From the IMG/VR virus record IMGVR_UViG_3300025875_000644, positions 1 to 41,470 of that record: a DNA stretch of 41,470 bases; one strand, written 5' to 3'. This document shows positions 1-41,470 of the stretch, piece after piece (positions within the stretch are counted from its first letter, which is position 1; every line of letters starts with the position of its first letter). Both the position numbers and the translations under genes were made by a program. Source of the DNA: a virus (Duplodnaviria > Caudoviricetes). Under the pieces are notes generated by a model, which saw only the letters and a program-made list of their open reading frames with translations, made no database searches and was not told the DNA's origin.

Positions 1-81
1 GACCTCACCGGGCGCCGCGTCGGCGACCGCGACGGCCACGAGCCGCTCCAGGAGCAGCTCATCGACCGGCCGGAGCTCCAC
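1..81 (-). CDS. 5' end of a host gene running off the window, possibly a GNAT-family acetyltransferase
   Basis: GTG at 81 just downstream of the sigma factor stop reads VELRPVDELLLERLVAVAVADAAPGEV; only 27 codons are visible. Confidence 0.3.
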   Translation of the reverse strand, partial: MELRPVDELLLERLVAVAVADAAPGEV

Positions 82-119
82 CGGCGACCCGGCCGGCAGG
101 GCGGCCCGGCGGTTCCCGG

Positions 120-920
120 TCAGGCGATGTCGGCGAGCTTGCCGCGCAGGTGCAGCACGGCCTTGGTGTGCAGCTGGCAGATGCGGCTCTCGGTCACCCC
201 GAGCACGCGGCCGATGTCGGCCAGGGTCAGCCCCTCGAAGTAGTAGAGGCTGACGACGACCTTCTCCCGCTCGGGCAGCTGCTCGACCGCCCGGGCCAGC
301 AGCTGCCGGGCCTCACCGTGCTCGGCCATCGCCTGCGGGTCCAGTGCGCTGGTGTCCCGCAACGTGTCGACGAGCCGCGGAGCGGAGCCGTCGTCGTCGA
401 CCAGCAGCTCGTCGAGGGCGACCACGTTGACCAGGGACAGCTGGCCGAGGAACTTGCGGATCTCCTCGACGTCCATCTCCATCTCCTCGGCGATCTCCTC
501 CTCGGTCGGGCTGCGCTGGAGCCTGGCCTCCAGATCGGCGACCGTGCGCTCGAACTGCCGCGCCTTCATCCGCACCGACCGCGGGATCCAGTCGGTGGAG
601 CGCAGCTCGTCGATGATCGCGCCGCGGATGCGGGACATCGCGTAGCTCTCGAACTTGATCTCCCGCGAGGGATCGAACCGGGTGATCGCGTCGATCAGGC
701 CGAAGGTGCCGTAGGAGACCAGGTCGGCCTGCTCCACGTGCGCCGGCAGCCCGCTGCCGACCCGGCCGGCGACGTACTTCACCAGCGGGGCGTAGTGCAG
801 GATCAGCCGGTCGCGCAGGCCGGTGTCCCGCTCGACGACGTAGCGCGCCCACAGCTCGGCCACCCCCGCATCGGGGTCCTCGCTGGTGCGCTGGTGAACC
901 GTCGCCTCAGACACGTGCAC
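120..920 (-). CDS. whiG: RNA polymerase sigma factor, FliA/WhiG family
   Basis: Region 2 ([58 protein letters not shown]) and region 4 HTH ([30 protein letters not shown]); conserved comM-dprA-xerC-whiG locus. Confidence 0.93.
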
Positions 921-965
921 TCCCCCGCTCGACCTTCATCGCCAACTGCTCCATCGCCGTCGTGC

Positions 966-1925
966 TCACGCTCGCGGGTGGGCCCGGGCGTGCACCGCCC
1001 GCAACCGCTCGACCGTCACGTGCGTGTAGACCTGCGTCGTCGCGAGGCTAGCGTGACCGAGGAGCTCCTGGACGCTGCGGAGGTCGGCGCCGCCCTCCAG
1101 GACGTGCGTGGCCGCCGAGTGCCGGAGCCCGTGCGGCCCGATGTCGGGCACGCCCGGGGAGGCCGCGACCGCGGCATGCACGACCCGGCGGGCCTCCCGT
1201 GCGTCCAGCCGACCGCCCCGGACCCCCAGCAGCAGCGCCGGCCCGCTGGTCGAGGTGGTGAGCGCGGGCCGGCCCCGGGTCAGCCACTCCGCCAGCGCCG
1301 TCGCCGCAGGGGCGCCGTAGGGCACGCTGCGCTCCTTGCGGCCCTTGCCCAGCACCCGCAGCAGCCGCCGACCGGTGTCCACGTCGTCCACGTCCAACCC
1401 GACCAGCTCGCCGACCCGCACCCCGCTGGCGTACAGCAGCTCCACGACCAGCGCGTTGCGCAGCCGCAGCGCGCTGTCGGCCGGCTGCTCCTCGGCGGCC
1501 GGCCGTTGCCCCGCCTGCTCCAGCACGGCCCGGGCCTGCTCCGCACCGAGGACGCCGGGCAGCGTGCGGTGGGCGCGCGGGCTGGACAGCCGCAGACCGA
1601 CGTCCTCGGCGACCTGGCCGCTGCGCCGCAGGTGCGCGGTGAACGACCGGGCGGACGCGGCCCGGCGCGCGGTGGTGGAGCGGCTGTCGCCCCTGGTGCG
1701 CCCCTGGGCGAGCCAGCTGCGGAGTGCGGCGAGGTCCAGCGCGTCCACCGTCGACCCGCTGCGCCGGACCAGGTGGTCCAGCAGGGACACGACGTCACCG
1801 ACGTAACCGCGGACCGTGTGCTCGGACAGGTCGCGCTGCAGCCGGAGGTGCTCCTCCCAGCCGTCCAGCGGCTCCGCCAGGGCAGGCGGCAGCGCCGCGC
1901 GCAGCTCTGCGGTCCCGGTGGCCAT
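966..1925 (-). CDS. xerC: Tyrosine recombinase XerC (host)
   Basis: [68 protein letters not shown]; start at 1925 chosen, 2003 is the longest alternative. Confidence 0.92.
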
Positions 1926-2009
1926 GGGCGGAGCGTCCGTCGGCGAGCGCCGCCGGTCAACGTGCCGCGCCGCGCGACCGGTCAGCCGAGGTCGTTCCGT
2001 CATCCACCG

Positions 2010-3203
2010 TCACGGGCGGGCACGGGTCACCGGGGCGACCCGCCAGCCGGTGCCGGTCCACTCGACCAGGTCGTGCAGCTCCAGCACCGGCAGGACGCGC
2101 AGCACGTCGACCACCTCGCAGCCGGCGACGGCGGCCAGCCGCTCCGGCGGCACGCCGAGCCGGACCGGGCAGGCGTCCAGCACCCGGCGGGCGACGTCGG
2201 ACAACGAGTCGCGCGGTGTCGAGGGCCGCGGCGGCGACTCGGCCAGGTCACCCCCGATCGCACCCACCGCCTCCACCACCTCGGCCGCGTTCGTGACCAG
2301 GACCGCGGATCGCTCGGGGTTCCGCAGCAGCTCGTGGCAACCCACGCTCATCGCGCTCGTCACGGGACCGGGCACCGCCATCACCGCCTTGCCCAACGAG
2401 GCCGCCCGGTGCCCGGTCGCCAACGCGCCCGACCGCGCCGCGGCCTCCACGACCACCGTGCCCTGGGTGAGTGCGGCGATGAGCCGGTTGCGCACCAGGA
2501 AGCGGTGCCGCAGCGGCGCGCACCCCGGCGGCCACTCGCTCACCAGCAGACCGTCGTCCAGGATCCGGCTGAAGAGCGCGGAGTGGGCGCCGGGGTAGGC
2601 CCGGTCCACCCCGCAGGCGAGCACGGCGACGGTCGGCGCGCCGGCGGCCAGCGCTCCCCGGTGGGCGGCAGCGTCGATGCCGTACGCGCCGCCGGAGACC
2701 GTCGTCCAGCCCCGCTCGCCCAGCCCGTGCGCCAGCTCGGCGGCCACGTGCTCCCCGTACGCCGTCGAGGCGCGCGAACCGACCAGCGCGACCGAGCGGC
2801 CGACCAGGTCGGCGAGCGGCTGGTCACCGCGCACCCACAGCGCCAGCGGCGGCACCAGGGCCACGGTGCGGTCCGGCTTCCGGTCACCGACCGGTACCGC
2901 CCGCTGCGCAGCGACGGTGAGGCAGTGCAGCGCCAGCGCCGGCCACTCGTCGTCCTCCGGCACGACCAGCCGTCCGCCGCACCGCTCGACCCGGCGGAGG
3001 TCCTCGGCGCTGACGTCCTCCGCCGCGCGTGCACCGGCCAGGGCCTGCACGTCGCGCGGAGCGGTCCCGGCCCGCAGCCGCGACCACGCCGCCAGCGGAC
3101 CGGCCTGGGTCACGAACCGCCAGACCTCGATCGAGCCCGGCTCGACCGCCCGGGACAGCCAGGCACGGGCCAGCCGGACGTCCGGGTCGACCTCGCCGAT
3201 CAC
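2010..3203 (-). CDS. dprA: DNA-processing protein DprA/Smf
   Basis: VALVGSRASTAYG, VSGGAYGIDAAAHRGAL, FLVRNRLIAAL, VVVEAAARSGAL, AVPGPVTS motifs; GTGA overlap with the comM stop. Confidence 0.95.
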   Translation of the reverse strand: MIGEVDPDVRLARAWLSRAVEPGSIEVWRFVTQAGPLAAWSRLRAGTAPRDVQALAGARAAEDVSAEDLRRVERCGGRLVVPEDDEWPALALHCLTVAAQRAVPVGDRKPDRTVALVPPLALWVRGDQPLADLVGRSVALVGSRASTAYGEHVAAELAHGLGERGWTTVSGGAYGIDAAAHRGALAAGAPTVAVLACGVDRAYPGAHSALFSRILDDGLLVSEWPPGCAPLRHRFLVRNRLIAALTQGTVVVEAAARSGALATGHRAASLGKAVMAVPGPVTSAMSVGCHELLRNPERSAVLVTNAAEVVEAVGAIGGDLAESPPRPSTPRDSLSDVARRVLDACPVRLGVPPERLAAVAGCEVVDVLRVLPVLELHDLVEWTGTGWRVAPVTRARP

Positions 3204-3823
3204 GCCGCCACCCGCTGCAGCCGCATGCCCAGCGCCTCGGCCACGTCATCGCCGCCGGGGACGCTGCGACCGGCCAGGTCGGCGATCGTCCAGGCGACCC
3301 GGAGCACCCGGTCGAAGCCGCGGACCGACAGCGAGCCACGCTCCAGGGCCCGTTCGGCCAGGGCCAGCGAGCTGCGGGCCACCGGCCACCGCTCGCGCAG
3401 CAGCCGGCCGGGTACCTGGCTGTTGAGCCCCAGCCCGGTGCCGGCCATCCGCTCGGCCGCCACGGCCCGGGCCGCGTGCACCCGCGCAGCGACCGCCAGG
3501 GTGCCCTCGGGAGCAGCCAGCCCGTCCAGCCAGGCGGCCCGGGTGACCGGCGGCAGGGTCACCCGCAGGTCGATCCGGTCCAGCAGCGGCCCGGACAGCC
3601 GCGACTGGTAGCGCCGCCGCTCCAGGGCACTGCAGGTGCAGGCGGTGTCGCCCGCCGCGCTGGCGCACGGGCACGGGTTGGCGGCCAGCACCAGCTGAGC
3701 CCGGCACGGGAAGCTGGCCGAGCCGTTGGCCCGGTGGATGGTCACCGACCCCCGCTCCAACGGCTGGCGGAGGGTGTCCAGCACCGCGCGGGGGAACTCG
3801 GGGGCCTCGTCCAGCAACAACAC
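3200..3823 (-). pseudogene. comM: C-terminal part of ComM/YifB Mg-chelatase-like AAA ATPase, split by prophage insertion
   Basis: Begins at Walker B (LLLDEAPEF), then LRQPLE, LVLAANPCPC, RYQSRLSGPLLDRIDL, RVLRVAWTIADL; the N-terminal part including Walker A is absent and the integrase stop lies 22 nt upstream. Confidence 0.92.
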
Positions 3824-3847
3824 CTCACCGCGGTATGTCCGCGGCTA
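3800..3847. other. Prophage/host att junction (hybrid att site of the serine integrase)
   Basis: ComM similarity ends at about 3811-3823; minus strand reads TAG CCGCGG ACATA CCGCGG TGAG GTG TTG TTG CTG GAC GAG; exact crossover cannot be fixed without the other end. Confidence 0.75.
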
Positions 3848-5326
3848 GGCCGTCCAGCGGGCCTGGATCGAGAGGGTGACCGGATCCCCCCGGCGCTCGG
3901 GCCGGTGCACGACGACCTGCTGGATCAGCGTGCGTAGCAGGTCGCGGCGGCCGGGCACCGGCATCCGGTCCCAGCGGTCGAGGAGCTCCCGCACAATCGG
4001 GCCCGACGGGCCCGACAGGGCGTGCTCGTCTTCGTCGGCGGCCCGAGCGCGCCGCTCGAGGTCTACGCGCTGGGCGGTGAGCTGATCCCGGGCTGTGGCG
4101 TAGGCGGCGTCCGGCACCGTGCCGTCGGTCCAGCCGAGGGTGAGCTTGGTCAGGCGGTCGTCGAGGCGTAGGGCTTGGCGGCGGAGGTCGGCGGCATCGG
4201 ATCTGGCCACCAGCTGGGCTGCGGTGCGGGCGGCCTCTGCCGCGGAACGTTCCTCGATGTCGGTGACCAGGGTGGTGAGCCAGTCCAGGACCACCCGCTC
4301 GGCCTTGGCCCTGGTGACCGTGACGCAGCGGCCGCGCTTCGTCTTCGTCCAGGCGGTGCAGATGAAGCCGTAACCGGGCCGGACACCGAGTGCGGTGGCG
4401 TGCATCCCGGAGCCGCAGTCGCCGCAGCGCATCAGCCCGGACAGCACGTAGGCCGGCGTGCTGACGCTGGGCTTCCCGCGGCGGTCCTCCCGCTGGGCTC
4501 GGTACGCGATCCAGGTGCTCTCGTCGATGACCGGCTGGTGCGCGCCGGGCGCCCAGGTGATCGCGCGCCGCACGCCGGCGGAGATGAGGCCGGCTCCGAA
4601 GCCAGAGTCGAGGACGGCCAGGACGTGGTTGCTGGTCCAGCGGGTGCCGGTGCGTGCGACTAGGTGGCCGCCGTCGTTGAGCCGCTTGGCGATGGTGCCG
4701 GCTGGGACGCCGCGCACGTAGTCGGCGTACATCGCGGCGAGTACCGGCCCGGTGGTGGGGTCGTGCTGGTAGGCACCGTCGATCTCCAGGTAGCCGAAGC
4801 GGGCACCACCTCGGGAGGGCAGGCCGGCGGCGATCCGGCGGGAGTGGGCCTCCTTCCACTGCTCCCCGATCCGTTCGGCCTCGAAGGCGTTGAGCTCGGC
4901 CAACATGCCGCGGGTGAAGCGACCGGTGCTGGTGGAGACGTCGACCTGCTCGGTGGCGGACTCCAGTCGCCCGCCGGCCACCTCGACCCGGTCGAGAGCG
5001 ACCGCCCACTTCAGCCGGTGGCGTGCGGTGCGGGAGAACTTCCAGACGACGATGACGTCGACCTCGCCGGCCTCGACGAGCTCGATGGCGGCGTCGAGCT
5101 TCGCCCACCACCGGGATCTCGTTCGGGAGCCTGATTCGTCCAGGCCTTCCATGCGCTGCGTGATCTGGTAGCCGCTGCGGGCGCAGTAGTCGCCGATGGC
5201 GATGTCCTGCAGCTCCGGGGAGATCATCCCCTCGCGCTCGCGGGATACCCGGACCAGCGCGAGGACCCGGGGCTGCGTGACCGGGACGGCGCGCAGCCGC
5301 CCTCCCCGGTCAGGCTGCGTGCTCAT
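3845..5326 (-). CDS. Large serine recombinase (phage integrase)
   Basis: Catalytic LVRVS motif, VIVVWKFSRTAR, STSTGRFTRGMLAELNAFEAERIGE, recombinase domain (FGY, GAHQPVID), Zn ribbon LSGLMRCGDCG..C..C, coiled coil; ATG 5326 overlaps the immA 3' end. Confidence 0.96.
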   Translation of the reverse strand: MSTQPDRGGRLRAVPVTQPRVLALVRVSREREGMISPELQDIAIGDYCARSGYQITQRMEGLDESGSRTRSRWWAKLDAAIELVEAGEVDVIVVWKFSRTARHRLKWAVALDRVEVAGGRLESATEQVDVSTSTGRFTRGMLAELNAFEAERIGEQWKEAHSRRIAAGLPSRGGARFGYLEIDGAYQHDPTTGPVLAAMYADYVRGVPAGTIAKRLNDGGHLVARTGTRWTSNHVLAVLDSGFGAGLISAGVRRAITWAPGAHQPVIDESTWIAYRAQREDRRGKPSVSTPAYVLSGLMRCGDCGSGMHATALGVRPGYGFICTAWTKTKRGRCVTVTRAKAERVVLDWLTTLVTDIEERSAAEAARTAAQLVARSDAADLRRQALRLDDRLTKLTLGWTDGTVPDAAYATARDQLTAQRVDLERRARAADEDEHALSGPSGPIVRELLDRWDRMPVPGRRDLLRTLIQQVVVHRPERRGDPVTLSIQARWTA

Positions 5327-5756
5327 CGCGCGCCAGTCGGCCGCGCAACTGCACCTGCTCGGCGGGCTGCAGCTGCTCGATCCGGCAGACCACGAGGTGA
5401 ACGGTGACGTCCAGGTCTTCGGCCACCGCGCCCAGGTCATGCGGGTGGGTGGCCAGCGCGTGGCCGAGCGCTGACACAGGGATCAGCCGCCGGGCCGCCT
5501 CCCGATCGGCTCGACTCTCTTGGCGGCGCGCCTGACGCGGACCATCAGGGCCGCACCCAGCGATCTGCACGTCGGCGTGGTCGACGTGCACCAGCTCGTG
5601 CGCGAGCGCTGAGCGCCGGCCAACGCGGTCCAGGCTCTCGTCGAGGGCGATGGCGCGCAGGTCCGGGAACCAGAGGCCGTCACCGGCGGGCAGCCGGCAG
5701 GTGCGGCAGACGATGTCCGGTCGTGCGGCCAGGTCTGCCCATGGGTCGTACAGCAA
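5310..5756 (-). CDS. ImmA/IrrE-family metallopeptidase (anti-repressor)
   Basis: RRSALAHELVH (HExxH) and E..ADREAARRLIP; lies between repressor and integrase; TTG start at 5756 after a G-rich RBS. Confidence 0.88.
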   Translation of the reverse strand: MLYDPWADLAARPDIVCRTCRLPAGDGLWFPDLRAIALDESLDRVGRRSALAHELVHVDHADVQIAGCGPDGPRQARRQESRADREAARRLIPVSALGHALATHPHDLGAVAEDLDVTVHLVVCRIEQLQPAEQVQLRGRLARDEHAA

Positions 5757-5760
5757 GAAG

Positions 5761-6129
5761 TCAGTCCCCCCGTCGCGACGCCCGGAGAACGGCGCGCACT
5801 GCCTCGATGGCCTCCGCGTTGGCCGTGGCCAGCTGCGTGAGGAGTTCCGGATCGACTCCGGAGCCGACCGGTAGGTCGGAGCCCGGATCTTGGGCAGGGG
5901 GTCCGACAGTCTCGCCGTCGGCGATCCGGGCGATCGTGCCGAGCTCCATGCCCAGCGAGGTCTCGATGCGGCTGCGGGTGCGCACCTGCGGCCAGCGGCG
6001 TCCGGCGAGGAAGTCGCCGAGGGTGCCGTTGTCGATGCCGGCGTCCCGGACGAGGTCGGCCTGGTTCCAGCCCTTGGCGCCAAGCGCCACTTCAATGGCG
6101 GCTGCCGCTGCCCTGATGTCCCGTGCCAC
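5761..6129 (-). CDS. XRE-family HTH immunity repressor (ImmR/CI-like)
   Basis: WNQADLVRDAGIDNGTLGDFLAGRRWPQVRTRSRIETSLG; GTG 6129 with GGAG upstream; divergent from the cro-like gene. Confidence 0.82.
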   Translation of the reverse strand: MARDIRAAAAAIEVALGAKGWNQADLVRDAGIDNGTLGDFLAGRRWPQVRTRSRIETSLGMELGTIARIADGETVGPPAQDPGSDLPVGSGVDPELLTQLATANAEAIEAVRAVLRASRRGD

Positions 6130-6163
6130 GTCTGCCCACTCCGCTGTTCGACCGTGCCCCTGA

Positions 6164-6294
6164 GTCCAGCTTAGGAACGGTTCGGAACATGGGTCCAGGC
6201 GTGGCGCGGCTTCGACCTGGACTTTAGGAACTTCTCGCCAGAATCTTGGTTCCACATCTGGCATACTTCCTAGTTGTTCCCTAATGTTCCAGCC
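6164..6294. promoter_or_regulatory. Divergent lysis/lysogeny switch with repeated GGAAC/GTTCC operator-like motifs and a rightward -10 (TAATGT 6282-6287)
   Basis: AT-richer intergenic region; GGAAC at 6174, 6184, 6227; GTTCC at 6249, 6276, 6286 and CTTCC at 6266; TAATGT 7 nt before ATG 6295. Confidence 0.7.
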
Positions 6295-6558
6295 ATGCCG
6301 ATGCAGACCACCCCACCGGGTGACACGGAAGAGCAGGTGCGCGTCGGCGCGACCCTCTCAGCTCTCCGTGAGGCGCGCGCACTTCGGGTCGGCGAGCTGG
6401 CCAAGACGATGAAGATCTCGCACGCCTACCTGTCGAACATCGAGGCCGGCCGCCGGCCGCTGACCCCGCAGCTGGCTGTCCGCGCAGCCGATGCCCTGGC
6501 CGTCCGACCGATCGCGCTGCTCCGCCCCGACCACTTCAGCAGCGAGGTCACGCGGTGA
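6295..6558 (+). CDS. Cro-like XRE HTH protein
   Basis: LSALREARALRVGELAKTMKISHAYLSNIEAGRRP; first gene of the rightward operon. Confidence 0.88.
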   Translation: MPMQTTPPGDTEEQVRVGATLSALREARALRVGELAKTMKISHAYLSNIEAGRRPLTPQLAVRAADALAVRPIALLRPDHFSSEVTR

Positions 6559-6740
6559 CTCGGGACGAGTGCCTCAACGCGGCCGCCCGGGTGTGGGCCG
6601 ACACCTGCGCACGGGAGGCGCTGCTCACCCCCCGGCAGGCCGCCATCGAAGCCCACCAGCCCGGCGGCCCCTCGGTCGACGAGCTGGAGCAGCAGATCCG
6701 CACCTGGCGTGCCGCCCAGCGGGAGCCGGTCGCCGCCTGA
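6555..6740 (+). CDS. Small hypothetical phage protein
   Basis: GTGA overlap with cro, GAGG RBS. Confidence 0.7.
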   Translation: MTRDECLNAAARVWADTCAREALLTPRQAAIEAHQPGGPSVDELEQQIRTWRAAQREPVAA

Positions 6741-6743
6741 TCT

Positions 6744-6842
6744 CCCGGCGCCGGTCCAACCCCCGTGGCCGGCGCCGGGCCCCACCCAGCACATGCAGAA
6801 GCCCTCTCGCACCACCGCCTGGCAGCAGTCAGCGAGAGGGCT
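6744..6842 (+). other. Two tandem stem-loops in the only sizeable non-coding gap at the start of the early operon
   Basis: CCCGGCGCCGG 6744-6754 pairs with CCGGCGCCGGG 6769-6779; AGCCCTCTCGC 6800-6810 pairs with GCGAGAGGGCT 6832-6842. Confidence 0.6.
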
Positions 6843-6862
6843 CCGACGAGAAGAGGTTACCG

Positions 6863-7012
6863 ATGCCCGCCTGGGCCGTCACTGCACTGATCCTCTGGGG
6901 TGTCGCCTCCCCGCCCGCAGCCCTCCTGATCGGCGCGTCCCTCAAGGCCGCCGAGGAACGCGAGCGCTCCCGGAACAGCAGCGCGCCCCGCAACCTGCGG
7001 CGGTGGACCTGA
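6863..7012 (+). CDS. Small membrane protein
   Basis: MPAWAVTALILWGVASPPAALLIGASL hydrophobic stretch; GAGG RBS; TGATG overlap with the next gene. Confidence 0.65.
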   Translation: MPAWAVTALILWGVASPPAALLIGASLKAAEERERSRNSSAPRNLRRWT

Positions 7013-7599
7013 TGGCCCCCGGCCGCCCCCAGGACCCCAGCCTCCGGCCGCACGTCCTCACTGTCGCCACCCGGCTCCTGGCCGAGGAGCGTATGGCCGG
7101 CTGGAACACCGACCGGGTCGTGGCCATCACGGGCGTCAGCAAGGGCTCGCTCTACCGGCGCTGGTCGTCGCTCGACGAGCTGCTCGCCGACGTCATCCGC
7201 GGCCTCGGTGTCCGGGCCGTCGACTTCGGCGATGGCCCAGGTGAGGACCGGGCCGACGTGTTCCGGCTGCTCGCCGCAGCCACGACCGGGACGGCCGCTC
7301 TCGCTGAGGCCGCCGTGCTGTCCGAGATCGGGACCGACGACCTGCTGCGCCAGGCCTACGCCCACGGCCCCGTCGTCCGCTTCTTCACCGCCGCGGACCA
7401 GTGCCGGCAGCGAGCACAGGCCCGCGGGGAGGTGTGGCCGGCGACCCTCATGCCGATCCTCGTCGGCTGGTCGTCGCTGATGTACCGGGTGGCCACGACC
7501 GGTCAGCAGCCGAACCTGACGCTGCTGGAGGACACGGTCGACGGTGTCGTCCTCCCCTCGCTGCGGATCTTCGCCGCGGCCTCGGCGGCCCGAGCATGA
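7012..7599 (+). CDS. TetR/AcrR-family regulator
   Basis: GRPQDP..VLTVATRLLAEE..NTDRVVAITGVSKGSLYRRWSSLDELL N-terminal HTH plus a full-length C-terminal domain. Confidence 0.85.
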   Translation: MAPGRPQDPSLRPHVLTVATRLLAEERMAGWNTDRVVAITGVSKGSLYRRWSSLDELLADVIRGLGVRAVDFGDGPGEDRADVFRLLAAATTGTAALAEAAVLSEIGTDDLLRQAYAHGPVVRFFTAADQCRQRAQARGEVWPATLMPILVGWSSLMYRVATTGQQPNLTLLEDTVDGVVLPSLRIFAAASAARA

Positions 7600-7718
7600 C
7601 CCGCCGTCTCGCCGCGATCCGCCGTCACGGCTGGCTCGCCGGCCTCCTGCTCGCCGGTGTGCTGTGCGCCGCCGGCGTGGACCCCCTGTCCCTCGCCTTC
7701 GACGTCCCCCTGCCCTGA
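7596..7718 (+). CDS. Small membrane peptide
   Basis: ATGA overlap; MTRRLAAIRRHGWLAGLLLAGVLCAAGV. Confidence 0.5.
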   Translation: MTRRLAAIRRHGWLAGLLLAGVLCAAGVDPLSLAFDVPLP

Positions 7719-7774
7719 GCCGACCTCTCGCTGCTCTGTCCCGCCATCGCACCGATCCGACTGGAGACCCGTCC

Positions 7775-8146
7775 ATGACCGCCACCGAGAGCGACGACCA
7801 GCAGACGCGGCCGTTCGCCGACACCCTCCGCGACCTCGACAAGGGCCGCGTGCACGCCGACCTCTCCGAGAAGCTCCAGGAACTCGTCGAGTCCGTGCTG
7901 CTCGTGCGCAAGCCCGGGACCGTCCAGCTGACGCTGAAGGTCGAGCCCGCGAAGGGCGGCGAGGACATGGTCACCGTCCTCGCCACGGTCGCCACGAAGG
8001 TCCCGCGCACCGCCCGGGCCAGCACGTTCTTCGTCACCGACGACCACAACCTCTCGCGGTCCAACCCGCAGCAGCCGTCTCTCCCGCTGGCCGGGCTGCC
8101 CAGCGATGCCGACACCACCACCGAAGCCCGGAGGGCTGCCCGATGA
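7775..8146 (+). CDS. Conserved phage protein, partner of DUF2303 (YfdP-like)
   Basis: FADTLRDLDKG..L..LVESV...KPGTVQLTLKVEP..FFVTDDHNLSRSNPQQPSL; GGAG RBS. Confidence 0.75.
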   Translation: MTATESDDQQTRPFADTLRDLDKGRVHADLSEKLQELVESVLLVRKPGTVQLTLKVEPAKGGEDMVTVLATVATKVPRTARASTFFVTDDHNLSRSNPQQPSLPLAGLPSDADTTTEARRAAR

Positions 8147-9027
8147 GCACCGACTACACCGACACCGAGACCAACGCCGCCGTGACCGCCGACGTCGCCG
8201 AGCGGGCCGCGCTCGCCGAGAACGCCGTCGACATCGTCGAGATCGGGAGCGGCCGCACGCTCCTGCGGACGCTGCGCCACGGCGACATCGTCGAGAAGCT
8301 CATCGACCCCGACAACTACGCCGACCGGCCGCGCAGGAAGACCGGCCAGGTGCAGCTGATCACCGTGCCGTCGCTGATCGCCTACGTCGAGAAGCACAAG
8401 GGGCTCGGCACCGAGGTGTGGGCCAACCCGGCGGCCGGCCGCTTCGAGGCCGTCCTCGACGACCACATCGGCACGAACGAGGATGACGAGGACACCGCTC
8501 CCGGCTGGGGTGACCACCGCGCGGTGTGCGTGCTGCAGCACACCCGCGACTGGAAGCACTGGCTGTCCGTCGACGGCCGGCTGATGGACCAGGTGCAGTT
8601 CGCCGAGCACCTGGAGGCCGGCCTCCACAACATCGTCCGGCCGGACGCCGCCGACCTGCTCGAGGTGGCGCAGACCCTGCACGGCTCCCGGAACGTGGCG
8701 TGGAAGTCCGGCGCCCGGCTCTCGGACGGGCAGGTGCAGCTGAAGTACGAGGAGGAGCTGCAGGGCCGGGCCGGGGCGTCGCGGGACCTGGAGATCCCGC
8801 AGGAGTTCGTGCTCGTCGTCGCCCCGTTCGAGGGGACCGCGGCCGTGGAGCTGAAGGCGTCGCTGCGCTGGCGGCTCCACGACGGCCGGGTCACCCTCGG
8901 CTACCGGCTGCAGCGCCCCGACGTCGTGCTGCGCGAGTCCGTGGACCTGCTCATCGACCAGGTCGAGGCCGACCTGGACCTGCGCGTGCTGCTCGGCACC
9001 CCGCGGCCTGCCCGGGTGATCCCGTGA
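8143..9027 (+). CDS. DUF2303/YfdQ-family protein
   Basis: PRRKTG, AVLDDH..PGWGDHRA, W..W......MDQVQFAEHLE, IPQEFVLVVAPFEG, LRWRLHDGRVTLGYRL. Confidence 0.85.
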   Translation: MSTDYTDTETNAAVTADVAERAALAENAVDIVEIGSGRTLLRTLRHGDIVEKLIDPDNYADRPRRKTGQVQLITVPSLIAYVEKHKGLGTEVWANPAAGRFEAVLDDHIGTNEDDEDTAPGWGDHRAVCVLQHTRDWKHWLSVDGRLMDQVQFAEHLEAGLHNIVRPDAADLLEVAQTLHGSRNVAWKSGARLSDGQVQLKYEEELQGRAGASRDLEIPQEFVLVVAPFEGTAAVELKASLRWRLHDGRVTLGYRLQRPDVVLRESVDLLIDQVEADLDLRVLLGTPRPARVIP

Positions 9028-9512
9028 CCGCCCCGACCATGACCCCGAGGCCCGTGCCGTTTCCGACGGTGTCGGTGCAGCACGGGGTGGCTGAGCAGCT
9101 CGCCCGCCTCTCCCACTTCGCCCTCCTCGACCTGCCGGAGGTGCACGAGATCTCGCGCGTCGCCGACTTTCTCATCGGGGACGTCGGCGGCGCGGCGCAG
9201 GCTCGCCGGCTGTGGAACGAGCTCCACGCCGACTGCCACCGGCTGTGGCACCTCATCTCCGACGACTGGGACGACCGGGACCTCGACGAGCTGTCGTTCG
9301 CGGACGCCAGGCGCATGGACCCGGGCGCCACGGCCGAGCAGGAGCTGATGGTGCGGTACGAGCGGACCCGTGACCGGCTGGTCGCCGACATCGAGGACCG
9401 CATCGGCCGGGGCCGGTACACCGCGGTGGAGATGCGCCGGGTGGACGCGGAGATCGCCTCGTCGATGGCCCGCCACCCCGCCGGCAGGAAGCTCGCCGGG
9501 AGCGCCTGGTGA
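9024..9512 (+). CDS. Hypothetical phage protein
   Basis: GTGA-coupled on both sides; plausible composition. Confidence 0.65.
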   Translation: MTAPTMTPRPVPFPTVSVQHGVAEQLARLSHFALLDLPEVHEISRVADFLIGDVGGAAQARRLWNELHADCHRLWHLISDDWDDRDLDELSFADARRMDPGATAEQELMVRYERTRDRLVADIEDRIGRGRYTAVEMRRVDAEIASSMARHPAGRKLAGSAW

Positions 9513-9832
9513 CCGCTGCGATGAACGTCGCCGGGGACCTCGACACGGCCGGTGGCTGCTACGGCATCGACGGGCCCGACCCCGACGACATCGAGCGCCC
9601 GCCGCTGGACCGCGCTGGCCGGCAGGCCATCACCGGCTGGACCGAGCAGCACGACGCAGCGGCCGTCGCCATCACCGGCGGCGCCACCGACCGGGCCGAG
9701 TCCGTCGACTGGCTGCTCGCGCTCGGCCTCATCGACAAGGCCACCGCGGCGGCCAGCCAGCTCGCCGCCGACCGTCGAGCCGGCGAGCAGTGGGCCAGCG
9801 AGCACGGCTACCTCCGCGAGGTGACCGGGTGA
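9509..9832 (+). CDS. Hypothetical phage protein
   Basis: GTGA-coupled on both sides. Confidence 0.65.
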   Translation: MTAAMNVAGDLDTAGGCYGIDGPDPDDIERPPLDRAGRQAITGWTEQHDAAAVAITGGATDRAESVDWLLALGLIDKATAAASQLAADRRAGEQWASEHGYLREVTG

Positions 9833-10731
9833 CCGCCGCCCTGCTGTCCGCCGACATCGAGGTCACGGCGGACGGCGTCCACGACGGAATGCCCGACGAC
9901 GTCTACCACTCGCAGAAGACGTCGCTGTCGTCGTCCGGGGCGCGCCAGCTACTCCCCCCGTCCTGCCCGGCCCGGTTCCGCTGGGAGCAGGACCACGCCC
10001 GGGCACCGAAGCGGCACTTCGACCAGGGTCACGCCGCGCACGCCCGCGTGCTCGGTGCTGGTGCCGAGGTGGTCGTCGTTCAGCGGGTCGCCAAGGACCT
10101 GTCCGTGGGGCCGGCCGAGGACTACCGGACGAAGAGCGCCCAGGAGCACCGGGACGCCATCCGCGCCGAGGGCAAGGTCCCGGTGCTCCAGACCGAGCTG
10201 GAGATGGTCGACGGGATGGCCGCGGCGATCCGCGAACACCCGGTCGCCAGCGTGCTGTTCGACCCCGAACTCGGCGGCACCCCGGAGCAGTCGCTGTTCT
10301 GGCGGGACCCGGCGTACGACGTGATGCGCCGGGCCCGGCTGGACTGGATGCCGCCGGTCCGGGACGACGGCCGGCTGATCGTCCCGGACTACAAGACCAC
10401 CGCCTCGGCGGAGCCGCGCGCGATCCAGAAGTCGGTGGCCAGCTACGGCTACGCCCAGCAGGACGGCTGGTACCGGGACGTGATCCACGGGCTGGGCATC
10501 GCCGAGTCCCCGGCGTTCGTCTTCGTTTTCCAGGAGAAGACGGCGCCGTTCCTGATCACGGTCGTGGAGATCGACGCGCCGTCGCTGCGCGTGGGCCGGG
10601 CGAAGAACGCCCGGGCCCTGGAGGTCTTCGCGGACTGCACCGCCACCGGTGTGTGGCCGCCCTACTCGACTGACGTCGAGCTCATCTCGCTCCCCGCCTG
10701 GGAGCTCAGCGAATACGGAGAGATCGCATGA
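9829..10731 (+). CDS. RecE-like exonuclease VIII, PD-(D/E)XK (DUF3799-type)
   Basis: YH....LSSSGARQLL...CPARF, GHAAHA, EQSLFW, RARLDW, DYKTT, YGYAQQ..WY, FVFVFQEKTAPF. Confidence 0.88.
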   Translation: MTAALLSADIEVTADGVHDGMPDDVYHSQKTSLSSSGARQLLPPSCPARFRWEQDHARAPKRHFDQGHAAHARVLGAGAEVVVVQRVAKDLSVGPAEDYRTKSAQEHRDAIRAEGKVPVLQTELEMVDGMAAAIREHPVASVLFDPELGGTPEQSLFWRDPAYDVMRRARLDWMPPVRDDGRLIVPDYKTTASAEPRAIQKSVASYGYAQQDGWYRDVIHGLGIAESPAFVFVFQEKTAPFLITVVEIDAPSLRVGRAKNARALEVFADCTATGVWPPYSTDVELISLPAWELSEYGEIA

Positions 10732-11072
10732 CCACCATGATCAACGCCGCCAAGTCGGCACCCGGGACACCGGAGGCCGACTACGTCGCTCAGTCCCTTG
10801 GGGTCGCAGGCCGCCGCCCGGCGCTCAACGAGCGGGCGCAGGCCGTCTCTGACCGCGTCGGTGGGGTGTTCGGTGCCTTGGACGAGCTGCGGCAGCGCCT
10901 GGAGCCGGTCCTCCTCCCGAGCGAGCCCACACCCCCCGGCCCGGACGCCCCCGCCGCCGCGGGGTCCTCCGAGCCGGACAGCTGGCTCGCCGACTTCCTC
11001 GGCACGACGACCAGCGAGCTCGAGCGCCTGTACGCCGCCATCGCCGTCCTCACCGGCCGGATCGACCTGTGA
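10728..11072 (+). CDS. Hypothetical phage protein
   Basis: Coupled ORF between the exonuclease and the ATPase. Confidence 0.65.
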   Translation: MTTMINAAKSAPGTPEADYVAQSLGVAGRRPALNERAQAVSDRVGGVFGALDELRQRLEPVLLPSEPTPPGPDAPAAAGSSEPDSWLADFLGTTTSELERLYAAIAVLTGRIDL

Positions 11073-12274
11073 AGATCATCCGGCTCACCGCGGAGAACGT
11101 GAAGCGGCTCAAGGCTGTGGAGATCACCCCCGACGGCACGGTGCAGGTCATCACGGGGCGCAACGCCCAGGGGAAGACCAGCGTGCTGGACGCGATCTGG
11201 CTCGCCCTCGGCGGCGGGGCCGCAGCACGCGGCACGGCGCAGCCGATCCGGGCCGGCGAGGACCGGGCCGAGGTCACTCTCGACCTCGGGGACCTGGTCG
11301 TCACTCGCCGCTGGCTGGGTGAGAAGACGGCGCTGACCGTGACGTCGGCGGACGGGGCGAAGTACCAGTCCCCGCAGAGCGTGCTGGACGCCCTGGTCGG
11401 CCGGCTGTCGTTCGACCCGCTGGCGTTCACCCGCCTGGCGCCGCGGGAGCAGATCGCCGCGCTGCTGGAGCTGGTGCACCTCGACGTCGACCTCGGCCAG
11501 CTGGCCGCAGACCGGCAGCGGCTTTACGACGAGCGCACCGAGATCGGCCGGCAGCTGAAGGCCCGCGAGGGCGAGCGAGCCGGGCTCGGCCAGCTGGAGG
11601 ACGCCCCCGATCAGGAGGTGTCGGCCTCCGACCTGATCGCCCGCATCCAGGCCGCCCAGCAGGCGGAGCGCCAGCAGGACAACGACCGCGAGCGAGCGGC
11701 CAACCTGACGCAGCAGGTGGAGGACTTGGAACGGCAGCTGCGCTACGTGCGGGCCGCGCTGGCCGACGCGGAGGCTGCGGTCGCTGCACATCAGCCGGTC
11801 ACCGACGTCGCCACGCTGCAGGAGGAGCTGACCGGCCTGGAGGACGCCAACCGGGCAGTCCGCCGCAACACCGACCGGGCGCACGTCGCCGGCCTGGTCC
11901 AGGGGCTGCGCGACTCCTACGACGAGCGCACCGCCGGGATCGGCGCGATCGACCGGGCGAAGGCCACCGCGCTGGCCGCCGCCGAGTTCCCGGTCCCCGG
12001 TCTCGGGTTCGACGACGCCGGCGTGACCTACGACGGCGTGCCGTTCTCGCAGGCGTCGTCCGCCGAGCAGATCCGGGTGTCGCTGGCCATGGCGATGAGC
12101 CTCAACCCGCAGCTGCGGGTCATCCGGATCGTCGACGGCTCCCTGCTGGACGCCGACAGCCTCCGGCTGATCTCCGACATGGCCGCCGACCGGGACTACC
12201 AGGTGTGGATCGAGCGGGTCGCGGACGGCTCCGGTGTCGGCGTCGTCATCGAGGACGGGGAGGTGGCGGCATGA
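11069..12274 (+). CDS. SMC/Rad50-like AAA ATPase
   Basis: ENVKRL, Walker A GRNAQGKTS, coiled coil, signature SQASSAEQ, Walker B/D-loop IRIVDGSLLD. Confidence 0.88.
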   Translation: MKIIRLTAENVKRLKAVEITPDGTVQVITGRNAQGKTSVLDAIWLALGGGAAARGTAQPIRAGEDRAEVTLDLGDLVVTRRWLGEKTALTVTSADGAKYQSPQSVLDALVGRLSFDPLAFTRLAPREQIAALLELVHLDVDLGQLAADRQRLYDERTEIGRQLKAREGERAGLGQLEDAPDQEVSASDLIARIQAAQQAERQQDNDRERAANLTQQVEDLERQLRYVRAALADAEAAVAAHQPVTDVATLQEELTGLEDANRAVRRNTDRAHVAGLVQGLRDSYDERTAGIGAIDRAKATALAAAEFPVPGLGFDDAGVTYDGVPFSQASSAEQIRVSLAMAMSLNPQLRVIRIVDGSLLDADSLRLISDMAADRDYQVWIERVADGSGVGVVIEDGEVAA

Positions 12275-13356
12275 CCGCCGCCCTGGACAGGGTCGGCCAG
12301 CGCGCCGCAGCCACCCCGGACCGGATCGGTCAGGCCACCGCAGTCGAGCAGGCCCGGGCGGTCGCAGAGGTCGCCGCCGCCGTGCAGGTGGCCCGCCAGT
12401 TCCCCCGCGACATGGAGCGGGTCATCGAGGACCTGGAGGAGGCCTGCGGCGACTACGAGCTGGCCCGGGAGGCGTTCTACGCGGTCCAGAACCGCGGGGA
12501 CGGCCCGTCGGTGCACCTCGCCCGGGAGCTCGCCCGGATCTTCGGGAACTTCCAGTACGGGGTCCACGAGCTGCGCCGTGACGACGAGGCCGGCGAGTCC
12601 GAGGTGCAGGCGTTCGCGTGGGACGTGGAGCGGAACACCCGCTCCAGCCGGACCTTCGTCAACCCGCACGCCACCATGAAGAAGGTCGGTGGGGTCCAGA
12701 CCCGGGTGACGATCGTCGACCTCGACGACATCTACCGGTCGAACCAGAACACCGGCGCCCGCGCGGTCCGCGAGGTCATCTTCTCCTCGCTGCCGAAGAA
12801 GGTCGTCCGCTACGCCGAGGAGCTGTGCCGGGCCACGCTGACCCGCGGCAAGGACGGGCAGAGCATCGAGGCCCGCCGCAAGGAGGCGGTCGACGCGTTC
12901 GCCCGCGGCAGCGTCGCCGTCGCCCAGCTGGTGAAGCGGGTCGGGAAGCCGGTCGAGCAGTGGACGCCGCAGGACGTCGCCGGCCTGGAGGTGCTGTACG
13001 GGTCGCTGACCCACGGGGAGATCACCCGGCAGGAGGCGTTCCCCGAGGAGGCCGGTGGGGACGGGCAGGAGCGGGTCACGGCCGGGGAGATCGCCGGGCA
13101 GGGCGCGGCCGGGACGAAGGCGACGCAGGGCCAGCTGGCCCGCATCCACGCGCTGCTGCACGACTACGGGGTGGAGTCCGACGACGGGGTGCGGGAGGCC
13201 ATCGGCCTGATCCTGCAGAAGCCGCCGGCGTCCCGGACGGCGCTGACGAAGGTCGACGCCGACACGGTGATCGCCAGCCTGGAGAAGGGCGCCCCTCCCG
13301 CGCCGCCGACCGCCGGCTCCACCGCCGGTGACGAGCAGATCGGGACGGCGTCCTGA
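12271..13356 (+). CDS. Probable recombination/ssDNA-annealing protein (actinophage RecT-like family)
   Basis: QATAVEQARAVAEV..A..FPRD, GPSVHLARELARIFGN, AWDVERN motifs; position after RecE and the ATPase. Confidence 0.65.
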   Translation: MTAALDRVGQRAAATPDRIGQATAVEQARAVAEVAAAVQVARQFPRDMERVIEDLEEACGDYELAREAFYAVQNRGDGPSVHLARELARIFGNFQYGVHELRRDDEAGESEVQAFAWDVERNTRSSRTFVNPHATMKKVGGVQTRVTIVDLDDIYRSNQNTGARAVREVIFSSLPKKVVRYAEELCRATLTRGKDGQSIEARRKEAVDAFARGSVAVAQLVKRVGKPVEQWTPQDVAGLEVLYGSLTHGEITRQEAFPEEAGGDGQERVTAGEIAGQGAAGTKATQGQLARIHALLHDYGVESDDGVREAIGLILQKPPASRTALTKVDADTVIASLEKGAPPAPPTAGSTAGDEQIGTAS

Positions 13357-13967
13357 TGGCCGGCCAGGAGCTGCACCCGCCGCAGGAGTTCTCCGACCTG
13401 GAGATGGCCACGCTGGCTCGGTTCGATGCCGCGCAGGCCCGGTTCCCGTGGGCAGAGGAACCGCTCACCCCGACGGGCCCGATCGTGCACGCGCACGAGC
13501 TGGTGCCCCAGCCGTCGACCGAGACGGGCACGGCGGCGGAATGGTCGACGTACTACCTGGCGCGCGCCTGCGCCCAGGAGCGCCTGGCCACGTTCTTGGT
13601 GCCCCGCGGTGTCGGGCCGGATGACGAGCTGACGGACTACCTCGCCGCGCTCACCCAGTTCGTCAGCGACTTCTCGATCGCCTTCCTGCTGCGTCGGGTG
13701 CCCGATGAGGTGGCCCAGGAGCTGATGGGCTGGTTGGACTCCGGCGATGTCGCCGACGAGTGGACGTACCAGTGGCTGCGGGAGGCCGGGGTGAACCCCG
13801 GTCACATCCGAAGCGCGCTGACCCGCGACGAGATCCGCGCCGAGCGCGAACGGCGGCTGACCCAGCTGCGGGCCAGCCGCACCGTGCACGCCGCGGCGGC
13901 CGAGCAGCTCGCCGCCGCCGGCCACGACGTCGAGCTCACCACCGATGCGCAGGACGGTGCCCGATGA
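13356..13967 (+). CDS. Hypothetical phage protein
   Basis: TGATG-coupled 203 aa ORF. Confidence 0.65.
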   Translation: MAGQELHPPQEFSDLEMATLARFDAAQARFPWAEEPLTPTGPIVHAHELVPQPSTETGTAAEWSTYYLARACAQERLATFLVPRGVGPDDELTDYLAALTQFVSDFSIAFLLRRVPDEVAQELMGWLDSGDVADEWTYQWLREAGVNPGHIRSALTRDEIRAERERRLTQLRASRTVHAAAAEQLAAAGHDVELTTDAQDGAR

Positions 13968-14164
13968 GCATCGACATCCAGCTGGGCGGGCCCGACCCGT
14001 TCCCCGAGGAGAAGAAGGGCGACTGCCCGGCCGGCGAGAACCACTACTTCTGCACCCGCAACGCCGGACACGAGCCGCCGCACGTCGCGCTCGCCGACGT
14101 CGTGGTGGCCGTGTGGCCGCCCTACACCGAGCTGCCGATCCGCAGCGGGGACGGGTTCGCGTGA
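13964..14164 (+). CDS. Small Cys/His protein
   Basis: ATGA-coupled; C..CTRNAGHEPPH motif. Confidence 0.6.
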   Translation: MSIDIQLGGPDPFPEEKKGDCPAGENHYFCTRNAGHEPPHVALADVVVAVWPPYTELPIRSGDGFA

Positions 14165-14667
14165 CCGGCCCGACGTACGCCGCGAGCACCGACGTCCCCG
14201 CCGACCGCTCCCGAGCCGAGATCGAGAAGGCGGTCCGCCGCTACGGCGGCCGCCGGTTCATGTACGGCTGGGAGGAGGACGGGAACACCCCCCGGGCCGT
14301 CGTCGCCTTCGTCATCGACGAGCGGCAGGTGCGGTTCCTACTGCCGATGCCGAACTCGCAGTCCCGCGAGTTCACCCACACCCCGGCGCGGAAGAACCTC
14401 CGCTCGGACGCCGAGCGGGAGAAGGCGTACGAGCAGGCCGTCCGGTCTCGCTGGCGGTCCCTCGGGCTCGTCATCCGAGCCAAGCTGGAGGCCGTCGCCG
14501 CGGGCATCGTCACCTTCGAGGACGAGTTCATGGCGCACCTGGTGCTGCCCGAGGGCGACACGGTCGCCGACCGGATGCGCCCGGTGCTCGCCCAGACGTT
14601 CGCCGAGGGCCGTACCCCACCGGCGCTGCTCCCGGCCGCGCCGCTGGCGATCGGCGGTTCGTCATGA
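14161..14667 (+). CDS. Conserved phage protein of unknown function
   Basis: YAASTDVPADRSRAEIEK..RYG..F, RWRSLGLVIRAKLEAV..GIVTFEDEFMAH. Confidence 0.75.
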   Translation: MTGPTYAASTDVPADRSRAEIEKAVRRYGGRRFMYGWEEDGNTPRAVVAFVIDERQVRFLLPMPNSQSREFTHTPARKNLRSDAEREKAYEQAVRSRWRSLGLVIRAKLEAVAAGIVTFEDEFMAHLVLPEGDTVADRMRPVLAQTFAEGRTPPALLPAAPLAIGGSS

Positions 14668-15152
14668 CCCCGGTCCTGGTGTTCACGGTCATGGGTGTCC
14701 CGGCGACGAAGGGGTCACTGAAGCCGGTGCCGCGCGGGAAGCACACCGCGCTGGTCGAGTCGCACGCGACGTCGAAGCCGTGGCGGGAGGCCGTGAAGTA
14801 CGCGGCCCTGGAGGAGATCGCCGACCGGGAGGGCACCGGCGACCCGTTCGCCATGCTCAGCGGCCCGGTGCAGGTCGAGGTGGTCTTCTCGTTCAACCGG
14901 CCGAAGAGCGCCCCGAAGACCCGGCGGACGTGGCCGTGCACCCGGTCCTCGGGTGACGTCGACAAGCTGCTGCGCAACCTGTTCGACGCGCTGGCCGACG
15001 CCGGCGTGGTGCTCGACGACTCCCAGATCGTGCGGGTCGTCGCGGACAAGACGTTCGTGGGCGAGGATCCGTCGTCGCTGGCGAGCCCGGGCGCCGAGGT
15101 CGTCGTCCGCACGCTGCCCGCCGCGGTGATGCCGGAGGTGTCCCGTGGCTGA
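14664..15152 (+). CDS. rusA: RusA-family Holliday junction resolvase
   Basis: G.PATKGS, KPWRE, F.F.RPKS, DVDKLLRNLFDAL..AGVVLDDSQIV. Confidence 0.9.
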   Translation: MTPVLVFTVMGVPATKGSLKPVPRGKHTALVESHATSKPWREAVKYAALEEIADREGTGDPFAMLSGPVQVEVVFSFNRPKSAPKTRRTWPCTRSSGDVDKLLRNLFDALADAGVVLDDSQIVRVVADKTFVGEDPSSLASPGAEVVVRTLPAAVMPEVSRG

Positions 15153-15780
15153 CCTCGTGCCCGGCTCGGAGATCGAGGCCATCGTCGGCGCCCGCCGGGA
15201 CGAGCGGCAGCACCTCGGCCGGGCGGTCTCCGCCGAGGAGACGGTGTACATCCTCCACTCCGAGCAGTGCCGCCAGCTCCACGACGCCGGCACCCGGGAC
15301 ATGCGGGAGTGCCTGTTCTCCCTCGCGCTCGACCGCGGCATCGACCCGGCGGACTGGGCCGGGATGGAGGACCGGCCGGTCGTCCTCCGGGCCCGCGGCG
15401 GCCGCCTGACCCCGGCGACCGCGCTGCCGCAGCGGCTCCAGCTGCGCCGCACGAAGGGCTGGCGGAAGCCGGGCGGCGCGGTCGTCGTCGCCCGTCCCGG
15501 ACGGTGGGGCAACCCCTGGGTGGTCCACCAGCACGGTGAGCGGTGCGGCGAGGACCTGCTCCGTTGCCCGGTCCACTCCGCGGACTCGCCGGCTGACGCC
15601 GTCCGCCTGTACCGGCACGCCGTCCTGTGGCCGGTGACCGGCCAGCCGGAGGTGCCCACGCCCGACGAGATCCGCGACGAGCTGGCCGGCCACGACCTGG
15701 CGTGCTGGTGCCCACCCGGCCAGCCGTGCCACGCCGACTTCCTGCTGGAGCTGGCCAACGGCGGCGAGCCTCGTGGGTGA
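15145..15780 (+). CDS. DUF4326 domain protein with an extra N-terminal domain
   Basis: LQLRRTKGWRKPGGAVVVARPGRWGNPW..ELAGHDLACWCPPGQPCHADFLLELAN. Confidence 0.85.
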   Translation: MADLVPGSEIEAIVGARRDERQHLGRAVSAEETVYILHSEQCRQLHDAGTRDMRECLFSLALDRGIDPADWAGMEDRPVVLRARGGRLTPATALPQRLQLRRTKGWRKPGGAVVVARPGRWGNPWVVHQHGERCGEDLLRCPVHSADSPADAVRLYRHAVLWPVTGQPEVPTPDEIRDELAGHDLACWCPPGQPCHADFLLELANGGEPRG

Positions 15781-16828
15781 CCGCACCGGCATCGAGTGGA
15801 CCGAGGCGACCTGGAACCCGGCCACGGGGTGCACGAAGGTCTCGCCGGGCTGCGACCACTGCTACGCGGAGACGATCGCGCACCGGTTCGCCGGCACGAA
15901 GGCGTACCCGGACGGGTTCGCGCCGACGCTGCGCCCGGAGCTCCTCGACCAGCCGCTGCGCTGGACCCGGCCCCGCCGGATCTTCGTGTGCTCGATGGCC
16001 GACCTGTTCCACGACCAGGTCCCCGACGAGTACATCGCCGAGGTGTTCGCCGTCATGGCTACGGCCGGGCAGCACACCTTCCAGGTGCTCACGAAGCGGC
16101 ACGCCCGGATGCGGTCCCTGCTGTCCTCATGGGACTTCGTGAACATGGTGGCGAAGGCTGCCAACGTCCGCACCGGCCGCACCTCCCCGCCGCACGCCCT
16201 CCCAGGCTGGCCGCTGCCCAACGTCTGGGTCGGCGTCTCCGCTGAGAACCAGCGGTGGGCCGACATCCGCATCCCAGCGCTGCTCGACACCCCGGCTGCC
16301 GTCCGCTGGGTGTCCGCCGAGCCGCTGCTCGGCCCGCTCGTGCTGCACCCGTACTGGACGGCCGGGAAGCCTGAGTGGGGCCCGGAGTACCCGGAGCCCA
16401 CCAGCCCGACAGGCGTGCTGGTGCGTGACCTGGTGAAGGGGCCGCGACTGGACTGGGTCGTCGCAGGCGGCGAGTCCGGCCCGGGTGCCCGACCCATGCA
16501 CCCGGACTGGCCGGAGCGGCTCCGTGACGACTGCGCCGCCGCCGGCGTGCCGTTCCTGTTCAAGCAGTGGGGCGAGTGGACTCCGATGGCACCGCTGCGG
16601 GACGGCGTCTTCGACTTCACCGGCAGCTACTCGCTGGCCAACGACGGGACCCTCTACGAGCCCGGCGCGCTGGCATACCCCGACGGGCCCCGGTGGGGCG
16701 AGGCGCTCCGCGCCGACCATGGCCGCGCGCACCTGACGAGCATGTACCGGCTCGGGAAGAAGGCGGCCGGCCGCGAGCTGGACGGCCAGCTGCACGACGG
16801 CTATCCCGCCGAGGTGTCCCGTGGCTGA
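15773..16828 (+). CDS. Phage Gp37/Gp68 (DUF5131) protein, radical-SAM-like
   Basis: TGIEWTEATWNPATGCTKVSPGCDHCYAE, FVCSMADLFH, HTFQVLTKR, SAEPLLG, DWVVAGGESGPGARPMHPDW, FKQWG. Confidence 0.93.
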   Translation: MGDRTGIEWTEATWNPATGCTKVSPGCDHCYAETIAHRFAGTKAYPDGFAPTLRPELLDQPLRWTRPRRIFVCSMADLFHDQVPDEYIAEVFAVMATAGQHTFQVLTKRHARMRSLLSSWDFVNMVAKAANVRTGRTSPPHALPGWPLPNVWVGVSAENQRWADIRIPALLDTPAAVRWVSAEPLLGPLVLHPYWTAGKPEWGPEYPEPTSPTGVLVRDLVKGPRLDWVVAGGESGPGARPMHPDWPERLRDDCAAAGVPFLFKQWGEWTPMAPLRDGVFDFTGSYSLANDGTLYEPGALAYPDGPRWGEALRADHGRAHLTSMYRLGKKAAGRELDGQLHDGYPAEVSRG

Positions 16829-17315
16829 CCGCATCGTGCGCGGCGCCGAGCTCTCCGAAGACGGCGTCTACCGGTACGAGCTGACCCGCCGCTGGTCGAC
16901 CGCACCCCGCGACGTCTGGATCATGCTCAACCCCTCCACCGCGGACGCCCAGATCGACGACCCCACGGTCCGCCGCTGCATCGGGTTCTCCAGGTACTGG
17001 GGGGCCGGCGCGATCTCCGTCGTGAACCTGTTCGCGCTCCGGGCCACCGACCCGGCGCAGCTGCGCCGGCACCCGGACCCGATCGGGCCGGTCGCCGACG
17101 AGGCGATCACCCGCGCCGTCCACGTCGCCCGCGCCCGGGGCGCCCGGGTCATCGCCGCCTGGGGTGGCCACCAGATGGCCGGCCCACGCGGCCAGCACGT
17201 CCGGGCGCTGGTCGGTGAGCCGCTGCTGTGCCTCGGCACGACCCAGTCCGGACACCCGCGGCACCCGCTCTACGTCCGGGGCGACACCCAGCTCGCCCCG
17301 CTGCCCACCACCTGA
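16821..17315 (+). CDS. DUF1643 family protein
   Basis: YRYELTRRW, IMLNPSTADAQIDDPTVRRCIGF, VNLFALRATDP, IAAWG, G.PRHPLY. Confidence 0.92.
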   Translation: MADRIVRGAELSEDGVYRYELTRRWSTAPRDVWIMLNPSTADAQIDDPTVRRCIGFSRYWGAGAISVVNLFALRATDPAQLRRHPDPIGPVADEAITRAVHVARARGARVIAAWGGHQMAGPRGQHVRALVGEPLLCLGTTQSGHPRHPLYVRGDTQLAPLPTT

Positions 17316-17330
17316 TCGAAGGAGACCACC

Positions 17331-17579
17331 ATGCCCAGCTACCTCGTCCTCGTCCCCCGCGACGGGGAGTGGCACGCCGCGACCCGCGAAGGTCTCGCGG
17401 TCACCACCACCGAGCGCACCCAGATCGCGCTGCGCAGCATGGAGGGCCGCCGGCCGCCGACCATCGTCGTCAGCACCGACATGCCGACCATCGACCTGGT
17501 CGACCTGCTGACCGGCACCGTGGAGCCCACCAGCCGCCCGGCGACCGAGCCCAGCACGGACGGCGGTGAGCAGCCGTGA
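17331..17579 (+). CDS. Hypothetical phage protein
   Basis: Strong AAGGAG RBS before the ATG. Confidence 0.7.
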   Translation: MPSYLVLVPRDGEWHAATREGLAVTTTERTQIALRSMEGRRPPTIVVSTDMPTIDLVDLLTGTVEPTSRPATEPSTDGGEQP

Positions 17580-17839
17580 CCGTTCAGGGGCTCGCCGGGA
17601 GCCGGACCCGCTCGGCCAGCACGTCCTCCATGTACGTCGACCCGACCGTGGTCGTGTACGTGACCGACGCCCGCCACGGGCTGTCCGGGGTCCACCGCAC
17701 CCAGCGGGACTGCCAGCCCGGCCACCAGCGGCCGTCGCGCTTCACCTCGACCGCACGCCGCGGGTCGAAGACCAGGCGGGTCGTCTCCTCCGCAGGTTCG
17801 GTCACGGCCACCACGGTAGGCATCCGGGGCCCCCGATGA
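17576..17839 (+). CDS. Sense 'bridge' ORF 1 spanning an antisense gene
   Basis: GTGA overlap upstream and ATGA overlap downstream; Ser/Arg/Thr-rich, not protein-like. Confidence 0.35.
   Translation: MTVQGLAGSRTRSASTSSMYVDPTVVVYVTDARHGLSGVHRTQRDCQPGHQRPSRFTSTARRGSKTRRVVSSAGSVTATTVGIRGPR
17584..17805 (-). CDS. Antisense leaderless small gene 1, Trp-rich, possible SH3/Tudor-like barrel
   Basis: MTEPAEETTRLVFDPRRAVEVKRDGRWWPGWQSRWVRWTPDSPWRASVTYTTTVGSTYMEDVLAERVR; TACCGT 7 nt before the GTG. Confidence 0.65.
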   Translation of the reverse strand: MTEPAEETTRLVFDPRRAVEVKRDGRWWPGWQSRWVRWTPDSPWRASVTYTTTVGSTYMEDVLAERVRLPASP

Positions 17840-18273
17840 GCCTCAGCGCCCGGCAGGCGTACGCCCTCGCGTACCCGCTCGGCTCGGCCGACTTGAGCTT
17901 GAGCGAGCTGGCGCCCTACCGGCGGGTCCGGCGGCACCCGCGCGGGCTGCTCACCACGGTCCTCGCCGTCGACAGGTAGGCCCGGCTCAACGATGGACGG
18001 CCGGTCTGGCACGTCTCCGCCTCGCTTCAGCGTCCTGGCCGCCTCCTCGACCTCCCGGCGCCCCTCGAAGTCGCAGCTCTGCGCCTCCTCGAAGGCGTCG
18101 GCGGCGACCGCGAGTGGTGGATCTGGCGGCCCACCGCGCACGTCGGCCACCTCCGGGTGGCCGTGACAGCCGACGAGTACGCCGCCATCCCGCCCGGCTG
18201 CGTCATCTCCGACGCCGGCGACAGCGGCCCCGAACGACCCCGCACCTATCCCCGGAAGGGAGGCACCTTGTGA
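17836..18273 (+). pseudogene. Hypothetical phage gene with an in-frame TAG at 17977-17979
   Basis: Frame continues after the TAG as ARLNDGRPVWHVSASLQ..LLEGVGGDREWWIW..VGHLRV to a TGA that overlaps the next start. Confidence 0.65.
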
Positions 18274-19241
18274 ACGCGACGCGCATCGACCGCACCCCGA
18301 AGCCGTGCCAGTGCGCAAGAGCTCAGCACCAGCACGGCACCCGGATGGCCTACATCCGGGACCGCTGTCGCTGCCTGCCGTGCTGCGCCGCGAACGCGGA
18401 CTACGCCAGCGTGCAGAACCGGCAGCAGGCATACGGCCGGACGCCCAGCGGATGGGTCGACGCCGAGCCGGTGCGCGAGCACGTGCGCGCTGTCCTGGCC
18501 ACCGGCGTCGGTTGGAAGAGGATCGGGAAGGTAGCCGGCGTCGCCAACGGCACCATGACCACGCTGCTGTACGGCAAGACCCGGGACGGCCGCCGCTCCG
18601 CCCCGTGCCGGCGAATGAACCCTGAGGCGGCCCGGCGGCTGCTCGCTCTCCCGCTGCCGACGGTGGACCAGCTGCCCGGCGCGGTCATCGTCGATGGCAC
18701 CGGTACTCGCCGGCGTCTGCAGGCTCTGGCCACCCTCGGCTGGTCCGTTGGCGCGCTCGCCAACGAAGCGGGCATCGACCGGCAGAGCCTCGACGGCGCG
18801 ATGCGCGGCAAGCCGGTGCTCGCACGTACCCGCCAGGCCGTCATCGCTCTGTACGAGCGGCTGTGGATGACGCCTGCGCCCGCCGACGACCACAGGCGGC
18901 GGATCAGCATCTCGCGGACCCGTCGCCGCTCGGAGGCCTCCGGCTGGCTGCCGCCCGCCGCGTGGGACGACGACACGATCGACGATCCCGCCACCATCCC
19001 GGCCGTCGAGCCAATCGGCAGCGTCGGCGAGGACATGGTCGATGAGCACGCCGTTGAGCTGGTGCTCGACAGCCAGCCGATGCACCTGACCGGGATGACG
19101 CTGGAGGTCGCCGTCAACCGCCTCGCCGCGGCCGGGGTCGACGTCGCCACCATCGCCGGACGCGTGCGTTCCGACCCAGCCACGGTCCGGCGGATCCGCA
19201 ACACCGCGCAGGCGCGTACCGCTCGACAGGCCGCGGCGTGA
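18270..19241 (+). CDS. Zn-finger plus multi-HTH DNA-binding phage protein
   Basis: C.C...H.HGT..Y...CRC.PC, VDAEPVREHV, GTRRRLQALATLGWS, PPAAWDDDTIDDP; GGAGG RBS. Confidence 0.8.
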   Translation: MNATRIDRTPKPCQCARAQHQHGTRMAYIRDRCRCLPCCAANADYASVQNRQQAYGRTPSGWVDAEPVREHVRAVLATGVGWKRIGKVAGVANGTMTTLLYGKTRDGRRSAPCRRMNPEAARRLLALPLPTVDQLPGAVIVDGTGTRRRLQALATLGWSVGALANEAGIDRQSLDGAMRGKPVLARTRQAVIALYERLWMTPAPADDHRRRISISRTRRRSEASGWLPPAAWDDDTIDDPATIPAVEPIGSVGEDMVDEHAVELVLDSQPMHLTGMTLEVAVNRLAAAGVDVATIAGRVRSDPATVRRIRNTAQARTARQAAA

Positions 19242-19432
19242 GGCCGCCGTACGACCCTCGGCACGTCGAGCGGGTCACCTTCGGAACGAACGACTCCACC
19301 GTCGTCATCGCCCGGTGCTCGTGCGGCGTCGACGGCGACCCGCACCCCCTCAACGCCCCGAACGCCGCGGGCGAGCTGGCCGCCGACTTCAACGCCCACC
19401 GGGCGACCTACGCCGCGGCGGTACCCGCATGA
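19238..19432 (+). CDS. Small hypothetical protein (CSCG)
   Basis: GTGA/ATGA-coupled. Confidence 0.55.
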   Translation: MRPPYDPRHVERVTFGTNDSTVVIARCSCGVDGDPHPLNAPNAAGELAADFNAHRATYAAAVPA

Positions 19433-19806
19433 CCACGACGAGCCTCCAGCAGGCGCACGGGCTACCGCAGGCCTTGCCCGGGCAGCGGCACACCCCGCTC
19501 GTCCAGCTCAGTGCGCTTCTTCAGCCAGTAGGTGCTGTTCGGTGCGTCGAGGGAGATCAGCTCCCACCCCTCGCCACCGAGGTCGTCGAGGAGGCGCATG
19601 AGCGCGTCGCCGGGCAGATGCGTGTCCACATCTCGGCGATGGCGGGCGTACTGCGGGCCGTTCACGGTCACGTACTCCGGCCCGCTGTTGGTGTCCTCGA
19701 CCTGCAGCGTCATGTACTCCCAGCTGTCCATACCGCGAGCCTCACCCGCGGGACGCCTGTACACAGCTGTGGACGGCCTCGACACGCTGCGGCGGTGACG
19801 GCATGA
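19429..19806 (+). CDS. Sense 'bridge' ORF 2 spanning an antisense gene
   Basis: ATGA overlaps at both ends; sequence is the shadow frame of the minus-strand gene. Confidence 0.35.
   Translation: MTTTSLQQAHGLPQALPGQRHTPLVQLSALLQPVGAVRCVEGDQLPPLATEVVEEAHERVAGQMRVHISAMAGVLRAVHGHVLRPAVGVLDLQRHVLPAVHTASLTRGTPVHSCGRPRHAAAVTA
19462..19731 (-). CDS. Antisense small gene 2, DUF4177-like
   Basis: MDSWEYMT..LLDDLGGEGWELIS..YWLKK matches the WEY..L..LG.EGWELV..FKR pattern; GAGGCT just upstream. Confidence 0.75.
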   Translation of the reverse strand: MDSWEYMTLQVEDTNSGPEYVTVNGPQYARHRRDVDTHLPGDALMRLLDDLGGEGWELISLDAPNSTYWLKKRTELDERGVPLPGQGLR

Positions 19807-20168
19807 CCGCCGCCGTTCAGCTCGACCTGTTCGCCCCGGCCACCGAGGACCGGCCCCTGCACCTCAACCCCGTGTGCACCGGCTGCGGCGCGACCTGCTC
19901 GATCCCGGTCAAGGGCGGAGCGGGCCCCAGCTGGAACGAGGCGGTGCTGTTCGGCTACGCCGCGATCAAGGCCCACGAGAAGCAGGGCTGCCCCGGCCAG
20001 ACCCCGATGGCCCGTGCCGCTCGACGCCGGCTGATCGAGGTGTGGTCGCACGACGAGAACACCCGCTCCGACACCGTCCGGTACGCCGACCTGCGCACCT
20101 CCACCTGGGATGCCCGGGCCGCGCTGATGCTGGCGCTCGGCCGTGAGCTGATCGAAGGCGTGGCATGA
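19803..20168 (+). CDS. Hypothetical phage protein (CxxC)
   Basis: MTAAVQLDLF N-terminus, CTGC; coupled. Confidence 0.65.
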   Translation: MTAAVQLDLFAPATEDRPLHLNPVCTGCGATCSIPVKGGAGPSWNEAVLFGYAAIKAHEKQGCPGQTPMARAARRRLIEVWSHDENTRSDTVRYADLRTSTWDARAALMLALGRELIEGVA

Positions 20169-20668
20169 GCGTCGACGTCCGGGCGATCACCGTCAAGCCG
20201 CCGTGGTCATGGGCGATCGCGCACGGCCAGAAGCTGGTGGAGAACCGCTCGCAGGGCACCAGCTACCGCGGCACCCTGCTGATCCACGCCGGCAAGGCCT
20301 GGTCGGCCCGCGGCGGGCACGACCCCCGGGTCGTCGCTGCGTGGGTGGCCACGGGGTGGCCCGCTGCCTGGATCGCCGACCAGGCCGTAGCCCGGCTCCC
20401 CCTCGGCGCCGTCGTCGCCGTCGCCCAGCTCGTCGACTCCCACCCCGACGCCGGCTGCTGCCGGCCCTGGGGCGAGTCCTCCTACGCCGAGGCCGGCGGC
20501 CGCGTGCGCACCGCCGTGCACCACCTGGTGCTCGAAGACGTCGTCCCGCTCACTGAGCCGATCCCGGCCCGGGGCGCCCTCGGCCTGTGGCGCCCGCCCT
20601 CAGACCTCGCCGCCGCGTGCGCCAGCGCCAGCGCCATGCCCGACCCGCAGCCCGGAGGCACCCGATGA
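20165..20668 (+). CDS. ASCH domain protein
   Basis: AITVKPPWSWAIAHGQKLVENRS..YRGTLLIHAGK..GAVVAVAQL..PIPARGALGLW. Confidence 0.88.
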   Translation: MSVDVRAITVKPPWSWAIAHGQKLVENRSQGTSYRGTLLIHAGKAWSARGGHDPRVVAAWVATGWPAAWIADQAVARLPLGAVVAVAQLVDSHPDAGCCRPWGESSYAEAGGRVRTAVHHLVLEDVVPLTEPIPARGALGLWRPPSDLAAACASASAMPDPQPGGTR

Positions 20669-21453
20669 CCGACACCACCGCCCTGATCGAGGAGCTGTTC
20701 TGCCAGGGCAACCGCCTGGAGGACATCCTGCGGGCCGGTCCGGACAACGGGTGGACCCGGGACGACGTCATGGCCGTGCTGCAGCAGCGGCAGTGGGACC
20801 TCGACGGGTCGGGCCGGCTGCCCCGCAGCAAGCGGAACACCCTGCCTCGGGGGCTGCGCGGGCTGCCCCCGGTCCCGGCCCGGACTCGGATGCCCTGCTC
20901 ACTCCTGCCGGTCTTCCCGCTCGCTCCGGCGACGGCCGAGCCGGTCAACGACGTCGTCCCGGGCGAGGAGCTCACCGCCCCCGCGGACCCGGTGGCGGAG
21001 CCGCAGGCCTCGGGCCCGGCTCCGTCACCGACCGCGGACCCCGCCCCGGCGACGTACCCAGCTGGGGAGACCGCGACGTACCCGGTGCGCAGTGGTGACC
21101 CGCTCGATGACGGGCCGGTCGCCGTCCCGGACGTGCGACCGATCGACGCGTGGGCCGAGCCCGCCAGCACGGCCACGCCGGTGCTGCACACCGTCCCGGC
21201 CCCCGAACCCGCGCCGGCCGCCGCCGAGCCGGCTCCCGTCGTGCTGCCGGCGCCCGGCCCGCGCCTGACCCGGTCCAGCGAGACCCGCGGGGTGCGCGCC
21301 ACCTCCGGCCGCGACCTCGACGAGTGGCTCGCGGCCTCCCAGGAGTCCCCGCACCCGACCGTCCGCCGCCGGGCGTCCACCGCCCTCGTCGCGCTGCTGC
21401 AGCTCCGGGTCGCGCTCGACGAACTGGCCCGAGCAGAACGGACCACCACGTGA
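20665..21453 (+). CDS. Pro/Ala-rich hypothetical phage protein
   Basis: GGAGG RBS, ATGA overlap. Confidence 0.65.
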   Translation: MTDTTALIEELFCQGNRLEDILRAGPDNGWTRDDVMAVLQQRQWDLDGSGRLPRSKRNTLPRGLRGLPPVPARTRMPCSLLPVFPLAPATAEPVNDVVPGEELTAPADPVAEPQASGPAPSPTADPAPATYPAGETATYPVRSGDPLDDGPVAVPDVRPIDAWAEPASTATPVLHTVPAPEPAPAAAEPAPVVLPAPGPRLTRSSETRGVRATSGRDLDEWLAASQESPHPTVRRRASTALVALLQLRVALDELARAERTTT

Positions 21454-21656
21454 CCGACCCGCCGGCACCGACCGACGACCAGCTGCTCAACGCCGTCGCC
21501 GTCACCTCCCATGCACGCCAGCTGCACCAGGCGTTCCTCGCCCGGGCTTGCGCCCACGCCGCCGAGCGTGGCCTGCCCGTCAGCGACATCGCCCGGGTCG
21601 GCGGGCTCACCTGCGAGCAGACGGCGGCCCTCATCCAGGAAGGAGCGCTCGCCTGA
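21450..21656 (+). CDS. Small HTH-like protein
   Basis: AAERGLPVSDIARVGGLT; coupled to rep. Confidence 0.6.
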   Translation: MTDPPAPTDDQLLNAVAVTSHARQLHQAFLARACAHAAERGLPVSDIARVGGLTCEQTAALIQEGALA

Positions 21657-22483
21657 TGGCGCGGATGCGCAGCCTCAAGCCGGAGTTCTGGCTCGACCGG
21701 AAGCTCACCCGCTCGCTGTCCCGCGACGAGCGGATGCTGTACCTGGGCCTGTGGAACCAGGCCGACGAGTGGGCTCGTGCTCAGGCCGACCCCCGGCTGA
21801 TCAAGGGGCAGGTCTTCCCCTTCGACGACGACCTGTCCCTGGACGACCTCGAGCGGATGCTGAAGGCGCTGGAGGCCGCCGGGGTGGCCCAGCTGTACGA
21901 GATCGACGGCGACCCGTACCTGTTCCTGCCGAAGCTGGCGAAGCACCAGCGCCTCGAACCGAACAAGGTCCCGTCGCGCCACCCCGCGCCGCCCCCGGAG
22001 ACACCGGAGCGGCTCCCTGAGCAGCACGTTCAGATCACACCCGATCCCCGTCCCACTCCTGCGCAGACCCGTCCGAGCGGCGCGCAGACCGATCCGGGCG
22101 CCGCTCGCGCTAAGCATGTAGCAGGTGGCAGGGAGCATGAGGCAGGTAGCAGGGAGCAGGTCTCTCCGAGGGAACGCGCTCCGCGCCCTCACCGATCGCC
22201 CACTCCCACAGACGACGCAGCAGCCGAAGACCCAGCCGCGCAGCAGCTCGTCGCCGCCTACGTCGACCTCCACACCCGTCGCCCGCCGAGCACCGTCGTC
22301 GGCCAGGTCGCCCGGCACGTCAAGGGCATGCTCGGCGAGGGGTTCGACGGAGAGCTGATCAAGCGGGCCCTCACCGAGCTCGTCCGCCGCCGGCTGAACC
22401 CGTCGACGCTGCCGTCGCTGGTCAACGAGCTGGCCAACCAGTCCGCCGTCGCAGCTGGCGCCAGGCCGTCGTGGGAGCTGTGA
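21656..22483 (+). CDS. Phage replication initiator (replisome organiser)
   Basis: MARMRSLKPEFW..RMLYLGLWNQADE......PRLIKGQVFPFD..KHQR N-terminal domain, low-complexity linker, precedes the helicase. Confidence 0.82.
   Translation: MARMRSLKPEFWLDRKLTRSLSRDERMLYLGLWNQADEWARAQADPRLIKGQVFPFDDDLSLDDLERMLKALEAAGVAQLYEIDGDPYLFLPKLAKHQRLEPNKVPSRHPAPPPETPERLPEQHVQITPDPRPTPAQTRPSGAQTDPGAARAKHVAGGREHEAGSREQVSPRERAPRPHRSPTPTDDAAAEDPAAQQLVAAYVDLHTRRPPSTVVGQVARHVKGMLGEGFDGELIKRALTELVRRRLNPSTLPSLVNELANQSAVAAGARPSWEL
22113..22161 (+). repeat. Seven tandem heptamers RGCAKGD inside rep (candidate origin iterons)
   Basis: AGCATGT AGCAGGT GGCAGGG AGCATGA GGCAGGT AGCAGGG AGCAGGT. Confidence 0.8.
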
Positions 22484-23840
22484 TGACCGCCCCCACGGCC
22501 ATCGAGCCGCACAACGTCGATGCCGAGCGCGCCCTGCTCGGCATCCTCATCGAGGCCCCGCAGCTCGCCGAAGCCTGCGGGGTCCGCCCCGGCGACCTCG
22601 ACCCCGGCCCCGGGCACCCCGAGATCCTCTCGGCGATCCTCTCCGTCTGGGAGGCCAAGGGCACCGCGGACCCGCTGCTGCTGGTCGACGAGCTCCGCCG
22701 CCGCGACCAGCTGACCCGGATCGGTGAGGGCGGGGAAGGCAGCGCGCACCGCGGCCCGCTGTACCTGCACGACCTGGTGTCCGGTGGCCGGACCCCGGGC
22801 ACGCTGGGGCACTTCGCGCTGTTGGTGCGGGAGTCCACGCTGCGCCGGCAGGTCCACGCCATCGGCGCTGGCCTGGTCCAGACGGCGACGTCGCAGGCGG
22901 ACCTGGACGTCGTGCTGGACAACGCCGCGGAGCTGTCGGTGCGCCTCGGCCTGGTCGTCGACGAGCCCATCGACGGGAACTCCCCGATCCCGGGGCTGGG
23001 GTTGGTCCGGGACTTCGTGAACGAGCCCAGCCCGCCGCACTCCTGGGTGATCCCCGGCGTGCTGGAACGCGCCGACCGGGTCGTGCTGATCGCCGGGGAA
23101 GGCGTCGGGAAGTCGGTGCTGGCCCGGCAGATGTGCACGCTGCTGGCCGCCGGCATGCACCCGTTCATGCCGCAGGTGAAGATCCGACCCCGCCGGGTGC
23201 TGCTCATCGACCTGGAGAACCCCGTCGACCTCGTCCGGCGTGGTCTGCGCGGGATCGTCGGGCAGGTCTGGGACGACGGCGCCGACGTCGGTGACCGGTT
23301 CTGGCGGTGGAACCGGCCCGGTGGCATGGACCTGCGGGCCCCCGCGGACCGGGCGCTCCTGGCCCGGGTGATCGAGCAGACCCGCCCGGACCTGGTCGCG
23401 ATCGGCCCGGTCTACAAGGCGTACGGGCGCCGCTCCGGGGACGACCACGAAGCCGGCCCGGCGGAGTTCGGGCGGCGGTCGATCACCTGCGGGAGCGGTA
23501 CGGGTGCGCGTTCTGGATCGAGCACCACGCGCCGAAGGGCGACGGCTCGGGTGCCCGCCGGTCGGACCCGATCGGCTCCTCGTACTGGATGCGCTGGCCG
23601 GAGTTCGGGCTGGTCCTGAAACGGGAGCCGGACAACCAGGACACCAACGCCTACGTGCTGGACCGGTTCCGCGGTGACCGCGACGTCCGGGCGTGGCCCG
23701 ACCACCTCTACAAGAGGGCCACGAAGTGGCCGTGGTCCGCGGACTACGACGCGGAGACGAAGGCCGCCCTGTTCGACGCCATCGACGAGGACCAGCAGAC
23801 CGCCCTACCCATCGACACCCCACCAGGAGGCACCTCATGA
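22483..23840 (+). pseudogene. DnaB-N / RecA-type (AAA_25) replicative helicase with a frameshift near 23460-23470
   Basis: PHNVDAERALLG, Walker A AGEGVGKS, VLLIDLEN, PDLVAIGPVYK; the C-terminus VRAAVDHLRERYGCAFWIEHHAPK..PIGSSYWMRWPEFG..FRGDRD lies in the -1 frame. Confidence 0.85.
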
Positions 23841-24187
23841 GCACCACCAGCGACCGCAACGACCCCCGGCTGACCCACGGCGTCGACGAGCAGCCCGTCG
23901 ACCAGGCACCCGTGGACTGGCGGGAGCAGCTGCTGCGCGTGGTGACCGAGCTGCGGTCGCCCGACCCGCGGGTGCTGATGACCGATGGCGAGCTGACGGA
24001 CGCCCTGCTGCCTGTGGCGGCCCGCCTGCGCGCCGAAGCCGCCGCCGAGGCGCTGGACGCGGCCTTCCGCGAGGACAAGACGACCGTGGCAAAGCTCGGT
24101 CCGGTCGAGCGCTTGACGTGCTACCTGGTGAAGGCCGAGGACCTGGTCGCCCGCGCTGCTGCTCTCCGTGCGGAGGCCCAGCAGTGA
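23837..24187 (+). CDS. Hypothetical phage protein
   Basis: AGGAGG RBS; ATGA overlap with the helicase C-terminal frame. Confidence 0.7.
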   Translation: MSTTSDRNDPRLTHGVDEQPVDQAPVDWREQLLRVVTELRSPDPRVLMTDGELTDALLPVAARLRAEAAAEALDAAFREDKTTVAKLGPVERLTCYLVKAEDLVARAAALRAEAQQ

Positions 24188-24378
24188 ACGCCACCTTCCC
24201 GATCATCACGTGCGACAGCGAAAGCGGCTGCACCAAGTGGACTCTTGATTGGTACGGGGCGCTGGCCGACAACTGGCGCGAGCTCACGGCGGACGGGTGG
24301 CAGTACAACCCGCACCGGCCGAACGAGCCGCACCTGTGTCCCGAGCACGCCGTCGAGCCGCTGGAGTTGGCCCGATGA
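24184..24378 (+). CDS. Small Cys-containing protein
   Basis: ITCDSESGC..GW..LCPEH; coupled. Confidence 0.65.
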   Translation: MNATFPIITCDSESGCTKWTLDWYGALADNWRELTADGWQYNPHRPNEPHLCPEHAVEPLELAR

Positions 24379-24738
24379 CCGCCGACAGCCCGGCCCCCGA
24401 CCGGACCACGGCCCGCCCCGTCCAGCCCACCGGTCCGTGCTGCGTGGACTCCGGGCCCACCACGCCGGCCTGCGCCACCCGATGCCCCGCAGCCGTGCCC
24501 CCGGCCACCGACAGCCCCAGCGGGGACGGAGCAGCGGCCAGACTGCGACCGGCTCTGCATGGCCCCGTTCGGCTCGCACCACCCTCGGCGCCCCGCCGCC
24601 CCGTCCCCGGTGGTGGAGCAGGGGCAGCAGGCGGACGAGCGGCCATGCAGGTTCTGCGGCGGACACGGCCACGGCGGCCCGAACGCCTACTGCGCGGACG
24701 AGCCGAAGGAACCCGCCGAACAGCTGGCCCAGCGGTGA
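24375..24738 (+). pseudogene. Cys/His-rich hypothetical gene, probably frameshifted near GGGG 24522-24525
   Basis: ATG 24375 frame; the +1 frame gives TEQRPDCDRLC..CRFCGGHGHGGPNAYCADEPKE and ends at GTGA 24735-24738. Confidence 0.4.
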
Positions 24739-25106
24739 GCCGGTCAGTTGTCCAGCGGCTCGACGTCCACGCCCGTCATCTCCACGGTGGAGCCCGGCAG
24801 TCCGCCCATGATGTGGTTCCGGATCGCCAGGTTCGCTGGCACGACGTAGCCGTTCACCAAGAACATCTGCAGGAGCTGCTCGGCGGGCAGGTGCTCGACA
24901 GCACTGAGCATCTGCTGCTGGGCGTCGAAGACCACGTCCGGGTCATCGACGGGCGGGCCGTCCAGGCCTTCTCGCAACCCGAAACCGAGCAGGGCCGACT
25001 TCAGCGTCTCGTCATCCACGGTGATGGTCGCGGTCAGTGCGCAGCGGTAGGTGCGGGGCGTCATAGCCGGCAGTGTGCCGCCTCGAGAGGTGGGCACCGT
25101 GGGTGA
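24735..25106 (+). CDS. Sense 'bridge' ORF 3 spanning an antisense gene
   Basis: GTGA at 24735 and GTGGGTGA overlap with the next gene; shadow-frame composition. Confidence 0.3.
   Translation: MSRSVVQRLDVHARHLHGGARQSAHDVVPDRQVRWHDVAVHQEHLQELLGGQVLDSTEHLLLGVEDHVRVIDGRAVQAFSQPETEQGRLQRLVIHGDGRGQCAAVGAGRHSRQCAASRGGHRG
24744..25064 (-). CDS. Antisense leaderless small gene 3
   Basis: MTPRTYRCALTATITVDDETLKSALLGFGLREG..; CACACT 7 nt before the ATG; globular composition. Confidence 0.7.
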   Translation of the reverse strand: MTPRTYRCALTATITVDDETLKSALLGFGLREGLDGPPVDDPDVVFDAQQQMLSAVEHLPAEQLLQMFLVNGYVVPANLAIRNHIMGGLPGSTVEMTGVDVEPLDN

Positions 25107-25272
25107 CTTGCTCGGATGGACGCGGCGCGGCTGCGACACCACCCATCGGACCGGGGTGCGCTGCCAGCTCGCCGACCTCCACGCCGGCTACCACCTGCAC
25201 GTCGGCGCCACCGTCACGGTGATGTGGGGCCGGCACCGCCAACCCGCCGCCCGGCCGGGGGGTGCACGGTGA
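25099..25272 (+). CDS. Small Cys/His protein
   Basis: GAGAGGTG RBS; C..RCQLADLHAGYH motif similar to 13964-14164. Confidence 0.55.
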   Translation: MGDLLGWTRRGCDTTHRTGVRCQLADLHAGYHLHVGATVTVMWGRHRQPAARPGGAR

Positions 25273-25652
25273 CCGCTCAGTCGTCCGGGCGGATACGCAG
25301 CTGCTCGGTGAACAGCCACAGCAGGTACTCGCACCAGAAGCCCGGCGCGTACTCCCGCAGGCCGGTCACCATGCCCACCAGCCGGCCCGTCTCCGCGCCC
25401 GTGGACCCCATCCGCCAGCCGTGCAGCTCACCGGCGGTCCACCGGCTGTCGAGCCGCAGCCACCCATCCACCGGCACCGGCGGGTCCCGGCGGTCGGTGA
25501 CCCGGGCGAGCTCGCGTTCCAGCTCGCCCTCCGGCAGGTGGCCGGTCACCAGCCGCCGCTCCTCGCCCACCCCGACGACGGTAGGCGCCCCCGCGGCCCT
25601 CGGCTTCCCCGCCCCCAGTTCCCTCTCCAGCACCGAGGAGCCACCCCGATGA
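25269..25652 (+). CDS. Sense 'bridge' ORF 4 spanning an antisense gene
   Basis: GTGA and ATGA overlaps; Ser/Pro/Arg-rich. Confidence 0.35.
   Translation: MTAQSSGRIRSCSVNSHSRYSHQKPGAYSRRPVTMPTSRPVSAPVDPIRQPCSSPAVHRLSSRSHPSTGTGGSRRSVTRASSRSSSPSGRWPVTSRRSSPTPTTVGAPAALGFPAPSSLSSTEEPPR
25277..25570 (-). CDS. Antisense leaderless small gene 4, Trp-rich, resembles antisense gene 1
   Basis: MGEERRLVTGHLPEGELERELARVTDRRDPPVPVDGWLRLDSRWTAGELHGWR..; TACCGT 7 nt before the GTG. Confidence 0.65.
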   Translation of the reverse strand: MGEERRLVTGHLPEGELERELARVTDRRDPPVPVDGWLRLDSRWTAGELHGWRMGSTGAETGRLVGMVTGLREYAPGFWCEYLLWLFTEQLRIRPDD

Positions 25653-26086
25653 AGAAGTCCGAACAGACCGCGATGGCCGCGTTCTTCGACCGCATCCAGC
25701 AGCTGCACGGCTACCTGGTCGGCATCCGCACCACGCTGGCTGAGGACCCGACGTGCGACTGCGAGATCGGCGTCCGCGGCGTCTACCAGCAGGCCGGCCG
25801 GTGCGTGCCCGGCCCCGGCCAGCCCCCGCCCGACATCTGCCTCACCGTCAGCCACCTCACGGCCCGCCTGATGCTCGAGCAGATGAAGCTCTCGGTCACC
25901 CACCTGTCCGACCCCCAGCTGGACAAGGCCGTCGACCAGCTCGCCGATCTCGTCGAACGCGCCCCCGCCCTGACGCAGCGCCGGTTCGTCATCGAGCTGC
26001 AGACCGCGCTCCGCGCCAGCCTCCTGCCGCTCGCCCCGGGCGACCCCGACCCCGAGCCCGCACCGGCCGCTGGGGGCCAGGACTGA
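25649..26086 (+). CDS. Hypothetical phage protein
   Basis: GAGGAG RBS; MKKSEQTAMAAFFDRIQQLHGYL. Confidence 0.7.
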   Translation: MKKSEQTAMAAFFDRIQQLHGYLVGIRTTLAEDPTCDCEIGVRGVYQQAGRCVPGPGQPPPDICLTVSHLTARLMLEQMKLSVTHLSDPQLDKAVDQLADLVERAPALTQRRFVIELQTALRASLLPLAPGDPDPEPAPAAGGQD

Positions 26087-26241
26087 TGGCCGACGTGAGC
26101 GACGACCGCTGGACCTGCCCGGCGTGCGGGCGCACCACCACCGTGTGCGGCTCCCAGCTCGACATCGACGCCGCACTCGCCGCCGTCCGCGAACGGCACC
26201 GGCAGGGCCACCCCAACTCCAGCAAGCGCCGCCGCCGCTGA
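26086..26241 (+). CDS. Small CxxC protein
   Basis: TGATG overlap; WTCPACG. Confidence 0.6.
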   Translation: MADVSDDRWTCPACGRTTTVCGSQLDIDAALAAVRERHRQGHPNSSKRRRR

Positions 26242-26246
26242 CCCCG

Positions 26247-27365
26247 ATGCGGAACCCGATCACCAACCTCCGCGACCTCGCCCACGTCGCCGTCGACGAG
26301 CTGGCCGCCCACGTCCCCGGAGCGCACCCACACGTGACCACCACCGAGACGACCAGCTGCGTCGTCCCCGGCCGCCCCCACCCCGCCACCGACGGCGTCC
26401 TCTGCCGCCACCACCTCGAAGAGCTCGGCACCTGGCTCCACGACATCGAGGACGAGATCGCCCGGCTGTCCGCCGTCCCCTCCCTCGCCATCCGCTGGGA
26501 CGGCGGCGGAGGCGGTTCCCTGGCCTCCCAGCAGTCCCCGGTCGTCCTCGACGTTCTCGTCCACACCGACCCCCGGTCCACCGCACACGGCTGGCAGCAC
26601 GACGGCCCCACCTGCCCGGCCTGCGACCACGGGTCGTGCGCGCTGATCCGCGCCGACGCCGATGAGCACGAGGCCCGCGCCGAGCGCCCGCTGTACGCCC
26701 TCGGCGTCCTCCAGGACCTCGCCGACCGCGTCCGGGAAGAGCGGCGCCTCCAGCGCCCCGAGGTGCTCACCATCGGTCGCGTCCCGACCGGGTACCGCGG
26801 CCCCTACGTCGTCGACCCGGCCGGCGTCATCGGTGTAGGCCACCTCGCGCCCGCCCCGGTGACCGTCCGCACCGAGCGCCTCCTCCTCACCCGAGCCCTG
26901 GACTGGATCGCCCGCCAGCCATGGGTCGCCGCCATGCGCGAAGAACTCCGCGAACTCCGCGCCCAGCTGATGCGCGTCAACCGCAACGACGACGACCGCC
27001 CGCTCACCGGCTGGTGCTACAAGCACATCGACGACCAGGGCACCGAGTGCGGCGGCCAGCTGTGGCCCCTCTACGTCGAGCACACCACCGGCGGAGACGA
27101 CGACGAGGACGACGGCCCGCTCCGCCCCCGGGAGGTCGTCTGCGACCGGAACCCCACCCACCGGTGGGAAGGAGGCCGCGGCGGCGATCTCGCCCGCCTC
27201 TCCCTCATCCTCGCCACCCAGCAGCACGAGGACGACACCCGCACCGCGGCCTCCCCGGCGCCCACCCCGCCACCGGCGCCGCCCGCGCCGGCCAGCTCGA
27301 ACCGGGGCGCCACCCGCGGCTTCACCGCCCTGCTCGCCGAGCTGCGCCTCAGCGAGCGCGCATGA
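26247..27365 (+). CDS. Cys/His-rich phage protein, possible late-gene regulator family
   Basis: Several Zn-ligand clusters (LCRHH, CPACDH..C, GWC..CGG.L, CDRNPTHRW); position at the end of the early operon. Confidence 0.65.
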   Translation: MRNPITNLRDLAHVAVDELAAHVPGAHPHVTTTETTSCVVPGRPHPATDGVLCRHHLEELGTWLHDIEDEIARLSAVPSLAIRWDGGGGGSLASQQSPVVLDVLVHTDPRSTAHGWQHDGPTCPACDHGSCALIRADADEHEARAERPLYALGVLQDLADRVREERRLQRPEVLTIGRVPTGYRGPYVVDPAGVIGVGHLAPAPVTVRTERLLLTRALDWIARQPWVAAMREELRELRAQLMRVNRNDDDRPLTGWCYKHIDDQGTECGGQLWPLYVEHTTGGDDDEDDGPLRPREVVCDRNPTHRWEGGRGGDLARLSLILATQQHEDDTRTAASPAPTPPPAPPAPASSNRGATRGFTALLAELRLSERA

Positions 27366-27589
27366 CCGCCCCGCTGCACCCCGCCAACCACTTCGAGTGG
27401 CGGCAGGTCGTCGAGGGCCGCGACGCCAACGGCCATCCCCAGGTCGTGTGCGACCACTGCGGGGAGCCGGTCCCCTGCATCGACGCCATCCTGGTGCACA
27501 TGGACGGCCCCACCCACCAGCAGCTGTGCCGGGCGACCGGGCACTGCTGGTACGCCAAGCGCCCGGTCAGCGAGCTGCCAGCCCGCTGA
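27362..27589 (+). CDS. Small CxxC protein
   Basis: ATGA overlap; VCDHCGEPVPC. Confidence 0.6.
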   Translation: MTAPLHPANHFEWRQVVEGRDANGHPQVVCDHCGEPVPCIDAILVHMDGPTHQQLCRATGHCWYAKRPVSELPAR

Positions 27590-27648
27590 CCAGCGGGGCC
27601 GGCGCCGGTACCGTGGCCGGCCATGCTGCCGTCCCGGAACACCCGCCG

Positions 27649-27846
27649 GTGAGCGCCTACACGTCGGCCCAGATCGAGGCGGTCATGGGCATCCCCGCCA
27701 GCACCCTCCGCGGCTGGGTGCACCGCGGCCACATCGTCAAGATCGGCCGCGACCTCTACGACGGCGACAGCGTCATCGCCCGCTGGCGCCGCTCGCAGGC
27801 CACCACTTCACCCGGACACCGACTCCAGGAGCCGAGCTACCCGTGA
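27649..27846 (+). CDS. MerR/HTH_17-type DNA-binding protein
   Basis: YTSAQIEAVMGIPASTLRGWVHRGHI....DLYD. Confidence 0.75.
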   Translation: MSAYTSAQIEAVMGIPASTLRGWVHRGHIVKIGRDLYDGDSVIARWRRSQATTSPGHRLQEPSYP

Positions 27847-28334
27847 CTGCGCCCGTGCATCCACCCGTCCCGTGTCAGCAATGCAGATGGTGTGGCGCCT
27901 GCGGCTGCGATTATCACGGCGCCTGCCACGAGCACAGCTACACCGAGATGTACCTCGCTGAGGTGTACGCAAGCCGCGCCTCGTACGAATCCCAGCGACA
28001 GGACCCGAGCAACACGTTCGCCGAGTTCGGGAGTCGAGACAAGCCGGGGAAGGTCCACGACCTGAGCTGTCGGGTCGTCCGGTCCAGCATCGCCTCGGCA
28101 GAGCGCTTCCTCGGAGACCCACTGGCGAACACACCACAGCGCTACCCGCGCCTGCTCACACGGCCGGAAGCTGAGACACCAGGTCGCAAGCGCTGCACTC
28201 AGTGCGCTCCCGACGTGGTCGAGGTCAAGAAGCCACCCCGTCGGCCAGTGGCCACCGGACTGGGTTGGCCCCTCGACGACACGTCGTGCGCACGTAGCCC
28301 CGGATACACGGCGACACCGCCTTACCGACGCTGA
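27843..28334 (+). CDS. Cys-rich hypothetical protein, apparently lower GC
   Basis: CQQCRWCGACGC, KVHDLSC, KRCTQCAPD; GTGA-coupled. Confidence 0.6.
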   Translation: MTAPVHPPVPCQQCRWCGACGCDYHGACHEHSYTEMYLAEVYASRASYESQRQDPSNTFAEFGSRDKPGKVHDLSCRVVRSSIASAERFLGDPLANTPQRYPRLLTRPEAETPGRKRCTQCAPDVVEVKKPPRRPVATGLGWPLDDTSCARSPGYTATPPYRR

Positions 28335-28337
28335 CCG

Positions 28338-28367
28338 TTGCGGACCAGAGCGACCCGGTGTAACACT
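28338..28367 (+). promoter_or_regulatory. Candidate late promoter
   Basis: TTGCGG at 28338-28343, 17 nt spacer, TAACACT at 28361-28367, upstream of the HNH and packaging genes. Confidence 0.45.
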
Positions 28368-28523
28368 TGGGCCACGCGACGCATACCCGCACACGGGAGC
28401 CGTCGCACCAGCTACCCGCCGAACACCCGGGATCGGCTCCGGGACCACCAGGGCCCGCCACCACACCAGGTGACGGACCCTGCTGCACCCCGCCCCACCG
28501 CGGACGCGACGGAGGCTGCCCGC

Positions 28524-28877
28524 GTGCCCACCCGCCCCGCCGCCCGCTGCCCCGACTGCAAGACCCTCCACCCAGGCACCGGCCGGTGCCCCAACTGCGC
28601 CCAAGTAGCCAGCCGAGCACGCGGCACCACCACCCAACGCGGCTACGGCACCACCCACCAGCGCACTCGCGAGGACTGGCGACCCGAAGTCGAAGCGGGC
28701 CACGTCGACTGCGCTGCACCACGGTGCCTCCAACCCAGCCGCCGCATCCACCCCGGCCAGGCATGGGACCTCGACCACGACGACGACCGCACCACCTACC
28801 GCGGACCAGCACACGAGGGGTGCAACCGCAGCACCAGAGGCCGCCCGCCACGGTCCCGGGGACGGGGAACCCGGTGA
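28524..28877 (+). CDS. HNH endonuclease (packaging-associated)
   Basis: CPDC..CPNC, RGYG..HQR.R, C....C, WDLDH..GPAH..CNR; GGAGG RBS. Confidence 0.85.
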   Translation: MPTRPAARCPDCKTLHPGTGRCPNCAQVASRARGTTTQRGYGTTHQRTREDWRPEVEAGHVDCAAPRCLQPSRRIHPGQAWDLDHDDDRTTYRGPAHEGCNRSTRGRPPRSRGRGTR

Positions 28878-29006
28878 CCGGAGTGCCGAGAGACCAGGTG
28901 ACCGGGTGACCGGGTGGGGGGGCCCCTCCCCCCGGGCCCCTCTCTCCCTGACCGCCAGTTCTGCGTGCATTCACCGTCTCAACCCTTCGACCAGGGGGTC
29001 ACCCCC
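28873..29006. other. Probable cos/packaging region
   Basis: Non-coding gap after the HNH gene; GGTGACCGG at 28873, 28897 and 28905, G/C runs, near-palindrome GGGGGTCACCCCC 28994-29006. Confidence 0.55.
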
Positions 29007-29022
29007 AACGAGAGGACTGCTC

Positions 29023-29358
29023 ATGGACGCTTCGGCGATCGCCCGCGTGTGCCACGAGGCCAACCGGGCGCTGCAGATCGAGGCCGGCGACCCGGCCGTC
29101 AGCCCGTCCTGGGACGAGGCGCCGGAGTGGCAGCGCGCCTCGGCGGTCGAGGGGGTGGCCGAGGCGCGGGCCGGCGCGACGCCCGAGCAGCTGCACGACT
29201 CCTGGTGCGACTCGAAGGTCCGAGACGGCTGGTCCTTCGGTGCGGTCAAGGATGCCGAGGCGAAGACCCACCCCTGCTTGGTGCCGTACGACGAACTGCC
29301 GGAGGACCAGCGCCGCAAGGACGCCGTCTTCGGCGCCATCGTCGGCGCGCTGAGCTAG
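29023..29358 (+). CDS. RyR-domain protein
   Basis: PEQLHDSW...K..DGWSFGAVKD...KTHPCLVPYDELPEDQRRKD. Confidence 0.88.
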   Translation: MDASAIARVCHEANRALQIEAGDPAVSPSWDEAPEWQRASAVEGVAEARAGATPEQLHDSWCDSKVRDGWSFGAVKDAEAKTHPCLVPYDELPEDQRRKDAVFGAIVGALS

Positions 29359-29371
29359 GAACTCACCGGCC

Positions 29372-29836
29372 GTGCCTGCTCAGCTGCCCGCGCCGTTGCA
29401 GCTGCTGCACGGTCGTGGCGAGGGCGTCGACTCCGGTGGCCGGAAGGTCAAGACGACGCCGGAGTTCCGCCGGATCGCGCCGAAGCCGCCGACGTGGCTG
29501 TCGAAGGAGGCCGCGGCGGAGTGGCGCCGGGTCGTCCCGGGGCTGACCCGGCTGGACCTCCTGAAGGAGGAGGACCGGGCGACGCTGACGGCGTATTGCG
29601 AGACGTGGTCGACGTTCGTCGATGCCACCCGTCAGGTCCGCCGTGAGGGCCTGACCATCGATGCCAAGCAGGGGACCCTCCCTCACCCCGCTGTCGGGAT
29701 CGCGCGCAACGCCGGCCGCGAGCTCCGCGCCTTCGCCAACCTCTTCGGGCTGTCGCCGGCGTCGGAGATGGCGCTGGGGAAGGTGACCGGTGGCGAGGAC
29801 GACGACAACCCGTTCGGGGGCTCGCCGACCGACTGA
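29372..29836 (+). CDS. Terminase small subunit, P27 family
   Basis: P..LQLLHG, PPTWLSKEAAAEWRRVVP, LTAYCETW, HPAV, FGLSPAS. Confidence 0.92.
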   Translation: MPAQLPAPLQLLHGRGEGVDSGGRKVKTTPEFRRIAPKPPTWLSKEAAAEWRRVVPGLTRLDLLKEEDRATLTAYCETWSTFVDATRQVRREGLTIDAKQGTLPHPAVGIARNAGRELRAFANLFGLSPASEMALGKVTGGEDDDNPFGGSPTD

Positions 29837-31547
29837 CGACGTCGTCCTCCCGCCGCTGGAGGAGCTCGAGCGGCTCAAGCTGTCGCCCGAGGTCGCCTGG
29901 TACCTGATCTCTCGCGGGATTCCGCTGCCGGACTGCCCGCCGCTGATCAAGACGCCGGAGCCGGGCGAGCTGGGGATGCCCGGGGTCCGCTTCGATCCGG
30001 CCCGGGTCGACCGGGTGCTGAAGTCGTTCTCGAAGCTGCGGCACACGAAGGGCAAGTGGGCCGGGCAGCCGCTGAAGCCGGACCCGTGGCAGGTCGCGTA
30101 CATCCTGGCGCCGGTCTTCGGGTGGGTCCGCTTCGACGAGGACGCCGACCGGTGGGTGCGGGTCATCCGCGAGCTGTACGTGGACGTCCCGCGCAAGAAC
30201 GGGAAGTCCACGCTGCTGGGCGGCATCGCGATCTACATGACGGCGGCGGACGGGGAGCCGGGTGCCGAGGTGGTCGCCGCGGCCACGACCCAGGACCAGG
30301 CCGGCTTCGTCTTCGCCCCGGTCAAGGCGCTGGTCAACAACGCCCCCGCGCTGAAGTCGCACCTGAAGGCGTACGCGAAGCGGATCGTCCACCCGGCGTC
30401 GGCCAGCTACTTCCAGGTGATCTCCTCGGTCGCTGACGCGCAGCACGGCGCGAACCTGCACTGCGCGGTCATCGACGAGCTGCACATCCACAAGTCCCCG
30501 GACCTGGTGGACACCCTGGAGACGGGCACCGGCTCCCGGGACCAGCCGCTCACCGCGGCGATCACCACCGCGGACGAGGGCAAGCCGAACACCATCTACG
30601 CCCGCAAGCGGAAGCGGGTCGAGCAGCTCGCCGAGCGGGTCATCATCGACGCGACGACCTTCGGGGTGGTGTTCGCCGCCGCCCCGGAAGACGACGAGTT
30701 CGCCGAGGAGACTCACCGGAAGGCGAACCCCGGTTACGGAGTGTCCCCGACCCGGGCGTACCTGCAGAAGGAAGCATCGAAGGCCCGGGACAGCCCGGCC
30801 GACCTGGCGAAGTTCCAGCGCCTGCACCTCGGGATCCGCACGAAGCAGACGACCCGGTACATCCAGCTCGGCGACTGGGACGACACCGCCGGCCTGGTAG
30901 ACGAGATGAAGCTGGCCGGCCGGGCGTGCCACGGCGGCCTGGACCTGGCGTCGGTCTCCGACATCACCGCGCTGTGCTGGGACTTCCCGAGCGACGACGA
31001 CCGACACGAGGCCATCTGGCGGTTCTGGGTCCCCGAGGAGAAGCTCCGGGACCTCGACAACCGGACGGCCAAGAACGCGTCGACGTGGGTCAAGCAGGGC
31101 TGGCTGAAGACGACCCCGGGCAACGTGATCGACAACGACTTCATCGTCGCCACGATCATCAAGGACGCCGACCGGTTCGACGTGCAGACCATCGGCTACG
31201 ACCGGTGGGGCACCAGCGACGTCGTCCGCCGGCTCGACGACGCCGGCATCACGTGCGTGCCAATCGGGCAGGGCTACGGGTCGGTGTCGGCGCCGCTGAA
31301 AGAGCTGCAGCGCCTGGTGCTCTCCGAGCGGTACCGGCACGGCGGCAACCCGGTCATGCGCTGGATGGTCGACAACCTGGCGGTCCGGATGGACCCGGCC
31401 GGGAACGTGAAGCCGGACAAGGACACCGCCGCCGACAAGATCGACGGTGTCGCAGCGGCGGTCAACGCGCTCAAGGAGTGCATGGACGCCGAGCCCGCGG
31501 CCCCCTCGAAGTACGCCGGCTGGCAGATGCCGCGGAAGATCCGATGA
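29790..31547 (+). CDS. Terminase large subunit
   Basis: HTKGKWAG, PWQ, Walker A VPRKNGKST, IDELH, GGLDLAS, YDRW, KIDGVAA. Confidence 0.96.
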   Translation: MARTTTTRSGARRPTDDVVLPPLEELERLKLSPEVAWYLISRGIPLPDCPPLIKTPEPGELGMPGVRFDPARVDRVLKSFSKLRHTKGKWAGQPLKPDPWQVAYILAPVFGWVRFDEDADRWVRVIRELYVDVPRKNGKSTLLGGIAIYMTAADGEPGAEVVAAATTQDQAGFVFAPVKALVNNAPALKSHLKAYAKRIVHPASASYFQVISSVADAQHGANLHCAVIDELHIHKSPDLVDTLETGTGSRDQPLTAAITTADEGKPNTIYARKRKRVEQLAERVIIDATTFGVVFAAAPEDDEFAEETHRKANPGYGVSPTRAYLQKEASKARDSPADLAKFQRLHLGIRTKQTTRYIQLGDWDDTAGLVDEMKLAGRACHGGLDLASVSDITALCWDFPSDDDRHEAIWRFWVPEEKLRDLDNRTAKNASTWVKQGWLKTTPGNVIDNDFIVATIIKDADRFDVQTIGYDRWGTSDVVRRLDDAGITCVPIGQGYGSVSAPLKELQRLVLSERYRHGGNPVMRWMVDNLAVRMDPAGNVKPDKDTAADKIDGVAAAVNALKECMDAEPAAPSKYAGWQMPRKIR

Positions 31548-31559
31548 GGGGAGGTCGCT

Positions 31560-33077
31560 GTGGCGCTCGACGACGCCAAGATCCAGGGCTCCCCCGGATG
31601 GTGGTTCAAGCGGCTGGCGCTGCAGCAGGCGCAGCGCGCGGGCCGGCTGCAGAAGCTGAAGAAGCGCTACGACTCCGACCCGCCACTGCCCGAGGGCGCG
31701 GAGAAGGCCAAGGAGTCCTACGCGGCGTTCCAGAAGCTGGCCCGCACCAACTACGAGGAGCTGATCTGCCGGGCCGTGCTGGACCGGCAGACCCCGGTCG
31801 GGTTCCGGACCGCGGCGGACAACGACGCCGGCGGCGACGCGGCGGCCGCCCAGCTGTGGCGGGCCAACCGGATGGCGGTGCGGGCCCCCGAGATCCTCGA
31901 GGCCAAGCTGTCGATGTCGGAGGCCTACGCGATCGTCGCGCCCCCGGATTCGCAGTCCGACGGGCAGGCGGTCATCACCGCCGAGGACCCCCGCAACTGC
32001 ATCACCGCGAACGATCCGGTGCGGCCGTGGATCGTCCGGGCCGGCCTGAAGACGTACTGGGACCCCGACGAGGAACGCGACTACGGCTACGTCTACCTGC
32101 CCGGCAAGAACGGCGGTCAGGCCGAGGTCCACAAGGCGTGGAAGAAGGGCAAGGCCACGTCGCTGATCCCCGGCCGGCCGATGAACCCGTCGGCGTGGAC
32201 CTGGGACGAGAACGTCGTGAAGCTGCCCACGTCCCGGGCGCCGATCGTCCACTTCCCCAACCGCGGCGGCCTGGCCGAGTTCGAGAAGCACGTCGACCTG
32301 ATCGACCGGATCCGGCACGGGATCCTGCAGCGGATGGTCCTGGTCGTCATGCAGGCCTTCCGTCAGCGGGCGCTGAAGAACATGCCGTCGCACTACCCGG
32401 ACGACTGGCCGGTCAAGGAGATGCGCGGCAAGCCGATCGACTACTCCGGGCTCGACGAGGTGTTCGTCGCTGACCCGGCGTCGATGTGGCTGCTGCCGCC
32501 GATGGCCGAGCTGTGGGAGTCCCAGCCGCCGGAGCTCACCGGCATCCTGACGGCCAGCAAGGACGACGTCCGGGAGCTGTCCACGGTGTCGCAGTCGCCG
32601 TTCTACATGTTCGTGCCGGACGGGGCGAACCAGACCGCGGCCGGGGCGACGCTGCAGCGCGAGGGCATCAACTTCAAGGTCGAGGACCACAACACCCGCG
32701 ACGGCATCGGGTTCTCGCAGGTGATGAGCCTCGGCTTCGAGATGATGGGCGGCGCCGAGAACCTCCAGCGGTCCAAGTTCGGGGAGCTGGACACCCTGTG
32801 GCGCCCGGTCGAGCGGTACAGCCTCGCGGAGAAGGCCGACGCCTCCAGCAAGGCGAAGGGCCTGTCCCCGCGTCGGGTGCTGACCGACATCTGGCAGCTG
32901 ACGCCCGCGGAGGCTGACGCCGAGCTGAAGGCGCAGCAGGCCGACGCGTTCCTGCAGCTGGCCCAGGCGGGGATGGCCCGCCAGACCGAGCAGACGGCGC
33001 AGCCGCTCCGCATCGCGCCGGCCGAGCGGGTCGACCCGGAGCCGGCACCGGCGGATGACGCAGCCCCGACCAGCTGA
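31560..33077 (+). CDS. Portal protein (SPP1 gp6-like actinophage type)
   Basis: Follows terL; ARTNY, GFR, FPNRGG.AEFE.H.DLIDRI, QAFRQRA, LWES. Confidence 0.9.
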   Translation: MALDDAKIQGSPGWWFKRLALQQAQRAGRLQKLKKRYDSDPPLPEGAEKAKESYAAFQKLARTNYEELICRAVLDRQTPVGFRTAADNDAGGDAAAAQLWRANRMAVRAPEILEAKLSMSEAYAIVAPPDSQSDGQAVITAEDPRNCITANDPVRPWIVRAGLKTYWDPDEERDYGYVYLPGKNGGQAEVHKAWKKGKATSLIPGRPMNPSAWTWDENVVKLPTSRAPIVHFPNRGGLAEFEKHVDLIDRIRHGILQRMVLVVMQAFRQRALKNMPSHYPDDWPVKEMRGKPIDYSGLDEVFVADPASMWLLPPMAELWESQPPELTGILTASKDDVRELSTVSQSPFYMFVPDGANQTAAGATLQREGINFKVEDHNTRDGIGFSQVMSLGFEMMGGAENLQRSKFGELDTLWRPVERYSLAEKADASSKAKGLSPRRVLTDIWQLTPAEADAELKAQQADAFLQLAQAGMARQTEQTAQPLRIAPAERVDPEPAPADDAAPTS

Positions 33078-34068
33078 GTCCGCGATCGCCACCCTGGCGT
33101 CTCGGCAGGCCGCGGCGCAGGCAGCGGTCACCGAGCAGGCGCTCACGCTCCTGGAGGTGCTGTGGGGCGCGCTGCGGGACCCGGCGGCCACCGACCAGCT
33201 GCCGATCTTCAGCGCGCAGGCCGCGGCGCTGTTGCGGTCGGCGCAGCTCGCCTCCGGTCAGGTGACCGAGTCCTACCTCCGGCAGGTCCTTGAGCAGCTC
33301 GGCGTCGACGACCTCCCTGGTGGCCAGCTGGTGCAGCTGCCGGACTCGCTCCGGCAGGGCGTGCCCATCGACGAGGTCCTGCTCCGTCCGGCCGCGACCG
33401 TGCGCTACCTGCGCTCTCTGGGGACCCCACCCGACGCCGCTGAGGCCGCTGGCCGGGCACGGCTCCGCGGCATCGCGGAGACCGACCTGGAGCTCGCCGT
33501 CCGGCAGGGCGCCGTGGACATCTTCTCCAGGTCGAAGCAGATCCGCGGCTACCGACGGGTCCTCCGCCCGTACCTGTCCAAGGGCGGGTCGTGTGGGCTG
33601 TGCATCGCCGCCGCGGACCGGATCTACGGGCGCAGCTCGCTGATGCCCATCCACAACAAGTGCAAGTGCTCGGTCCTGCCGATCGTCGGCTCCCAGGACC
33701 CCGGTGTGCAGCTGAACACCGACGACCTTGCCGAGCTCTACTCCGACGCCGGGGGCACCTCCGCCGCGAAGCTGAAGCGCACCCGCTACCGGATCGAGCA
33801 GCACGGTGAACTCGGCCCGCTCCTCGTCCGCCAGGGCCGAGCCTTCCGCAGCGCCGACGACGTCGCCGATGACCTGAAGAGCCGGCGGGTCCGCCGAACT
33901 GCTGAGCGCGCCGACGAGCAGGCCACCTCGCTGCGCCGGCAGCTGGCCACCTACGAGGCGACCATCCCGGACCTGGAGCGGCGTGCCCGGGCGGGCGAAG
34001 ACGTCTCTGCGCCGCTGACCTGGCAGCGCGCCCGTGTCGCCGAGCTCCAGCGCCAGCTGGCGGCGTAG
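33055..34068 (+). CDS. Minor capsid / MuF-like head maturation protein
   Basis: GYRRVL....SKGGSCGLCIAAADRIY....LMPIHNKCKC.V.PI. Confidence 0.8.
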   Translation: MTQPRPAESAIATLASRQAAAQAAVTEQALTLLEVLWGALRDPAATDQLPIFSAQAAALLRSAQLASGQVTESYLRQVLEQLGVDDLPGGQLVQLPDSLRQGVPIDEVLLRPAATVRYLRSLGTPPDAAEAAGRARLRGIAETDLELAVRQGAVDIFSRSKQIRGYRRVLRPYLSKGGSCGLCIAAADRIYGRSSLMPIHNKCKCSVLPIVGSQDPGVQLNTDDLAELYSDAGGTSAAKLKRTRYRIEQHGELGPLLVRQGRAFRSADDVADDLKSRRVRRTAERADEQATSLRRQLATYEATIPDLERRARAGEDVSAPLTWQRARVAELQRQLAA

Positions 34069-34146
34069 CACCACCACGAGCTGGCCGGCCGCTCTGGTCG
34101 GTCTGCGCCCCTCACGGGCGCCCATCCCCCGATCTGGGAGACGCAC

Positions 34147-34893
34147 ATGCACCTCAACACCCTCGCCCGCCACCCGCGCACCGGCCAGGCGATCACCCCG
34201 CTGGGGTACCGGCGCAACGGCAAGCCGATCTGGCCGATCCTCGGTGGTTCCGAGCCGCCGACCCCGCCCACGCCGCCGACTCCGACGCCCCCGACCCCCG
34301 CGCCCTCGCCCCCGGCCCCGGCCCCGGCCCCGAACGGGAACGCCACCGACGCCCAGGGCAACGACCTCGGCTTCCCGGCCAACACCGCGGTCGCCGAGAT
34401 GACCGACGGGCAGGCGGCTGCGTACTGGCGCAACCAGTCGAAGGTCCAGCAGTCCCGCGTGCCCGCCGATCTCGCCGAGCTTCAGCGGAAGGCCACCGAG
34501 TACGACCAGCTGCAGGCCGCTCAGCGCACCGACGCGGAGAAGGCCGCCGACGAGGCCCGTGACGCCGGCCGCACCGAGGGCCGCACCCAGATCGCGCAGG
34601 AGGCCGCGACGGAGTTCCTCCGCGCGCAGCTGTCCGCCGGCCGCACCGAGGAGCAGGTCACCACCCTGATGCGCGGAGTCACCGCGGCGGGCTTCGTCGG
34701 CCAGGACGCCAAGGTCGACTACTCGGGGATCCGCGCCTTCGCGGCCACGCTCGGTGGCCCCGCGGGTGCCGGTGACCCCGACCTCGGGAACGGACGCCGC
34801 GGCGGCACGGGCAAGCCCTCCGTCGCCGGTGGCCGCTCCCTCTTCGCCGACCGGCACCCCGTGAAGGGCGCCGGCAACACCAGCGCCAGCTGA
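34147..34893 (+). CDS. Head scaffolding protein
   Basis: Pro-rich linker, GFPANT.VAEMT..Q.AAYW, coiled coil with TDAEKA. Confidence 0.85.
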   Translation: MHLNTLARHPRTGQAITPLGYRRNGKPIWPILGGSEPPTPPTPPTPTPPTPAPSPPAPAPAPNGNATDAQGNDLGFPANTAVAEMTDGQAAAYWRNQSKVQQSRVPADLAELQRKATEYDQLQAAQRTDAEKAADEARDAGRTEGRTQIAQEAATEFLRAQLSAGRTEEQVTTLMRGVTAAGFVGQDAKVDYSGIRAFAATLGGPAGAGDPDLGNGRRGGTGKPSVAGGRSLFADRHPVKGAGNTSAS

Positions 34894-34984
34894 GCCCGCT
34901 CCGAGCTCACGCCAGCACCGCGGAACCGCTCCGGGCCGCGACCCACCCGCTCGACTCCATCCCTCCTCACAGAGAGGTTCCGCC

Positions 34985-35389
34985 ATGCCCAAGCTCCGCA
35001 CGGAGAGCTTCACCGGCGCGGGCGACTTCCGGTGGCTGCGGTCCGACCACAGCATCTGGAACGGCCGCACCGAGTCCCTCCACGTCTCCGCGTTCACCAA
35101 GGAGACGCACTACCCGAACGGCTACATCCCGTCCGGGACGCCCTGCGCGCTCGTCGGGGGGCAGCTGGTCCCCTACGACTCCACCGAGGCGACCACCACC
35201 GGCGCCGGTGTGCTCGCCGGTCACCTGTTCACCGACCAGCCGGTCGTCCCCGGCTCGACGGAGGACCTGAACGTCCCGCTGCTCGACCACGGCCGGGTCC
35301 GCCCCGACCGCGTGCCGGTCGGCGTCCAAGCCTTCGTCGCGCCAGTGGCGTACGCGAAGCGCTCCAACGTCACCGTCGTCTACCGCTGA
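34985..35389 (+). CDS. Head decoration protein
   Basis: RWLRSDH, HYPNGYIPSG, PYD, GHL; lies between scaffold and capsid genes. Confidence 0.8.
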   Translation: MPKLRTESFTGAGDFRWLRSDHSIWNGRTESLHVSAFTKETHYPNGYIPSGTPCALVGGQLVPYDSTEATTTGAGVLAGHLFTDQPVVPGSTEDLNVPLLDHGRVRPDRVPVGVQAFVAPVAYAKRSNVTVVYR

Positions 35390-35406
35390 GAGGGGTCTGA
35401 GACGTC

Positions 35407-36462
35407 ATGCTCTGGACCGATCTGATCGACCCCGCGACCCTCACCGGGTACGCGCGGGAGTCCCTGGCCGCCTACGAGGCGCGGCAGGGCACGCTGGCCC
35501 GCTGGCTGCCCAACCGCTTCGTCGAGGACATCGTCGTGCGGTTCATCAAGGGCCGCACCGGGCTGGTCGACGTCGCGCGGTTCCGCGCGTACGACGCCGA
35601 GCTCGAGCCGGGTCGCCGCCAGCAGGCGAACCGGGTCACGATGGAGCTGCCCGCCCTCGGGCAGTGGATGCCGAACACCGAGTACGAGCAGCTCCGCGGT
35701 CGCGGTGGCTCGGTGTCCGATGCGCAGACGCTGAACACGATCCTGGCGACCACGGACCTCCTGGTCCGGTCGGTGGCCGACGCGATGGAGCGGCTGCGCG
35801 GCATCACGGTGAACACCGGCATCGCCGCCATCACCCAGGACAACTACCGGATGGCCGACGACTTCGGCCGCTCGGCGGGGCTGACCTTCACCGCGCCGGC
35901 CCTGTGGTCGGCGACCGGCACGGACCGGCTCGCGCAGTTCCAGACGTGGAACGACCTGTACCGCGACGGGGACGGCTCCACCGTGCCCGGCGCCGGCCAG
36001 GACGTCGGCTGCTGGTTGATGTCCACCCGGGCGTTCCGGGCCCTCACCTCGGGCAGCCAGTTCGCCACTGTGCTCGCCGGCGGTGGGTCCCGCATGGCCA
36101 ACGCCGACGAGGTGCGCAACACGCTGCAGTCCTACGGCGTCGCCCCGATCGTGCTGTCCAACCGGCGCGTGCAGGTCGACGGCGTCGTCACCAAGGTGCT
36201 GCCCGACGACCGGATCTTCGGTCTGCCGGCGCCGGTCGGCACTGACGACTTCGCCGCCACCGAGCTCGGTGCCACGTTCTGGGGTCGCACGCTGTCCTCG
36301 CTCGAGGCCGGCTGGGGCATCGAGGACGGGGAGCAGCCCGGCATCGTCACCGGCGTCTACAAGAACGAGAAGCCGCCGATGGGCCTGGAGATCTTCGCTG
36401 ACGCCATCGGCGAGCCCGTCCTGGCCAACGGTGACCTGTCCATGTCCGTGAAGGTGCTCTGA
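35407..36462 (+). CDS. Major capsid protein (lambda gpE-like)
   Basis: LTGYARE, LARWLPN, ARFRAYDAE, ELPALG, EYEQLR, LGATFWG, PGIV. Confidence 0.9.
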   Translation: MLWTDLIDPATLTGYARESLAAYEARQGTLARWLPNRFVEDIVVRFIKGRTGLVDVARFRAYDAELEPGRRQQANRVTMELPALGQWMPNTEYEQLRGRGGSVSDAQTLNTILATTDLLVRSVADAMERLRGITVNTGIAAITQDNYRMADDFGRSAGLTFTAPALWSATGTDRLAQFQTWNDLYRDGDGSTVPGAGQDVGCWLMSTRAFRALTSGSQFATVLAGGGSRMANADEVRNTLQSYGVAPIVLSNRRVQVDGVVTKVLPDDRIFGLPAPVGTDDFAATELGATFWGRTLSSLEAGWGIEDGEQPGIVTGVYKNEKPPMGLEIFADAIGEPVLANGDLSMSVKVL

Positions 36463-36464
36463 CG

Positions 36465-36803
36465 ATGGCGACCGTCACCGACAACACCTGGGTCGTGGAT
36501 CCGACCGACAGCACGCCGAAGCTGCTGCTCGCTGGGGCCGACGTGCCGACGTGGGCGAAGGACCAGATCGGCGCCCACCTGCTCGAGGGCGGCGCGGACG
36601 CCGAGCCGACGCCCTACGGCGAGCAGAAGTTCGCGGACCTCAAGGCGGAGATCGCCCGCCGGAACGAGGGCCGCGAGGACGCGGACAAGATCAACCCGGA
36701 GGGGGCCGCGTCGCTCAAGTCGTACGCGGCCGCCCTGGAAGCCGACGACGCCCTCCAGGCCGCCGCCGGTGACAGCGACTCGGGCTCCGGCTCCGGGTCC
36801 TGA
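36465..36803 (+). CDS. Small virion-associated protein
   Basis: After the capsid gene; G..VP.WA..I and DLKAEIARRN..ALEADD. Confidence 0.7.
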   Translation: MATVTDNTWVVDPTDSTPKLLLAGADVPTWAKDQIGAHLLEGGADAEPTPYGEQKFADLKAEIARRNEGREDADKINPEGAASLKSYAAALEADDALQAAAGDSDSGSGSGS

Positions 36804-36820
36804 TGGACGGGGGGACGCCA

Positions 36821-37270
36821 GTGGCCGACTACGCCACACACCAGGACGTCGCCGACCGCTGGCGTCCCCTCACCACCGACGAGCAGAAGCTGGTCACCAC
36901 GCACATCGGTGACGCCGCCGCTCTGCTCCGCCGGAACCTGCCCGACCTCGACGACCGCATCGCCGCCGACGACGACGCCGCCACCGCGGCTGGCCGGGGT
37001 CCGACCGGCGACCTCGCCCGGTCGGCCACGGCCAAGGTCGCCGGCGTCGTGCGGCGGTACATGGAGAACCCGCAGGGTGCCAAGCAGCTGCAGGAGACGA
37101 TCGGTCCGCGCAGCTACGGGATGACGCTGCCCGACGGCTCAGCGACCGGCGTGTTCTTCACCGAGGCCGAGCTGAAGGAGCTGCAGCCCAGCACCAGCCA
37201 GCCCACCGGCAACGGCATGCTGTTCGGCACCGTCCGGGTGGGCATCCGGCGCGGCTGGGGCCCGTGGTGA
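36821..37270 (+). CDS. Head-to-tail adaptor (Gp19/Gp15/Gp42-like)
   Basis: YATHQDVADRWRPLT, DA..LLR, V.RY..NP.G...ETIGP.SY, F.T.AEL..L; ATG 36803 is an alternative start. Confidence 0.85.
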   Translation: MADYATHQDVADRWRPLTTDEQKLVTTHIGDAAALLRRNLPDLDDRIAADDDAATAAGRGPTGDLARSATAKVAGVVRRYMENPQGAKQLQETIGPRSYGMTLPDGSATGVFFTEAELKELQPSTSQPTGNGMLFGTVRVGIRRGWGPW

Positions 37271-37629
37271 GCCACGCCTTCGCCCAGAAGGTGGAGCTGC
37301 TCAACCCCGGCCCCCGCGTTCGGGACGCCGACGACACCACCTGGCTGCCGGGCCGTGACGTGCCGTCCGAGAGCCGCGCAGACCTGTGGCAGCTCAACAC
37401 CCAGCAGCTGGTCCTCGACACCGACGGGACGGTGCTCGCCGACTGGGAAGGGATCTTCCCGCCCGGCGAACCGGTCACCTCCGCCACCACCGTGCGCAAC
37501 GTCGACTCTGGGGTCCGGTTCCGCGTCCACGGACAACCCGAGCTGCGCCGATCGCTGCTCACCAGCCAGCCGGACCACATCGGTGCCCGGCTGAAGTTCA
37601 TCTCCGACCAGCAGGGAGCCTCATCGTGA
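37264..37629 (+). CDS. Head-to-tail stopper
   Basis: Position and size; F.VHGQP..H....L. Confidence 0.65.
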   Translation: MVSHAFAQKVELLNPGPRVRDADDTTWLPGRDVPSESRADLWQLNTQQLVLDTDGTVLADWEGIFPPGEPVTSATTVRNVDSGVRFRVHGQPELRRSLLTSQPDHIGARLKFISDQQGASS

Positions 37630-38093
37630 CCAGTCCCACCACCGCCGCGGCCGACACCAGCACGGTGCTCGGCCAGCAGCCCGCCACCGACGCCCCCGCC
37701 GCGGACCCGGCGGTCACCAGCAGCGTGCTCGGCCAGCAGCCGGCGGCCACGACCGCGGACGGCGGCAACGATGTGGCCGGCGAGCCGTCGGTGCCGCCGG
37801 TCGAGGAGCCGGTGGCCGAGACCGTCGGCGTCTTCTACGACGAGGACGGCCGCGAGCACTACGCGTCGCCGTACTCGAAGGGCACGCGGGACAAGCTGGT
37901 CGACGGGACCTGGTCGAAGACGCGGCCGGAGCCGGCGGAGCTGTTCGACCCCACCAAGCACCACGTCGGGGAGGTGCTGACCTACCTGGCCGAGCACGCC
38001 GACGACGGCAACGAGGTCGCCCGTGTGCAGGCGGTCGAAGCTCAGGGTGGCCGTGGCCGGGTCACGATCCGGGACTGGACGCCGGAGCAGTGA
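37626..38093 (+). CDS. Hypothetical virion protein with an internal 60-nt-period repeat
   Basis: TSTVLGQQPAT / TSSVLGQQPAA; C-terminal FDP..H.V.EV..YL...E..RV...E..GRGR. Confidence 0.7.
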   Translation: MTSPTTAAADTSTVLGQQPATDAPAADPAVTSSVLGQQPAATTADGGNDVAGEPSVPPVEEPVAETVGVFYDEDGREHYASPYSKGTRDKLVDGTWSKTRPEPAELFDPTKHHVGEVLTYLAEHADDGNEVARVQAVEAQGGRGRVTIRDWTPEQ

Positions 38094-38362
38094 CCGCCGG
38101 CGCCGTCCCGGTGCCGGTGTTCCTGGAGGTCGTCGACAGCACGGCCACCCAGGGCGGCGAGGGGCTGATGCCCGACCAGGTGCTGCTCAACGGCGTGCCG
38201 CTCGCGATCGCACCGGGGCAGCCGATCCTGATCGACGAGATCGTGGTGAAGCCGGGGCAGCTGGTCACCGCGACGCTGACGCTGGTCGTCTCCGCGCTCA
38301 TCATCCGCCCGGCCGAGCAGGCGGAGCCGCCGAGGAGGACGTCACGGCGACCACTGCTGTAG
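38090..38362 (+). CDS. Hypothetical protein
   Basis: GTGA-coupled; PDQVLLNGVPL..VTATLTL. Confidence 0.6.
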   Translation: MTAGAVPVPVFLEVVDSTATQGGEGLMPDQVLLNGVPLAIAPGQPILIDEIVVKPGQLVTATLTLVVSALIIRPAEQAEPPRRTSRRPLL

Positions 38363-38652
38363 TCACCGTCTACCCGGCCGTCTTGGTCGCCCAGGCGCGG
38401 CACCTCTCGACCCCCGACCGGGTCGAGGTCGCTCACGACATCGTCGGGGTGCACCGCGACACCGCTCCGGTGGTGTCTGGCGCGTACCGAGATGGTCCGA
38501 CGGTCGTCGTGTCCGGTGATGACGTGTCGGTGGTGCAGCGAGACCCGGACGCCATCTACAAGGAGTACGGCACCGAGGACACCCCGGTGCACGCCACGCT
38601 GACCAACGCCTCCCGCCAGTTCGGTCGCTACACCGGCTGGTCTGCGCGGTGA
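38344..38652 (+). CDS. HK97 gp10-like neck/tail completion protein; apparent start codon is ACG
   Basis: APVVSGAYRD..A.YKEYGT.DTP; GAGGAGG followed by ACGTC then ACG. Confidence 0.7.
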   Translation, partial: TATTAVVTVYPAVLVAQARHLSTPDRVEVAHDIVGVHRDTAPVVSGAYRDGPTVVVSGDDVSVVQRDPDAIYKEYGTEDTPVHATLTNASRQFGRYTGWSAR

Positions 38653-39116
38653 GCGGCCCCCTGCCGGTTGTGCTGGCCGAGCCGCCGCCCGCGGTGCTGA
38701 TCGTGCAGAGCGCGCTGTACTCCTGGCCGCAGCTGGTCGCCCGGCTGGGCGGCGACTCGGACCGGATCGGCCTACGGAAGCCAGCCGAGGTCACCGAGCC
38801 GTGGCTGGTGATCCGCTCGGCTGGCGGCTACGGAATCTCGGCCGCACACGGCGCATGGTCGCGGCTGGTGCAGGTCGAGGCCTGCGCCACCGTGCCGGTC
38901 AACGGGGAGCTCCCTGAGCTGTTCACCGAGCGGATCGCGGCCTCGATCGCCACGTACTTCGAGACGGTCGGCGGCGGCCTGTACCGAGGCACGACGTCGT
39001 GGCGGGCCCACCACCTGGACGGGCCGACCGACCTGACCGACACCTCCCGGGGCGCTGACGCCCCGGTCTTCAAGCACGCCGTCCGCCTGGACGTGCGTCT
39101 GCACGCCGCCGTATGA
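38649..39116 (+). CDS. Tail terminator
   Basis: Precedes the major tail gene; PWLVI....G, VQVEA. Confidence 0.7.
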   Translation: MSGPLPVVLAEPPPAVLIVQSALYSWPQLVARLGGDSDRIGLRKPAEVTEPWLVIRSAGGYGISAAHGAWSRLVQVEACATVPVNGELPELFTERIAASIATYFETVGGGLYRGTTSWRAHHLDGPTDLTDTSRGADAPVFKHAVRLDVRLHAAV

Positions 39117-39144
39117 CCCGGCACATCCTGAGGAGAGGTACCCC

Positions 39145-39705
39145 ATGCAGCAGAACTCGGCCAAGTCCCGGCTGTGGGTGGACGGCGACGCCTTCCGCGC
39201 ACCGGTCGGCACCCCCCTGCCCACCACCGGGCTGTTCACCGCCACCAGCTTCACCGGCTGGGACTGCTACGGCGCGATCAAGGCCGGCTTCGAGGTGGCC
39301 ACCGCGCAGGAGTCCTCCAAGCTGGGGGTCTGGGGCAACGGGTCGTACCGGCAGAAGAAGGACGACCCGATCACCTCGGCGACGCTGCGCCCGGTGGAGG
39401 ACACGAAGGCCTCGATCCTGACGTTCCTGCAGGGCGGCAGCATCGTGGAGACCGCGGCCGGGTCGGGGGTGTGGGAGTGGGTCACCGGCGACGACGAGGA
39501 GTTCGCGCTGCTGCTGATCGCCCGGGACCCCGGGCACGGGTCGAAGGCCTACCTGGGTGAACGGACCACGCTGGACAAGGTGCCCGGTGAGGTCATCAAC
39601 GACACCGACCTCAACGGCTACGACCTGTCGTGCTCGTTCCTGAGCCCGGTCAACGGCGGCCTGCCCCTGCGGCGCTTCACCGACTCCAACCCGCTCGCCG
39701 CCTGA
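39145..39705 (+). CDS. Major tail protein
   Basis: GAGGAGAGG RBS; LW.DGDAFRAPVGT..P, W..YG.I..GF. Confidence 0.8.
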   Translation: MQQNSAKSRLWVDGDAFRAPVGTPLPTTGLFTATSFTGWDCYGAIKAGFEVATAQESSKLGVWGNGSYRQKKDDPITSATLRPVEDTKASILTFLQGGSIVETAAGSGVWEWVTGDDEEFALLLIARDPGHGSKAYLGERTTLDKVPGEVINDTDLNGYDLSCSFLSPVNGGLPLRRFTDSNPLAA

Positions 39706-40166
39706 TGGCCGCGGGCGCCCCGGCGGGGAAGAAGTCGCCGGCCAAACGCCCGGCGAAGAAAGCTGCTGCCCGACCGGCTGCCGCGCCGGCCGAGCAGCAG
39801 CCCGCACCAGCACCGGCGGCCACCGAGGCCCCGGTGGTGGAGCCGCTGAACCGGTGGCTGCACGGGCTGGTCGACACCCCGCGCCGCATCGAGGCGTTCG
39901 ACCGGTGGTGGGAGTTCAAGCAGCCCACCGGTGGCCGCGCTGACGCCTGGGACGTGCTGGTGGCCTCGCCGGGCGGGGTCGAGGCGGCGCTGGCCTCGAT
40001 GATGTTCGACGCCACGCCGTTCGACGAGCAGTCGGCGCCGGGCACCGCCCGGGCGCGGGAGTTCCTCCAGCTCGCGCACCACTGGGTGCCCCCGGCGGCG
40101 TTCGCGGAGTTCTGGACGCGGTTCGAGACGGCGGTGTTCGACCCGGGGGGAGCTTCGGCGTCCTGA
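39705..40166 (+). CDS. Tail assembly chaperone (gpG-like)
   Basis: Between major tail and tape measure genes; ends FDPGGASAS with a slippery site. Confidence 0.8.
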   Translation: MAAGAPAGKKSPAKRPAKKAAARPAAAPAEQQPAPAPAATEAPVVEPLNRWLHGLVDTPRRIEAFDRWWEFKQPTGGRADAWDVLVASPGGVEAALASMMFDATPFDEQSAPGTARAREFLQLAHHWVPPAAFAEFWTRFETAVFDPGGASAS

Positions 40167-40645
40167 GCGGCCTGCGGGCCGATCAGGACGCCTGGCTCAC
40201 CATCTGGGCCGACCTCCAGCAGCACCACCAGCTGAACCTGTACTGGGCGTGGGAGCACCTGCCTTGCGAGCACCTGTGGGCGCTGATCCGCACGCTGCCG
40301 GAGTCCTCGGCGTTCCACCGCCTCGCCGGCACCAGTAGTCGGCTGGAGGAGAACGTCGCGACCCTCCTGGACTTCCTGATCGACCTGCGGGTCACCGGCT
40401 GGCGGCAGGACACGTTCTCCCCTGAGCGGTTCGCCGAGCACGCCGAACTGCAGCGCGCCGCCGAGCGGGCCACCACGCCGCCGCCGGCGATGCCCCCGGT
40501 CGTCCCGGTAGCTCTCCGCCCGCAGCACCAGCTGCCCCTCACCGCAGCCCTCACCGCCGTCCCGGAGCCGGTCGTGGACGACGTGGAGGGCCCGGCGGCG
40601 CGCGCCCAGCTCGATGACCTCTTCGAGGACGAGCCCATCCCCTGA
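40145..40645 (+). CDS. Tail assembly chaperone extension (gpT-like), reached by a -1 frameshift at G GGG GGA (40145-40151)
   Basis: The -1 frame reads GSFGVLSGLRADQDAWLTIWADLQQHHQLNL..LWALIRTLPESSAF to TGA 40643-40645; absent from the ORF track. Confidence 0.85.
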   Translation, partial: GGSFGVLSGLRADQDAWLTIWADLQQHHQLNLYWAWEHLPCEHLWALIRTLPESSAFHRLAGTSSRLEENVATLLDFLIDLRVTGWRQDTFSPERFAEHAELQRAAERATTPPPAMPPVVPVALRPQHQLPLTAALTAVPEPVVDDVEGPAARAQLDDLFEDEPIP

Positions 40646-40663
40646 CGTGAGGAGGTCGCCGTC

Positions 40664-41470
40664 GTGTCCAGCCCCGGTGGCCGCATCGAGATCAGGGTCG
40701 ACCCGGACCTGCGTGGGTTCGCGGGGAAGACGGCGACGGGGCTGTCGGAGGCGGCGAAGACCGGGGTCGCGGCGTTCGCCTCCGCGGCGAAGGTGGCGCT
40801 GGTCGGTGCGGCGGTGGGGATCTCGGCTGCGGCGATCGTCGCGACGAAGTCCACGCTGGACATCGGCATCGCCTACCAGGACCAGATGAACACCCTGCAG
40901 GCGGTCTCGGGGGCGACCGACGCGCAGATGAAGGCGGTCGGGGCGACCGCGAAGACCCTCGGGTCGGACCTGACGCTGCCGGCGACGTCGGCGAAGGACG
41001 CCGCCGCGGTGATGACGGAGCTGGCGAAGGCCAGCTTCTCCGTCGCCGACGCGCAGGCCGCCGCGAAGGGCTCGCTGCAGCTGGCCGCCGCTGCGCAGAT
41101 CGACGGGGCCCGCGCGGCGGAGATCCAGGCCAACGCGATCAACGCGTTCTCACTGAACGCCACCGACGCGACCAGGGTCGCCGACGTGCTGGCCAACGCG
41201 GCGAACGCGTCCTCGGCGGAGATCACCGATGTCGCCGACGCCCTGCAGCAGGCCTCCGCGGTCGCGGCGAGCGCCGGGATCTCCATCGAGGACACCGCCG
41301 CCGCCCTGGGCATCCTGGCCAACAACGGGATCAAGGGCTCCGACGCCGGCACGCTGCTGAAGTCCGCGCTGCTCGCGCTGCAGTCCCCGTCGATCCCGGC
41401 GTCGAAGGCGATGCGGCAGCTGGGCCTGGACGCCTACGACTCGACGGGAAAGTTCGTCGGCCTGAAGTCG
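40664..41470 (+). CDS. Tape measure protein (TP901-type core), truncated by the window end
   Basis: GAGGAGG RBS, GTG; SSPGGRIEIRVDPDLRGF..SAKDAAAVMTELAKA..GIKGSDAGTLLKSALLAL. Confidence 0.93.
   Translation, partial: MSSPGGRIEIRVDPDLRGFAGKTATGLSEAAKTGVAAFASAAKVALVGAAVGISAAAIVATKSTLDIGIAYQDQMNTLQAVSGATDAQMKAVGATAKTLGSDLTLPATSAKDAAAVMTELAKASFSVADAQAAAKGSLQLAAAAQIDGARAAEIQANAINAFSLNATDATRVADVLANAANASSAEITDVADALQQASAVAASAGISIEDTAAALGILANNGIKGSDAGTLLKSALLALQSPSIPASKAMRQLGLDAYDSTGKFVGLKS

Follow-up and report, generated by a model that had tools for sequence, protein, structure and literature searches.

End-coupled sense reading frames span antisense cargo genes in the early operon of an actinobacterial prophage

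In this study, we observed that four minus-strand genes located between repressor and terminase in the early operon of an actinobacterial prophage are each spanned by a plus-strand open reading frame, here called a bridge, whose ends overlap the stop and start codons of the neighbouring genes (4/4; genes called with our own codon model). The window, that is the whole stretch of DNA analysed, is the 41,470-nt IMG/VR record IMGVR_UViG_3300025875_000644. The bridges are probably kept by selection for uninterrupted translation across inserts in a noncontiguous operon, the reading frame and not the encoded peptide being what matters.

The first antisense gene, anti1 (17584..17805, minus strand; alternative ATG start at 17823), encodes a 73-aa Trp-rich beta-barrel protein with a predicted SH3/Tudor-like fold. 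It is spanned by bridge 1 (17576..17839, plus strand; 87 codons), which has codon position 3 in common with anti1 and a -4 overlap at both ends. Anti2 (19462..19731, minus strand; 89-aa protein, weakly DUF4177-like) is in register with bridge 2 (19429..19806, plus strand; 125 codons; -4/-4). Anti3 (24744..25064, minus strand), a 106-aa protein not assigned to a family, is in register with bridge 3 (24735..25106, plus strand; 123 codons; -4/-8), and anti4 (25277..25570, minus strand), a 97-aa beta-barrel protein homologous to anti1, shares its third codon position with bridge 4 (25269..25652, plus strand; 127 codons; -4/-4). The starts of bridges 1 to 4 each overlap the upstream stop by -4 (GTGA, ATGA, GTGA, GTGA) and their stops overlap the next start by -4, -4, -8 and -4, a stop/start overlap of -4, -1 or similar shortness thus being present at 8/8 ends; the -8 overlap is that of bridge 3 (GTGGGTGA, next start at 25099). 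The offsets from bridge start to antisense stop are 8, 33, 9 and 8 nt. These values bear out all eight ORF coordinates of the preliminary description, the overlaps it claimed with both neighbours, and its statement that three bridges start 8-9 nt before the antisense stop. Between 17331 and 26241 the plus-strand junctions, bridges included, form 20 consecutive overlaps of -4, -1 or -8, with one in-frame stop as the exception, and the antisense genes lie nested among co-directional genes, as in a noncontiguous operon.

The gene start at 17836, downstream of bridge 1, is confirmed by homologues. A second open sense frame exists over insert 1 and over insert 4, where it begins at 25262 and continues into the next gene. 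Of the four, bridge 3 makes the weakest case: the upstream gene looks frameshifted, as had been cautioned earlier, and the frame of ATG 24375 (ORF 24249-25106) enters bridge 3, which is its in-frame continuation. The 57-aa gene downstream of bridge 3 has no homologue in the prophage set examined. Frameshifts lie near 23460 and 24540; the one near 23460, in the helicase, interrupts the relay, as does a conserved TAG at 17977. An insert-free site was not found in the sequencing-run contigs examined. An 8-nt repeat, GCATGACC, is present at both junctions of insert 2; as it occurs in only this one of the four inserts, a target-site duplication was rejected as an insertion signature.

Comparative sequence evidence identifies the four minus-strand ORFs as genuine mobile cargo. 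Anti1 to anti4 each have homologues and gene-like codon scores (+49 for anti3), and the reading in which the bridges are the genes and the antisense ORFs their shadows was rejected. Among 158 genomes of the host-like family, homologues of anti1 were found in 31, of anti2 in 6, of anti4 in 4 and of anti3 in 1 (a single homologue, 48% identity); a replication initiator was found in 0/158. The cargo is patchily distributed and occupies varying sites and contexts, as expected of morons. Together with a promoter-like motif of their own, this backs the earlier proposal that the antisense genes are insertable cassettes. Anti1 has no Pfam or PHROG match, and in the ESM Atlas it falls in one Actinomycetota cluster at 0.93. 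Searches for it in viral contigs gave little or no yield (the word index returned the self match alone), and it was found in 0 of 48 viral records. Its AlphaFold model (pLDDT 88) best matches Tbtudor (Z 6.8, rmsd 2.4 over 55 residues). For anti4, 28 matches at E<=0.001 were obtained, self included; hhalign relates it to the anti1 family (94.5%, E 8e-8), and its predicted structure (pLDDT 92.6) gave only weak Tudor/PWWP matches in Foldseek (E>0.2). Tudor, chromo and PWWP domains head the structural matches of the anti1/anti4 barrel, with Z 5.7-6.8 and no match reaching 8. The similarity of anti2 to Pfam PF13783 (DUF4177; E 0.022, 15.4 bits) lies under the 25-bit cut-off and is a likeness only; a search of phages with anti2 gave little or no yield.

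Each antisense gene is preceded on the minus strand by a -10-like hexamer of the leaderless type: TACCGT at 17813..17818, 7 nt before the anti1 GTG, suggesting a leaderless-type promoter; GAGGCT at 19738..19743, 6 nt before the anti2 ATG; CACACT at 25072..25077, 7 nt before the anti3 ATG; and TACCGT at 25578..25583, 7 nt before the anti4 GTG. At the level of the motif, NANNNT stands 6-7 nt upstream of the start in 4/4 antisense genes versus 32/659 background GTG/ATG codons. Homologues keep the arrangement: TACCGT at identical spacing for anti1 in genome G144, TANNNT at 7 nt for anti2 in loci L118-L121, and CAGACT at 7 nt for anti3 in L122. Actinobacterial terminators often lack U tracts; a U-tract scan found no intrinsic terminator of the cargo, and no terminator-like or sigma-70-like site was found in 16500-27000. 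LexA-like boxes were absent from the four cargo starts.

Open frames by themselves were rejected as evidence. In synonymous resampling, an opposite-strand frame is open over each antisense gene by chance with P 0.85-0.98 (about 85% of the time for the in-register frame), in agreement with the earlier caution that shadow frames are common at such GC content, and the signal is therefore carried by the coupled ends. With a GC content of 73%, stops are already nearly absent from two of three shadow frames, so that only the phase must fit. With phase randomised and junction ends kept, the probability of a doubly coupled bridge is 0.10, 0.18, 0.10 and 0.40 for the four inserts, and 6.9e-4 for all four together, in a window that was itself chosen for the pattern.

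The preliminary description had proposed comparing end-coupled frames in relatives with shuffled controls, and this comparison revealed an excess both in homologous cassettes and in unrelated islands. In 24 testable islands, a set that leaves out the window and one duplicate, 13 were covered versus 5.3 expected (p 2e-4) and 6 were doubly coupled versus 0.62 expected (p 4e-6); the gene calls are those of our own codon model and the surveyed loci are related to one another. After removal of G144, G167 and sister loci, 4/19 were doubly coupled versus 0.47 expected (p 4e-4). When the phase was held in the null, the excess of covered islands was small (13 versus 9.3, p 0.048, or versus 8.3, p 0.015). 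Islands with a coupled start are in register in 15 cases, share the third position in 7 and fall in the stop-rich phase in 2, versus 7/8/4 without a coupled start. Outside early operons, 4/17 islands were covered (2.1 expected) and 0 doubly coupled. Islands L131 and L079 were discarded as false antisense calls, falling under the score filter with a sense ORF that is the likely gene. All 46 in-operon islands of relatives comprise 13 covered, 6 of them doubly coupled, and 33 uncovered, and 22 are without any coupled start. Bridging is a tendency, not a rule. Of the earlier interpretation, the insertable cargo, its promoter-like motif and the end-coupled recurrence are supported, while passage of ribosomes over the inserts, avoidance of Rho, expression in the lysogen and damping of leaky lytic transcription stay proposals; the low shares of islands covered (13/46) and doubly coupled (6/46) speak against a strict need.

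Within cargo families the pattern recurs at new places. Every operon placement of the anti1 family (4/4), each at another junction yet with a constant relative frame, is doubly bridged: those in the window, in G144 (194 codons over 2 genes), in G167 (307 codons over 3 genes) and in viral contig L279 (81 codons). Elsewhere the frame is open in just 5/21 intact homologues (Fisher p 0.010; 0.028 without the window). The anti2 family is doubly bridged in 3/3 operon placements; its homologues in coupled phage-like strings are L116 (-4/-1) and L118 (-4/-4, 254 codons over 2 genes). In G144, G167, L118 and L170 one frame threads 2-3 genes in varying order. The cover in L106 is due to chance, in a host-like context without a gene to feed.

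The bridge peptide appears irrelevant, judging from sequence comparison. The bridges have no Pfam or PHROG match, and the earlier view that they are not protein-like agrees with overall non-coding scores, those of bridges 2-4 being negative (-36 for bridge 2) and that of bridge 1 mildly positive (+11). That the bridges are true overlapping genes with functional peptides is very improbable, even with the score of bridge 1 and a precedent in a Pseudomonas temperate phage, for which antisense overlapping genes are reported (PMC9936078): bridges 2-4 score as non-coding and match no family, and the ORF over anti1 homologues has 81, 87, 194 or 307 codons with unrelated ends. For the 89-aa gene shared by G144 and G167, the antisense proteins are 64% identical and the bridges 46%, which does not exceed the level forced by the antisense protein, and 21/50 identical residues use different codons. 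This informative in-register pair, one of few, has free third positions and gave no sign of purifying selection on the bridge peptide; shared-third frames are uninformative in this respect.

Potentially, the system works as follows. Mobile cargo genes with their own likely leaderless promoters would reside inside a tightly coupled early operon. After induction, ribosomes would stop at the end of the upstream gene, restart on the overlapping GTG or ATG, traverse 260-380 nt of antisense sequence and finish on the start of the next gene. Translation of the bridge would keep ribosomes on a stretch of early mRNA that would otherwise be prone to Rho termination or decay, and ribosomes would be passed on to the downstream replication genes. 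Selection may mostly filter surviving insertions by phase and ends, not by peptide. The bridge frames are likely kept because they let ribosomes pass over the insert and reinitiate at the following gene, and the recurrence above shuffled controls likely arises because ribosomes must stay moving on the early message. SD-like energies at bridge starts 1-4, computed against the anti-SD sequence, are -12.5, -6.4, -3.9 and -13.1 kcal/mol, bridge 3 being without an SD; the medians are -8.4 for coupled starts and -4.2 for other RTGA sites. The genes after bridges 2-4 have SD-like sites of their own (-10.7, -12.0, -7.9). C-G skew, taken as a gauge of rut-like C-rich bias, is 0.11, 0.06, -0.03 and 0.22 over inserts 1-4 versus 0.05 in plus genes. 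A forward promoter-like motif lies in the spacer of 4/6 doubly bridged relatives, which does not support the view of bridge and new promoter as alternatives.

The gene coupled to bridge 1 (17836..18273, plus strand) carries an in-frame stop at the same site in 18/18 informative homologous loci. This TAG (17977-17979) is a candidate programmed read-through site. A nonsense mutation or sequencing error was rejected, as the stop is conserved in 18/18 loci and contigs from the run that may be the source carry it unchanged. An ILAVDR peptide and an Arg codon precede the stop. Its distance from bridge 1 is 140 nt and the vicinity lacks a start codon, so the relay would be broken there unless the stop is read through. 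No covarying RNA structure was found at the stop. The C-terminal part of the gene has 57 homologues; it gave one weak match in 251 class genomes, and the gene had no match in the ESM Atlas.

Neutral explanations must also be considered. Because modules recombine at RTGA(C) micro-homologies of the junctions, stop/start overlaps could be retained at both ends, high-GC shadow frames would mostly be open anyway, and a pseudo-gene-like unit would travel without being selected for translation. The high chance openness of the in-register frame and the repeat flanking insert 2 fit this, the SD-like sites that precede bridges 1 and 4 may be remnants of ancestral junctions, and most islands of relatives are unbridged, with the purposeless cover in L106. 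Such an origin leaves unexplained the 15/7/2 phase bias, the tenfold excess of double coupling under a null that fixes junction ends, the single frames through 2-3 genes in differing orders, and the re-bridging of the same cargo family at new junctions with other lengths; we regard it as rather unlikely. It is less plausible still that the bridge mainly serves an on/off switch, in which ribosomes strip paired antisense mRNA or shield early mRNA from duplex-triggered cleavage, so that the lytic message beats the cargo transcript and ribosome delivery downstream is secondary. Mutual silencing is described for the ith/tha noncontiguous operon of phage 80alpha in the portion cited here (PMC11087260), upstream-only cover (13) exceeds double coupling (6), and downstream genes frequently have their own SD or promoter. 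A switch has no need of the precise downstream overlap (-4/-1) that marks 4/4 cases here and each of the seven operon placements of anti1/anti2.

Under the preferred reading of selection for uninterrupted translation, the bridges would have wider meaning. The S. aureus atlas of noncontiguous operons, in the sections cited here, treats the antisense stretch as untranslated, ascribes read-through to uncoupled transcription in Firmicutes and leaves open how transcription crosses a long untranslated antisense stretch (PMC11034616); in the bacterial group concerned, Rho is described as acting against antisense RNA, namely in M. tuberculosis in the part of the study cited (PMC5379054). The bridges offer a concrete answer to the crossing question, testable by a single silent base substitution. 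If true, they would account for the escape of noncontiguous operons from polarity in bacteria that depend on Rho, constrain how phages acquire accessory genes, explain some long shadow ORFs without new proteins, and warn engineers who place reverse-oriented cargo in phage operons. It is tempting to speculate, with the balance even, on a hitherto unrecognised design rule of temperate phages: reverse cargo in a coupled lytic operon would persist mainly through a translation-only 'conveyor' ORF. This operon would in addition carry a second recoding device, a gene family whose invariant in-frame stop ribosomes read through or hop over. Conveyor ORFs would then be a class of ORF selected for frame and ends alone.

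We found no published description of a bridge over an antisense gene; several known systems resemble parts of it. Phage morons, such as sieB in the pL operon of lambda, are accessory genes of patchy occurrence that bring a promoter of their own. The antisense cargo shares the patchiness and has a promoter-like motif; it differs in that no terminator was found, its GC content resembles that of the rest of the phage and a coupled sense bridge is present. Noncontiguous operons and excludons (PMC11034616; 80alpha ith-1/tha-1, PMC11087260) likewise hold, within a co-directional operon and in temperate phages too, an antisense gene that has its own promoter, for which the window shows a promoter-like motif; a coupled sense ORF across the insert is not described in the sections cited. 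Termination-reinitiation at ATGA/TGATG, as treated in the portions cited (PMC6728339, PMC10666635), shares with the bridges the -4/-1 overlaps, and SD-like sites may likewise lie within the upstream ORF at most junctions; the middle ORF here apparently encodes no conserved protein and faces a real gene on the other strand. High-GC shadow ORFs, according to the part of PMC3454372 cited here, are long stop-free antisense frames produced by codon usage, which fully explains why the bridge frames can be open; the alignment of starts and stops with the neighbouring genes, as seen in the window, is not predicted by that account.

The window holds a prophage and a host flank at a GC content of about 73%. 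From their translations, we take the flank genes to be a sigma factor, xerC, dprA and a yifB fragment. The host's XerC shares 89% identity with that of genome G072 (GTDB order of a Micromonospora), and the host family may be Geodermatophilaceae. A host gene that we take to be yifB/comM-like (3200-3823, minus strand), with its 3' part alone inside the window, is apparently interrupted by the prophage, which carries a serine-integrase-like gene (3845-5326, minus strand). A repressor-like gene lies near 5761-6264; the early operon covers roughly 6300-27900, and beyond 29400 come the genes for terminase, portal and capsid. Coupling in the early operon is unusually tight, with a -4, -1 or -8 stop/start overlap at most junctions. 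A DnaB-N/AAA_25 helicase-like gene (22483-23840, plus strand) is frameshifted near 23450-23470 relative to its intact homologue in genome G057, by decay or assembly error.

Gene calling by codon log-odds, with 32 window genes as the training set, found exactly four minus-strand genes inside this operon: anti1 (17584-17805), anti2 (19462-19731), anti3 (24744-25064) and anti4 (25277-25570). They are spanned by plus-strand ORFs, bridges 1 to 4 (17576-17839, 19429-19806, 24735-25106 and 25269-25652), and the coordinates, overlaps and offsets in the preliminary description were all reproduced. Per codon, the antisense genes scored 0.31-0.48 (training genes 0.28-0.69) and the bridges +0.13, -0.29, -0.22 and -0.11. 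The gene preceding bridge 3 (24375-24738, plus strand) is probably frameshifted near 24540; in the sequence as it stands, the frame of ATG 24375 continues into bridge 3 and ends at 25106. Relative to their antisense genes, bridges 2 and 3 lie in register and bridges 1 and 4 have a common third codon position; at high GC, these two shadow frames are the ones poor in stops. At least one stop-free opposite frame is expected by chance with P 0.85-0.98; the openness of the bridges is no more than chance, and the coupled ends carry the signal. With junction ends kept, synonymous codons resampled and phase randomised, a doubly coupled bridge (start overlapping the upstream stop, stop overlapping the next start) arose with P 0.10, 0.18, 0.10 and 0.40 for inserts 1-4 (joint 6.9e-4). 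Because the window was chosen for the pattern, independent tests were sought.

Prophage stretches were gathered via exonuclease and RecT-like markers, and 90 with GC >= 64.5%, window included, were retained after removal of four duplicates. Antisense islands (score >= 14, length <= 1.6 kb, at most a short overlap with the gene upstream) numbered 51 in the early operons of 38 stretches, window included; excluding the window and another duplicate left 46, and in 24 of them a start was coupled to the upstream stop. It had been proposed that inserts keep an open, end-coupled sense frame more often than shuffled controls, and this was borne out in these 24 islands: 13 were covered by the sense ORF (5.3 expected under random phase, p 2e-4) and six were doubly coupled (0.62 expected, p 4e-6), or 4/19 against 0.47 (p 4e-4) after removal of the prophages G144 and G167 and two sister loci. 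These counts come from our own codon caller and from phylogenetically non-independent loci. The coupled-start frame was in-register in 15, shared-third in seven and stop-rich in two islands. With phase kept in the null, the excess of covered islands was modest (13 versus 9.3, p 0.048, or 8.3, p 0.015); the signal thus lies mostly in the phase that survived. Outside early operons, 4/17 islands were covered (2.1 expected) and none was doubly coupled. The 33/46 uncovered early-operon islands count against a strict rule. Numerous islands consist of a small DNA-binding-like gene whose spacer resembles a divergent promoter, a motif also present in 4/6 doubly bridged islands.

A small antisense DNA-binding-like gene, presumably RHH/Phd/AlpA-like, beside a divergent spacer with operator-like repeats and, in many cases, a promoter of the TTGACA type, recurs as a cassette in actinobacterial prophage early operons (L001:19000-19293; L149, L151, L154, L157, L170-L172, L177, L180, L181). 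In the sister prophages L149 (7936-8127) and L151 (8175-8384) the upstream gene is 93% identical and the antisense regulators have diverged to 39% identity; both bridges have 106 codons, and downstream coupling occurs in L149 alone.

Homologues of anti1 lie backwards in three further prophage early operons, each at another junction: in G144 two antisense genes lie beneath one 194-codon ORF, in G167 three, in another order, beneath a 307-codon ORF, and in the viral contig L279, located only after the prediction had been made, one lies beneath an 81-codon ORF. All three are coupled -4/-4, with an identical frame over the anti1 homologue. At other sites this frame is open in 5/21 intact homologues (eight broken or odd loci excluded), which differs from the bridged placements (Fisher p 0.010; 0.028 without the window). 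Among 40 other cargo loci, 12 had a close convergent gene; a coupled start was found in 3/12, all covered. Two of these three, the anti2 homologues L116 and L118, sit within phage-like coupled strings and have both ends coupled; the cover at L106, in a host-like context without a downstream partner, looks like chance. The bridged-insert architecture is real, non-random and recurrent. Bridge lengths and ends vary between homologous cassettes, and third positions vary freely in the sole informative in-register pair; from this, the bridge peptide does not seem to be important.

The antisense genes themselves are real cargo. Homologues of anti1, anti2, anti3 and anti4 occur in 31, 6, 1 and 4 of 158 host-like family genomes, their neighbours being mostly unrelated genes (for anti1, 30 of 43 matches were retrieved for comparison). 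One anti1 locus, L082, from the unpublished genome G185, is included in the 31/158 and 5/21 counts and in alignments A4 and A5. anti1 is related to anti4 (hhalign 94.5%); both are confidently predicted to fold as small beta-barrels, with Tudor/SH3-type likeness at middling scores only, and anti2 is DUF4177-like with a score under the cut-off. NANNNT stands 6-7 nt upstream of the start in 4/4 cargo genes (exact TANNNT in two) and at 32/659 background starts on the same strand; the box is also present in many cargo homologues. Leaderless transcription is common in Actinobacteria, and we read these boxes as a putative sign of it. Sequences resembling what we take to be a LexA box overlie the start region of the stand-alone anti4 homologues L112 and L113; none was seen at the window's four cargo genes.

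The gene coupled to bridge 1 (17836-18273, plus strand; no Pfam family found) contains an in-frame stop at 17977-17979. Gene decay was rejected, since the stop (..LAVDR-stop-x-[RK]-[LI]-[NS]) is invariant in 18/18 informative loci, comprising the window, 4/5 other metagenome loci and 13/14 viral loci (the two excluded loci are cut off); it is TGA in 15, TAG in three and a sense codon in none. The protein is conserved on both sides. Just before the stop, Arg is encoded by CGT in 13/18 and by CGC in 0/18 loci, whereas among the phage's Arg codons CGT accounts for 5% and CGC for 43%. Hopping, RNA editing or a non-canonical restart may operate instead of read-through; the next codon is a start codon in 5/18 loci only, and no clear covarying RNA structure was found at the stop. 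Our best guess, from sequence comparison, is that the family is a candidate for programmed read-through. The same comparison confirmed that the gene truly starts at 17836, the position coupled to bridge 1.

The most likely purpose of the bridges is a ribosome relay, a reading that we favour with modest confidence. Ribosomes would restart on the bridge ORF, translate across the antisense insert, thereby shield the mRNA from polarity or decay, and be handed on downstream. Overlaps of this kind are an established setting for termination-reinitiation (PMC6728339), and antisense and foreign RNA is silenced by Rho in M. tuberculosis (PMC5379054). Caution is advised by the SD-like sites preceding the genes downstream of bridges 2-4, by the frameshifted helicase gene, and by the gene after bridge 1, which ends at 17979 and has no start codon within 10-12 nt of that stop. 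Among the titles and abstract starts listed by full-text searches of a library with few subscription papers, none described sense ORFs that cross antisense cargo in phages with both ends coupled, and none described the read-through family. The closest described system to the bridged inserts is the noncontiguous operon (PMC11034616, PMC11087260).
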